A DNA stretch of 64,000 nt, taken from the NCBI RefSeq assembly GCF_026571515.1, contig NW_026853701.1, positions 1-64,000 on the forward strand, read 5' to 3'. The notes beneath the pieces were generated by a model. It ran no database searches and was not told the origin of the DNA. It saw nothing but the letters and a program-made list of their open reading frames with translations. The translations under genes were made by a program, and so were the position numbers. The DNA is from Ruditapes philippinarum (Eukaryota). Positions 1 to 64,000 of the stretch are shown here, in pieces; within the stretch, counting starts at the first letter, position 1; each line of letters opens with the position of its first letter.

Positions 1-129
1 AAACACAGACGGTGAAATCAATAATGTTTGATAACATTGATATTCTGCTGACCACATTCGTTTTCCTTGCAACAGTCAGTGATTTAAAATGAACTATATA
101 AATGTTGATAGCAAGTTCAAGATTTGTTG

Positions 130-202
130 TTTTTGTGTCGCCTCTACGGAGAAGTGGCGACATATACGGACCATTCTCCGCCGCCTGTCTGTCCGTTCGT
201 CC
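130..202 (+). mobile_element. 5' end fragment of a Helentron-associated non-autonomous element (HINE/DINE-1/pearl-like)
   Basis: T-run, palindrome TGTCGCC..GGCGACA, then a GTCC/GTCT microsatellite; same layout as the complete element at 41171. Confidence 0.55.
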
Positions 203-300
203 ATCATATCTCCAGTATGAATTCTCATCTCTTTTAGTATAAAGTTACATCTAGCTTTTATGTCCTGGCTTAATGTCTTCTGTTGTTCATGCCTTTTGCA
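203..300 (-). pseudogene. 98-bp orphan fragment of the array transposase (CKRHEQQKTLSQDIKARCNFILKEMRIHTGDM)
   Basis: Near-identical to 6782-6878, 9413-9508 and 13101-13197. Confidence 0.85.
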
Positions 301-3300
301 TTTTCCCAACCATCTGTGTATGACTAATTTACTCCACTGGTCATTCCGACAGATCAGGCTGTTCCATGTGATTATTTTGGGGAGAGATAGCATTATAAAT
401 TTCATATGCAGAATGTGTCTAGAAGGACATTGCAATCTTTTTTGTACAAAAATTTGTAATGATCTTTAAAATCTATATATCTATTAGCTATTTGATATTT
501 TCTTTTATGCTCAAAGAATAAAAGTTAAAATGATGAGTAGATTAACCCTGCTTTACATAATGAAAGACCTGTCCAGTAACTGTTGTAAATTTTGAATTCT
601 AAGATATCTGGGTCAGCTAAGAGTGAAAATTACAGAGGATGTACATGTACTTGATATTTTATCAGTTTTGGATATATTGTTTTGTGAAAGATTTAACAAT
701 AAAGATTTTAAAGTATTTAAGTATTGGTATGATAACAATCAAAATCACCTGGGACAAGGAGATATACAACAGAATCAGGTATTTGTAACAAGAGATCAAG
801 GTTGTTTTTATATTTTCAACTTCATGCATTTGTTTTTCTGATAATTGTTTTTAATCTATACATGTATTATCTGTAAAATATAAATTATTCAATGATTTCT
901 TTTTAATGATTGTGTATATTGTTTAAATGACATGTTAGTAGATCTTTTTCATTTCCTGCAAATTAAACAAATTAAATCAATTTGATTAAATAGGACTAAA
1001 TGGTACAATCAGTAGTTTTGTACAGCTGAACAGGGTCATCATAAACATTTGTTATTTTACATGTATGTGTTTTCAATGGAACCACCCTATTGTAAATAGA
1101 TTGTACCCTATATAAGAATGAATAAAAATTAAGAAGATATATTATTTATTTACATACAGACCAGCTGTTTATTATTTACAAGGGATAAAAATATAGATAA
1201 GAGGTGAAAAATGGAGTCTTTATATGACATTGTAGGTATCATGTAGCCACAACCCAATTTTGATTGATCATGTACCAGGGACAATAAAAATAAGTGATAG
1301 TGTACAGTCAGTATTTAAGAAATATGAAATAAAATGTATTAAAAATGTAAATAAATAAATATAGTTATATCACCGTTTAACGTCATCTTTTTAGGACCAC
1401 TTTTAAAATTTAATTATATATAATAAAAGAAACAATAGATTATTTACAATAAAAAAGTGTCTGACCTGTACACTATAACAACTTTTAAAAAATTTATACT
1501 TAATGGAGCTGTTAATGATTGTCACAAGAAGAAAACAAAACAAAAACAATAAAGTAATGTTGGCAACACCCATTGACAGGTAATTGGAAAATTTGTACAG
1601 CTGCTATATGAATGTACTATAAATGTGCTAAATGATATTTAAGTGAAATATAACAATACAAGTTAAAATTTGACATGGAGGAGATGCGCACCCAAGGAAG
1701 GAAGGCGACCATAATTAAGTTACTATAGAAAATTTCCACTTAAAATAAAACCACTAAAGTAGGTATTATATTAGTGCCATATATATAGAAAACAGTGAGA
1801 ATTCTAATTAAACAGCCTGGGAACGAGGTTTTCCCTGAGGTACGGCCTGTCCACACGCTCAGGTCAACCTGCCCCAAACCTGTCTTTATCAAAAATTTAT
1901 TTAAACATTACATTTATCATTTAGATTATAATTTGGCACCCGGTTGGTAAAAAGTTTAAACAGATTTCAGTATTTTCTTGTAAAGTGTTAATTTCCCCTC
2001 TGACAGATTATATTTTTATGTTTTATGTATAGAATTTCCTTTATAATGATAATTTAAGGACATTTTGCCATTTATTCACCTTAGAAATCAATTGTAATAC
2101 ATTCCATATGTTTCTTAATAATTGTATTGAGTATGTTTATAGAGTAGAACCAATAATAACACAAACATTTAAGTGGTGGGAGGACAACTCCTACTTATAC
2201 CAGAAATTTTCCTTTTATAACTATAAATCTTATTTTTTCCCTATTATATTATCAAACATTGTTTTTCACTGAATAAAATTACATATATATGTTCAAGATA
2301 GATCATATTATAACCATTTGATCTTTTTATGGCTATTTTTAATTATATCAAACAGCAAATTGAAAAAAATAGACATCATTAGTCCAAATTTGAGTTGCTT
2401 CCCTTGTGCTATGTATAGCTATTATCTGAAGTTTAGTAATTTAAATATTAAGTTTACATGTCATAGGTAATTGGCCATATCTTTTTTAATTTTCAATGAA
2501 TTTTGATGGGATTTTCTTTATTATCTCACTAAAAGATTGCTCTTAATTATTATAGTGATGTGGCATTTGTAAACAAAGAACTTTTTCTTTTGGGGGAGTT
2601 TAAGTTGGTGTATTTTTTCTTGTTTATTGTTAAATTAACTATTTGCCACATATTTGATATACTGTATAGGGAAATAACTACAACTTTTTTAATAAACCAC
2701 AAAAATTAATGAGAATTCTTTTATTTAGACCCTTTAATGGTGCTAGTTAATTATTATTAATTAATAGTATGGGTATTTCAATTGTATTTGGGTTTTATTT
2801 ATGGTTTTACTGAGCCATATTATGTCAATAAAAAAAAAAATTCACTGATTTTCATAAATATCTGTATTATGATTTGTTTACTATCATAAATGCAAATTAA
2901 GCATTTTTGGCTGAACTAGTTATTAATCTTATTTGTATTTAATGATTTGAGTTATCAATCAGCCATTAGTGAAAATTGGACAATTATTTGCTATATTTGA
3001 TATTGTCAAAACTATAAATCCAGATAAAGGAACCGGTATCAGGGGACTGAGTATACAAACTGGGTTCCATTAACACCTATTGATGAATAAAAATAAGATA
3101 AACAAATAGTGCAGTCTCTATATTGATTTAAGAGGGGAAGAAAAGTAGGATTTTACATTAAAGACCAGTCATGACTTCATATATTGATATGACTGCTGGG
3201 ATCAAGGTCACAGTTGTATTTAGACAAATAAATTAACACTAAAGCCCCATCACTAATATACTTAACAAATTAACAAATTTCATCGTTTTAAGGTAGCCAT

Positions 3301-3886
3301 CAAAAGTCACTTTTTAAGTAGCATCTAAGTGTTTTTCTTAAAATTTCTTGCAAGAAAATTTTATGTTTTCATTTTTTTATTGAATTATTTTTCGGCTCAG
3401 GTTTACTGTTTCATTTTTTGATATTTGTTTTAAATTTTTTATTAAGATTTTAAAAACTTTATATTTTTTTGAATAGTGTAATCTATGGCATGTTCTTTCC
3501 TTACATATTCATAACAACTGTGATATTTTTTTTTTAATGTAATCCTTTCTTACTATGCACATACTTATTTTTTAATGTGATATAATGACTTTTTATTTAC
3601 AATACCTTACATCTTAAATTGTGATGATTTAAATGATATCCTTCATAATGTGATTTATCTTATAATTTGTGATATTTTTTCTTTCTTTTATGAAATACCT
3701 CTCTATATATATGTCATGCCACCAAATGCTAAGGACCACAATGCATGGAAATAAGAGCTTGCTCTTTTTGGTGTTATCCTTGGTTTTGGGAACATGTCAT
3801 GGTTTACATAATATAGTATTTATTCATTTATTTATTTGTAATTGTTTTAATCTATATTGTGTTTGTTTATCATGTAACATGTTTAC

Positions 3887-4392
3887 NNNNNNNNNNNNNN
3901 NNNNNNNNNNNNNNNNNNNNNNNNNNNNNNNNNNNNNNNNNNNNNNNNNNNNNNNNNNNNNNNNNNNNNNNNNNNNNNNNNNNNNNNNNNNNNNNNNNNN
4001 NNNNNNNNNNNNNNNNNNNNNNNNNNNNNNNNNNNNNNNNNNNNNNNNNNNNNNNNNNNNNNNNNNNNNNNNNNNNNNNNNNNNNNNNNNNNNNNNNNNN
4101 NNNNNNNNNNNNNNNNNNNNNNNNNNNNNNNNNNNNNNNNNNNNNNNNNNNNNNNNNNNNNNNNNNNNNNNNNNNNNNNNNNNNNNNNNNNNNNNNNNNN
4201 NNNNNNNNNNNNNNNNNNNNNNNNNNNNNNNNNNNNNNNNNNNNNNNNNNNNNNNNNNNNNNNNNNNNNNNNNNNNNNNNNNNNNNNNNNNNNNNNNNNN
4301 NNNNNNNNNNNNNNNNNNNNNNNNNNNNNNNNNNNNNNNNNNNNNNNNNNNNNNNNNNNNNNNNNNNNNNNNNNNNNNNNNNNNNNNNNNNN
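3887..4392. other. Assembly gap (N run)
   Basis: Run of N. ORFs 3669-4475, 3859-4431 and 3870-4526 are artefacts of it. Confidence 1.
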
Positions 4393-5133
4393 ACAGTTAT
4401 TTGCCTTTCGTTGACCACAATAAGGAAGTAAATCCGCATAAAAGAGTGCCTGTGTTTAATGCCAGATATAAATGAATAATTGAATGAAAGAGATAGAAAA
4501 AAAGGCCATTTCCTGACAGAATTCATTTCAAATAGTTGGTAAATGCCAAGTTTGATCCAGATTTTATGCGAGTAAGTATTTTTTTAGTGTTTTTCTACAT
4601 GACAGAACTCACATGGTTCCGGCTAATTACTGAAAACTGTCAGACTGATGTATTTTGAACTGAAATGCTGTGGAAAAATGATGAATGACCCCTAGTTTGC
4701 TATAGCTAGAATTATTTATCTTGGATGGTACTGTAAGCACAAGTGACTTTGATTTGATTGGAGAGTTAGTAAAATTGCCACAGGGTTTAATGTTTATATA
4801 GAACATATAGTGAAATTAATTGTGGTCTGAGGCCTGATTAGAAGCGTGTTTTTACATGGAGTAAATCTGTTTGACAGGTAATAACTTCATCATTTTTAGA
4901 GCAAATTTAATGAAACTTGGTCATGAAGCAGATAATTGATGTATAAATCTGAGTTTGTAATTAAATTACACAAGTGCTTTTATTTTCTTTGTATTATGTA
5001 ATTTTATATAATAATATATACATTTTTTAAAAAAATCTCAAAAAGCTACTTTCAGTTTAGAAATGTCTGTTTAAATATAGCCAGGAGGTCATTTCCTGTA
5101 CAGGTTACAGCCTCCCTTTAAATAAAAGTTAAA

Positions 5134-5496
5134 ATGGAAGCATTTTTTAAAAATTATTTAGAAAAAAATCAATGAAAAATCTGTGCTAAACAGACAGGGC
5201 TGTATGATAGGGCAGGGGTGTATAAAGAAAGGACCAGTGGGCTATGGTATTATTATTATTTCCAAGTTTCCTGATGCACAGTGGCACACCATGCATGTTC
5301 ATAAACTTCTTTACCTGGTTCACAATAAAATTCTGTATGTTGAACCAGATTTAGAGGTCTCGTACCTGTGCCACGTGCTTCTGTGTGTCGGTGCTAACCA
5401 TTTGAGCCCCATTGCATCAATACCGAAAGGCTTAAGTGTGTGAACCGGGCCATTTGCTGCAGCCATGGGGTATACCGAGACTGTTTATATGTTTGA
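5134..5496 (+). pseudogene. His-Me finger (His-Cys box/I-PpoI-like) nuclease, copy 1, frameshifted
   Basis: Reconstructed MEAFFKNYLEK/INEKSVLNRQGCMIGQGCIKKGPVGYG..HVHKLLY..EVSYLCHVLLCVGANHL/PHCINTERLKCVNRAICCSHGVYRDC. Fits the C..G..GYG..H..Y..SHLCH..CV..HL..N..R..C pattern; two frameshifts; SH changed to SY. Confidence 0.8.
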
Positions 5497-6115
5497 GGTG
5501 AGTAATCGCTTTGTTTAAGAGACATATTTAAGGTGTTGATGGCCTCGGGATAAAGGTTGGTGAGTGCTTACGTGTCCTTTCATTTATTCTGATTGCATAT
5601 TTCCTTATATTGTCCTACATTTAAAGGACTCCTATTATAATCCTACAAGTATGTTTCTGCTCCCATTCTTTTTACTTGTTAAGCAATAACAGTGTATTTC
5701 AAGTAAAATTGGTCAGTTCACAAGTGCTAGACTTTGAATAATTGCTTATAAACAGCCATAGCCCATGAAAACTTGTTGAATTTTACTTAAAGCACTCTGG
5801 CATTGCAAAGAAATGCTAAAAGCCTGTGATTTAATTAATATAACATTTATTTCACAGTGTAAAATAACAACAGAGATGATAACAATTTCAAAATATCATG
5901 CAGGTTATGTTGAATGATACAGTAATGAAATATGAAATTCGCTTTAAAAGGAATAGTCCGTCACTTTTTAAGTAAACCATTTGTTAAGTTTAATTTCAGG
6001 TCTGTACACAGACAGCACATTTGTTTAAGATAGTTGTCTCGTGCGCAAACCGAATATTTATTCCCCACTGAAGAAACACTGTTTTTGTTTATCTGTTTAT
6101 ATCAAGGGAGATAAT

Positions 6116-7308
6116 TTATAGATTTTCTGAGTAAGTATGGTTGCTGTTGCCTCCCTTGGGTGTTGATGGTGTTAGATCCAACTGACTTTTCCTGTAATAT
6201 GATATTGTAGAGTGTGTCTTCTTGTATTTCAGATGTTCATGGAGTTGTCTACCCTTTGATAAAAGTTTGTGTTTAACTGTTTCAGGTTTTTTTAATACTG
6301 TCTCTGATATGTTTCTTCTCTTTGCATTTGATGTAGGCTATAAGCTGCTTTCTCAGAGAGACGAATCCCTAAACACCCCAATTTCTTCTCAGCGCTGTCC
6401 GCAACACCGTTATTTAAGCGGTGAATGGTAGAATTGAGGCGTCCATGAATATTCCGTGCGAAATCATTATTTTTTGGTTGCGACACACTAATAGATAGAT
6501 TCACCCGCTTCACGTTTCAACGTGCTGGTGCCCAATTTCATCTGTTTGATAGCGCTCACACTTATTTTCATTTTAACTATGTCAAAATTAATTGTTTGTC
6601 ATTCTCTTGTAGGCACAAGTTTGTAATTCTATGGCTGCTGAGGAACATGGAGCGGTTCCACCAGTTGTTTGCTACTCCACCAGAACACACGTATGAGTAG
6701 CGTCTAAACTTAGAGCAGTCCCCAGCATAACAGCTCACTGTAGCATCCAGAACACGAGGTAAATATTTTTTTGATAGTATTCATATCTCCAGTATGAATT
6801 CTCATCTCTTTTAGTATAAAGTTACATCTAGCTTTTATGTCCTGGCTTAATGTCTTCTGTTGTTCATGCCTTTTGCACAATTATAACACAGGTTAGTGTC
6901 TCTGATGTATCTACAAACATAAAAAGCACTTATTCAGGTAGATAAATGTACACAAAGGGGGTGATTATGCACAACTTCAGTGAATTACCTCCCTTTATTT
7001 ATTTAGAAACTTAATGTTTTAAACTGTCAACAATTCTCATGCTCGAACAGGAATGTTTATCGTCTATTTTCATTGTAGATGAAGTCGCAGAAGCACTTTG
7101 CGGCAACAGCATTGCACTTCTTGAGAGCTCAACTACCATCTGCAGTAGACCTGGATGTCACTGGAAATTCATCTACAGTCAGTCTGTTTGCTGATAGATC
7201 TTTAGACTCAGTATCTACATGACAAGAGTGTCAAATTCAGCCTTGATTCCAGATGGTGAGTTCCTTTGCTTGTAAACCAGCTAATTTCTTCTTCGGGTCG
7301 CCTCGCAT
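6116..7308 (-). pseudogene. DDE transposase remnant (Kolobok/'Mutator-like' type), internally deleted, copy 1
   Basis: N-terminal piece plus C-terminal part CYAGDCS..WW..TSTLKREA/VNLSISVSQPKN..HRLNNG..SQLD..NHTYS. The 5' part is indel-rich in this copy. Confidence 0.65.
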
Positions 7309-7418
7309 TAATTGTACAGCAGTTGTGTATAGTATGCGTAAGTTACTTTTTGATGAAAGAGTTCAGGAGCCTGGGTCCTATTTATATCAGTAAATTGTGG
7401 AATTTCTGAATTTTTCAA

Positions 7419-7944
7419 AGGGTTTTCAGAATCACACAGAGGGACCCGATCTTTGGCATTCTAAGGTGTGATTTTAAGTACTGGGTAACATGTGTGTGGA
7501 ATGTGTGCATTGACACATTGACTGAGCAGCCACTGGGAGGTAATTATTAGCAGTGCAACACTTTTCAACAACTGGACCAAAAAAAAAAACTATTTGAAAA
7601 AATACAACAAATGCACTTTCTACTGACATAACTTTTGATATGTATGCTTATGATAATAATGAACATAATTTACAAGGTAAAATGCATGCGCTTTCAAGAA
7701 TACCGATTTGACAAATGAGAATTTACAAATAGCAAGTATATGTAATGCAGTTATAGTTTTATGTTATAATCGAAAGTTAAATGGAATATTTGTCTTAAAA
7801 CGATATTTAGAAAAAAAAATATTTATTGTAGTCTTTATAGATGATATTAAGTAAATTTGAATCACTGGATGAGATTACTTTTTTATTTCATGCAAAATCA
7901 TCCAGTAATAAAAAGTTATAGCAATTTTCAGTTTTATGGTACTT
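7419..7944. repeat. Putative LTDR copy 1 (indel-rich)
   Basis: Alignable to 10044-10521 with many small indels; followed by TTAA. Confidence 0.5.
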
Positions 7945-8745
7945 TTAATTTGTATAAGTGCGGCTGGTTCAGATGGCTGATCTGGTACCTGGTAGCATAC
8001 AGGCTGTGATTCATCGTATATGTGATAAGACTGGAAACTTTCCAGATAATATGGAGATAGCTTAGGATGATGTATGCAAATTTATTCAAGATCGATGAAC
8101 ATTTTTGACCTAAATAGGAATCAGTCCACAGCTATTTGCCTTTCGTTGACCACCATAAGGAAGTAAATCCGCATAAAAGAGTGCCTGTGTTTAATGCCAG
8201 ATATAAATGAATAATTGAATGATTGCATATTTCCTTATATTGTCCTACATTTAAAGGACTCCTATTATAATCCTACAAGTATGTTTCTGCTCCCATTCTT
8301 TTTACTTGTTAAGCAATAACAGTGTATTTCAAGTAAAATTGGTCAGTTCACAAGTGCTAGACTTTGAATAATTGCTTATAAACAGCCATAGCCCATGAAA
8401 ACTTGTGGAATTTTACTTAAAGCACTCTGGCATTGCAAAGAAATGCTAAAAGCCTGTGATTTAATTAATATAACATTTATTTCACAGTGTAAAATAACAA
8501 CAGAGATGATAACAATTTCAAAATATCATGCAGGTTATGTTGAATGATACAGTAATGAAATATGAAATTCGCTTTAAAAGGAATAGTCCGTCACTTTTTA
8601 AGTAAACCATTTGTTAAGTTTAAATTTCAGGTCTGTACACAGACAGCACATTTGTTTAAGATAGTTGTCTCGTGCGCAACCGAATATTTATTCCCCACTG
8701 AAGAAACACTGTTTTTGTTTATCTGTTTATATCAAGGGAGATAAT

Positions 8746-9936
8746 TTATAGATTTTCTGAGTAAGTATGGTTGCTGTTGCCTCCCTTGGGTGTTGATGGT
8801 GTTAGATCCAACTGACCTTTCCTGTAATATGATATTGTAGAGTGTGTCTTCTTGTATTTCAGATGTTCATGGAGTTGTCTACCCTTTGATAAAAGTTTGT
8901 GTTTAACTGTTTCAGGTTTTTTTAATACTGTCTCTGATATGTTTCTTCTCTTTGCATTTGATGTAGGCTATAAGCTGCTTTCTCAGAGAGACGAATCCCT
9001 AAACACCCCAATTTCTTCTCAGCGCTGTCCGCAACACCGTTATTTAAGCGGTGAATGGTAGAATTGAGGCGTCCATGAATATTCCGCGCGAAATCATTAT
9101 TTTTTGGTTGCGACACACTAATAGATAGATTCACCCGCTTCACGTTTCAACGTGCTGGTGCCCAATTTCATCTTTTCGATAGCGCTCACACTTATTTTCA
9201 TTTTAACTATGTCAAAATTAATTGTTTGTCATTCTCTTGTAGGCACAAGTTTGTAATTCTATGGCTGCTGAGGAACATGGAGCGGTTCCACCAGTTGTTT
9301 GCTACTCCACCAGAACAACACGTATGAGTAGCGTCTACACTTAGAGCAGTCCCCAGCATAACAGCTCATTGTAGCATCCAGAACACGAGGTAAATATTTT
9401 TTTGATAGTATTCATATCTCCAGTATGAATTCTCATCTCTTTTAGTATAAAGTTACATCTAGCTTTTATGTCCTGGCTTAATGTCTTCTGTTGTTCATGC
9501 CTTTTGCACAATTATAACACAGGTTTAGTGTCTCTGATGTATCTACAAACATAAAAAGCACTTATTCAGGTAGATAAATGTACACAAAGGGGGTGATTAT
9601 GCACAACTTCAGTGAATTACCTCCCTTTATTTATTTAGAAACTTAATGTTTTAAACTGTCAACAATTCTCATGCTCGAACAGGAATGTTTATCGTCTATT
9701 TTCATTGTAGATGAAGTCGCAGAAGCACTTGGCGGCAACAGCATTGCACTTCTTGAGAGCTCACTACCATCTGCAGTAGGCCTGGATGTCACTGGAAATT
9801 CATCTACAGTCAGTCTGATGATAGATCTCTTAGACTCAGTATCTACATGACAAGAGTTGTCAAACTTCAAGCCTTTATTCCATGGTGAGTTCCTTTGCTT
9901 GAACCCAGCTAATTTCTTCTTTCGGTCGCCTCGCAT
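8746..9936 (-). pseudogene. DDE transposase remnant, copy 2
   Basis: ORF 9643-9936 (MRGDRKKKLAGFKQRNSPWNKGLK..MRIVD) plus C-terminal fragments including ORF 8922-9143. Confidence 0.7.
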
Positions 9937-10043
9937 AATTGTACAGCAGTTGTGTATAGTATGAAGGTAAGTTACTTTTTGATAAAGAGTCAGGAGCTGG
10001 GTCCATATTTATACAGTAAATGGAATTTCTGGAATTTCTTCAA

Positions 10044-10521
10044 AGGTGGTTTTCAAGAATCACACAGAGGGACCCAGACTTTGGCATTCCTAGGTGGTGA
10101 TTTAAGTACCTGGGGTAACAGTGTGTGGAATGCTGTGCATTGGACCACATTGACTGAGCAGCCACCTGGGGAGGTAATTATTAGGCAGTGGCACTTTTCT
10201 ACTGGACATAACTTTTGAACCAGTTGGCTTATGATAATAAATGAAACATAATTTTAAAGGTAAAATGCATGCCTTTCAAGAAATAACCGATTTGACAAAT
10301 GAGAATTTACAAAAATTATGTAATGCAGTTATAGTATTATGTAATATGTCTAAATTTGGATATATTTGGTCTTAAAACGATATTTAAGAAAAAAAAAATA
10401 TTTATGTTAGTTTTAGATGCATATTTAAGTAATATTTGAATCACTGATGATATTACTTTTTATTTCATGAAAATCATCCAAGTAATAAAAAAGTTATAGC
10501 AATTTTAGTTTTAGAGTACTT
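10044..10521. repeat. Putative LTDR copy 2 (478 bp)
   Basis: TCAA|AGGTGGTTTTCAA...TTTTAGAGTACTT|TTAA. Weak terminal inverted match (7/13); begins ~107 bp upstream of the transposase ATG. Boundaries are inferred. Confidence 0.55.
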
Positions 10522-11450
10522 TTAATTTGATAAGCTGCGGCCTGGCTTCAGGGCTGAATGGTACCTATGGTACATAACAGGCTGTGAATTTATCAGTATA
10601 TGTGATTAAGACTGGAAACTTTCCAGAATAATATGAGATAGCCTAGGAATGATGTATGCAAAATTTTATTAAGATCAGATGAACATTTTTGACTAAATAG
10701 GAATCAGTCCACAGTTATTTGCCTTTCGTTGACCACAATAAGGAAGTAAATCCGCATAAAAGAGTGCCTGTGTTTAATGCCAGATATAAATGAATAATTG
10801 AATGAAAGAGATAGAAAAAAGGCCATTTCCTGACAGAATTCATTTCAAATAGTTGGTAAATGCCAATTTTGATCCAGATTTTATGCGAGTAAGTATTTTT
10901 TTAGTGTTTTTCTACATGACAGAACTCACATGGTTCCGGCTAATTACTGAAAACTGTCAGACTGATGTATTTTGAACTGAAATGCTGTGGAAAAATGATG
11001 AATGACCCCTAGTTTGCTATAGCTAGAATTATTTATCTTGGATGGTACTGTAAGCACAAGTGACTTTGATTTGATTGGAGAGTTAGTGATATTGCCACAG
11101 GGTTTAATGTTTATATAGAACATATAGTGAAATTAATTGTGGTCTGAGGCCTGATTAGAAGCTTGTTTTTACATGGAGTAAATCTGTTTGACAGGTAATA
11201 ACTTTATCATTTTTAGAGCAATTTTAATGAAACTTGGTCATGAAGCAGATAATTGATGTATAAATCTGAGTTTGTAATTAAATTACACAAGTGCTTTTAT
11301 TTTCTTTGTATTATGTAATTTTATATAATAATATATACATTTTTTTAAAAAATCTCAAAAAGCTACTTTCAGTTTAGAAATGTCTGTTTAAATATAGCCA
11401 GGAGGTCATTTCCTGTACAGGTTACAGCCTCCCTTTAAATAAAAGTTAAA

Positions 11451-11813
11451 ATGGAAGCATTTTTTAAAAATTATTTAGAAAAAAATCAATGAAAAATCTG
11501 TGCCAAACAGACAGGGCTGTATGATAGGGCAGGGGTGTATAAAGAAAGGACCAGTGGGCTATGGTATTATTATTATTTCCAAGTTTCCTGATGCACAGTG
11601 GCACACCATGCATGTTCATAAACTTCTTTACCTGGTTCACAATAAAATTCTATATGTTGAACCAGATTTAGAGGTCTCGCACCTGTGCCACGTGCCACTG
11701 TGTGTCGGTGCTAACCATTTAGCCCCATTGCATCAATACCGAAAGGCTTAAGTGTGTGAACCGGGCCATTTGCTGCAGCCATGGAGTATACCGAGACTGT
11801 TTTATTTGTTTGA
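11451..11813 (+). pseudogene. His-Me finger nuclease, unit 3 copy (retains SHLCH)
   Basis: ORF 11500-11751 contains GYG..HVHKLLY..EVSHLCHVPLCVGANHL; the Cys/His tail continues in another frame. Confidence 0.85.
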
Positions 11814-12432
11814 GGTGAGTAATCGCTTTGTTTAAGAGACATATTTAAGGTGTTGATGGCCTCGGGATAAAGGTTGGTGAGTGCTTACGTGTCCTTTCAT
11901 TTATTCTGATTGCATATTTCCTTATATTGTCCTACATTTAAAGGACTCCTATTATAATCCTACAAGTATGTTTCTGCTCCCATTTTTTTTACTTGTTAAG
12001 CAATAACAGTGTATTTCAAGTAAAATTGGTCAGTTCACAAGTGCTAGACTTTGAATAATTGCTTATAAACAGCCATAGCCCATGAAAACTTGTGGAATTT
12101 TACTTAAAGCACTCTGGCATTGCAAAGAAATGCTAAAAGCCTGTGATTTAATTAATATAACATTTATTTCACAGTGTAAAATAATAACAGAGATGATAAC
12201 AATTTCAAAATATCATGCAGGTTATGTTGAATGATACAGTAATGAAATATGAAATTCGCTTTAAAAGGAATAGTCCGTCACTTTTTAAGTAAACCATTTG
12301 TTAAGTTTAAATTTCAGGTCTGTACACAGACAGCACATTTGTTTAAGAAAGTTGTCTCGTGCGCAACCGAATATTTATTCCCCACTGAAGAAACACTGTT
12401 TTTGTTTATCTGTTTATATCAAGGGAGATAAT

Positions 12433-13623
12433 TTATAGATTTTCTGAGTAAGTATGGTTGCTGTTGCCTCCCTTGGGTGTTGATGGTGTTAGATCCAACT
12501 GACTTTTCCTGTAATATGATATTGTAGAGTGTGTCTTCTTGTATTTCAGATGTTCATGGAGTTGTCTTCCCTTTGATAAAAGTTTGTGTTTAACTGTTTC
12601 AGGTTTTTTTAATACTGTCTCTGATATGTTTCTTCTCTTTGCATTTGATGTAGGCTATAAGCTGCTTTCTCAGAGAGACAAATCCCTAAACACCCCAATT
12701 TCTTCTCAGCGCTGTCCTCAACACCGTTATTTAAGCGGTGAATGGTACAATTGAGGCGTCCATGAATATTCCGCGCGAAATCATTATTTTTTGGTTGCGA
12801 CACACTAATAGATAGATTCACCCGCTTCACGTTTCAACGTGCTGGTGCCCAATTTCATCTTTTCGATAGCGCTCACACTTATTTTCATTTTAACTATGTC
12901 AAAATTAATTGTTTGTCATTCTCTTGTAGGCACAAGTTTGTAATTCTATGGCTGCTGAGGAACATGGAGCGGTTCCACCAGTTGTTTGTTACTCCACCAG
13001 AACACACGTATGAGTAGCTTCTACACTTAGAGCAGTCCCCAGCATAACAGCTCACTGTAGCATCCAGAACACGAGGTAAATATTTTTTTTTGATAGTATT
13101 CATATCTCCAGTATGAATTCTCATCTCTTTTAGTATAAAGTTACATCTAGCCTTTATGTCCTGGCTTAATGTCTTCTGTTGTTCATGCCTTTTGCACAAT
13201 TATAACACAGGTTTAGTGTCTCTGATGTATCTACAAACATAAAAAGCACTTATTCAGGTAGATAAATGTACACAAAGGGGGTGATTATGCACAACTTCAG
13301 TGAATTACCTCCCTTTATTTATTTAGAAACTTAATGTTTAAACTGTCAACAATTCTCATGCTCGAACAGGAATTTTTATCGTCTATTTTCATTGTAGATG
13401 AAGTCGCAGAAGCACTTGGCGGCAACAGCATTGCACCTCTTGAGAGCTCACTACCATCTGCAGTAGGCCTGGATGTCACTGGAAATTCATCTACAGTCAG
13501 TCTGATGATAGATCTCTTAGACCCAGTATCTACATGACAAGAGTTGTCAAACTTCAAGCCTTTATTCCATGGTGAGTTCCTTTGCTTGAACCCAGCTAAT
13601 TTCTTCTTTCGGTCGCCTCGCAT
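12433..13623 (-). pseudogene. DDE transposase remnant, copy 3
   Basis: ORFs 13315-13623, 12894-13199 and 12609-12830 are collinear pieces; T-x-K-x-E-A-x-N..PKN motif near 12790-12845. Confidence 0.7.
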
Positions 13624-13730
13624 AATTGTACAGCAGTTGTGTATAGTATGAAGGTAAGTTACTTTTTGATAAAGAGTCAGGAGCTGGGTCCATATTTATA
13701 CAGTAAATGGAATTTCTGGAATTTCTTCAA

Positions 13731-14207
13731 AGGTGGTTTTCAAGAATCACACAGAGGGACCCAGACTTTGGCATTCCTAGGTGGTGATTTAAGTACCTGG
13801 GGTAACAGTGTGTGGAATGCTGTGCATTGGACCACATTGACTGAGCAGCCACCTGGGGAGGTAATTATTAGGCAGTGGCACTTTTCTACTGGACATAACT
13901 TTTGAACCAGTTGGCTTATGATAATAAATGAAACATCATTTTAAAGGTAAAATGCATGCCTTTCAAGAAATAACCGATTTGACAAAATGAGAATTTACAA
14001 AAATTATGTAATGCAGTTATAGTATTATGTAATATGTCTAAATTTGGATATATTTGGTCTTAAAACGATATTTAAGAAAAAAAATATTTATGTTAGTTTT
14101 AGATGCATATTTAAGTAATATTTGAATCACTGATGAGATTACTTTTTATTTCATGAAAATCATCCAAGTAATAAAAAAGTTATAGCAATTTTAGTTTTAG
14201 AGTACTT
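13731..14207. repeat. Putative LTDR copy 3 (477 bp)
   Basis: Near-identical to 10044-10521 with the same TCAA and TTAA flanks. Confidence 0.55.
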
Positions 14208-15136
14208 TTAATTTGATAAGCTGCGGCCTGGCTTCAGGGCTGAATGGTACCTATGGTACATAACAGGCTGTGAATTCATCAGTATATGTGATTAAGACTG
14301 GAAACTTTCCAGAATAATATGAGATAGCCTAGGAATGATGTATGCAAAATTTTATTAAGATCAGATGAACATTTTTGACTAAATAGGAATCAGTCCACAG
14401 TTATTTGCCTTTCGTTGACCACAATAAGGAAGTAAATCCGCATAAAAGAGTGCCTGTGTTTAATGCCAGATATAAATGAATAATTGAATGAAAGAGATAG
14501 AAAAAAGGCCATTTCCTGACAGAATTCATTTCAAATAGTTGGTAAATGCCAATTTTGATCCAGATTTTATGCGAGTAAGTATTTTTTTAGTGTTTTTCTA
14601 CATGACAGAACTCACATGGTTCCGGCTAATTACTGAAAACTGTCAGACTGATGTATTTTGAACTGAAATGCTGTGGAAAAATGATGAATGACCCCTAGTT
14701 TGCTATAGCTAGAATTATTTATCTTGGATGGTACTGTAAGCACAAGTGACTTTGATTTGATTGGAGAGTTAGTAATATTGCCACAGGGTTTAATGTTTAT
14801 ATAGAACATATAGTGAAATTAATTGTGGTCTGAGGCCTGATTAGAAGCTTGTTTTTACATGGAGTAAATCTGTTTGACAGGTAATAACTTTATCATTTTT
14901 AGAGCAATTTTAATGAAACTTAGTCATGAAGCAGATAATTGATGTATAAATCTGAGTTTGTTATTAAATTACACAAGTGCTTTTATTTTCTTTGTATTAT
15001 GTACTTTTATATAATAATATATACATTTTTTAAAAAAATCTCAAAAAGCTACTTTCAGTTTAGAAATGTCTGTTTAAATATAGCCAGGAGGTCATTTCCT
15101 GTACAGGTTACAGCCTCCCTTTAAATAAAAGTTAAA

Positions 15137-15499
15137 ATGGAAGCATTTTTTAAAAATTATTTAGAAAAAAATCAATGAAAAATCTGTGCCAAACAGACAG
15201 GGCTGTATGATAGGGCAGGGGTGTATAAAGAAAGGACCAGTGGGCTATGGTATTATTATTATTTCCAAGTTTCCTGATGCACAGTGGCACACCATGCATG
15301 TTCATAAACTTCTTTACCTGGTTCACAATAAAATTCTGTATGTTGAACCAGATTTAGAGGTCTCGTACCTGTGCTACGTGCTTCTGTGTGTCGGTGCTAA
15401 CCATTTGAGCCCCATTGCATCAATACCGAAAGGCTTAAGTGTGTGAACCGGGCCATTTGCTGCAGCCATGGGGTATACCGAGACTGTTTATTTGTTTGA
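15137..15499 (+). pseudogene. His-Me finger nuclease, unit 4 copy (SYLCY)
   Basis: ORF 15186-15446; same two frameshift sites; both His of SHLCH are replaced by Tyr. Confidence 0.8.
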
Positions 15500-16594
15500 G
15501 GTGAGTAATCGCTTTGTTTAAGAGACATATTTAAGGTGTTGATGGCCTCGGGATAAAGGTTGGTGAGTGCTTACGTGTCCTTTCATTTATTCTGATTGCA
15601 TATTTCCTTATATTGTCCTACATTTAAAGGACTCCTATTATAATCCTACAAGTATGTTTCTGCTCCCATTCTTTTTACTTGTTAAGCAATAACAGTGTAT
15701 TTCAAGTAAAATTGGTCAGTTCACAAGTGCTAGACTTTGAATAATTGCTTATAAACAGCCATAGCCCATGAAAACTTGTGGAATTTTACTTAAAGCACTC
15801 TGGCATTGCAAAGAAATGCTAAAAGCCTGTGATTTAATTAATATAACATTTATTTCACAGTGTAAAATAACAACAGAGATGATAACAATTTCAAAATATC
15901 ATGCAGGTTATGTTGAATGATACAGTAATGAAATATGAAATTCGCTTTAAAAGGAATAGTCCGTCACTTTTTAAGTAAACCATTTGTTAAGTTTAAATTT
16001 CAGGTCTGTACACAGACCGCACATTTGTTTAAGATAGTTGTCTCGTGCGCAACCGAATATTTATTCCCCACTGAAGAAACACTGTTTTTGTTTATCTGTT
16101 TATATCAAGGGAGATAATTTATTCTGAGTAAGTATGGTTGCTGTTGCCTCCCTTGGGTGTTGATATTATTTGTGGTTATCTAAGTTATATAGTGTTTTTT
16201 ATGTAAATTGGATTGAAATCAATCCGATATCGGACGCTAGGTTGAGGTTGGCTTATATTTACTGTATTTTCTCCACGGTAAAAGTAAGATAAGTATAATT
16301 TCGTTCTCTGAGAAGCATATAATGATTCTAATTGAACGCACATTTTACTTTAAAATGTTGTGTGCCTCCGCATGACTGTATTTTTTAAAGAATTTACCAG
16401 ATACCCATAAACACACCAAGGTGATTCCAACATAGTATTATAAATGATTTCATTCCTATATGATAGTGCAAGATCAGAACATTAATCATCAGTTATAGTC
16501 ATAACCCTCCATTTGTCTTCTTGTTTTGAAAAAGTTTACTACTTTCAATTTAGTTTCTTAAAGACATTTTCTACAGATTTATGAAATTTAATCC

Positions 16595-17470
16595 TTTCAT
16601 AGAATTTTCTAAATTTTTGTATGATAAGTAAAACTTAATCGCGAATTCAAAAATAAAAAGAAAAATATATGTTGACGTGTTGGATTTCTTGAAAAATGGC
16701 AGTTTCCATGGTAACCGTATATCTCAAAACTGTCAAAAAGCCAAACTGTGTTATAACAAATGGAAAATGTATAAGATAGCTTAACGCACACAACAAGCAT
16801 TGTTTTATGCAAAGATAGCTTATCTTATTATTTTGTATGAAACAAATGATAATCTGAACATATTTCTTTAAAAAATTAGTTTTCCATGTTCCTTAACCGA
16901 ACAAAAAATGAGAAAAATAAACATGAATTCTGCGAATAATTAAAGATATTGAAAAGTTTCTTTCATAGGATTTTCTATTTTTTTGTATGTTGTGTAAAAT
17001 TTAATGACGAATTCAAAAATAAAAAGAAAAATATATGTTGACGTGTTGAATTTTTTTTAAAATGGCAGTTTCCATGGTAACCGTATATCTCTAAATTGTC
17101 AAAATAGCAAAACTGTGTTATAAAAATGTATAAGACAGCTTATTACACACACAATAAACATAATTTTATACAAATCTTGCTTTATCTTAGGGTTTTATAT
17201 AAAACAAACGATAATTGGAACATATTTCTTTAAAAAAAATGAGTTTTTCATGCTTTTTAACTAAAAAAAATGAGAAAAATAAACATGAATTCTGTAATAA
17301 AAATAAAGCTATCAAGAAATTTCTTTCATAGAATTTTCTACATTTTTGATATATCAAGTAAAATTTTATGGTGGATTAAAAAATAGAAATAAAAATATAT
17401 GTTGACGTGTTAGTTGTTTTGTAAACGGGCAGTTTCCATGATATGCGCATATGCCAACTGTCAAAATTAC
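16595..17470. repeat. Tandem repeat, ~365-bp unit, ~2.4 copies
   Basis: TTTCATAG(A/G)ATTTTCTA..AAATATATGTTGACGTGTT..GGCAGTTTCCATG starts at 16595, 16961 and 17324. Confidence 0.85.
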
Positions 17471-19099
17471 CACGCTTTCTTAAGAAATATCAGTGTGTTA
17501 TACTAAATGTATTGTCATATATACAACAAAAACATGTGGTAACAAAAATTCCTTTTTCTTTTTATGTAATATTAAGTAAATGATACTGAATATGTTTTTA
17601 AAACAGGTTATATAGGGCTATATTATTTTTTCACTCGACTAACATACCCGAACAGTAAGCAAGTATTTAGAAATTTACAAAGAAAATAATGAAATTCGGA
17701 ACATTTCTTAGATATTGTTTTTGTTTTTTATTCAACACTTTTAAGATATATATATCATTTTAAACTTCTTTGGCCAGTTGAAGTGGCGACGCACTTTCGT
17801 CACTTTACCACAAGTGGGTGGGGTAACGCGCGCCGAATCATCATCAATGCTATCGTACTAATGCTAGGAGAACTCCTTTATCTGATGTTGTCTAAACGAT
17901 CTCTTATTCTTTTTAACCGATCTCCTCCTGAACATTTAGAAATATCTATTCTGTATTATTTACTCACTGTTTGTTTATAGCCGAAATTTAAACACTTATC
18001 CGAGTACTATTCAACTTGACCTTTTTTTGAAGAGAAATTATCCGTGATTATCTTTCTTGGAAGCGTAAAACGATGCGCACAAAAAAACAACAACCGAAAA
18101 CGTCTTTAACAGTGCAGTGATCTCTCCGTTTAAAATGAAAAACGTTACGTAACATGTGCGAAGAATTTGGCAATTAACCAGTATGCGAAGTAGTTCTGTA
18201 AAGAAGCCAAGTGAACTATTTGCTAAAGCGTATGTAGCAAATTCTTTCTGCCTACACAGTATACACATGATGCTGCACTATTGGAAAAATATGTTTGTTT
18301 AGCGTACGTATGGAATAGAAATGTATTGATAGACGGACAGTGTTTTAAAAACGGAGATTTATATATCAGGTATGCTAATTTGCCTTTTTGATTTAAACAT
18401 GGACAAAGGATATTGACATCTTATTTCAAATCTACCCACAGAAACGATGAAAAATTATGTCACATTTCTTGCTAACAGAATATTATCACATCAATTTAGC
18501 GTAATTCTGTTTAGGAAATTCTACCAATAAGGTACATGATTTATGATTTTTTGTGAATATCAAACATTTTGTACTTCTCAACTAAACTTGGTTGCCGAGA
18601 TAACTCATTTGAAACAATCATAAATTGATAATAACGTAGGCATTGCCTATGAACGGTCAAGTCAGATAAATAATCAAAGTGCTGAAGGCACTGCAGTTGG
18701 GACGTACTTGAAGTCAACATAACCATTATTTACTATTTCGGATAGATAATTCAATGAGTGAAGGGTGTTGCCGGTTGATAATATAAAGTGCAAAATTCAG
18801 TAAATGAATAGTAGTTGAATCAATTATTCTATGACATAGTTCAAATATAATATTTAGGTTACAAGTAGGTCCATCACAAACTGTTATTGGCCCTTTTTGA
18901 CAAGGGCAACAAGCGAAATAAGAGCTGTCAGAGGAAACTGCAAGCTCGACTATTTTTAACACATAATAAAAAGAGACATAACTATGAAAAAATAATCAAT
19001 TATGATATAAATATATTTTTGTTTCAGTATCAAGAAAACACTCAAATGGTCAATTTTTAGCATCATATTATATGAATGTGGCTATGTCTTTAAAACTGA

Positions 19100-20020
19100 T
19101 GATGTTTTTCGTACACTGCACTTCTCATGCTAATCTCTTTCACTGTGGAAAGTTTCAATGAAATTTTTAATCAAATATTTTAATTCTGAGCAAGTATCAT
19201 GAAATAATATAAACGGAGATAATTAAAAAAATAAGAAATGTAGAATTTTGGTTGTTTGACACAGCACTTCTGCTCACTAGTCTGTACAACTGTTTTTTTG
19301 TTTGAATGAGATATCATTGAAAAGATAAACTCCAGACAACCATTTTTTTAAATGTTGTTGTATTATAAAAGATGATAATTGTATAATTAAGCTAGGGAAA
19401 CGTATGGTTCTTTTAAACTACACTTCTTTTCACTTGAAGGTTTTAGCTGCGTAAAATATTAATCAAATTCCATCAACTCTTTTCAAGTTTTTCTCTGGAC
19501 AAGCATTATCAAATACATGTATTATAAAGGGAGATAATTTAAAAATTAAGAAACGTAGTTATGGGTCTTTGACACTTTGACAAATTCGAGTCCATACAAC
19601 TGTGTGTGTAGTTTCAGTGATAGTTTGGAAGTAAAACTCCAAATAAGCATTTTTAACTTAAGGGAGATAATTAAAACATGAAGCAAGGTAGAGCTATTTT
19701 TCTTGAACACCGCACTTTCTCTCAAAAAGTCTGTATCACTTTGTGAAGTTTACATAAAATCCCTTCAATACGTATCTAGTTATATTCATATTTCAGACAA
19801 GAGTGTGAGCCTTTCTTAAGTTGACAAGATGGGTTTTTTCTTTAATCATCTAAAATCTCAAAAACACCATAAGAAACATATTTTCCTCCCATGAGCAACC
19901 TTTTCCCCACAAGTACAAGTCTGTATGGAATGAGCACGGATATTTATCCATAATATTACTTGAGTCCATACAGACAGATGGTTAAGGCAGCAACTGTATT
20001 CTCTCCCTTTTGGGAGCATA
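19100..20020 (-). mobile_element. Highly decayed HINE-like element with satellite-like cores
   Basis: Recurrent GGAGATAAT..AAAA cores (~19215, ~19528, ~19660), then CAGACAGA and a TCTCCC..GGGAG hairpin near 20000. Confidence 0.4.
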
Positions 20021-20109
20021 TATTATAATAACATGCTAAATCTCCATATAGTTCTATACCAGATACCAGTATGATGAACCTTGCTTTTGTACTTTTTGAG
20101 TAAGATCAG

Positions 20110-21500
20110 AATTCAGTGTTCAAACTTCATAGGATGATTGTCCATAATGCGTAGAAGACCCTATTGATTTTGGGGTCACAAGGTCAAAGGTCAATGTCAC
20201 TTTTACTTTAAAACTGAAAACCGTTTCTGAAGCATAACTTAAGTTCCATTTGGCCCACAATATTCAAACTTCATAGGATGATTGTCCGTATTGAGTAGAA
20301 GGCCTATATTGATTTAAGGGTCACAAGGTCAAGGTCAATATGACCTTTAAACTAAAAACAGTTTCCGGAGCATAACTTAAGTTCTATTTGGCCTACAATA
20401 TTCAAACTTCATAGGATGATTGCCAATAATGGGTAGAAGACCCTTATTGATTTTGGGTCACAAGGTCAAAGGTCAAGGTCACTATAACCTTAAAACTGAA
20501 AACCGTTTCTGAAGCATAACTTAATTTCTATTTGGCCCACAATATCCAAACTTCATAAGATGATTGTCACTATTGAGTAGAAGGCCCCAATTGAGTTTAG
20601 GGTCATAAGGTCAAGGTCAATATTACCTTAAACTGAAAACAGTTTCCGGAGCATAACTTAAGTTTAATTTGGCCTACAATATTCAAACTTCATAGGATGA
20701 TTGCCAATAATTGGTAGAAGACCCCTATTGATTTTGGGTCACAAGGTCAAAGGTCAAGGTCACTATTACCTTTAAACTGAAAACAGTTTCTGGAGCATAA
20801 CTTAGGTTCAATTTGGCCCACAATATTCAAACTTCATAAGATGATTGTCCATATAAGGTAGGTTAATATTACCTTAAAACTGTAAACAGTTTCCGCTCAA
20901 GAACTTAAGTATTTTTCAACATACAGCTGTAAAATTTTATAGGATGAACAGCCAAGTCCAATACATGACACCTATTAATTTTAGGGTCATTAGGTAAAAG
21001 GTCAGGGTCACAATGATCTTTACACTTTAAATTGTGGTTTCTGGAGCATAACTTAAGTTCCATATGGCTAACAGTGTTCAAACTTCATAGGATTATTGCC
21101 TATATTGAATAAAAGATCCAATTCTATATTGCGGTCTCAATTTCAAAGGTCAATATCAAATAACCTTTATATTGTTAACAGTTTTACAACTGTCAAACTT
21201 CATAGGATGATCACTTATATTGAGTACAATAATTATATGCCCTAAAACTTTGCTTATATTATGTTATACCCCTGGTGTCTTTCCGTCCATCCGTCGTATC
21301 ATTTTACTTACAAGATAACAACTTGATGGTGGTGCTTTGCAAACAGCAACTGTATTTATATGAAGGTTCTTCAGCTATAAATGAGGATTGCTTTTTAAAG
21401 AAGGTAATACTTTATTTAATTCCTATGTCTTACAAATGCTTCATCCTTACTAAAAAACAATTTCGGGCATATAATGCTCCGCCTAGCGGTGCTCTTGTTT
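20110..21500 (+). mobile_element. HINE-like element with ~141-bp tandem cores (5' end not recognisable)
   Basis: CAAACTTCATA(G/A)GATGATTG..GGTCAAAGGTCAAGGTCA cores at 20121, 20265, 20403, 20547, 20684 and 20828; 3' hairpin GCTCCGCCTAGCGGTGC followed by TCTTGTTT. Confidence 0.7.
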
Positions 21501-22370
21501 GTTCCACTTTTTTTAAATTTGATTATCATTTTTTATATAATATTTACCATATTTTAGGGATGAATGTAAACCTAATGATAAATACATGGAATTATTTAAT
21601 CTTACAAATCAGCGCGGTGAACAAAAATGCTTTGAAACGAATAGAAATTCGAAACAAAGGTTTTGGCATTGTTCTTAAATATAAATGTTTGAATAATTTG
21701 TTTTTGATATAGTAATGTTTGCAAAATTACTTTATTACTTTTATGATGTATATATATCTAATATAGTAGGCTAGCAATAGTCGCCTGCGCGTAATATGTT
21801 ATGTTATTATGTCTGGATTAAGGCATTATAAGTAGCTTATGTTAAAGTAGTCAATACAATATCCAGCTGCTACCAGATCAATATACTATTCTAGACAATT
21901 TTGAAATATGATTTATACAAATATGCTATATTGGATCATGTTTCTCGAGGTTTATCGTTGTCGATACTTGATACTATTAGCAAATTATTTATGGTTTTAC
22001 AAGCCTTTTATTAAGGACCATTTCATTTTCAGATAACCATGAAATGATAAAATTTATTGCCAATTTCCATGCGATGCCAGTAATCAAATACAACAGTCAG
22101 TGGAAACTTCATGACAAATCGATGGTTGTGGCGCAGTAATATGTCGCAACGCTGTGAAATGTTGTATTTGCTGCTATATGTTGCACAATTGTCGCTATAT
22201 GTGCAACCGCCACATGATGTCGCAAACTTGACTTCCGTTAAATGTCTCAACTGAAACCGTTACGTTAAAATATGCACGATTTTCCCTTACCGTTAAATGT
22301 CGCAACACTACTATTAAATGTCGCAAGATGTATATGAATGTTAAAATTAAGCTTGCTAGTGGTATTATAT

Positions 22371-23300
22371 TGATACATCCCGTATTTATTCTTTGTAAAC
22401 AGGCTATTTTTAGAACAAGGTCAACACAAGTTAATCAAGATTTTAGTAAGTACAGTGAGTGTCAATATACAATTTTAAGGGAAATCATTTTTATACTCAC
22501 TTTTGCATTAATCTGAACTAATATTGCCTTTACAGTATTGTTTGATCATTAGTTATTACAAATTTTAACTGCTTGTAAAGCACATTCCTCCCTGGAGGCA
22601 GCCATGTTTTCCAATTGCATTATGGGTAGTTACCCATGACAGAAAAGTGTCAGACTCTGAAGCTGTCAAACGATTTTATAAGTAAATTTTTCACAGATAA
22701 GCTGCAAATCAAAGATACCAATGTGACAGTCATGTTATTTAGGGTTTAATCTTTTGATTTATGTCAATTTTTGAGGAACTTTAATTCATTTTTCTGATTT
22801 AAATTTAGTTTTTCTTGTACTACACATGGCTGTTCCATGTACACTTTATTGAGTTGTGTACATTTTGCACACAATTTCTAGGTTGTGTTCAGAGTTTCAT
22901 TGAGTGCACACGCTCTGTGTGTACACATAATTTGAGTGTGTAGCTGAGGAGTATATAAGCTCCTGTAAATTCAGCCAGAGCAAGTTTCTGAGATTTTGAG
23001 CTTCAGCTTGGGTTTTGAAAGTAAACATTTTTCTGCCATTGTAAGTCAACTAAATGTTTTAATTATTAATATGATAATTTTGATAAATACTAATGAAATA
23101 AATAATAACATTTAAATTTCCTAAATCTTTGTGTTTCTTATAATAGAAATAGTTTAAGTAAAGGTATAGGTCCCTTAAGTTAGAATCTTCGATTAAGCTT
23201 AGCCATATAAGCCACACTCCCCCCGACTTTGTCCTGAAGTAACTTGAGCAGAGACCTCGGAATTCAAACTAGAGATACCTAAGCCGGCCAGAGCGCAACA
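22371..23300 (+). repeat. 5' LTR (930 bp)
   Basis: TGATACATCCCG...GAGCGCAACA; lacks ~245 bp present in the 3' LTR. Confidence 0.95.
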
Positions 23301-23329
23301 CTTTCTTGGTGCACAGCGGCGCAATACTA

Positions 23330-24860
23330 CCTAACAGTACAGACAGAATTTAGAGATTCGAACACAAGTCTAACAGAACGCTACCATTGACAGTTTATCT
23401 CAAGCAGACGATGAGGAGGTTGTATTTTTCAAAACTTCTGCAGAAGCTGAAGTTAAAAACACACAACACAGTAGAAGTGATGAGAATACATGTCAAGACA
23501 TATCAGAACTTCAAGATAGTGATGTGATGTCAGTTTGTTCACAATCTTCATAAGACTACCAACCACTTCAAATGTAGCAGTGAACACAGCTGATAGGCAA
23601 AGTCAAGATAGCAGTAATGTGCATGATGACATTTTGGTAAATACAATGTATAACAGGGGTTCTCAAAGATGTGGTAACAGAGTTAAGAAACTTTAAAGAA
23701 GCGCAACAAGTTTCTACAAATACCCAGGTTTTAGGTCGCCAGCCAAGAAGTTTCAATGAACTACACACCAACACAGCAAATTTTTCGGGTATGCAGAATC
23801 ACAGCCGACAGCCGCTATATAGTGAACAGTACAGACAGGAAGTCCCAATAAATTATAATGGAGGGGTCATTTTACAGGCCTTCACAAAGTCGTTCCATTT
23901 TAGATGGGCAAAACTACAATCATCATGACAGATAACATGATGCATATGGGCAACCTTATGGTTCTAGTGAGGTGTGCAATGGTTCAAATAGAGGAGCATA
24001 TATCAATCCAACCGTACAATCACAATGGCAACGGCCGAGAAATAATGAAAATATGCGTATACCATCGTTCAGTGGAAAAGATGATTGGGCAGTATTGATC
24101 GCACGTTTTGAAGCAATTGCTCGTCGTTTAAATTGGGATGATGAAGATAAATTAGACCAGCTACTTCCAAGGATTGAAGGGAAGGCGGCAGAATTTATAT
24201 TTTCACAACTCCAGCCTCATGTTTTATGTAATTATAGAGAATTGGTGCGTGAAATGAATAATAGATTGATGGTCATCGGATACAGGGATAGGCATATTAG
24301 AGATGAGGACTTAGTCAGGAGATTTCTGGATGGATTGAGAAAGAATGAGGCGCGTTTTGAGGTTGAGTATCACAAAGAACCAGCAACAATAGACGAAGCT
24401 GTATTTTATGCAGTAAATTTCATTCAGACTCGAGCTTCTATTGGACATGACAGAAAATTAAGTAAATTTACAAGGCGAGCAATAGAAGATTCGACTGAAA
24501 ATGATGATAAATGTGAAGAGAGGGTGTTTCGAGTTCCTGAGAGAAAGAACAAAATGACAACTGAGTGAGGAAATCGCAATGAGATGACTGCCACACATCA
24601 GGAAGAGAATACCAGTTATAGACAAAAACAGATGTTGCAGAAAATAATGGAAAGATTAGAGAAATTAGAAGGAGCAAATAAGCCAGATAATAATAGAAGA
24701 TGATTTAGTAAAACTAATACAGTTGAGTGTTTCAATTGTCATCAAAAAGGCCATTATGCACGAGACTGTCCAGATAAACAAAATGGGCAAAGAAAAATGA
24801 AAATAAGACATGAAAGAAAGAACAACACTGAAATTCAATCAACACTGAGCCTTTAAACTA
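23330..24860 (+). pseudogene. gag: gag (disrupted)
   Basis: ORF 23972-24568 (IPSFSGKDDW..RFEAIA..W..DKL..L..G.A) and CCHC knuckle CFNCHQKGHYARDC at ~24728-24770. Start is approximate. Confidence 0.85.
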
Positions 24861-24899
24861 CCAAGGACCAACCTTTGAGGCCAGGGGGAGGTCCGCTTG

Positions 24900-27800
24900 A
24901 AGAGTATGGGCCATTCTAGAGAGAATACAGAAGAAGTAGGTGATGTTTATAGAGCAAGAAGCCTGTGTGATGGTGTCTATGTGAAGAGAGCCATAGAGGG
25001 TGTTCCACGTATGTTCACGGGGCTTCAAAGACAATTGTTTCTACCAAGATATATGAAAGGATTAATAAATCTAAAAGACCAACTCTTCAAAAGTCTGTGT
25101 GTTTAAAAGGGGCAAGCGGCTCACCAATAAAAGAGAGAGGTAAAGCTGAGTTTAATATAGAGTTAGGACAATATGCGATCATCAGTGAAGCTGTGGTTCC
25201 TGAAATAGAGGTTGATGCTCTGTTGGGCTTTGATGTTTTAATGGGGAGCAAGAAAGGACCTGCAGATATACCCTTGAGTAAAAATAAGATTATTTTGGAT
25301 GGAATTGAGATTACAACTATCCAGATTGGGAAACACAAAAAGATTAGGCGAGTGGTGGTAGCCAAAGATGTTAACATTCCGGGTCAATCGGACGCAGTTA
25401 TTCATGCTTTTGTTGAGAGGGCAGAAACATATGACAATGAAGGTCAAGCAGACTATTTGGTAGAACCTACAGATTCATTTAAGGAAAGCTACCATTTATT
25501 GATGGCATCAACTTTGATATATATAAATCAAGGTACTACGTGTAAATTGCGGATACTAAATCCTTTTGCGTGTGAGATATCTTTGAAACAAGACGCAGAA
25601 ATAGCAACTGCCGACATAATCGATAGGGTTGTTAGCATTATCGCAAATGAAGAAAATAGTCTTGAAGTTGAAAAAAATAACAGAATAAGAAAGGTTGACA
25701 AAAGCAAAACCCAACAGTGGAAAATAAATTTACAATTGCTGAAGAAAAAGAGGTACCTTAGCATCTTCAAGAACTGTACAAGAAATCTGCAGAGGGAAAA
25801 TTAGAGCATGAAAAGCATATTCTAGCAGGGTTGCTTGAAAAGTTTGGGGATACATTCTCTAGAAATGAATGGGATATTGGATTGACAAGTTTAACAGAGC
25901 ACTCAATTAATTCAAGAAATGCCACACCAGTAAAACAGAGGCCTAGGAAAGTACCAATAGCTTATGCGGCATAAGCAAAAGAAGCAATCGAAGACCTTCT
26001 AAGAAAAGGAGTTATGCAAAAAAGTACATCTCCATGGTCAAGTCCAATAGTATTTGTACGAAAGAAATCTAGCGCCATACGGTCATGTGTCGATTATAGA
26101 AGGGTGAATGCGTTAGTAAAGCCAGATGGTTTTCCTCTCCCTCGTGTACAAGATTGTCTAGACGCAGTAGCAGGTTCTTCTTTATTTAGAAGTTTAGATC
26201 TTACAAGTGGTTATTTCCAGATTCCACTTAAAAAGAAGACATTCCAAAAAGTGCTTTTTCATGTAAATTTGGTCAATATGAGATGGTTAGAATGCCTTTC
26301 GGTTTAAACAATGCTGCAAGTACGTTTCAAAGAACAATGGAGTAAGCACTTCAAGGTTTGCAATGGGTTACTTGTTTGGTGTACATTGATGATATTATCA
26401 TATTCGGTGCTGATTTTCAAGAACACATCAGTAGAGTGGAGGAAGTTCTTAGACGAATAAGAGATGCTGGTCTAAAACTTAAACCAGACAAATGTCATCT
26501 GCTGCAAACAGAAGTTGTCTTTCTTTGACATGTGGTTTCAAAAGAAGGTATTAAGCCAGATCCTACAAATCTATCCAAAATTGTACAATGGCCAAAACCC
26601 CAGAATGCAAAGAAGGCAAAGCAATTCGTAGCAACAGGTTAATATTACAGGCGTTTTATTAAGGACTTTGCTAAAATTGCGAGACCTTTGATAGAGCATA
26701 CAAAAAAGGATAAAGCATTTATTTGGGATGAACATTGCGAAAAGGCATTTGCAACAATTAAAGAAGCCTTAATAAGCCAATAAGTGATGGGATATCCTTT
26801 GAACCATGGTGGCGTCTTTTTGCTTGATGCTGATGTGTCGGGAGTAGGAATTGGTGTCGTTCTTCAACAAATTCAATATGATAAAAAGAGAGAGTTTTAG
26901 CTTATGCTAGCAGAGCAATGAACAAAGCCGAAAGAAACTACTGTGTAACAGAAGAAGAATTACTCGCAGTTGTTTTCTTTGTGCAATATTTTCGACAGTA
27001 CTAACTAGGAAGGCATTTTACACAGAGAACCGATCACCAAGTATTAATTTGGTTATTCAGTTTGAAATAACCTTCTGGAAAGATTGCCAGCTGGATAGAG
27101 ATTTTGGCACCTTTTGATTTCACCATTGAAGAAAACAAGGACAAAACAAGGAAGAAAACAAGGACACTGTGATGCACTGTCTAGGTGTGAAAATGCTAAA
27201 GATTGTTCATGTCATGATGTTTATATGAATGAGCCTTTAAAAGGCGATCCATGTAAGAAATGTAGGAACAGAGCGAATGTTATGATGCTGAAAGTTAAAG
27301 ATAAACAGAATTAACAGACTGAATTTTCTCTTAAAGAACAAGTAAAGAACCACAACCAGGTCCTTCAAGACAATCTCAGTTTCAAATTAACCCAAACTGG
27401 TTGTGGACCAATACGGCAGAGGATTTAGCAAAGAAGCAAGCTACGGATAGTGACATTGGACCAATTTATGAAGCTAAAGAAGAGAATAAGAAACCTCCAA
27501 GTTCAGATACGATGGTCAAGAGCCCTGCCTGCAGGCATTACTGGATTTTGTGGGAAAATCTGCATTTACAGGATGGTGTTTTAATCATTAGGTCGAGAGA
27601 TTAGATTACCAGCAGATTTGGTATATGGTTTTGCTTCAAATCCAAAAGAGGAACCAGAATATGCAACTTATATAGCCAAGCCAATAGACTGTATTTGAAG
27701 TTTAGTGCCAAGCAAAGTAAAACGATCTACGATACAAAGACCTCTTATCATGAATACAAAGCAGGTACCGTGGTATGGTAATTACATGAAACGAAGAAGG

Positions 27801-28012
27801 TGGGAGTCACACCGAAATTAGAGAAGATGTTTGACGGACCATTCATCATAAAAGAAAAATTTTCAAACGTGAATTTTGTTATACAAATGGACAAAGATGG
27901 CAAGGAGAAGTTAGTCCGCCATGATAAGCTGAAACCATATGTTAGTGTTAATATTCCAAGTTGGTTACAGAAGATCAGCAAGACATTAATAAAGAAAAGC
28001 TCCAGTCAGTAG
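24900..28012 (+). pseudogene. pol: pol (protease, RT, RNase H, integrase with core deleted)
   Basis: SPWSSPIVFVRKK..CVDYRRVN..LDLTSGYFQI; MPFGL; VYIDDII (~26380); RNase H YASR..ERNYC..ELLAV, TDH; C-terminal DGPF..VRHDKLKPY. Many stops and frameshifts. Confidence 0.92.
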
Positions 28013-28228
28013 ACTATTGTAGTCCATGAATAGCATATGTAGCAGTACCTTTAGATGTTGCAGTATTGTAAATACTGTAAGAGTTATATCAAGAATAAAC
28101 ATGTCAGCAAAACTCATCAAAATCAACCATTGTCAAGATTGTTAAGTTTGTTGTCTGTCAACAATTCTCCATGCCTATATGTTTTCAGATATCAAAAATT
28201 TGTAACCCTATTGGTAAAAATGTTCAAA

Positions 28229-29657
28229 ATGGATACCGTTTCAGGTTATAATGAGTGAGAAGACACCAAGACGAGGCAAATTATACACCTGCTTACACTG
28301 TCTGAAGCAAGGGAAAACCTTTACAGAAGTACAGGGTAACTGGTGTTTGGAAGCACCATGTACCGTTGTCAGAGGCTGTGTTCTATTGTTCCCTGTGTCT
28401 CTTTAGATGTACAACAGAGGAGGCGTTGATGAAACATGTGAAGACCTACAAAAGGCTTTTGTTAATGAAGAAAGGGAAAGGTGAAGGTAATAATGACAGT
28501 ATATATTTAACGAAGAATCCTACACCGAAGACGTTATTGGAAGGGGTTGACTACAGGGTGCAGACAGTGGAGGAACGAGTTTCGGGTGTGTCAACTGATG
28601 AAGATCCATTTTATTTAAGCAGCACACAGGTAAAGGGAGATAGCAGACTGATAACAATCAGTGTGACCCCAGAAGTATTATCTGATTTCATTACTAGCCA
28701 GAATGACAATATTAACAAACAACCTAGTCAAGTACCTTCAGATGATACCGAAATTGTTAAAGATCAAAGGCATTGTATCGTGCAGCATAACCTTCCATTT
28801 ACGGTAACTTCCTCTTCCATTCCAACAGCCACAGCATCTTCCTCTTTGGGTTCCCCAGTAACAACAACTATGACGACTGTTCCATCATTGACACCGATCT
28901 CACGACAAGAAACCACATATTTTAACTCGCAAACTTTCAATTTCTTAGAATCCCTTTGTTTAACACCTGGGCAGGCAACACTTACAAGTACATATGTATT
29001 CAACACCCCTATTATTAAAATCCACACTGAGGAAAACACTTAAGATCAGCTGCTACCAAATGGAGCGTTAAATTTTGGAACGCCTTTCATCGCAACCCCA
29101 CAAATTGTGAACACGCCAAAGGTAAATATGGAAATGGAAACAGAGAATGTTGAGCCAGAGTGTAAGAAAAGAAAGTGTGAAGATGGAAAGTCAATAGAAA
29201 AGTTATTAGAAAGAATAGTTATGTCAATAGAAGCGAACAGTAGAGCGATTTGAAAGTGTAAAAAGGTCAATGGATAGAATGCACCATAGTTTTAAAGGTT
29301 TACACAGGACAAGGGAATAGATTAAGTATGATATTAAAGAGAGCAGAGAAAAGAATAGGAGAGTAGAAAGAAACAACAGGCACGAAGGGCACAGAGAATC
29401 AAACATAACAACCAGTCGACAGAGAACTATTTACACACCAGACAGCAGACATCACAGTAGAGAGTTCAACAGAGAACGACATAGAGAACGAGACAGAGAA
29501 GAAAAAAGTGGAAACAATAACAAAAGACGTAATAATGCAAACGATGACAGACAACACAAAAACCAAGGAAAGGAGCAAAGCATCAGAAACACTGAGGAGA
29601 AAAACAAAAACCTGAAAGAAGGACGATCTGTATTGAAGTCAGTGATAAATAAGTAAT
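28229..29657 (+). pseudogene. Extra ORF3 between pol and the 3' LTR: zinc-finger-like N-terminus, S/T/P-rich linker, charged tail
   Basis: YTCLHC..KHHVPLSEAVFYCSLCLFRC..LMKHVK (ORF 28366-29043), continuing through stops to ..RERHRERDRE..LKSVINK*. Confidence 0.65.
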
Positions 29658-30016
29658 AAACAATTATACATTAAAACATTCTAGGAACATTAATGATATA
29701 TCAGCAAGGAGTCAAACAGGAATGGAGAACTATTTTAGTAATAAATAAATAAATGGACTGAAAATATTAAAACATGTTGATGTTATATTTGATCAACACT
29801 ATTGTTATATTGCTACTTTAATAATTATATATACTTTTATTAAGGAAACACTGAAATGAACTAAATGATTATTAATTGATTGTTAATTTAGCTGTTAATT
29901 GATTATTAATTGATAAATAATTTAAATCTTTATTGTTATTTTTTTATTGTTTCTGACGTGTAATTTTTTAAGAGTTTCGCTATTGTTATTGATTGTCAGA
30001 TGGAAGTGGAGGGAAA

Positions 30017-31193
30017 TGATACATCCCGTATTTATTCTTTGTAAACAAGCTATTTTTAGAACTAGGTCAACACAAGTTAATCAAGTAAGTACAGGGAGTG
30101 TCAGTATACAATTTTAAGGGAAATCATTTTTATACTCACTTTTGCATTAATCTGAACTAATATTGCCTTTACAGTATTGTTTCATCCTTAGTAATTACAA
30201 ATTTTTACTGCCCGTAAAGCACATCCCTCTCTGGAGGCAACCATGTTTTTCAATTGCATTATGGGTAGTTACCCATGACAACTATATAGAAAAGTGTCAG
30301 ACTCTGAAGCTGTCAAACGATTTTATAAGTAAATTATTCACAGATAAGCTGCACATCAAAGATACCAAGGTGACAGTCATGTTATTTAGGGTTTAATCTT
30401 TTGATTTATGTCAATTTTTGAGGAACTTTAATTCATTTTTCTGATTTAAATTTAGTTTTTCTTGTACTACACATGGCTGTTCCATGTACACTTTATTGAG
30501 CTGTGTACATTTTGCACACAATTTCTAGGTTGTGTTCAGAGTTTAATTGAGTGCACCCAGCCAGTCTGTGTGTGCACACATAATTTGAGTGTGTAGCTGA
30601 GGAGTATATAAGCTCCTGTAAATTCAGCCAGAGCAAGTTTCTGAGATTTTGAGCTTCAGCTTGGGTTTTGAAAGTAAACATTTTTCTGCCATTGTAAGTC
30701 AACTTAATGTTTTGTTCTCTCTTTGCATTTATATAAAAGCTTTTATCAGTCATTTAAAAGTAAAAGTTATCATTTTGAAGTTAGGAATTTATTGTTTAAA
30801 CTTAGGTTTGTTGACAGATATGTTTGCATTTTTGAGCTTACTTACTTTAAGCTAATTTAACACAGAATTTTAATTTTTAAATATTACACTGCTTAATATA
30901 TTGTTTGGACTTTGTTTATGTCATATGTGTTTTGCTGACTTTTTGATAGTTTTAATTATTCATATGATAATTTTGATAAAAAATAATTAAATAAATAATA
31001 ATATTTAAATTTACTAAATCTTGGTGTTTCTTATAATAAAAATAGTTTAAGTAAAGGTATAGGTAAATAACCCCTAAGTTAGAAACTACCGATTAAGCTT
31101 AGCCATATTTGAGCCACACCCCCCCCCCTCCCGACTTTGTCCAGAGACCTCGGGATTCAACTTAGAGATACCTAAGCCGGCCAGAGTGCAACA
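30017..31193 (+). repeat. 3' LTR (1177 bp)
   Basis: Direct repeat of 22371-23300, preceded by the PPT and followed by ATAT. Confidence 0.95.
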
Positions 31194-32199
31194 ATATTAC
31201 AACAATCAAATAGTAAATGGTTGTATATATTTAGTATTTTGGACCTCAAGGCAATGTTCACTCGGCCATATACCGCCTCTCTAACTTTTATGATTTTTAA
31301 CAGAAGTCTCATTATTAATCATATTACTCTCATTTAATTGTCCGAAAGATTAAAACCAATGAAACAATTAAAATTCTAAATTTGGTTTACGGTAAAGTGG
31401 CTTTTTGCTGAGTAACGTTTGTGTATAATTTTTGTCTCGTTTTCTTTCCTTTTTTATAGCAAAAAACGAATACACTTTTTTTTTGAGGGCCCTTATCATT
31501 ATGCCACGACAAACTGCTATTTCGTTAGGTTGGCCATCTTTGCCGATGCTTAAACTGAAGCTATATAACGGAATGACTCAAAAATTATATAAGTGTCAGT
31601 CATTACAGATGTTTGTGATTTATGGACTTCAATTTTTCCAACTAGTGTTTAATAATAAATAGGTGATTAAGATTTGCTACGTTACATACACTAGTTTACT
31701 TAAGTTTGGCATAGATAAGTGACCTATTATTTTACTAACCATGCGAGAAATTCAGGCGTTATCAACGTCTAGACATACCTTTGTATACCATAATACCATG
31801 CGACAAATTCAGCCGGTACCTTCAGCTTTTTTCTAAAAACTTCTCCTGATTTTTCTGTGTCTCGATACCCCCCATTACGGTTCCCTGGGGGAGATATTCC
31901 GAAAAGGAAACCGCAAAAATATGTAGTAAAAAAATTATTTTTTAATATTTACCCTTTCCATAATATTTTTAAAAAGTTTACCCTTAAAAAAAACAAAATT
32001 CGATGAAATTTAGTATTAACTCGTTACTTTTTCTAAAACAGCGTTGAAATTAAATTCATTATAAAGGGAAAAAAAAACTCATCCTAAGCATGTCATTGTT
32101 TTGCATGCGACTCATCTTGCCCACCCATGCTAGATGAAATCTCAGGCATAAGTAAAACTAACGGAAACGCCACTCTGACATGCCAAAATATGGTTCTGT

Positions 32200-32870
32200 C
32201 TTTTGAATAGATGGTAATGTGGTTTTGATAAATAGTGATGTCAGTTTGATAGATGGTGATATCGTTTTATTTGAGTATACGGTGGTTTCATTTGATAAAA
32301 GGTACTGTGATTTTGATATGGCGTGATTGTTATGTTGTTTGATAGATGGTGATGTCGTTTTGATAAATGGTGCTGTGTTTTCGATAAATTGTGATGTCGT
32401 TTTGGTAAATAGTTAATTTGTATCGATAAATGGCGCGGCAGTTTTAATAAACCGTGATGTCATTCGTTTTGATAAATGGTGCTGTGTTTTCGATAAATGG
32501 TGATATCGTTTTGATCGATAATGAATTGGTTCCGATAAACGGCGTTGTGGTTTGAATTAACCGTTGTATCATTCATTTTGATAAGTCGTGCTGTGTTTTC
32601 GATAAATGGTGAGGTCATTTTGATAGATAGTGAATTGGTTCTGATAAATTGCGCTGTGGTTTAAATAAACCGTGTTCTCATTTTGGTAAATGGTGATGTC
32701 ATTTTGATAGATTATGCTGTGGTTTTCATACATGGTTCTTTCATTTTGAATATGGTGATATGGTTTTTACAAATGGTGATGTGTGTAACGTATTTATTGC
32801 TACAATATTTCTGTATGGTTTTGATATATGGTGATGTCGTTTCTATTATAAATGATGATGCTATTTTGGT
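32200..32870 (+). repeat. Degenerate ~21-bp minisatellite (TTTTGATAAATGGTGATGTCG)n
   Basis: Many imperfect copies; the reverse-complement array lies at 53410-54002. Confidence 0.85.
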
Positions 32871-33059
32871 AATAATGTACGTCTAACATTTTTTATTACG
32901 ATTGTTGTTGATCGAATTTGTTTGGTGTGGGTGAAACTGTTCTGACACAGTGAAAATGGTGGCTAATTAGGTTTGGTTAAGCCGCACATACTTGGGACAT
33001 GGAGCTGCACACGCTTAAAAATTCAAATGAATTTAATACTCGTCAAACCATGTACATAC

Positions 33060-33196
33060 NNNNNNNNNNNNNNNNNNNNNNNNNNNNNNNNNNNNNNNNN
33101 NNNNNNNNNNNNNNNNNNNNNNNNNNNNNNNNNNNNNNNNNNNNNNNNNNNNNNNNNNNNNNNNNNNNNNNNNNNNNNNNNNNNNNNNNNNNNNNN
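33060..33196. other. Assembly gap (N run)
   Basis: Run of N. Confidence 1.
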
Positions 33197-34419
33197 CGTT
33201 TGAAAGTGCATTGGTCTTGATAAATGGCGCTATATATATCTTCTGTATCAATTATTAACATCCAATTATTGAGGGGTGGTCAAATGAAAGCAATTAGGCC
33301 AATAACTCGCTTTTAACAACGTTTGCGCTATGTATCGCATAGATGGTTCTGTGTAAGTCAGTTCAGTATAGCTTTGACAATAGCTCGATTAACGCCATCT
33401 ACTCGTGTATGCTAAAATGTTCGTGAAGTTGGCAGCCTAGCAGTCTGAAGTTGGCAGCCTAGCAGCCTGGCAGCCTAGCGGCCTGAAGTACACTAAGAAT
33501 AGTACAAACATGGAAACAGTCGGAAATAGAATTCGAAAAAGATAAAATAACGAATCCGAAAACATATCTAAATGTCGTTTTCCTGTGCTTTCTTTACATA
33601 GCTGTGGTAAATTCCGCTCATGGAGTGTAATAACGAATTCTTCGTTTTTGGTCGTTATTTCATCCCACGCCGAAAGGCTGCGGGGATATAGAAATAGTCT
33701 TCGTCCATTCTTCCGTCCGTACTTCCATCCGTACTTCTGTCCGTCCATCCATCCGTCCGTCCTCCTGTCCGACATTTTTGTCCGGAGCATATCTCAAAAA
33801 GTCTTTGAGGTATCAACTTGAAACTTCATAGGTTGATAGACCTCATTAAAGGGGTGTGCAATGCATAAGAATGATCACTCTACCTTGCATAATTTTTGAG
33901 TTATTGCCCTTTGTTTTGTTTTTTCAAAATTAATTTTTGTCCAGAGCATAACTCAAAAAGCCTTTTAGATATCAACATGGAACTTCATAGGTGGATAGAT
34001 CTCACACAGGAGGTGTGCAGTGCACAAGAATAATCACTCTACCTTCCATAATGTCCATTATTTACATAAATGAACTTTCTGTGATGACTGGTGTGTCTTG
34101 TATGTGTTTTGAACAAACTATAACATGAAGATGAAACCATTAGCCAAACCAGTCATCATCAATTCGTTCAAACTTAACTCACATTGGCGATTCTATGTAA
34201 TATTTATAGTTCTTATATACCTACACCTATCAATACTATCTTCCATGTCGATAATGCAATCTCTACTCACTCATCAGAACGAAATATTAAACTGTGCATT
34301 CAGATTCAAACGCACACATCCTATGTCTGCAATTCACCACAGAAATGTCACATTTTCATATGTTATATTGTCTCTGCTAATAAGCATCCAATGTTCACTC
34401 TTAGGATTTCTCATGTGTT

Positions 34420-35439
34420 TTTATATGCCTTTCTGGTGATGTGCATCCTAATCCTTGACCAGACGTTTCAATATCAATTTCAAGTAGTTCCCTTTTATCC
34501 AAATCCAGCATAGCCTTGACAGATATTTCCTCTTATTTTTCTTTTATGCACTTCAATGTTCAGAGCATTAAACATAAACTAGATACGCTCTTTGCCGAAT
34601 TTAAGGACTTTGATATCCTCTCTTTCTCTGAATCATGGCTAGATAGTTCTACACCAAACAGTGATTTAATCTTTGAAGGCTTTCATGAACCAGAAAGGAA
34701 AGATCGGTTAGGGGGCAGTCACGGAGGAGTGCTGTTGTATGTAAAAAGCTACTATCGTTATTTGCGTCGTCATGACTTGGAAATTCAAGGAATTGAGTGC
34801 ATTTGGGTTGAAATTATTAGCAAGACAAAACGCTTTCTCTATGGTACTTACTACCGACCACCTTACACTTCTACTCTACAACACTCCTTAATCGAAGATT
34901 CCATTAATCTTGCTGTTGATTCCGGTATACCAAACATCATAATCACGGGAGACTTCAACATTAACATGCTTAATTCTACTGCCTCTAGAAAATTAATCTC
35001 ACTTATTCAGCAACTTTCTCTTACTCAACTTATTTCAGAGCCAACCCACTTAAATGAAAGCTCCAACTCACTAATCGATATTATTCTCACATCGAATCCT
35101 TTATTCATATACACTGTTGGTGTTGGTGAGCCTTGTCTAGACCAACCTGTTCGCTATCACTGTCCTGTTTTTGGCCTGATAAATTTTAATAAATCAAATA
35201 CTCACACTTATACAAGGCATATATGGCTGTTTGGCAAAGGCAACTATCAACAACTTCGAGAACTTGCAGCTTCAACAAATTGGCACCAATTTAAAGACCA
35301 ACACAAAATCACAGAAGCCATAATAGATATATCAAAAATATGTATTCCTAACAGAAACGTAACCATAAGACCAAATGACCCACCCTGGTTTCCTCCTAAC
35401 TTAAAAACACTTATCAGACAAAGAGGTAGATATTACAAA
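34420..35439 (+). pseudogene. LINE ORF2 N-terminal part: 2A-like motif and apurinic endonuclease domain
   Basis: In-frame LSGDVHPNP*P, then HFNVQS, SESWL, RKDR..GGV, YYRPP, GDFN, PTH..IDIIL, HCPV, PPWF. Confidence 0.92.
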
Positions 35440-36647
35440 CAAGAGGGCCATGATGGCCTGAGGTAGCTCACCTGTATATAGGCCCCCGAAGCGGGGCCAG
35501 TTTAAACCCCAGGGCTTTTATTTAAACAAACTTGGAATTAAGACACCCATTAGAAGATGTTTCATGATGTTAAGTTTTTGCTATACACATATAAGGAAAA
35601 ACAATGACGTTCTCTCCCCCCCCCCGGCAGAGTTAATTTTAACCCAAGGGCTTTTATTTGAACAAACTTGGTAGACACCCATAAGAAGTTGTTTCATGCT
35701 AAACATCTAAGCTCTAGCTCATTGGGTTTTTTAAAAGAAGATTTTTTAAGTTTTTACTATACACATATAGTTAAAAACAATGACACCCCTGGGGTGGGGC
35801 CAGTTTTGACCCCAGGGCTTTTATTTGAACAAACTTTGTAGACACTTATTAGAAGATGTTTCATGCTTAATATCTAAACTCTAGCTATTTGGTTTTTTTC
35901 AAAGAAGATTTTTTAAGTTTTTGCTATACACATATAAGGAAATCAATGACCCCCGGGGTGGGACCAATTTTGACCCCAGGGCTTTAATTTGAAAAAACTT
36001 TGTAGACACTCACTAGAAGATGTTTCATGCTTAATATCTAAACTCTAGCTATTTGGGATTTTTTCAAAGAAGGTTTTTTAAGTTTTTGCTATACACATAT
36101 AAGGAAAATCAATGACCCCCGGGGCGGGGCCAATTTTGACCCCAGGGCTTTTATTTGAACAAACTTAGTAGACACCCATTAGAACATGTTTCATGCTAAA
36201 TATCTTAGCTCTAGCTCTTTGAGTTCTTTAAAAGAAGATTTTTTAAGTTTTTACTATATGCATATAGGGAAAATCAATGACCCCCCTGGTGCGGGCCAAT
36301 TTTGACCCAGGGCTTTTATTTGAACAAACTTGGTAGACACTCATTAGAAGATGGTTCATGCCAAATATCTAAGCTCTAGCTCTTATGGTTCTTTAAAAGA
36401 AGATATTTAAAGTTTTTTCTTTCGGTTGCCATGGCAACCAGAGTTATGCATGGAATTAAATTCTTTGAACAATTTTTAAAGGTGACCACCAAAGGAACAT
36501 TCTTGTGAAGTTTGGATGAAATTGGCTTAGTGGTTTATGAGGAGATGACATTTGAAGCAAAAGTTTACGGACGGACGACGGACGGACGCCGGACGAAAAG
36601 CGATCACAAAAGCTCACCCTGTCACTTTGTGACAGGTGAGCTAAAAA
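35437..36647 (-). mobile_element. Complete HINE-type element A (~165-bp cores)
   Basis: AAACAAGAGGGCCATGATGGCC..GCTCACCTG at one end; GACG repeats, CTGTCACTTTGTGACAG palindrome and GTGAGCTAAAAA at the other. Confidence 0.85.
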
Positions 36648-37198
36648 CTATTTATTGTACATATAACATGAATTGCCCTTTATTTCAAATGTTATACTCT
36701 AACTCTTTGATGAATATCAAATAAATAATGTGACCTCCTTTATGGTCAAAAAAACCTAAAAACATTAAATTTAAAGTTTAAAGATCAAGGGAAGCATTTA
36801 TAAAATAAAAAAAACTGCAAAGGGTAATAAAGAAATATACTCAGAATTAAATTGAAAATTGATAGGTAATGCATTTATTAATTAAACCTGATTTTGGGAT
36901 CATTTTGCATAATAAAATTAAATATTTTGGGAAAACTTGGCAAGGGAATGATCTGAAAACATGCACACAATAGGCCAGTCTGGTTCAGGCCTTCATAAAA
37001 TTGTACACTCATCTTGGAATAATATATCAAGTCCTGTCTAATAAAATGTCAAAAGATTTTAACAAGGTTTTTCTTCGTCTCTAAATAGAGTTAATAATAT
37101 TTGTGTTTAATTTTGATGTATAAACCTATCAAAACATCTTTAGTTTAAACTCATCTGAAATATTTAAATTATTTTCACAAATACATGTAACCATTCTG

Positions 37199-38113
37199 AC
37201 AAAGTTTTATTGGCCCAAAAGCACTCACCTGAGGACAGGCTGTTATTTGTGTGAAAGCAGTGAAAGTTAGTTGTTATTACAAGATTCTGAATGAAATCGC
37301 TCACCTTTATAGCCAAGGCCAATTTAAAACCAGGGGCTTTTATTTGAACAAACTTGGTAGACACTCGGAAGAAGATATTTCATGCTTAGAATCTAAACTC
37401 TACCTCTTTGGGTTTTTTGTAAGATCTTTAAATTTTTACTATACACATATAAGGAAAATCAATGACCCCCGGAGTGGAGCCAATTTTAACCCAAGGTCCC
37501 TTATTTGAACAAACTTGGTAGACACCCATTAGAAGATGTTTCATGTTAAATATCTTAGCTCTAGCTCTTTGGGGTTTTTAAAAGAAGATTTTTTTAAGTT
37601 TTTACTATAAACATAAAGGGAAAAACAATGAACCCCTGGGACGGGGCCAATATTTACCCAAGGGCTTTTATCTGAACAAACGTGGTAGACACCCACCAGA
37701 TGATGTTTCATGCTTAATATCTTAGCTCTAGCTATTTTCGTTTTTTAAAAGAAGATACATATAAGGAAAATCAATGACCCCCGGGGCGGGGCCAATTTTG
37801 ACCCAAGGGCATTTTTTTGAACAAACTTGGTCAAACTTGGTTTTGAACAAACTAGTCAAACATTGACTAGATGATGTTTCTTGCCAAATATTTAAGCTCT
37901 AGCTCTTTCGGTTTTCTAAAAGAAGATGGCAACCAGATTTCTGCTTGGTAACAATTTTTAAAGTTGACTACCACAGGAACATTCCTGTGAAGTTTGAATA
38001 AAATTGGCTTGGCGGTTTAAAAGTTTAAAGTAAAAGTTTACGGACGGACAAACGCCGGACGAAAAGTGATCACAAAAGCTCACCATGTCACTTTGTGACA
38101 GGTGAGCTAAAAA
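37199..38113 (-). mobile_element. HINE-type element B, same family as A, more decayed
   Basis: Same cores (GGGCTTTTATTTGAACAAACTTGGTAGACAC) and same end TGTCACTTTGTGACAGGTGAGCTAAAAA. Confidence 0.8.
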
Positions 38114-38119
38114 GCCAAA

Positions 38120-39060
38120 GGTCACTTCATGAAAATCTAGGTAAGCTGATACCAAAGGTAAATTGTACATTTAACATCTAAAACTGCACATGGCCCAAAT
38201 TTCATGGCTGTACATCAAAGGACAAGAAAGTAGGTCACATGTTAAACAGTATATCGGCTGACATTAAAATTCATTTTTACATCTCAAACTGTGCACATGG
38301 TCCAAATACCCACCAGACAATGTTTTATGTTGAATATCTAACTTCTAAGCTCCAGCTTTTTGTTATTCAGAAAACATTTTTTAGCTTATGCTTTTACTTT
38401 ACATACATAGTCAAAATGAAAATCAATGACCCCTGAGGCATGGCCAATTTTGAACCCAGGGCTATGATTTGAACAATCTTGGTACATGTAGAGGTCCACT
38501 ACTACACACTGTGTCATGCATATATCTAACTTCTAGCCTTTCAAGAAGATTTCTTAAGTTTTTACTATATACATGTACATATATTAAAGGAAAACCTATG
38601 AACCCCCCCCCACCCAGGGCAGGCCAATTGTCACTTTGGCAGGGGACCTATAGATGACATAATATACCAATACATGTATCAAAGTTCTACACCTTGTACC
38701 TTCAGACAAGAAGAGTTTTTATAATTTTACTTTACATACATAATGACAATCAGTGATGTGAGCCCCTAACAATATTGGCAAAGGTCTACTACACAATGTT
38801 TCAAGCCAAATATCTAACCTCTAGCCTTTGTCAATTCCAAATATGAATGCTCTGGGCCTTGATACTTTCAGACAAGATTTTTTAAAATTAAATGCATTCT
38901 TGAAACTCCTTTTTGGGCCCCATTACCTACTTATGCAACAGACATGTACCATGTGAACAACTTTGAAAGGGGACCATCAAAGGATCATTCCTGTAATGTT
39001 TGGTTACAGTGCAGTCATTGGCGTCAAAGGAGATGTTGTTTAAAGTAATCGTTGATTATT
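38120..39060 (-). repeat. Old degenerate HINE-core remnants
   Basis: Diverged ATCAATGACCCC..GGCCAATTTTGAACCCAGG and ATATCTAAC(T/C)TCTAGC motifs. Confidence 0.5.
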
Positions 39061-39680
39061 CATTCAGTCGGGTAATTTTAAAAAAATCCAGTGATCACAT
39101 CTCTGTCCGTTTCAAGATTTTGAAATTTGGTAAAAAAATGTTGGAGTTAAGGAGTTGGCATAGCCCAACAAATTACCTTGTTATATGATAATAACTAAAT
39201 AAGGCAATTCGAAATTAATTATAGTATATTGCATATTTACACAAATATGCATTTATCTGGAGCTCTAATAAATAAATAAATTTACAGTTTTATACATGTG
39301 AACTTTTTTGGATGAACAAGTGGGAGATTTTTCTTCATAAAGAGGGAGATTTTAGAATTTGCAATAAACAAAGAAGAAAGTTCTGACATCGGAAAGAGGG
39401 AGATTTCTTTAATTTTGTTTAGAAATAAACATTCTCAATAACATTGGCAATAATAACAAAAGAAGTGGATGTAAATTACAAGAAGGGAAAACGCTTCCAA
39501 ACCGGCCAAAGAAGCTCAGCTTAGCATCCTTGACGATGTTCCGGCCTGAAATACTACATGAACTACATGTGAAAATACCCTTATTTTAAGAAAAATCTTT
39601 GAAAATAGCAATGTTTTAAGCCAAATATTTAACCTCTAGCCTTTGTCAATTCCAAATATCAATGCTCTGGGCCTTGATGC

Positions 39681-42600
39681 GTACGGCTAGCCAGGCAACA
39701 CTGTATTCAGGCTAGCCATACGGCACTTTTCAAAAGTCGAAAATGCATATGTTAATTTATGACTTTAAGCGAGGATTTTAACAAAGAAACAGATATTGTC
39801 TTTGTTAGACGCTGTCTAGTAGATATGCATTTGTCCGTACAGCAATGGGGTTATTTAAGACTTGATTTTTTTTTAACAAAATCACACTGTTTTCAATTTT
39901 TTAAATAAAAATTGCTTTTCTGATGCAAAACATGTTACAGACCTTTAAGGGATTAAAATAAACGTTTAATTGAAATGATAGTGCCATGTTTGATTATCAT
40001 ATTCTTTTTTACCATTATCTAACTTTATCTGCATAATAATAAGCCAATGAGCCAGTCTATAGTCGATCATTCTAAAACTTAACCGTTGAAAGAGGTAACG
40101 ACTGAGGCAGTGTCACTCACTTAATTTGCTCCGCCTCTGTTGAAGTTGCAAAATTTAATATGATGCTCCGTATGCTAGCATTTAGTCTTCGTTGACTGGA
40201 CAGAAGGGATCCAGGACAACTTTGATCAATATCACTTGTCGAATCACTAAATTATAAGTTACAAAGCCTAAACAATGCCTACTAAAGCGGTTCTCTCTCA
40301 ACCGTAAACTCTGCGCACCGGTTACACTACTGCCAGTAAGGGAAATCACTGCAGAATAGTTCGTCCTCAAAAATATTCAAACATTATGCAATTCGTACCA
40401 ATATTTAAATAGACATATTCTCGGCACATACTGTCTTGCATTAAAATGATTTATTTTAAGTATACATGTACCAATCATTTCAATTTTACTTGTTATCCAA
40501 TTTATTTTGCTTCGACCAGACGTTTCAATCTTTGTCGCAACAGACAAAAATTTCAGAATTTCAGACATGGCATTACTTTGTGAATTTATGCATTAGGTTC
40601 TACTTTTTCAGAAAAATATGCAACTTAATTATTAAAAATCGAGCACATACCAAGGACATGGAGAAAATTTGGTTGTGCTTCGGATATTCAACTGTAATAG
40701 AGAACGATTTTCAATGTTGATTGACTGTTCACACCATTTGGCTGCGTCTTGGATGTGCAGCATCAACATTTAACTTGTATGTTTACTTTTTAGAGATTAA
40801 TGATGGCTACAGTAAAGAAAGTACGAATATCCAGAGGGCGAGAAAAAAGAGCATTTGGTTGCAGTTGAATAACATCAATTGAAATAGTTTACAAAATTGT
40901 GATAATAATCCTTTTTTGTTTCAATAAGTTTAATTTTCAACACCTTTAAAATGAAAAAAGCTGTTGTTGGGCTCTGATAATTGCGTCAATTACCAACAGT
41001 AGAAGTTTGTCCATCATTAAGAAAAATTTGCATGTTCCGTGAAACCCATTCTAAAATTATATTGTCAGTCCCTGGATAGGCTTTAATTAAGGCTAATTTA
41101 TTGTGCTTTTATGTTCGATATCTATCAACTGCATTTAAAAATTATACAATTGGTTTTTGCTTTTCTCGGTTTTTTATGCTCCCCGAAAAATTTCGGGGGA
41201 GCATATAGTCGAAACCTTGTCCGTCCGTCCGTCTTTCCGTCCGTCCGTCCCCTTTTCTTGTCCGGGATATAACTTTGAAACAACTAGAGGTATCAACATG
41301 AAACTTTGTAGGTAGATAGATCTCATTGCGTAGGTGTGCAGTGTACAAGAACCGTAACTCTGCCTTGCCTTTTTTTTTAATTATTCCCCTTTGTTTATTT
41401 TTACACTTTGAACTTTGTCCGGGGCATAACTCTAAAAGTATAAGAGGTATCAACATGAAACTTCGTAGGTAGATAGATCTCATTGAGTAGGTGTGCAGTG
41501 CACAAGAACCGTAACTCTGCCTTGCCTAATTTTTGAATTATCACCCTTTGTTTATTTTTAACTTTGAACTTTGTTTAGGACATAACTCTAAATTTATAAG
41601 AGGCATCAATATGAAACTTTGTAGGTAGGTAGATCTCATTGAGTAGGTGTGCAGTGCACAAGAATTGTAACTCTGCCTTGCCTAATTTTTTAATTATCCC
41701 CCTTTGTTTATTTTCACACTTTGAACTTTGCCCAGGAAATTACTCTAAAACTATAAGAGGTATCAACATGAAACTTTGTAGGTAGATAGATCTTATTAAG
41801 TAGGTTTGCAGTGCACAAGAACTGTAACACTGTCTTGCCTACTTTTGGAGTTATTGCCCTTTGTTCATTTTGACACTTTGAACTTTGTTCGGGACATTTC
41901 TCTAAAATTATAAGAGATATCAACATGAAACTTTGTAGATAGATAGCTCTTATTGGGTGGAAGTGCAGTGCTTAAGAATCATTACTCTGCCTTGCCTTAT
42001 TTTGAAGTTATTGCCCTTTGTTTATTTTTACTTTTTGATTTTTGTCCGAGACATAACTTTAAAACTATTAGAGATATCAACATGAAACTTTGTAGGTAGC
42101 TAGATATAATTGGATAGAACTGCAATGCTTAAAGAACCTAAACAAAGCCTGGTCTAATTTTGGAGTTATTGCCCTTTGTTCATTTTTACACTTTGAATTT
42201 TACCCGGGGCATAACTCTGATATCATCAGGAAACTTTATAGATAGATAGATCTCATTGAATAGAAGTGCAGTGCAAAAAAACATGACTCCGCCTTGCCTA
42301 ATTTTAGAGTTTTTGCCCTTTGTTCATTTCTTTTATACTTTCCTGTGTCCAGAACCTTCTTGGGGAGCATCACCCGGTTCAACCGGTTCTTGTTTTTCAA
42401 TGTTCTTTTTATTTATTCCACTCCGATCATGCCGTTATGAAAAAGCTTCTTTTGCCATTATGATTATTTATTTGATCCATGTGCTTAATAAACAAGAATG
42501 ATTTAATTATTCATCTTTCATTCAAATAAAACAACAAATCATAAGCATGAAAAACAACAACGATGTTATAACTTGTAACATGCAACTTTGACACCTTTAT

Positions 42601-42885
42601 CAAGATTACAACGCTTGCATTACCTTTGTATTCATTTGTTTTTTTTTTACAAAATGGCAGAGCATCTTTATTAAAGTGAACACACGAGGGCAAATGCGGG
42701 GACTTGGTTAATATATTTGTTTAAAGACACAAAATAACATATGCATTTTGGACTTTCATTAAATTTTGAAAAGTATTGTACGGCTAGACAATACAGTTTG
42801 TCCTGGCTAGTCGTACATGTACATGACTCACATATGGCTAGAACTTTTGGCTAGCCATACGGGCCCGTACTGCTGACACTTCCTG
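39681..42885. mobile_element. Non-autonomous TIR element (hAT-like ..CCTG end), left terminus lost
   Basis: 39681-39754 (GTACGGCTAGCCAGG..CTTTTCAAAA..AAATGCATATGTTA) is an imperfect inverted copy of 42735-42815; the right arm continues to ..GCTGACACTTCCTG. Confidence 0.6.
41171..42397 (+). mobile_element. Complete HINE-type element C (~7 cores of ~158 bp)
   Basis: TTTTTATGCTCCCCGAAAAATTTCGGGGGAGCATA palindrome, (GTCC)n, tandem cores, sub-TIR GGGGAGCAT, hairpin ACCCGGTTCAACCGGT, TCTTGTTTTT. Confidence 0.9.
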
Positions 42886-42908
42886 CAGAAAATGGGAGCC
42901 TCCCAAAA

Positions 42909-44830
42909 CAAGGCCGTCGTCGATGGTCCGGCCGGTCCGGCCTTGGCCAAAATTGAGAAAAAAAACAACAACAAAAAACACGCATCGCTGATTAGCAATT
43001 TGACACATAACTGGCTCCTTGCAATGCGCGGTAATATACAAACATGACGCGAAGAAACAACTGGACACAATTAATTGACCAGGTATATGTAGGGGTCATA
43101 CGAAGTCAAGTTCGAGTACTTTTTCGGTGCACATGACATCCTAGCATTGATAGACAACCTCAGCAAATCACCTCAACAAGTTTCACTGTCAGCATCCGAG
43201 GGCCAGCGGCTAGCAAAGCGGACTCTAGATAGTTTGATAGACATGAGATCAGACGACAGTTTTGATTCTTTATGGATTAAACTTCAAAGTGAGAGTGATT
43301 GCGTCGGTGTTAACGATCCAAATGTTCCGCGGAAGAACAAGGCGCCCACACGATTCGAGATGGGGCACGGTGTTGGCTACCACCCCGTTACAGTGCAGGA
43401 CGTGTTCCAGCCTTAGTACTTTGAAGCAATCGATCTTGCCATCGCCAGTGTTAAAGAGAGATTTGACCAACCGGGATATCGCGTACTTCAAAACGTGGAG
43501 AATTTACTTATAAAGGCCGCACAACCTTTGAAGACCGAGTCCACAAGAGAACTTGGTTTTGTTTGTGATTTCTGTGGTAACGATATTAACCGAGACATCT
43601 TAGATGGATTGAGACTAAAAAAAGGATTGGAGCACCACACTAAATAACGTATTCCGGTATATACCGGGCAAGGCGCTTGAATCATAAAATGCTATAATCT
43701 TGCCTTTTTACCCAACGGAATGAACTTTAATATATGACTTATTCATCTTTTCACACCGATTTATGTATGATAATGAATGAAAAATGTAAAAATCGGCAAA
43801 AAAGCGATATTTGTCTATTTTGTGATCATGATTTCTGCAAGCGTCTAGAGGTACTGCTCTATTCTGTATTGAGTTAAATCCTCTTAGAAATGCAGCTTCA
43901 GCTGCTACGTTCACATTTTGACAAATCAGAAAATAGTACTGTTACTCTACCCAACATTTTGAAATTTGCGTCAGAACAGTCGGTGCTAGAACGAGCACTG
44001 TTTTCTGAGGTCGTTGTGTTGTTAAAGATTTTGTTAGTAATGCCTGCTACTAAAATAACTAATGCTACCAGTGAAAGGACATTCTCAGCGTTCAGAAGAA
44101 TTAAGACATACCTGAGATGGACAATGTCTCAAGTACGTTTGAACAATCTAATAGTGTTGACAGGACAGATCCACTCAACTTACGTGTAATTGCCGATGAG
44201 TTCATTACTACCAGAGAACGACGGCGATTTGTTTTTGGAAAATTTACATCAAATGAGATTCTGTGTTGTGTAAGATTATTGTTAACAAAATACAAGTTAC
44301 TGCTAAACAAAAAGTGGTTGTTGTTGACTAGTAATGTACTATTCTTCCATCATGTCATCGATTGTTATTTAAGCTTATACCATTGTGTGATTTATGCTTA
44401 ACAATGATCCACGTACTGTAATATTTCTTTTATTCTCTAGGAGAGCATCCTAGAATAAAAAAAATCTGGAGGAGCATGACCCCCGTACCCCCCTAGATTC
44501 TACCTTAAACCTATCAATCAGATAAAAATGCATCTAAAGAATTATAATAACATCAGTTATTGTTTATTTTTCATTTGCCAAATATCAATTACATGTATTC
44601 ATATTTTATGTACACCTGTCCGTCTGTCATGCGAACCTTAATTAAATTTAACCCTTAAACTTACGACGCACTTAAATCTGTAAAAAACGTTGACATATTA
44701 CTATAACATGTACTAGCGGCAGGCTGTAAACTGTGTCAAATATACAGGAAAACGCCCCCGAGAGCAACCTAGAATAAAAAAAATTTCCGGAGGAGCATGC
44801 CCCCGTACCCCCTACATTCTACCTAAAACC
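42909..44830 (+). mobile_element. hAT transposon remnant (ZMYM1-like transposase C-terminal half, ~43090-44240)
   Basis: DNLSKS.Q...SASEGQ; PRK.KAP.RF; YFEAID..KERFDQPG; dimerisation domain LLVMPAT..NATSERTFSAFRRIKTYLR.TMSQ.RLN. GC-rich end CAAGGCCGTCG..CCGGCCGGTCCGGCC; GGAGCATG.CCCCGTACCCCCTA repeats at ~44470 and ~44792. Confidence 0.85.
43606..43881. mobile_element. 276-bp MITE inside the hAT transposase
   Basis: GGATT...AATCC degenerate TIRs; TSD TCTTAGA(T/A) at 43598-43605 and 43882-43889. Removing it restores ..NRDILEMQLQLL.. Confidence 0.75.
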
Positions 44831-45110
44831 ACGGATTTATATTACAAAGATCGGACACTTTCGTTTAGCTTAAAGTCTCGTCGCGCGCATGCGCGGAATC
44901 GGATAAAGCTGGACAGAATGAAATGGCGGAACGAGCCGAGTGCGAAATATGACAGACTTTCACAAGAGTATGTGGTGTTATAGCAGCTTTGTGAAAAAAT
45001 AAACACATATGAATGTATTGATACAGTATTATTTTGTATCGCTAAAGTATTAATATATGAAAATATGCCGATAGAATGATGCAACGCTTAGTTAAAATAG
45101 TACCTAATTT

Positions 45111-46906
45111 AAACAAGAGGGCCATGATGGCGCTAGATTGCTCACTTGACTTATCAAACTCATCCAAACAATTACCTAGACATGCATTCTGACCAAGTCT
45201 CATGACAGGTGAGTCAAAAATGTGACCACTACAGTGTTAACAAGGATTATCCATATTTGAGCAGTGCGACCTAGTTTTTTACCCGGTGTCACACATATTC
45301 AAACTTGACCTATAAATCATCAAAACAAACTTTCAGACCAATTTCCAGGATACTTTGATCAAAACAGTAGCAACTACAGTGTTAACAAGATTTTTCTATT
45401 TTTAGCTCCGGTGACCTAGTTTCACATGCAATTTCGAAGTCATCCAAGCAATTACCTAGACAAGCATCCTGACCAAGTTTGATGATAATTGAGTCGAAAA
45501 TGTGACCACTAGAATGTTAACAAGGTTTTTCCATATTTGGGCGGTGTGACCTAGTTTTTCATCCAAGATGACCCATGTTCTATCTTGACTTAGAAATCAT
45601 CAAAACAAACTTTCAGACCAATTAACAGAATATTTGGATCACAAAAGTAGCCACTAGAGTGTTAACAAGATGTTTCTATTTTTAGCTCCTGTGACCTAGT
45701 TTTTCATCCAAGATGTCCCATGTTCAATTTATTCCCAGCAATGACCTAGACAAGTTTCCTGACCAAGTTTGATGACAATTGAGTCAAAATTGTGACCACT
45801 AGTGTTAACAAGGTTTTTCTATTTTTAGCTCCTGTGACCTAGTTTTTCATCCGAGATGACCCATGTTCGAACTCATCCGAGCTATCACCGAGACAAACAT
45901 CTTGGTCAAGTTTGATGATGATTGATGCAAAAATGTGACCGCTAGAGTGTTAACAAGGTTTTTTCTATTTTTAGCTCCGGTGACCTACTTTTTCATTCGA
46001 GATGACCCATGTTCAAACTCATCCGAGCTATCACCTAGACAAATATCTTAACAAAGTTTGATGATGATTGATTCAAAAATGTGACCGCTAGAGTGTTAAC
46101 AAGGTTTTTCTATTTTTAGCTCCGGTGACCTACTTTTCATCCGAGATGACCCATGTTCGAACTCATCCAAGCTATCAACTAGATGAGGATCCTGACCAAG
46201 TTTGATGATGATTGATGCAAAAATGTGACCGCTAGAGTGTTAAAAAGGTTTTTCTATTTATAGCTCCGGTGACCTAGTTTTTCATCTGAGATGACCCATA
46301 TTCGAACTCATCCGAGCTATTATCTAAACAAGCATCCTGACAAAGTTTGATGATGATTGGGTTAAAAATGTGACCACTAGAGTGTTCACAAGGTTTTTCT
46401 ATTTTTTGCTCCTGTGACCTAGTTTTTCATCAGAGATGACCCATGTTCGAACTCATCCAAGCAATTGACTAGACAAGCATTCTGACCAAGATTGATGATG
46501 ATTGGTTCAAAAATGTGACCACTAGAGTGTTCACAAGGTTTTTCTATTTATAGCTTCTGTGACCTACTTTTTTATCCGAGATGACCCATGTTCGAACTCA
46601 TCCGAGCTATCACCTAGACAAACATCCTGACCAAGTTTGATGATGATTGGGTCAAAAATGTGACCTCTAGTGTGTTCACAAGGTTTTTCTATTTTTAGCT
46701 CTTGTGACCTAGTTTTTCATCCGAGATGAGCCATGTTCGAACTCATCCGAGCTTTCAACTAGATAAGCATCCTGACAAAGTTTGATGATGATTGAGGCAA
46801 AAATGCGACCGCTAGACTGTTCACAAGCAATTGTGTACGTACGACGTACGACGGACATTCACCGATCCTAAAAGTTCACCCTGAGCAAGCTCAGGTGAGC
46901 TAAAAA
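45111..46906 (-). mobile_element. Complete HINE-type element D (~145-bp cores, ~11 copies)
   Basis: AAACAAGAGGGCCATGATGGC end; AATG(T/C)GACC at 45932, 46078, 46222, 46367, 46512, 46657 and 46802; end CCTGAGCAAGCTCAGGTGAGCTAAAAA. Confidence 0.88.
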
Positions 46907-49147
46907 GCCAAACGCACCAACACAGAACACGATTGGTTGCAATTTAGGACACTTCGCAACAATATTTTATCAAAAATAAACATTTCTAAAGCAAATCATA
47001 TACAAAATCTTGCAAATAATCTTAAGACATCACAGCATAACACAAAATCATGGTGGTCCTGCCTGAAATCATTTATAAAACCCGGTTCCTCTTCCTCTAT
47101 TCCTCCTCTGCAAAATGGTGATATTTTAGCTGAAGACGAAAAGACAAAAGCAGACATACTGAACGACTTTTTTATTGACCAAACACTTTTAAATGAACCA
47201 GAGCAAACTGCTGCGATTTTCCAGCTAAATGAACCTTGTACATCAAATATGGAATCCTTTTCTATAACACCCGATGAAATATTACTTGTCCTAAAACACC
47301 TACCATTAGGTAAAGCAGCAGGTCCAGACGGTATAAACAATAGAATTCTTGCAGAGTTGTATAATGAGCTTTCTACTCCTTTAGCTGATTTGTTTAATGA
47401 ATCTCTATGTTCTTCGGTATTTCCCATATGTTGGAAAGAAGCGTTTGTCTCGCCTATATTCAAATCTGGTGACCGGTCTATTCCTGGAAACTATCGCCCT
47501 ATATCTCTTCTTTCTACAATTGGTAAAGATTTCGAAAGAATTGTTTTCAAACACACCTTCAACTACCTCCACTCCAACAACCTTCTAACACCTTTGCAGT
47601 CAGGCTTCATACCTGGTGACTCAACAACAAACCAGCTAACATATCTGTACAATTTCTTTACTGAAGCAATTGACGCCGGTAAGGAAGTTCGTGCCGTATT
47701 CTGTGATGTTAGTAAAGCATTTGACAGGGTGTGGCATAAAGGCCTATTGTTTAAATTTAAATGTATCGGCATCAATGGAAACTTGCTTTCATGGTTCTCA
47801 TCCTATCTCCATGGCCGCAGGCAATGCGTTGTTATACCTGGCGCACATTCTAAATGGAACACTGTTAAAGCAGGAGTACCTCAAGGATCTATTTTGGGAC
47901 CTCTTTTGTTCTTAATGTATATAAACGACATTGTTATCGATATACAAGCTAATATTCGCCTATTTGCTGATGACACGAGTCTATATCTTATTGTAGATGA
48001 TCCTTCCTCTGCTGCTACCACTCTTAACTCTGATCTCTCTACTATCTCCGACTGGGCCAAAACACGGTTGGTAAAGTTCAACCCGAAAAAAACAGAATCT
48101 CTTATCTTGACTCGCAAAACTGGCAACCAAGTCCATCCACCCTTAGAGATGAAGGGGGAGACTATTCAAGAAGTTACTCATCATAAACATCTTGGTGTAT
48201 TTTTCTCTTCTGATCTCAGATGGAATATTCATATAAACTATATAATTGAGAAAGCCTACAAGCGTATCAATGTAATGCGAAAGTTGAAATTTATCCTTGA
48301 TCGTCATTCACTGGAAAAAATTAATATGTCTTTCATTCGTCCTCTTTTAGAATACAGTGATGTTAACTTTGATAACTGTACATCTCAAGAGAAGGAAACA
48401 ATCGAAAAGGTTCAGTACGAGGCAGCTCGTATTGTAACGGGTGCGACCAAACTTGAGTCAATTGCCAAACTTATGTCCGAGGTAGGGTGGGAATCCCTTG
48501 ATTCTTGTCGTAACCAACACGAACTTGTTCTTTTTTATAAAATGACCAAAAATCTTGCCCCTCCTTATCTTTCTGAAATGCTTCAAGTTTCCACCAATGA
48601 ACAATCATATAACTCATATAACTTACTAAATCAAAACTATTACAGGGCTCCTAGAGCTCGTACCACGCTATATTATAATTCCTTCTTGCCATCCACAACT
48701 CGAGCCTTTAACAGTCTTCAAAGTGACGTTCGCAACTCTCCAACATTATCGTCATTTAAACAGAGTATATCTCCTAACATTCAAAAGCCACTGAAATATT
48801 TTTACTATGGCAAAAGAAAACTCCAGATTTTCCACACACGTCTGAGGACCAACTGTAGCTCTTTGGCTGAAGACCTTTTTTCTAAGAATATCATACCTTC
48901 GCCTCTTTGCGTCTGTGGACAAAGGGAAGCAACTCGACATTTTTTTCTCGACTGTCCTCTTTATAAAAACATAAGGCCTCAGTTGATAAACTGTATAAGC
49001 ACATACTGTCATGTTTCACTAAAAACCATCCTGTTTGGTAACACGACACTTACTGACTCAGATAATGAGAAAATATTCCTTGCAGTTCATAAATATATTG
49101 AAAAATCGAATCGCTTTGATTCTCCAACAATTTTCAACTATCATTAA
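46904..49147 (+). pseudogene. LINE ORF2 C-terminal part: reverse transcriptase, open for >736 codons
   Basis: KAAGPDGI, NYRPISLL, QSGF, DVSKAFDRVWH, GVPQGSILGPLLF, LFADDT, HKHLGV, C-terminal CVCG..E...HFFLDC. Confidence 0.95.
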
Positions 49148-50944
49148 GGGTTAAATCACAGGTCATTTTTTCTGGGTTTTTTTCTCCTTCTTTTTCTATC
49201 TCATTCTTCTTTCTATCCGAACGTATCAAACTATTATCATTATTAGTCTTATTTTGCTTTTCTTTAAATAATTGATATATCTTATATTTATTTATTCATT
49301 TTCGATGCAAGTTGTAACACATCAGCCTTCTAAGTCAACAAACGACAATTTATTTCGCCTTATTTAGCACATATATTTATTGTACATTGGGAAAAGACTT
49401 CAATAAGCATTAGGTTGCTTCCAGTCTAATCCTTTTCTTGTTTTGATTGTAAATATCATGTATGTAAATATGCTTATGTGAGAAAGAATAAAATATGTTT
49501 AAACCAAAGGGGTGTGCAATGCATAAGAATGATCACTCTACCTTGCATAATTTTTGAGTTATTGCCCTTTGTTTTTTTTTTTCAAAATTAATTTTTGTCC
49601 AGAGCATAACTCAAAAAGCCTTTTAGATATCAACATGGAACTTCATAGGTGGATAGATCTCACACAGGAGGTGTGCAGTGCACAAGAATAATCACTCTAC
49701 CTTCCATAATGTTTGAGTTATTGCCTTTGTTATTTTTCATATTTAATTTTTCACCTGAGTGGAGCATAACTCAAAAAGTGTTTGAGATGTCTACATGAAA
49801 CGTCATAGGTTGATAGATCTTATTGAGGAGGAGTGATGTGCGCAAGATTGATAACTCTTCCCTATATAATTTTTGAGTTATTGCTCTTTGTTCTTTTTCA
49901 TACTATTTTGTCCGGAGCTTATCTCAAAAAGGTGTTTGAGGTATCAACTTTAAACTTCCTAGGTAGATGGATCTCATTAAGGAGGAGTGCAGTGCACAAG
50001 AATGATAACTCTACCTTGCATAAGTTTTGAGTTATTGGCCTTTGTTTTTTTTTTTTTTTTTCAAAATTATTTTTTGTCCAGAGCATAACTCAAAACGCCT
50101 TTGGGATATCAACATGAAACTTCATAGGTGGATAGATTGGGAGGTGTGATGTGCTTAAGAATGATTACTTTACCGTTCATAATTTTTTAGTAATTGCCCT
50201 TTGTTATTTTTCATATTTAATTTTTCACCTGAGTGGAGCATAACTCAAAAGTGTTTGAGATGTCAACATGAAACGTCATAGGTGGATAGATCTTATTGAG
50301 GAGGAATGCTGTGCACAAGAATGATAACTCTTCCCTATATAATTTTTGAGTTATTGCCCTTTATTCGTTTTCAAACTATTTTGTCCGGAGTTTATCTAAA
50401 AAAGTATTTGAGGCATCAACTTGAAACTTCAGGTGGATAGATCTTACTTAGGAGGGGTGCAGCACACAAGAATGATAACCTACCCTGCATTATTTTTCAG
50501 TTATTGCCCTTTGTTATTTTCAGACATCAGTTTTACATAGGTTTCAAATCTGTAATCACTTCAGCCATCAGTTTTCATTACCAAAAGACCTCTTAAAATA
50601 ACTCAAATGACGTGGCTTATTATCCGTGGACAGCGACATTTCAGCCGAGAAATGTTCTTAGACTAAGACTACTTCCTACGTTATTTGAAAAAAAAAGAGT
50701 TTAATCCCGCAAATTTCGAAGCGTCAGAATGAAAGAAATTATGTTAAGATAAAGTTCAACATCTTAAAAAATAAAGATCACGATATTGAAAAAAAGGTGT
50801 GGAATGATCTAAGTGGTACTAATGTAATTCCAAGCGTTTTCATGTTTGTACTATTCTCAGTTTTCTTTAGGCTGCTAGGCTGTCAACTTTAGGCTGTTAG
50901 GCTGCCAGGCTGCCAACTTCAGGCTGCAACTTCACGAACATGTA

Positions 50945-53330
50945 GTATCACAGGTAGACAAACTGAGGTCGTCTATATAAGCATTGTCAAGCAGTATGTG
51001 CTGGTGAATATATATTCGATATAATTCGGAATAGTTATAATTTTTCGTTTAAAAAGATTCCTAGTTCTGTAAAGGTAAACAATAATAAATGAGCTCGAGA
51101 TAATTCAGCATTTGTTTCAAAGGAAATTAAAAAAAAATTGCTAAGAGGTTGTATCCGAGAGTTACGTTTGCCTCCTATAGTGCTGAATCCCCTCACTGTA
51201 GCTTGCAATCGACATGGAAAAAAGACAAGAAGAGACTTGTTTTGGACTGCAGACGTCTTTAAATATAAACTCTGTTTTGAAAATCATTCAATTGCCAAAA
51301 ACTATATATTTAGTTTCGATATTAAAGGGGCTTATCACCACACTATGATTTTTCCCGAGCATATGACGTTTCCCGGCTTTGCTTGGTCGAAAACGATTTA
51401 AAACGTTTACTTGTTACGTTTTTCAAGTTCTACTGGTTTAAATTTTACAAAAGTGATATTAAGAACGTGTGTTAAAAACTGGAGAGTCATGGGATTGAAA
51501 ATATTTCTGTTTTTAGCCGATGGTTTGGGCGGAGAAAAGTCTAACGAATCCGTTCATAGTACTGCATCTTTTACAAGACAATATCTGCTTGATTTTGGAT
51601 TTTTACTAGCAGACGATAAGTGTCAAAGGCTGTCTTGTTTGTACGCAGTTTGGTTAGGTTATGAATGGTATATGTGTGAGGATATTTTAAAAGTTACTCA
51701 AGATAGAATCTGTAGAACAGAAAAGTTGCTTGACTGATTTATATCTAAATTAAATGTTTTTAAAGAGATTATTGTACCTGTGGGAAAAATAGCCTGTTAA
51801 GAAGGCCAACCCATTTAAATGCAGACTGATATTGGCCATACAGTTAGAATATGGTCAATGTCATTGTATAATGTGTAGCTTCCACAGCAACCGAGAACGC
51901 TGCCGTACAAGTCACTTCGAGGCGTTGCGAGAAATGATATTTATGCGAAAAAATTGAAACATTTGAATTCATTTAGGTAGAAATTTTGATAATCAAGCTT
52001 ACGTCACTGTTGATACCAGTATAGCTGGACATTTAGAATATGCCAACGTCTTTGTTGACGCTAGTTAACTAAGATTTGGTGGTTTTATTGAAGATACTCG
52101 AGGTAACTGGAAGTTGGCTGAGTGAGTTCCAAAAGGTATTTGAGCTCCACGTAGAAAGAATTAGAATAGGTTTATCGTGTGATGCAAAGTCATGTGACTG
52201 ATTTACACAATAAAACAGTAGTTTTACGTATAGATAACAAAAATGCTAGCTCGATTCAGTAAAAAGCCATAATTGCATGGTGTTGCATTAAAGGTGAATG
52301 GTTTATGTTCAGATAATAATATACCTCTCTGTCCTAGATGGTTAACAGGGGTAGATAATACTGAAGCAGATTACCTCAGCAGATGTTCCGACAGTGATGA
52401 TTGTTCAATTTTAAAATCTATTTTCCAGGCTTGAAATGATAAAAGGGAACATCATACAGTTGATCGTTTTGCTTGTAATTATAATGCAAAATTCAGAAGT
52501 TGTATTTCTAGATACTGATGTCCTGGCACGTCAGATGTTGATGCATTTAAATATAATTGGTTTTGCGAGAATAGTCGGAGTTTACCTCAGCCTTGATTGG
52601 TCCTGAAGTGAAAGAGAAGGGTTGAAAAATGTTGTTGTACAGTTGTTGTTTCATATTGGAAATCAGAACTATTTCAAGGTGGATAATGTGCTTTGTTTAA
52701 AGAGGATACGTTTGTTTTCAACCAGGTATTTAAACTAAGAGAGGAAAAGGAAGAAATGATATTTTTGATGGCAGGCCGTTGTGATTTGGCTTTGATGCTG
52801 TGCAAAATGAATAATTTGTGTATCATTGTTGTTTATTTTTTCCAGATTTGAGCTTGGAAAAAATGCACTTCCAATGAAGTCGATAAAACAAGATTAGCAG
52901 ACAACTCATTCAGAGATCTTACGCACAAAGTGTTTGGCTTTTTGGTAAACCTTTAAAGTGTTAATTATACAGTTAAGAAGGATTTTAATTATTTTAGAAA
53001 ATTTGGAACAATTTGCAGTTACGAAAGTCTTTTCTCGCTTCGCCAAAAATAGTGTGTTTATATCTGACAAAACTTATAGATAAGAACTTTTCGATAATGT
53101 AACTTAATCTAGTACGATAAACAGCATTAAATGGGCGCATTCTTTAAGAGATATTCCAAATTCAACAGACAATTTATTGTTAAAAATTTGTTAGAATCAG
53201 CTGCGACCAACTCTGTTGTGAATGACCGATGTTGGAAAAGGAACGGTAGATGGAAGAGCGTAACAATAGGTACGTTGTTGATCCGTTAGAGAGTAGACTT
53301 TCAGTTTCTAAAAAAATAGTTTATAATCAC
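50945..53330 (+). mobile_element. DIRS-type tyrosine-recombinase retrotransposon remnant (RT, RNase H, adenine-methyltransferase-like domain, YR fragments)
   Basis: NNK*ARDN.AFV; PIVLNPLTVA; FDIKGAYHH..FPEH..F.GFAW; FLADGLGG; SST*KELE; DNTEADYLSRCSDSDD; HTVDRFAC..CPGTSDVDAF; KWAH..KNLLES; GRWKS. Heavily decayed. Confidence 0.8.
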
Positions 53331-53409
53331 CAGCCCGCTCTTTTTGAAAGTATTCACGGACGTCTGGTCATGCAAACTGAGTTTGTTGTATTTTTAATTA
53401 TGTGTAGCA

Positions 53410-54002
53410 TAGACTCACCATTTATATAAACGACATCACCATATATGAAAACCAATATGCTTATTATGAAACACACATCACCATTTAATTTTGTAAACCA
53501 TTTGTAAAAATCAGAACACCAGATATAAAATATCAGAACCATGTATGAAAACCACATCACCATATATATATATATGACACATGACAGCACGATCTTTTAA
53601 AAAACAGCACCAAATAGCAAAACTACATCGCCATTTATATAACAACGACATTGTCAAATATATGTCAAATCACATCACCATGCATTGAAACCACTTCACC
53701 ATCTATCAAAACAACAGCACCATCTACCAAACCAACACCACCATATATCAAAACCTAGGCACCATCTATAAAAAACGACATCACATATCTAAATAGTTAT
53801 AACAAAAACATCTATCAAAACACATGAAAATGTATGAAAAGGACATCATCATATATAAAGAACGACATCGCCACATATGAAGAAGATACTTCTATATGTG
53901 AAAACGATATCACTGTCTATCGAAACGTCATGATCACTACATTTGAAAAAGACATCAACATTTATCAAAACCATAGCACCATATATTAAAATGACATCAC
54001 CA
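53410..54002 (-). repeat. Degenerate ~21-bp minisatellite, inverted relative to 32200-32870
   Basis: (TATCAAAACGACATCACCAT)-like units. Confidence 0.8.
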
Positions 54003-54982
54003 CTCTTAAGGTGTATATATTAGGCAGCTTTGGTTGTTCCATACAAATTATTTGTTTAATATTTTGATCAGAGAAAGCCATTAAACATATATCTAACATT
54101 CATTAAAATATAGAATAAGCATAGGCATCAACGTAGAAAATCAGTAAACGTATTTCATTTTAATTCTATAAATATTGAATCAAATCATGAATTATTAAAG
54201 GGAAGTAAATGTTAAAATACTTGTTATGTAAAGTTACATAAGTTATTCCCCTTCATTTTTCACAATCACTATATACCATTAAAACTGCGAGTTTTCTTTT
54301 TTGTGGATTCTATTGATAGGCATTACCGAATTTACCAAACATAAAAGAAAATGTATTGTAGCTTAATTTGATAATGATAGGTAACGATAGACAAATGCTT
54401 GTGTATTATTCACATGTATTCATATGCTTTTTAAGAAGTTTTCTTATCTCATTAAACATTCTCACATTTCATATTGCTATTAATTGCTATAATTGCTATT
54501 ATTTTGCAATTATATATGTTCATGTCATATGTCTTTTATGCATTATATGTTGTATTTGTATATATAATATGGTGGTGAGCTTTTTATGCTAAAACTAAGA
54601 AATAAAGTTTCTGTTCTGTTCTGTTCTGATATAAAGTTTTTAAGATATGTAAATATCTGATAATTATTTTCTTTTTTGTTTTATTGTGTTATTTTTTTAA
54701 AGATATACAATAATCACCTTTTCAGGTTGAAATCTTAAAATTATGGCAACATTAATTTAAATCTTGAAATTCTTAATGGATTTGTTAGATGCACCAACTA
54801 TGTTTTCGAAGCTGCATGCCCTATAACTGGTCAAGTTAATTCAGCCCTTTCTTAAAAAGAATGGTGGTGTATTTATTTGCACAGTCTTCATACTGTGTTT
54901 ACCTATAGTGTTATTTTTACAAAGTAACATATCTTCTCTCTATTTAAGCAAAACATGTTCATTTTACGATTGAAAAAGATTG

Positions 54983-55201
54983 ACCGCCTCCGTGGTCGAG
55001 GGGTTAGAGTCGATGACTTCTAATCCAGTTACCTCTCTGGCGTGGGTTCGATCCCCGGGAGATGCTTTGGTAGTTCAGCGCGGAGGAAGGTTGTCTAGTA
55101 CTGGTGTAACTCTCCAGGAACGATGGTTAGGAAACTACCCGCCTATATGACTGAAATACTGTTGGGAAAAGGCGTAAAATGAAACAAACAAACAAACAAA
55201 C
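54983..55201 (+). mobile_element. tRNA-derived SINE
   Basis: A box TGGTCGAGGGG, B box GGTTCGATCCC, 3' ATATGACTGAAATACTGTTG..GGCGTAAA, (AAAC)n tail; TSD GAAAAAGATTG at 54972-54982 and 55202-55212. Confidence 0.9.
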
Positions 55202-58200
55202 GAAAAAGATTGTTTTGCAATTATCATTATTTTTCATCATTTAGTTTCAGCATCTAGAATTGAACGTGATCAAAGAAGCAGAATATCATTACATAAAGTG
55301 TAATGACGGTTGTAACGGAAACACTCGTACAATGGCAGGTGTCGCTTTTATTTAACAAATGCAATACCAGATAATTTCACCTTATTTAAAAGAAAATAAG
55401 TAGGTAGACATGACCTTGTTTAGTAAAATGATTTTAAGGAGTGCAAGTTTCTTTTCTTTTTTGCATTCGAGTTATAGCTTAGTATGTATTTCGAATTTTA
55501 ATGATTAAAAAACATATCGTCGTTTTCTCTTAAGTGCCTGTGGATGTGTAAGATAAAGAAAAGTTATCGTAGCTGTACTGAATTCGTCACAATAACTGTC
55601 ATTTTTACTGTTATAATAATTCGAAATACGTTTATCAAAATGATTTTAATGAAAACAAGTGTGTAAATGATATTCTTGCTTTAAAAAGTTAAAATGTTAA
55701 TACGTATCTGTGAGTTCAACAGCTGAACAAAATTTGAAGATCTTTTTCAGAGAGTAAATAGCTGAATATGCAAGGTATAACTCTTGCATATCCTTTATCA
55801 TAATCAAAAATCTGTTTTACAAAAAAATTGTCATGGTATTATTATTTATGGGCACATTGGCTCACGATCTTTTTTTTTAAAAAATCTTGAATGTAAATAA
55901 GTATTTTTGGGTAAAAACTACAAATAAAAAAAAAAAGACAAGTACTCTTTGATACAATATTTTAACATGATAAACTGGAAAAACTTCTTTAAGGAGTATT
56001 TAATTTATTATGCAGACACGCCATATTCTACTACATTTGAAAATGTGACCTTGACATCGAGGCAGCACAAAGGCAGCCTTGAGCCCCCCCATCATCTGGT
56101 TAGTGACAATATTTGAGATGAGATTGTCAAAGATTTCAGGATTTAAAGATTAGAAAGATTAGAAAATATATCTGACATTTGACCTTTTATGATGACCTTG
56201 ATTCTGACAGCTTAAAAACTTATTGTGTGTCAGCACACGTGTGAATCTTAACTAAAATCAAGGAGAACTTTGCATTTTTTTCCTAATCCAATGTGATTTT
56301 TTCAGCCCCGCTAGCAATTGTCAAGAACATTTTTTATTTATGTTTGAAATAACATTCAAAGTAAACAATTCAATGAACATAGAGTGGTTGTATCTAGACC
56401 CACGTCTCATTATTATTTGCAATGGACACACCAAGGATCCTGAACAAACAAGAAAAAAGGTTGATAAACAGGAAAAACTGCACTTCTCTGCCAGTAATGA
56501 CGAATTTTTGACTGATATATAAAACGAGATAATTATATATAGCTCACATGTTTTGACAGTTACACTGAAAAATATAATTAATTTTAGACAATGCTGTGAA
56601 TTGCTACGATACACACTTACATATATTTGAAGCTTGTCTTAAAATGTATGACATTGTCAGAAGTGGAGATAACTAGTGTGGTCTTATCTAGTTAAAGCAT
56701 GTGCTCCCTTTTAGTGACGTAATTGAAGTTTACGTTATGTACAGCGTTCTCTTTTGAAACTTCCAGAAAGCTAAACAGATCATAAAAAATGGGTTTTTTA
56801 TCCTTAGAAAGAATATAAATATGAATTGAAAAGACGTTCTGTAATTAAACTCTTTATTAAACTCTATATAAGTTTTTTCTACTGACATAGGCTATTTCTG
56901 CTAGAAAATATAGATTTTTATAAGTCCTCACGGCTCTTGTGGAGAATGTTATGTTGTACTCCGGTTTGAAATTGTTTTTGGTATAGAATTTCTCTACCGT
57001 ATAAGGTAATATTTATAAATTTATAAATTAATGTTTTATGGCTCTGTTTGTTTTAACCTTTATCGATTTAATAGGCTCCGTGGCATTAATTTATGATTAA
57101 CACTAATTATATTAAATAACATTCACAAGTATAATCAGATAAACATATCCACAATCTGTTTAATTACGTTATGATAATTTGTTTACATATTTCGAATTCT
57201 GGTAAAATGCCGAGGAGGCAGCTACTCACCGTCGTAGCAATAGGAATATAGCTGATATGGTTGTATCTAAGATGTCAAACAAACGACGCAGGTAACCTCA
57301 ACATCTAGACCGTATCCAACATCCAAAAAACATGCCAGCACATCATCTGACATTAACCTATGTGTCCACCACTAGCTTCTCAGGTTGTTAGTATTTCAGG
57401 ACAGTCCTTTTGGTAGTTTACATCCACAATTGCAACTATTTCAACCACAATTTAAATCTAAAATTTATTCGTATGTAGGGAAAATTGCCAAATGCAGGAC
57501 AATTGCCCGTTTTTAACATTACACACATGCTACCATTCTCGTCGCAACAACTTTCATAAGTTGAACAACAGTTTACTTATACAAGTAATTGCATCTCAAC
57601 ACCGGTATCACATCAACCAGATTCCACTTTCTCTCAAAAGGGTTGTTTCATAGGTGAAAGCCATCATGCCAGCAATGCTTGTCGGTGCGGCGGTTTGCAC
57701 TAGCCAAATCATATAATCACAGGCGAGGCTACACCATCGCCTTTAGTTAAAGGACAAGGTAATGTTATCACTTTACAATCTGTTTGCTCAAAAATGGCCT
57801 TGCACATCACACAAAAAAACTAAAGAACACATTTGGAACAATGAATTTTTCTAATTTGAAAGACTACTTGATAAAAACAATAAGAAAACCCAATCATTAA
57901 AAATTAAATATGGAAAAAATCAGTTGACGAAAATCATGTGTCAAAAGAAATCCCGTTAAAATTTTATTTGTAAAACATTCAACAAACGTAGAGGTTTACC
58001 ACAGCAAACTTAATAGGATGGCAATGAATTTTCACCGAATTTTTATCTAAATTCTTGATTAAATTACTCAGTCAGTACAATTAATAATCATTGTTATTCA
58101 AAACATTTGATATGGTAAGAGTGAATGCAGATTTATGATACATACAGTTGTAGTAATTGGGTCTATAAATTGAAACAAATACTCGATACTCCTGTTTGGC

Positions 58201-58829
58201 AAATCCAAATTAGCAAGCAAATTAATCTAATTATTATTAGAGAATAATTGATGTGTATAATTAATAGTAATACACATCAATTAATGACGCGGCTACCAAC
58301 TTATTGTTTGTTTAAGCGTGAATGTTAATTAGTATTACCCCTCACGTTTGTGTAATGTTAATTTCCATAGGCCACCAGGAGTTATTTATACTGTAAATGC
58401 AAGTGTACCACGTTTGTCATGGAACTGTATATTCGCATTTTTTTGCGAACTGTTAAGTCTTGCCGGTACTTTCACTTTTGGGTAGCTGTCTTATCTTTGG
58501 ACTTATTTTTCGTTCGTAAATGAAACGTTTTTTTTTCAAATGTTAAAGAATTTTTATGTTGAATATCCATTTAGAGTCCCCGCAATATTAGTTTTATCAG
58601 GTCCGCCTGGGCTCCTTGCCATTGGTTCTTGTTGCTGGGTCATATGGGGGTTGCGTTCATTGAACGCCGCCTTTCTTTGTTGATCTTGTTTATCATATTT
58701 GTTGGTGTCGTTTGGTAGATTTATGTATATTTCACAATTCTGCAAAGTGTAAGTTTGTAATAATTCGTGTCTTTTTGGAAATTTCCTTGATACTTTTTGT
58801 ACACTGGTGCAAGAGAGAAGAAAAAAAAA

Positions 58830-61270
58830 TCTGGAAACAAAGTGATCCCTTGGAAGCATTAATTACAACAAAATTACATAAGAATTGCAGACTCGATTTG
58901 ATTGAGTCTGTACATGAGGGATAATGAATAGGTGCAACATCCTAAGACATTGAAATTAAATTGAACCTTTTGAAAGAGGAACACATTGATGCAGAGTCAG
59001 GCAGAGGCGGTGCCTCAAAAAACAGAAATGAAGAAATTCACAGTCACTATATGTGCCAGTTGGACAAAAGGTTCAAAGAGTGTTTTAATTTGTAATGTCT
59101 GCGGAGAAGCTTATCGTTTACACCCAACATGCAAAACAAACAATCAGTGACAATGTGAGCCAAATGCAGGACATTACAAAGTTTATGTTAAAGAAGGACT
59201 TGACACTATCAAGATTGGTACAGTTTAGTGACAAATCTTTAAACTACCAAGCGTAGTTCTAAGGGTAATTTTACTAGTGTAGTGAAAGGAATGGAGTTGT
59301 GGCTCTTTCAGAAACATTAGACTTGCTTATCAAGTGGTTTGGTACTGAATCTAGGAAACATGCCATAAGTCTTTAATCATCATGTGTGGACAATGCAGCA
59401 AAGACTGTTAAACTATTAAAGCAACGACTGGACGACAGATACGGAACAACTGAAACTAACAGCAAAATTACAAGTGTTCCCAGAAATAACAAAGAAGGAC
59501 TCTAGTTAGCTCAGTGACATTCTGATGGAAATACAAACACTCAAGAAAAATGAAGCATACAAAGTCTATATTTCTTACTTTGATTCAAAACTTCCGAATC
59601 ACACCAATATTGGGCAAAATGCAAAATTTCATGCTAGAAAAGTGGGTGACTATTGTAATCAACTACAAGGACTCGCATGGCCTCACTCATCCCCCATTCT
59701 CGTTGTTGGTTGAATTCATCCAGAAACTGATAACGATTCGAAATGATCGAAGTTTCCAGCTTCCAGCTGAATCGAAACAATTTGCGACAAAAACGTGTAG
59801 AAAATGGAACTAAGTAGATCTGTAGTATACGCTAGAAAAACAGGTGTCTTCAGAAAATGCAATTGTGCCCTTCATTAGGGACAAAATAGAGAAAAATAGA
59901 ATCCTTAAAGACAGTCCAACACAACAAAATTGAAAATGTTGCAGGCTCGGTTTGATTGAGCCTGTTCATGGACGGTACTGGAAAGTGCAAGTTACCGTCC
60001 ACGCCCCCTAGCACCGGCTTAAGCAGAATTCAACATTTAACACGAAAATGATGAAAATTTGAATTTAGAAACATCCGCAGATGTGTTCATACGGCGGTTA
60101 TCATGGAACCTTCAATGTGACACAGTAGTGCCATTCCATGAAAAGCGGCGTATGGTCCCCAAGATAAAGAATGCTTTTGCCCTGAACGAGAAAAACAATG
60201 GGCGGAACTAAAAAACTGGAATTTTGAAAGGGGATCTGAGGTAATGAAGCCTGCATATCACAGATAAGACGTCAAAAGACAAATTTAAAAAGCAGGCAAC
60301 AAATCCTAAGGGTGGTTGTACAGTATTCAAGTAGGAATACTGGAACCACCCAAGTTAAAATGGCCAAATAGAAGAAACTAAAAGTACCATATATCATGTA
60401 TACACAACAATAATGTCGTGCTGAACGATCTTCATTGCCATTCCATGAAAAGCGGCGTATGGTCCCCAAGAAAAAGAATGCTTTTGCCCTAGACAAGAAA
60501 ACAATGGGCGGAACTAAAACAATGGAATTTTGAAAGGAGATCTGAGGTTATGAAGGCTGCATATTATAGATAAGACGTCAAAAAGTCACATTTACTCGGA
60601 CAATGTAGACACTTTAAGGCAAAATCGTTCGCAGAAAAAACGAGCACTTCTGAAAAAAGAGGCCTTTGTTTTAAGTGTTTTCGGAGTAGCCATCAGTCGA
60701 AAGATTGTAAAGAGAATGTTAGGTGTGAAAGAATGTGGGAAGTCACATAATACGGCCATGCACATCACGGCAATAAGAGAACGGTGCCAACAACTTATGC
60801 AGTCAAGTATCTGAATCTACGAAATTTCCTGGAAAAATTCTGGAAACAAAGTGATCCCTCGGAAGAATTAATCACAACAAAATTACATAAGAATTGCAGA
60901 CTCGGTTTGATTGAGTCTGTACATGAGAGATAATGAATAAGTGCAACATCCCTCACGCCCCCTAGCACCGGCTTGAGCGGTACTCAATTCTCAACACTTA
61001 ATAGTGCTGGCATCAATGATCCCGAAGGACCAGAAAATATAACAACACTGAAGTGAAGTACGGGGCAACTAAGTCATACGCTAAAATTGTGCCAGTGTCC
61101 ATTTATGATAAAAGAAACCAAGACATCAAAGTAAATAATAACGCAATAATAGACGACCAGTCCAATCGTAGAATAGTTAGTTCAAATTAGTAGGCACTTT
61201 GAATCCAGAAGATTGTGAAATAATTAAGTATCCTTTGAACTCTTGTAATAACTCCGAGGTTATTATAGAT
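58830..61270 (+). mobile_element. BEL/Pao LTR retrotransposon remnant (gag, zinc knuckles, protease), rearranged
   Basis: KFMLKKDLTLSRL..LDLLIKWFG.ES..RLDDRYG..DILMEI..EKW..HPPFS..VEFI; [23 protein letters not shown] (~60665-60763); AKIVPV..AIIDDQSN (~61080-61170). Confidence 0.8.
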
Positions 61271-61345
61271 AATAGTCGAGAACTTTTCGATTGGTTAACA
61301 AAGCTGATAGATGGTGTATTAACCTCAGTCACCCGTCAAGTTAAT

Positions 61346-63075
61346 TGTTTTTTTTTGTTTTTTAGGCTCCATCTGGGTAACCCCGTTTATTTACCCCGTA
61401 ATAGGTATTAGGGGGTCGGGGTCATCCTCCATCATACCTTACATTGTTAATATACAATATATATATTACATAATAATTATATTTATGTAAATATTGTCAA
61501 ATACATCTACAGTATATACTTTGTATAATTTTTTATAAATATAAACATACATTCAATAAACCCATCTTTTTTCCAAAACTATTTTACCAATAAAAAAATA
61601 CTACTTATTATTAAACAATTAGATAATCTGTTACGAGGTTAAGTCCTTTTTCACACATAAGGTGTAGTTTAAACAATTAAGGATTTTATAATTGACAATC
61701 TATTATTTTCCTCATCTGTCAAATTTGTATTTCTATAGATATTCCATGCTAATTTCGAACTATTTTTAAAACCAATACATGTAGGTAAAAAGGTTTTTCT
61801 CTTAGACAAAAAATATGTCTTTTCAGTTCTGGAAACAATTTGTCATATTTAAAATCTTAAGATTCTGTACCTAATATGAATGATTTTCAACATAAAATAT
61901 CATCAAAATTATGTAAGTTTTCTTTAAGGTATTGAAATTGGCTTTGAATTCTTTGACATTCCCAAAATAAATGTAAAAGTGTTTCTTCACAGCATTTACA
62001 AAAAGTACACATTTTATTTTGTCAACAATTTTCATTTTAAACAAAAGTGAGTTTGTAGCTAAGTTCTATGAATAATTCTGGTTTGGAACCACTGAATATA
62101 TGAATCTTTAGAACATTTAAAAAAAACGTTACTATATGTTAACTGCCAATTAATGTTATTGTCTTTAAAACATGTGTTTCACCTGTCTTGACTTTTAGGT
62201 ATGTCTGAATTTTTAGCTATAATTTCATAAACATATTTCTTATTGTTATTTATAGTTAAGATAGGTTTAACATAACAATTCATTATAGGATATTGAACAT
62301 TAAGCAAATTGTTACTAGTAAAAATATTAAACTTTTGCATGTACAATTTTATTGCCTATTTTAAACTATGATACTGCAAAAAATTCACACGTTTGCCTGT
62401 GACCTGTTCTATATATATCAAATCTACAAAGTTACCCTGTTCATTTATGATATATTTTACAAATCTGATTCCTTTATTATATAATGTCTGAATGTAAATA
62501 TATCTTTTTTCTGCTAAAGAGTTGTGATTGTTAAAAAGTGGCATATATAATATTTGCTCTATATTATCTATACAAAGTTTATCTACAAACACCATATATT
62601 AAGCTTTTAAAACATCAACCCAGAAAGAATTTGTTAGTTTACTTATAATCAAATTACAAAACATCTTTCCAGTGTTAAAATGTTTATCAATATTAAACAA
62701 TGTGTTTACTTATAACATTTACTTTTGCTATTTCTAACATATCTTTTAAACCATTTTATCTTTAAACTATGTATATAACTATAATTATTAACCATGTTTG
62801 CACCAACTTCTTTGTATGTTTTAATAAGTACTGATTGTTTTATTTTGCCTTGCCTTCACAAATGAAATCATAAAATAAGTCATTTAGTGTTTTCAAACAT
62901 ACAGTATTTGGTGTTGGTAGGCTTGCGAAACAGTGAGTAAATAAAGGAAGCAATATTGACTTAACAACAGTGATTTTTCCTATTGGAGTTAACATTCTCT
63001 TTTTCAAGTGAATTATACTATTTTTTACTTTTTGAAGTTTTTCATTAAAAGTTAAGTCTATACAACAAGGTAGAT
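61346..63075 (-). mobile_element. L1/Tx1-type LINE 3' segment (post-RT region, CCHC finger, 3' UTR, A-rich tail)
   Basis: On -: LTPIGKITVVKS; IKQSVL..YKE; QWFQTRIIHR.LATN..CTFC..EETLLHLFWEC. T-run at ~61346-61363 on +. Confidence 0.82.
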
Positions 63076-64000
63076 TAGATTTGTTTCTTGTAACAAGTAA
63101 TATGTATCAGTTTGTACGTAAATGTGACATAAATGTTAGTTATAGATCTGATCATTCAATCATATATTTAGATTTTATGTTTTGTTCCTGTTAGTCGTGG
63201 AAAAGGTTTATGAAAATTTAATAATGCTCTTTTACATGACATTGAGTTCCTTTATAAAATAAATAAGAAAATAGATGAAATAAAATTATAATATTGTTTA
63301 CCAGTTTATAATATAGATTATATTTTAGATATACAAAGTACAGAAATAGATTTGTTATTAATGCTGAACATTTTTTGGAGACACCTTTAATGGAAACCAG
63401 GGGTAAAACTATTTCTTATAGCTCATTTAAGGAAAAGGAAAGAAATGTTTATGAAAAACAACTAATGGAAGAAATTATTCATATTCAATTGAAAATAAAG
63501 ACAAACTTTTACATTTACAAAATGAATAAAATGAACTTAGATGCAGTAAAAGTAAAGGTGCTATGATCAGGTCTAGGTCAGAGTGGATTGAATTAGGAGA
63601 AAAACCTACATACTATTTTTTTTAATTTAGAAAAATCACATTGTTTAGCCAAGTCAATTCTTTTCGTAGAACTTGATGACGGAACTGTTATATATGATCA
63701 AAAAGATATACTTACAGAAACTTGTTCTTATTATGAAAATTTGTATAAAAATGTTGTTTTGACTGATGACTCTGATATTGATAAAGAATTAGAGAATTGT
63801 GATATTACTATGTCGTCTCAGGATCAATCAGCAAAACTAGAAGGTCTCCTTTCGTATGATGAAGTCTCTTTAACATTACAAATATGAAAAATGATAAAAG
63901 TGCTGGATGCGATGGATTTAGAGTTAACTTTTTTAAAACCTTTTGGAACAGAATTGGACATTTTGTTGTGAAAGCTATTAATTATGCATATAATGCTAAT
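63062..64000 (+). mobile_element. L1/Tx1-type LINE ORF2 segment (end of endonuclease to start of RT), runs off the window
   Basis: GRLDLFLV..YRSDHS; FNNALL; RGKTISYS; GAMIRSRSEWIELGEKPT.YFFNLEK; MKNDKSAGCDG...FFK.FW. Confidence 0.85.

What the first reader, a model, noticed from the sequence alone, without database searches (positions are those of the whole stretch)
4393..16163. Satellite-like array of a composite DNA transposon pairing a homing-endonuclease-type nuclease with a transposase (KolobokP-like)
Seen: the 3.69-kb unit is not anonymous satellite. Joining frameshifts gives a ~120-aa His-Cys-box nuclease (GYG..SHLCH..CV..HL..N.ER..C..C..H..C) on + converging on a DDE transposase on -. 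Each gene points inward from a shared ~478-bp segment bounded by TCAA and TTAA. Established (from memory): KolobokP elements, common in bivalves, have LTDR-INT-LTDR structure, TTAA targets and these two genes. Inference: this is a non-autonomous derivative multiplied as INT-LTDR-INT-LTDR, i.e. a transposon turning into a macrosatellite, with the LTDR possibly a bidirectional promoter. The lineage is probably described; this family and array may not be.
Basis: partly seen in the sequence, partly recalled or inferred. Interest (0 to 1): 0.8.

Follow-up and report, generated by a model that had tools for sequence, protein, structure and literature searches.

The report
Tandem array of KolobokP transposon copies
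This stretch is a head-to-tail array of a crippled copy of KolobokP, a mollusc DNA transposon family published in 2022 that is already known to form such arrays, so it is real but ordinary.

Summary
Window 4393-16164 is a tandem array with a 3686-3687-bp period. It is a multimer, (LTDR-INT)n, of a non-autonomous KolobokP DNA transposon. Kojima & Bao 2022 (PMC9587614) described this architecture, its solo LTDRs and its multimers.

- **Family features.** Genome-wide copies give a 452-bp terminal direct repeat with GG..CC ends, a short imperfect inverted repeat and 4-bp target duplications. There are many solo repeats.
- **Proteins.** Longer copies carry a 659-aa DDE transposase (Pfam PF20700, E 6e-76) converging on a 121-aa His-Cys-box nuclease. 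The nuclease's only solved relative by profile is I-PpoI (E 2.8e-7). Foldseek's top four hits are I-PpoI chains.
The family, the two genes and the non-autonomous status are correct.
The repeat is 10700-11151 and 14386-14837, not 13731-14207. Targets are not TTAA.
- **State of the window's genes.** All are dead. The transposase lacks residues 95-405, and the nuclease has a stop and a frameshift.
- **In-place growth.** Two more multimers of this derivative exist (C8214, C10678). Units of each array cluster together.
- **Caveats.** An N run lies at the left edge, 7100-8116 is indel-rich and probably unpolished, and no long reads or usable RNA were available.

Novelty is low.

The parts
4393..4834 (+). 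LTDR copy a. Its first 11 positions fall inside the N run and were not looked up.
   Evidence: 438 of 442 columns identical to 10711-11151.
4835..8116 (+). INT unit 1, the internally deleted form. From about 7100 to 8116 it is indel-rich and probably an unpolished assembly patch.
   Evidence: 13-22 gap openings per 200 bp in the five full bins from 7193 to 7992 and 12 in the last, 124-bp bin, against 0-2 in the thirteen bins from 4393 to 6992; no short-read contig depth in 7200-7799 in any of 3 DNA runs. Alignment A1.
5144..5493 (+). His-Cys-box nuclease pseudogene, unit 1. It has an in-frame stop near codon 9, a frameshift after codon 90, and Tyr in place of the catalytic His.
   Evidence: tblastn with the intact 121-aa protein.
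6119..7305 (-). Transposase remnant, unit 1. It keeps residues 1-94 and 406-658, with stops and frameshifts.
8117..8222 (+). Partial LTDR (its first 106 bp), followed directly by INT position about 756. About 1.1 kb is missing, including the nuclease gene. This junction is unverified.
   Evidence: One search shows no piece that bridges it.
8223..10699 (+). INT unit 2, truncated at its 5' end. It carries a transposase remnant at 8749-9933 (-).
10700..11151 (+). LTDR copy b (452 bp). Its termini are GG..CC, with an imperfect 17-bp terminal inverted repeat.
   Evidence: Boundaries from 6 solo LTDRs and the monomers.
11152..14385 (+). INT unit 3 (3234 bp), the reference unit.
11461..11806 (+). His-Cys-box nuclease pseudogene, unit 3, with an in-frame stop and a frameshift after the HL motif.
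12436..13620 (-). Transposase remnant, unit 3 (residues 1-94 and 406-658). It lacks both catalytic D residues, the CCHC finger and the DxxH motif.
13193..13341 (+). 149-bp filler that replaces about 935 bp of transposase gene. 140 bp of it match the internal region of a second LTDR-bearing family.
14386..14837 (+). LTDR copy c.
   Evidence: 451 of 452 identical to copy b.
14838..16164 (+). INT unit 4, cut off at INT position about 1327 with no LTDR or target duplication. It carries a nuclease pseudogene at 15147-15496.

Best explanation
The array is a multimer of a non-autonomous KolobokP DNA transposon.

One unit is a 452-bp long terminal direct repeat (LTDR) plus a 3234-bp internal region (INT). 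The INT holds a dead His-Cys-box nuclease gene on + and, converging on it, a transposase gene on -. That transposase gene has lost residues 95-405, which include two of its three catalytic residues.

Shown: the derivative has moved as a unit. Dispersed monomers carry their own 4-bp target duplications, so it was presumably mobilised in trans by longer copies in the same genome that still have intact reading frames.

Inferred: the array grew in place, by unequal crossover or recombination between LTDRs. Published work suggests the family's nuclease may stimulate this, supplied here in trans. LTDR excision or deletion then removed parts of it.
For: **Period and boundaries**
- Period.
- 61 matches from 38 scored of 288 candidates. 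Monomers have the form LTDR-INT-LTDR (L001, L002, L004). Solo LTDRs (L025-L030) are 97-99.6% identical to the window's.
- 42 LTDR matches from 40 scored of 164 candidates.
- Termini are GG..CC, with a 13-of-17 inverted repeat.

**Target duplications**
- 4 of 6 solos have a perfect 4-bp duplication: TTAT, TCTT, TACT, AGAT.
- Monomers L001 (ATAT), L002 (AGAC) and L033 (TACT) also do.

**Transposase**
- Intact copy L035 matches PF20700 at E 6.3e-76 over profile positions 1-357 of 357.
- 12-sequence alignment: invariant D246, C291/C306/H310/C313, D349/D351, D376..H379, C454/C462/C469 and E528. C459 is kept in at least 90%.

**Nuclease**
- PF05551 at E 7.4e-7, 29.9 bits against a cut-off of 27.
- A profile of 63 relatives hits only I-PpoI chains in the PDB, 5 of 5 hits, best E 2.8e-7.
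- The AlphaFold2 model has pLDDT 96.7. Foldseek ranks 1-4 are I-PpoI and rank 5 is I-HmuI.

**Growth in place**
- C8214 is LTDR-(INT)3-LTDR-INT-LTDR.
- C10678 has an INT-INT junction.
- Units of each array group together in a tree: window 83/74, C8214 92/99, C10678 91/93.

**Literature**
- All of these features are described for KolobokP in PMC9587614.
Against: **The assembly is weak here**
- An N run abuts the left end.
- 7100-8116 has an indel-dominated error profile and no matching short-read contigs.
- No laid piece shown bridges the junction at 8222.
- The right end at 16164 has no LTDR or target duplication.
- The laid DNA runs are Logan contigs and the 'RNA' run is 150-nt reads, so nothing spans a whole LTDR between two INTs. 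No read-level proof of the multimer exists.

**Classification limits**
- Pfam labels the transposase 'Mutator-like', not Kolobok.
- I could not place it in a tree with Repbase Kolobok references.

**No fully competent partner seen**
- Five long copies were examined (L031-L035).
- L035 has both reading frames intact, but only the last 114 bp of its left LTDR remain.
- L034 has both LTDRs, but a stop at transposase codon 2.

**Tree support**
- Support for the window's four units alone is modest (83/74).
- The starred clade (98/96) also holds L004.
Confidence: 0.92

Rival explanations
1. Assembly artefact. The locus really holds one monomer, or a different number or order of units. The assembler chained or patched repeat copies, for example with a raw long read.
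For: - An N run lies directly at the left edge.
- 7100-8116 shows 13-22 gap openings per 200 bp in its full bins, against 0-2 in the thirteen bins from 4393 to 6992.
- That stretch has no contig depth in 7200-7799 in 3 of 3 DNA runs.
- The odd 1.1-kb deletion begins right where that patch ends (8222).
Against: - Outside the patch, units differ from one another mainly by substitutions, 0-5 per 200 bp with few gaps. Real paralogous units would look like this.
- Two other loci in the same assembly carry multimers with different layouts.
- Multimers are a documented feature of the family (PMC9587614).
- The tool itself warns that a hole in contig depth proves nothing.
Confidence: 0.12
2. The multimer arose by integration of a circular LTDR-INT 'translocatable unit' into a resident LTDR, rather than by unequal crossover between sister chromatids or alleles.
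For: - PMC9587614 proposes this as an alternative (Discussion).
- INT-INT junctions lacking 2-3 bp show that LTDRs are excised. That fits an excision and circle pathway.
Against: - Nothing here tells it apart from unequal crossover. Both give identical products and keep the outer target duplications.
- No circle junction was sought or seen.
- For: detection of such circles.
Confidence: 0.25
3. The units are independent insertions of monomers next to or into one another, so the array is a nest of separate transposition events.
For: The family has moved as monomers with their own target duplications (L001, L002).
Against: - Adjacent units share a single LTDR with no target duplication between them.
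- The four window units are each other's nearest relatives. Path lengths are 0.003-0.013, against 0.017 or more to any dispersed copy.
Confidence: 0.02

Closest known systems
KolobokP lineage of Kolobok DNA transposons (Kojima & Bao, Mob DNA 2022, PMC9587614)
   Same: - LTDR-INT-LTDR architecture, with an LTDR of about 450 bp (452 here).
- LTDR ends 5'-RR..YY-3' with a short imperfect inverted repeat.
- 4-bp target duplications.
- A DDE transposase with a CCHC finger after the first D, a DxxH motif and a second Cys cluster before the E.
- A convergent His-Cys-box nuclease of about 120 aa.
- Abundant solo LTDRs, (LTDR-INT)n-LTDR multimers, and directly abutted INTs with a few bp missing.
- A mollusc host.
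   Different: Nothing in kind. Specifics:
- The autonomous-type copies are about 4.94-5.08 kb (L031, L032). That is slightly above the 4.0-4.7 kb the paper gives for oyster families.
- INT-INT junctions lack 2 or 3 bp, where the paper reports 3-4 bp.
- The deleted derivative carries 149 bp of filler taken from a second LTDR family.
- I could not check whether this family is among the paper's 228 families, because the supplements were closed.
I-PpoI, a His-Cys-box homing endonuclease of a Physarum group I intron (PDB 1A73, 1EVW and others)
   Same: - The S-H-L-C-H..C..H-L..E..N..R..C core aligns.
- Residues matching I-PpoI S97, H98, C100, C105, H110, E114, N119 and C125 are invariant or at least 90% conserved among 63 relatives. 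The mapping onto I-PpoI numbers is my reading of the alignment together with the paper's numbering.
- It is the best structural match.
   Different: - Smaller: 121 aa against 162-163.
- Only 17-20% identical, with TM-score about 0.5.
- It is encoded by a transposon, not an intron.
- Its target site is unknown.
- The window's own copies are broken.
Tandem LTR-INT-LTR-INT arrays and solo LTRs of LTR retrotransposons and TRIMs
   Same: Direct terminal repeats recombine to give solo repeats and tandem multimers that share one repeat between units.
   Different: - No reverse transcriptase; a DDE transposase instead.
- The repeats carry their own inverted termini and can be excised.
- Target duplications are 4 bp.

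Membership tests
KolobokP | [quoted passage not shown] | tested here: met
   The LTDR is 452 bp (10700-11151, 14386-14837). Monomers L001, L002, L031 and L032 carry one at each end.
KolobokP | LTDR has its own short (11-18 bp) terminal inverted repeats and 5'-RR..YY-3' ends | tested here: met
   The ends are GG...CC. 13 of the first 17 bases match the reverse complement of the last 17. I read this by eye and ran no statistical control.
KolobokP | Target-site duplications of 3-5 bp around solo LTDRs and monomers | tested here: met
   Perfect 4-bp duplications in 4 of 6 solos and in monomers L001, L002 and L033. L032 fits 3 bp only, and L031, L028 and L030 have none clear. None is TTAA.
KolobokP | DDD/E transposase with a CCHC finger after the first D, a C/DxxH motif, and a zinc finger between that motif and the E | tested here: met
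   Met in intact copy L035. D246, C291-C306-H310-C313, D349/D351, D376-x-x-H379, C454/C462/C469 and E528 are invariant in 12 sequences, and C459 is kept in at least 90%. The window's copies lack residues 95-405.
KolobokP | Small His-Me (His-Cys-box) nuclease gene downstream of and convergent with the transposase gene | tested here: met
   PF05551 at 29.9 bits, cut-off 27. Profile hit to I-PpoI at E 2.8e-7. Fold match. Convergent layout.
KolobokP | Solo LTDRs, (LTDR-INT)n-LTDR multimers and abutted INT-INT junctions with a micro-deletion | tested here: met
   Solos L025-L030, and LTDR matches on 19 contigs that had no INT match. Multimers in the window, C8214 and C10678. Junctions lack 2 bp (C8214, both junctions) and 3 bp (C10678).
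KolobokP | Transposase falls inside the KolobokP clade of the Kolobok superfamily in a tree with reference families | not testable with these tools
   No Repbase sequences are on hand and the paper's alignments are in closed supplements. Pfam calls the domain 'Mutator-like' (PF20700). Named relatives are from Haliotis, Patella, Mytilus, Pinctada, Mizuhopecten and a nemertean. Mytilus, Pinctada, Mizuhopecten and Haliotis are in the paper's host list, and its phyla include Nemertea.
His-Cys-box homing endonucleases (I-PpoI group) | Catalytic His and Asn, plus two zinc sites built from conserved Cys and His | tested here: met
   Met in intact copies. H76, C23, C78, C83, C109, H112 and C118 are invariant. 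S75, H88, E92, N97, R100 and C103 are at least 90% conserved in 63 sequences. Not met by the window's copies. Each of the three has a stop at about codon 9 and a frameshift after codon 90. Units 1 and 4 also have His76 changed to Tyr.
His-Cys-box homing endonucleases (I-PpoI group) | Sequence-specific cleavage of a defined homing site | not testable with these tools
   No perfect 6+6 palindrome in the LTDR. The target is unknown. The 2026 review passage I read says the model awaits experiment.
Satellite or macrosatellite DNA | Long homogeneous array of many units, maintained as an array | tested here: inconclusive
   Only about 3.2 units are assembled, one of them truncated, beside an N run. 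The true length is unknown because there were no long reads.

The most novel reading that the evidence does not exclude
This genome may hold a recently active KolobokP family. It has solo LTDRs up to 99.6% identical to the array's, and one copy with both reading frames open. Its deleted derivative is multimerised at an unusually high share of its loci: 3 of the 6 I saw (window, C8214, C10678, against C3604, C13186 and the partial C9502). This is despite the derivative's own nuclease gene being dead. If so, multimerisation is driven in trans, and this species would be a natural system for testing the still untested 'nuclease-induced unequal crossover' model. The filler taken from a second LTDR family would point to template switching between co-resident families during break repair.
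Probability: 0.25. Interest if true: 0.45.

Novelty: new member of a known kind. Interest (0 to 1): 0.18.

Why it matters
It matters little for discovery. The element type, its two genes, its solo repeats and its multimers were all described in 2022.

It is useful as annotation in four ways:
- It corrects the repeat boundaries.
- It shows the array units are dead derivatives.
- It flags a probable unpolished patch and an unverified junction in the assembly.
- It shows the same derivative multimerised at two more loci.

The published idea that the transposon's own homing-type nuclease drives array growth was still untested according to a 2026 review passage. A family with near-identical solo repeats and open reading frames, as here, would be a reasonable place to test it.

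Tried and rejected
**Searches that gave little or nothing**
- Tandem Repeats Finder cannot see the array, because its longest period is 500.
- Pfam on ten window pieces gave only a sub-threshold PF05551 hit and chance hits (CIAPIN1, Usher_TcfC, SAVED).
- A single-sequence search of the nuclease against PDB sequences found nothing. Only the 63-sequence profile reached I-PpoI.
- The search for homologous proteins with the nuclease gave just 7 proteins.

**Ideas rejected**
- TTAA targets.
- An LTR retrotransposon: there is a transposase, and the only reverse-transcriptase-like ORF seen in the window (46937-49147) lies far outside the array.
- Real divergence of 7100-8116: the differences are mostly 1-bp indels.

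**Expression**
- Run X24 is labelled RNA-Seq.
- All 5 bins that hold a GATC (8805, 9824, 10673, 10871, 12492) have summed depth of 5.9 or more. GATC-free stretches such as 11200-12399 are near zero.
- Three loose-end places sit exactly on the two GATC sites of the LTDR.
- Both mate directions are equal.
- I take it for a proximity-ligation-type library and draw no conclusion on transcription or on a promoter in the LTDR.

**Host species**
- Not identified. Runs are coded, cluster members carry no organism, and the window's long ORFs are all transposon-like.
- 'Mollusc' rests on two small-share runs labelled mollusc metagenome and on the named relatives.

**Other dead ends**
- The two LTDR families share no similarity. 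Their local score was 22, against a shuffle mean of 20.9 and maximum of 33.
- Earlier scan notes held nothing on this element.
- A search for 'PF20700' in papers found 0.
- I could not see the supplements of PMC9587614 (Table S1, Data S1-S5). They may already list this family and species.

Full report
**1. The observation**

The window holds a tandem array from 4393 to 16164.
- Exact-seed repeat finding gives four in-register copies spaced 2630, 3687 and 3686 bp.
- Self-BLAST gives 97-99% identity between units.
- The array begins at the first base after an N run (3887-4392) and stops abruptly at 16164.
- No further piece of the unit occurs in the rest of the window, apart from a 97-bp fragment at 204-300.

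The 3.69-kb period is therefore real.

**2. Where the unit's natural boundaries are**

I searched the whole 1.41-Gb assembly with one unit. That gave 61 matches, from 38 scored of 288 candidates.

I then realigned the fetched loci to the window. The copies fall into three kinds:
- Monomers in which one segment is present at both ends (L001, L002, L004).
- Isolated copies of that segment alone (L025-L030, 97-99.6% identical).
- Longer copies.

The repeated terminal segment is window 10700-11151, equal to 14386-14837. It is 452 bp long.
- A search with it alone gave 42 matches, from 40 scored of 164 candidates.
- It starts GGAATCAG and ends with CTGAGGCC.
- 13 of its first 17 bases match the reverse complement of its last 17 (read by eye).
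- 4 of 6 solos have perfect 4-bp flanking duplications: TTAT, TCTT, TACT, AGAT.
- L028 runs 26 bp into INT, and L030 has a ragged end.
- Monomers L001 (ATAT), L002 (AGAC) and L033 (TACT) have them too. L032 fits only 3 bp, and L031 is unclear.
- None is TTAA.

**3. The genes**

The window's own reading frames are fragments. They barely register in Pfam: PF05551 at E 0.049, and no transposase family.

Longer copies carry about 935 bp where the window has 13193-13341. One of them, C5209 (L035), has both frames open.

*The minus-strand protein* is 659 aa including its Met.
- It matches PF20700 'Mutator-like transposase' end to end at E 6.3e-76.
- 163 relatives were found. The named ones come from Haliotis, Patella, Mytilus, Pinctada, Mizuhopecten and a nemertean, at 54% identity or less.
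- A 12-sequence alignment keeps these invariant: D246, C291/C306/H310/C313, D349/D351, D376-x-x-H379, C454/C462/C469 and E528. C459 is kept in at least 90%.
- That is a DDE triad with a CCHC finger after the first D, a DxxH motif and a second Cys cluster before the E.

*The plus-strand protein* is 121 aa.
- It passes PF05551 at 29.9 bits against a cut-off of 27.
- It has 1935 relatives at E of 0.001 or better.
- A 63-sequence profile hits only I-PpoI chains in the PDB, 5 of 5, best E 2.8e-7, across the SHLCH..C..HL..E..N..R..C core.
- The AlphaFold2 model has mean pLDDT 96.7.
- Foldseek ranks four I-PpoI chains first (probability 0.97-1.00, TM-score about 0.5, E about 4e-3 to 2e-2) and I-HmuI fifth. 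No hit reached E of 0.001.

**4. State of the window's copies**
- Every transposase remnant keeps residues 1-94 and 406-658 only, with further stops and frameshifts. Both catalytic D residues, the CCHC finger and DxxH are gone.
- The nuclease is present in units 1, 3 and 4, and absent from unit 2.
- In each it has a stop near codon 9 and a frameshift after codon 90.
- In units 1 and 4 the catalytic His is Tyr.

The array is therefore built from a non-autonomous derivative.

The same derivative, with the same 149-bp filler, occurs as monomers with their own target duplications on C3604 and C13186. So it has transposed as a unit.

Among the five long copies I examined, none is demonstrably complete:
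- L035 has open frames, but only the last 114 bp of its left LTDR.
- L034 has both LTDRs, but a stop at transposase codon 2.

Most candidates were never scored, so this is not a census.

**5. What it is**

Everything above matches KolobokP as described by Kojima & Bao 2022. I read the abstract, Results, Discussion and Methods of PMC9587614. The matching points are:
- LTDRs of about 450 bp.
- RR..YY ends with short inverted repeats.
- 3-5-bp target duplications.
- The two zinc-finger positions in the transposase.
- The convergent His-Cys-box nuclease, with I-PpoI and I-HmuI as HHpred matches.
- Richness in bivalves and other molluscs.
- Solo LTDRs, (LTDR-INT)n-LTDR multimers and abutted INTs with a few bases missing.

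A 2025 paper also refers to Kolobok multimerisation in bivalves (passage read).

**6. How the array formed**

Layout of the window array:
- LTDR (4393-4834)
- INT1 (4835-8116)
- the first 106 bp of an LTDR (8117-8222)
- INT2, from INT position about 756 (8223-10699)
- LTDR (10700-11151)
- INT3 (11152-14385)
- LTDR (14386-14837)
- INT4, cut at position about 1327 (14838-16164)

Two further loci carry multimers of the same derivative:
- C8214 is LTDR-(INT)3-LTDR-INT-LTDR.
- C10678 has LTDR-INT-INT...LTDR.
- Their INT-INT junctions lack 2 bp (both C8214 junctions, which are identical) and 3 bp (C10678).

In a maximum-likelihood tree of 20 unit segments, the units of each array group together. Support is 83/74 for the window (98/96 with L004 included), 92/99 for C8214 and 91/93 for C10678.

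That favours growth in place over repeated insertion. Adjacent units also share one LTDR with no internal target duplication.

Unequal exchange between LTDRs is the simplest mechanism. Whether a nuclease cut triggers it, or a circular LTDR-INT intermediate is involved, cannot be told from sequence. A 2026 review passage says the nuclease model awaits experiment.

**7. Caveats**
- From about 7100 to 8116, unit 1 differs from unit 3 mostly by 1-bp indels. There are 13-22 gap openings per 200 bp in the full bins, against 0-2 in the thirteen bins from 4393 to 6992, plus a 50-bp insertion.
- Three DNA runs show no contig depth in 7200-7799 at 95% identity or more. The tool warns that a hole proves nothing.
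- I read this stretch as an unpolished long-read patch. The 1.1-kb deletion that starts where it ends (8222) is therefore unverified.
- All DNA runs were short Logan contigs. The longest laid piece shown's list was 590 bp, so nothing spans an LTDR between two INTs.
- Depth over the LTDR is several-fold that over INT in all three DNA runs. This fits many solo LTDRs, but the tool states depth is not a copy number.
- The 'RNA' run tracks GATC sites and has ligation-like loose ends on them. Expression is untested.

**8. Verdict**

This is a real, correctly recognised but already described kind of element. At most it is a new family member.

Its LTDR coordinates and TTAA target do not. Interest is low.

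Noticed in passing
L049:1097-4097 (G000 C13927); L047 (C5529); L048 (C5191); window 13193-13341: A second, protein-less family has the same architecture. It is a 3.0-kb monomer with 462-bp direct terminal repeats (99.4% alike) and AG..CT ends. It forms tandem arrays of period 2540 bp (C5529, at least 4 units) and about 3430 bp (C5191). 140 bp of its internal region, at 94-95% identity, is the filler at the deletion site of the window's derivative. Its LTDR shows no similarity to the window's LTDR.
   Followed up: partly
window 204-300: An isolated 97-bp fragment is 99% identical to INT 13100-13196 (transposase residues 406-437). Its right end coincides with the derivative's deletion breakpoint. 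It has no other element sequence around it and no link to the second family. Unexplained.
   Followed up: partly
window 7100-8116: An indel-rich stretch, including a 50-bp insertion near 7570-7620, with no matching short-read contigs in 7200-7799. It looks like raw long-read sequence used to close a gap inside the repeat.
   Followed up: yes
run X24 laid on window 7000-12999: A 2026 run labelled TRANSCRIPTOMIC RNA-Seq gives depth that follows GATC sites and equal mate directions. 816 of 1034 reads are only partly laid, and loose ends begin or end with GATC. It behaves like a Hi-C-type library, so it should not be used as expression evidence.
   Followed up: partly
window 4382-4392: The own-genome search listed the left LTDR as matching from 4382, which is 11 positions inside the window's N run. 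It suggests the leftmost LTDR is complete.
   Followed up: no
window 16594-17475: A 364-366-bp tandem repeat (3 copies, 66-88% alike) lies about 430 bp to the right of the array's abrupt end.
   Followed up: no
window 23972-29043, 34516-35466 and 46937-49147: Other long ORFs in the window look like retroelement genes. These are gag- and protease-like ORFs, an endonuclease-like ORF and a 736-aa reverse-transcriptase-like ORF. I judged this by eye from the translations and ran no family search. Several 145-330-bp tandem repeat arrays were also listed.
   Followed up: no
L034:2208-2216 (G000 C11813): An otherwise full-length copy with both LTDRs has a stop at codon 2 of the transposase frame. It also has a deletion of about 112 bp near the right end of INT.
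   Followed up: partly

Follow-up and report, generated by a model that had tools for sequence, protein, structure and literature searches.

A HINE-bounded 11.5-kb block inside a young bivalve LINE: a candidate rolling-circle transduction

An old, gene-free piece of DNA of 11.5 kb lies, as a clean insertion, inside a young LINE of the bivalve Ruditapes philippinarum. The window, that is the whole stretch analysed, covers 64,000 nucleotides (positions 1 to 64,000 of contig NW_026853701.1), and its relevant features are collected in Table 1. As the initial annotation had described, the block runs from the hairpin end of one HINE (A) to the opposite end of another (D) in the same orientation, spanning the 5' end of one element to the 3' end of another at a clean empty site. 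It is quite likely that this block arrived by rolling-circle transduction, taking a one-step and a two-step version together, and the evidence leans towards copying in one rolling-circle event that would have started at the 5' end of D, proceeded by bypass and stopped at A. We infer that the 5' end of D was the origin of the event and HINE A its terminator.

Table 1. Features of the block, its host LINE and the flanking duplication
Feature	Position	Strand	Description
207-bp direct duplication, left copy	33848..34054	+	206/207 identical to 49506-49712; flanks LINE
LINE 5' part	34084..35439	+	broken N-terminal extension, apurinic endonuclease (PF03372 E 2.6e-12); ends at A-run target; 5' edge (34084) approximate, taken from contig ends
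HINE A	35437..36647	-	165-bp array; 3' end left, 5' (microsatellite) end right
AT-rich spacer	36648..37200	.	without second copy within window
HINE C, degenerate 3' end	37201..37276	-	hairpin gone (fold -0.3 kcal/mol), subterminal repeat with 1 mismatch
HINE B	37277..38114	-	A's family; 5' end intact, 3' hairpin lost
HINE C, decayed body	38115..39058	-	67-72% to A units, 70/100 to A's right part
Non-coding TIR element	39681..42816	.	arms 73% alike over 116 columns
HINE E	41170..42397	+	157-bp array; nested in TIR element, opposite strand to A/B/C/D
hAT remnant	42910..44829	+	C-terminal 288 residues only; 71% to P0001 residues 371-658 of 659; left edge (42910) approximate, by eye
High-copy element X, left part	44830..45113	.	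natural terminus at 44830; mid-element break at A6 run holding D
HINE D	45111..46906	-	145-bp array; intact 5' (microsatellite) end at right LINE junction
LINE 3' part	46904..49505	+	reverse transcriptase (PF00078 E 4.8e-29), 747 open codons, 3' UTR
207-bp duplication, right copy	49506..49712	+	

The block measures 11,464 bp and occupies 35440-46903 (equivalently 35438-46901 or 35439-46902). Its excision in silico leaves a LINE ORF of 1,075 codons from 34459, with a terminal stop only and the junction YYK|KAKR, across which four aligned homologues indicate that residues are neither lost nor duplicated. The initial annotation had thus rightly seen that excision restores ORF2 in frame, although its coordinates, 35439-46903, are one base too long. 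Contigs from other copies of the LINE, present in three of four public runs, join 35437 to 46902 and so skip exactly 11,464 bp. The empty site holds A6 whereas the filled site holds A3 and A5, and insertion into the A-run therefore took place without target duplication, as had been proposed. Compared with the empty site, the two LINE joints are exact to the base, and both ends of the block are HINE ends at a T-run, which is the published Helentron target (PMC4067079, PMC7492417). No LINE sequence is detected within the block at E<0.01, in keeping with the earlier statement that there is none between A and D.

Both bordering elements have the structure of HINEs (non-autonomous Helentron/HLE2), with subterminal inverted repeats (subTIRs) at both ends, an inner inverted repeat and microsatellite at the 5' end, and a 3' palindrome or stem-loop outside the 3' subTIR. 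Insertion is in a T-run without target duplication, with A6 at the LINE empty site and likewise at the X family site. Assignment to canonical Helitron1, which is defined by 5' TC and 3' CTRR ends and an A|T target (PMC11417382), was rejected as the ends are of the subTIR/T-run type with a T|T target. The left (3') end of A has an intact hairpin with a 6-bp stem and a perfect subterminal repeat, and its right (5') microsatellite end is also intact. The 3' end of D, on the other hand, contains private changes at 45132, 45139 and 45146, one of which is a mismatch in the 3' subTIR; at 45132 the family has the other letter in 230 of 242 reads in one run (X21) and 193 of 194 in another (X24). D still folds a 5-bp stem (6 bp in the family), and three changes in 36 bases are no excess over the 4.6% background (P = 0.23); they could postdate the move. 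The description of A and D as each complete, with different cores, consequently stands for A, for the cores and for the outline of D but not for the hairpin end of D. Only about 38 and 68 terminal bases are common to the two elements, the cores (165-bp and 145-bp arrays) being unrelated, and only 21 and 15 terminal bases are identical, which leaves little scope for homologous recombination.

The left flank of D, element X, indicates where D had been. Past 45113 the X family has one conserved continuation, beginning with three more A's, in 175 reads of X21 and 98 of X24 (agreement 0.90/0.91), whereas the terminus at 44830 has mixed flanks in 157 and 119 raw reads (agreement 0.43/0.44). The continuation is absent from the window beyond chance, a 14-letter motif giving 1 match against 0.63 expected. 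The other half of X is missing and the LINE is found in its place, and hence D and its left flank come from another locus and were cut at the outer end of D, the presumed initiating element, whose outer flank belonged to that locus. The suggestion that the interior might be an element with its own termini breaks down at the right end, since 45110-45113 is a mid-element break and not a terminus.

The condition of the HINE ends has a polarity. There are four 3' ends on the same strand, of which only that of A, the last in order, is intact, with those of D, B and C damaged. All three 5' ends present (A, B and D) keep an intact subterminal repeat, and the hairpin end of E is intact, yet lies on the other strand. 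Damaged inner hairpin ends with an intact outer one are what a bypass model predicts, although the damage may be later than the move. On the whole the initial interpretation, that two non-autonomous elements acted as a composite, is supported. At the donor locus, a hAT would have held X, X would have held D, and A would have been situated at a further distance of 8.5 kb. A Rep-helicase from a Helentron, acting in trans, would nick at the T-run of D, and replication would then read through the damaged 3' end of D and the 8.5 kb of old, repeat-rich DNA. D, C and B would be bypassed on account of their damaged ends and E because it lies on the other strand, until termination at the intact hairpin of A, after which the copied strand would enter the LINE between T residues. 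The polarity assumed here, with a start at the 5' end and a stop at the 3' end, is carried over from Helitron1 experiments and the published HINE structure.

Related behaviour is documented in several systems. The compound Helitron1 HelibatN539 of vespertilionid bats (Thomas et al. 2014, PMC4224331) likewise used one copy's 5' end together with the 3' end from a same-orientation neighbour to mobilise the DNA between, and was read as end bypass with the second element as terminator. HelibatN539 is a canonical Helitron1 with a parental locus found and a gene piece carried; the present block, in contrast, has Helentron/HINE-type ends, unrelated cores and a gene-free cargo, and it is known from one copy, for which no donor was found. 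Experiments on 3' transduction by Helraiser (Grabundzija et al. 2016, PMC4778049) showed that the left end is essential, that the hairpin is the terminator and that bypass captures flanking DNA, in about 11.7% of events with the hairpin and at least 36% without it, for a 1.6-kb cassette. Helraiser is a Helitron1 studied in cultured cells, the available part of that paper including no HINE/Helentron test, and its cassette is far below the 8.5-10 kb considered here. The composite FoHeli elements (Helitron2) of Fusarium oxysporum (Chellapan et al. 2016, PMC5148889) were explained by a similar model, in which a nick at the outermost 5' end and a stop at the first 3' end give several 5' ends and one 3' end, but their duplicated 5' pieces are typically <200 bp and derive from self-insertion, and the accessible text has no long flank between them.

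The elements themselves resemble Cg_HINE of the Pacific oyster (Vojvoda Zeljko et al. 2020, PMC7492417), which has a 5' subTIR with inverted repeat and microsatellite, a 140-180-bp array and a 3' subTIR with palindrome. They have in common the subTIR/array/palindrome layout, the TT target and the lack of a TSD and, as in Cg_HINE group 2, related flanks with unrelated arrays; insertions of Cg_HINE into non-LTR elements have also been noted. Cg_HINEs are short single elements or double arrays no more than about 1.2 kb apart, and multi-kb transduction is not described in the sections available. In Drosophila the same class of element (DINE-1/HINE) occurs at the breakpoints of duplicated genes, and end bypass or composite transposition has been proposed (Thomas et al. 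2014, PMC4067079; Yang et al. 2008, PMC2211543), although the available portions of these papers leave recombination versus transposition open. Here an empty site known to the base, the severing of element X and the polarity shown by the damaged ends favour transposition over recombination.

The interior consists almost entirely of transposon pieces, and no host gene was found in the cargo. The body of HINE C stops short of a microsatellite end, and its 3' end appears to have been separated from it by B. The TIR element had been called truncated, but both arms are present and the ends are not truncated. The hAT remnant contains one stop, one frameshift and a 275-bp insertion, and no right terminal repeat was seen for it. 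One run (X1) contains three stretches of the interior letter for letter (436, 295 and 172 nt), the longest being a contig over 36834-37269 with 0 differences, and the identical contigs confirm two inner joints. Sample S1 may be the source of the assembly, in which case its identical contigs are not independent support. A 415-nt interior contig at lower depth in X1 has 6 differences, and a 180-nt contig in X5, from another study, has 3 differences and 1 gap. Both could represent copies at the donor or on another allele, the contigs giving no placement. Reads matching 44380-45140 at ≥99% number 3 of 1,876 in X21 and 1 of 1,282 in X24. With sampled shares of about 4% and 12%, respectively, this is no proof that the copy is absent. 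An exact 27-letter spacer pattern and a pattern from the hairpin end of A each gave 0 loci in metagenome contigs, a search uninformative for a bivalve.

The piece of X has at least 13 differences from its family majority in 284 nt (4.6%), whereas the LINE has 40 in 2,400 nt (1.7%; Fisher p = 0.003). The divergence of the sole dated piece of cargo is thus only 2-3 times that of the LINE, a distance from a family majority overstating age where subfamilies exist. The initial view that the interior is far older was overstated for the one datable piece, and the contrary case of a cargo younger than the LINE does not hold for the measured piece.

Several other histories could lead to the same arrangement. 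In the two-step version of transduction, which we regard as unlikely, A would have entered the LINE first and D, together with its 8.5-kb flank, would later have inserted into the A-run beside the 5' end of A as a one-ended product of 10.3 kb with a chance stop. This accounts equally well for the cut X element, adjoining Helitron insertions and new palindrome-free ends are on record (PMC4067079, PMC4778049), and the T-run left by HINE ends is a preferred target. However, the second insertion would have had to strike one specific A-run, when the LINE alone contains 11 runs of at least five A's, and the end at 36648 has neither a subterminal repeat nor a HINE-type hairpin. The array units of A, 6.2-12.6% from the in-window unit majority and with indels peculiar to the first unit, hint that A is older than the 1.5-2% LINE, but only weakly, as an element may already carry unlike units when it inserts; divergence between the units of an array was discarded as a clock.

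Distinctly improbable is recombination or break repair, whereby the broken end of a HINE already in the LINE would have invaded A elsewhere, been extended by copying across the interior and D, and annealed again at the outer end of D. The final structure would be identical, and ectopic, repeat-mediated recombination is the preferred reading for Drosophila duplicates flanked by DNAREP1 (DINE-1) (PMC2211543), but the exit would be confined to the last 15 identical bases of A and D, even though B, 1.5 kb from A, offers ~190 bases closely homologous to the 5' end of A. Moreover, recombination does not predict damage limited to the inner 3' ends.

That the assembler switched loci at high-copy HINEs is more doubtful again. 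The window contains two N gaps, and in every run listed less than half of the interior words are present (0.21-0.37 in 20 of 24 runs; best 0.37). Mapping of reads and contigs to 33200-49500 was dominated by HINE contigs, and no record bridging the LINE-A, A-spacer, X-D or D-LINE joints is among the 15 of 3,738 joints and 24 of 10,497 loose ends listed, which speaks for neither presence nor absence. Such a chimera would nevertheless still require a real insertion at precisely this site, of A type at its left end and D type at its right, and in addition misjoins into a locus where the same two families follow in the same order, and it sits poorly with the exact LINE joints and the two inner joints backed by identical contigs. 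Serial nesting in place, in which A and D would have entered the LINE as neighbours, the interior being either an own-ended element or a later pile-up, suits an interior made of transposon pieces but is scarcely credible, being largely refuted by the mid-element break. It is also opposed by the more decayed cargo, by pieces with no LINE sequence between them and by the inverted pairs, 160 in all, the 25 longest of which include no terminal inverted repeats for the interior itself.

This locus bears on whether HINE/DINE-1 elements transpose neighbouring DNA or merely seed recombination. Composite transposition has been published for bat Helitron1 and, in the available texts, only hypothesised for HINEs; the supplements of PMC4067079, PMC4224331 and PMC7492417 could add cases. 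A young LINE whose empty state is known and which served as landing site, a flanking element cut exactly at a HINE 5' end and damaged inner 3' ends form a clean diagnostic that lends itself to genome-wide screening. On average, about 6% of a bivalve genome consists of rolling-circle elements (PMC10294476), and many structural variants of oysters are of this kind (bioRxiv 10.64898/2026.02.10.705023), and hence even rare read-through could move much DNA. It is possible, though doubtful, that the start and stop ends of bivalve HINE families are interchangeable, such that any HINE with a worn terminator pairs across families with the next intact one and, given the density of HINEs, the resulting copies of 10-kb-scale segments are a routine engine of segmental duplication and presence/absence variation in bivalve genomes. 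If so, this locus would be a base-exact witness that fixes the start-to-stop polarity of Helentron ends. The single event here carried no gene and its function is not evident.

The host LINE is of the APE type, with a single ORF encoding an apurinic endonuclease and then a reverse transcriptase, and presumably belongs to the CR1/L2 group. It is 1.45-1.97% distant from its family contigs, a range that omits two contigs which seem to come from other copies further removed (X1 record 5 with 13 differences in 232 and X17 record 22 with 15 in 226). Its ORF had been taken as stop-free, which is incorrect: the conserved GDVHPNP motif contains a TGA (34456-34458) that is private to this copy (another letter appears in four of four runs), and there are also a frame break upstream and a 6-codon deletion. 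Synonymous and non-synonymous differences stand at 6:12 over 18 codons among the 40 rows listed of 357, too few to decide but compatible with decay after insertion. The left copy of the 207-bp duplication around the LINE lies within a host HINE-type array with units of about 160 bp.

The window is repeat-rich and eukaryotic in character, contains two N gaps, and can be set against 24 listed public sequencing runs, all under one species label. Within it a block of 11,464 bp (35440-46903), bounded by two HINEs (non-autonomous Helentrons) called A and D, splits a LINE. Subtraction of the block leaves 1,075 codons in which the sole stop is the terminal one, and in protein alignment four homologues pass uninterrupted through the YYK/KAKR junction, which bears out the earlier claim that removal restores the reading frame. 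In other copies of the LINE family, contigs from three of four runs connect 35437 to 46902. Six A's make up the empty site; at the filled site three stand to the left and five to the right, and a target duplication is therefore lacking, as first proposed. The LINE copy is young, though not pristine. It differs by 1.45-1.97% from the family contigs of four runs, a range that omits two contigs from more distant copies, and it cannot be called stop-free, as it carries a private stop at 34456-34458, a frame break upstream and a 6-codon deletion.

Features of the split LINE and of the block within it
Feature	Position	Strand	Description
Apurinic endonuclease of LINE	34459-35439	+	coding
HINE A	35437-36647	-	hairpin end left, microsatellite end right, 165-bp core
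HINE B	37277-38114	-	
HINE C	37201-37276 and 38115-39058	-	
HINE E	41170-42397	+	
Element X, left part	44830-45113		
HINE D	45111-46906	-	hairpin end left, microsatellite end right, 145-bp core
Reverse transcriptase of LINE	46904-49147	+	coding

The HINE elements have the same layout as the oyster Cg_HINEs, as these are described in the accessible text (PMC7492417). A and D have the same orientation and unrelated cores, in agreement with the initial annotation; their two ends share 21 and 15 identical bases. From left to right, the interior begins with a 550-bp spacer next to A and a decayed HINE C interrupted by HINE B. A TIR element comes next; its arms are 73% alike and HINE E sits within it in the opposite orientation. 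A hAT remnant and 284 bp of a high-copy element, X, complete the interior. The hAT remnant retains only the final 288 residues, with one stop, one frameshift and one insertion, a high-copy sequence of 275 bp that breaks the coding remnant at 43609-43883. A similarity search of the block recovered no LINE sequence between A and D, again as proposed, and no host gene was seen among ORFs of at least 45 codons, Pfam searches on four ORFs returning hAT only. A 70-bp piece of HINE C (38794-38863) recurs with 96% identity at 39609-39678, directly before the TIR element. The same six letters follow an A-run at B (38110-38120) and D (46902-46912) in otherwise unrelated flanks, which is probably chance and possibly target bias.

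The origin of the interior can be judged from X, for which 44380-45140 was compared with two runs each of contigs and raw reads; its depth is about 340 in run X21. In both raw-read runs the loose read ends at 44830 are heterogeneous, with agreement of 0.43 over 157 reads and 0.44 over 119, as expected of a true terminus. Those at 45113 agree closely, at 0.90 over 175 reads and 0.91 over 98, and start with three further A's, so D inserted mid-X at an A6 run; neither set is among the 24 of 348 matches listed for the contig runs. The other half of X is therefore expected beyond D's outer end, where LINE is found instead, and its continuation is absent from the window beyond one chance 14-letter match. 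X also interrupts the hAT, which has no right end; family reads continue past 44812, and no inverted partner is present among the arms listed. Since X is cut mid-element at 45113 with LINE in place of its other half, the interior does not end on the right in a terminus of its own, as it would under an alternative raised at the outset. D plus the DNA to its left was therefore taken from another locus and cut at D's outer end.

The X piece also allows the cargo to be dated against the LINE. At least 13 of its 284 positions depart from the family majority among the 40 of 97 differences listed; the LINE departs at 40 of 2,400 in run X16 (p = 0.003). Reads on 44380-45140 are mostly 90-95% alike. 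The cargo is thus older than the LINE, not younger, by a factor of 2-3 on the X piece, which subfamily structure could inflate; for this piece the original description as 'far older' was too strong.

In the HINEs the microsatellite side is taken as 5' and the hairpin side as 3'. A strand read from D's 5' end meets four 3' ends, those of D, C, B and A. That of D differs from its family at three positions, in the hairpin, in the subterminal repeat and just outside this repeat; the hairpin change loses the outer pair, the other letter being present in 230/242 and 193/194 reads. Three changes in 36 bases are no excess over the 4.6% background (P = 0.23), and they may postdate the transfer of the block. 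The hairpins of B and C are gone, A's 3' end is perfect, and E's is intact but belongs to the opposite strand; subterminal repeats are intact at all three 5' ends present. Damaged inner 3' ends with an intact A are the pattern expected if copying were started only by the outermost 5' end and halted by the first good 3' end.

The most likely explanation, held with somewhat better than even confidence, is a single rolling-circle event. An autonomous Helentron would supply the activity in trans, copying would start at D's 5' end, bypass the 3' ends of D, C and B and stop at that of A, and the copied strand would insert between T residues of the LINE. A two-step course, with A in the LINE first and D plus 8.5 kb arriving beside it, is rather unlikely and would still be transduction. 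Recombination or repair is a more doubtful source, as the exit would be confined to 15 bases at D although B, much nearer, gives about 190. The block is real in the assembly, with better support than sequence alone could give the initial annotation. Run X1, possibly the source sample of the assembly, matches three stretches of the interior without a difference, the spacer/C and hAT/X joints among them. An assembly chimera retains a slight probability because no record was seen, among those listed, across either LINE junction, and serial nesting is scarcely credible.

In the accessible text of the papers concerned, composite transposition between neighbouring elements is documented for bat Helitron1 (HelibatN539, PMC4224331), hairpin bypass is demonstrated for Helraiser (PMC4778049), and for HINEs such a mechanism is given as a possibility (PMC4067079). 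DNAREP1-flanked duplicates are chiefly interpreted there as recombination (PMC2211543), and Fusarium Helitron2 composites have short 5' duplications (PMC5148889). In the accessible text of the literature searched, no HINE composite with a worked multi-kb example was seen. The process is known; what is new here is a cross-family pair with Helentron-type ends, spanning 11.5 kb, with no gene in the cargo and one copy seen.

The LINE is itself flanked by a 207-bp direct duplication (33848-34054 and 49506-49712; identity 206/207). This single difference, set against 1.5-2% between the LINE body and family contigs, has a probability of about 0.007 under equal ageing. Duplications of about 200 bp are a feature of RTE-1 of C. 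elegans. The flanks here reflect one of three things: a target duplication of unusual length combined with a source copy that had already diverged, later homogenisation, or assembly polishing. About 29 bases (34055-34083), filler or untranslated leader, separate the duplication from the apparent 5' edge of the LINE family contigs.

Elsewhere in the window, 4393-16164 is a tandem array of about three units, each roughly 3.7 kb long and 92-99% alike, that represents either a young tandem duplication or assembly stutter, and a 97-bp repeat occurs at 204, 6781, 9412 and 13100. A direct repeat (22371-23300 and 30017-31193; 94% and 83%) surrounds ORF remnants at 23936-25804 and 28306-29043, Gypsy-like by eye, and probably represents the two LTRs of a degraded retrotransposon. 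Finally, a 21-bp minisatellite and a short GC-rich repeat form inverted copies at 32190-33528 and 50825-54002 around the host HINE, so that the whole nest may lie inside an older foldback-type element.
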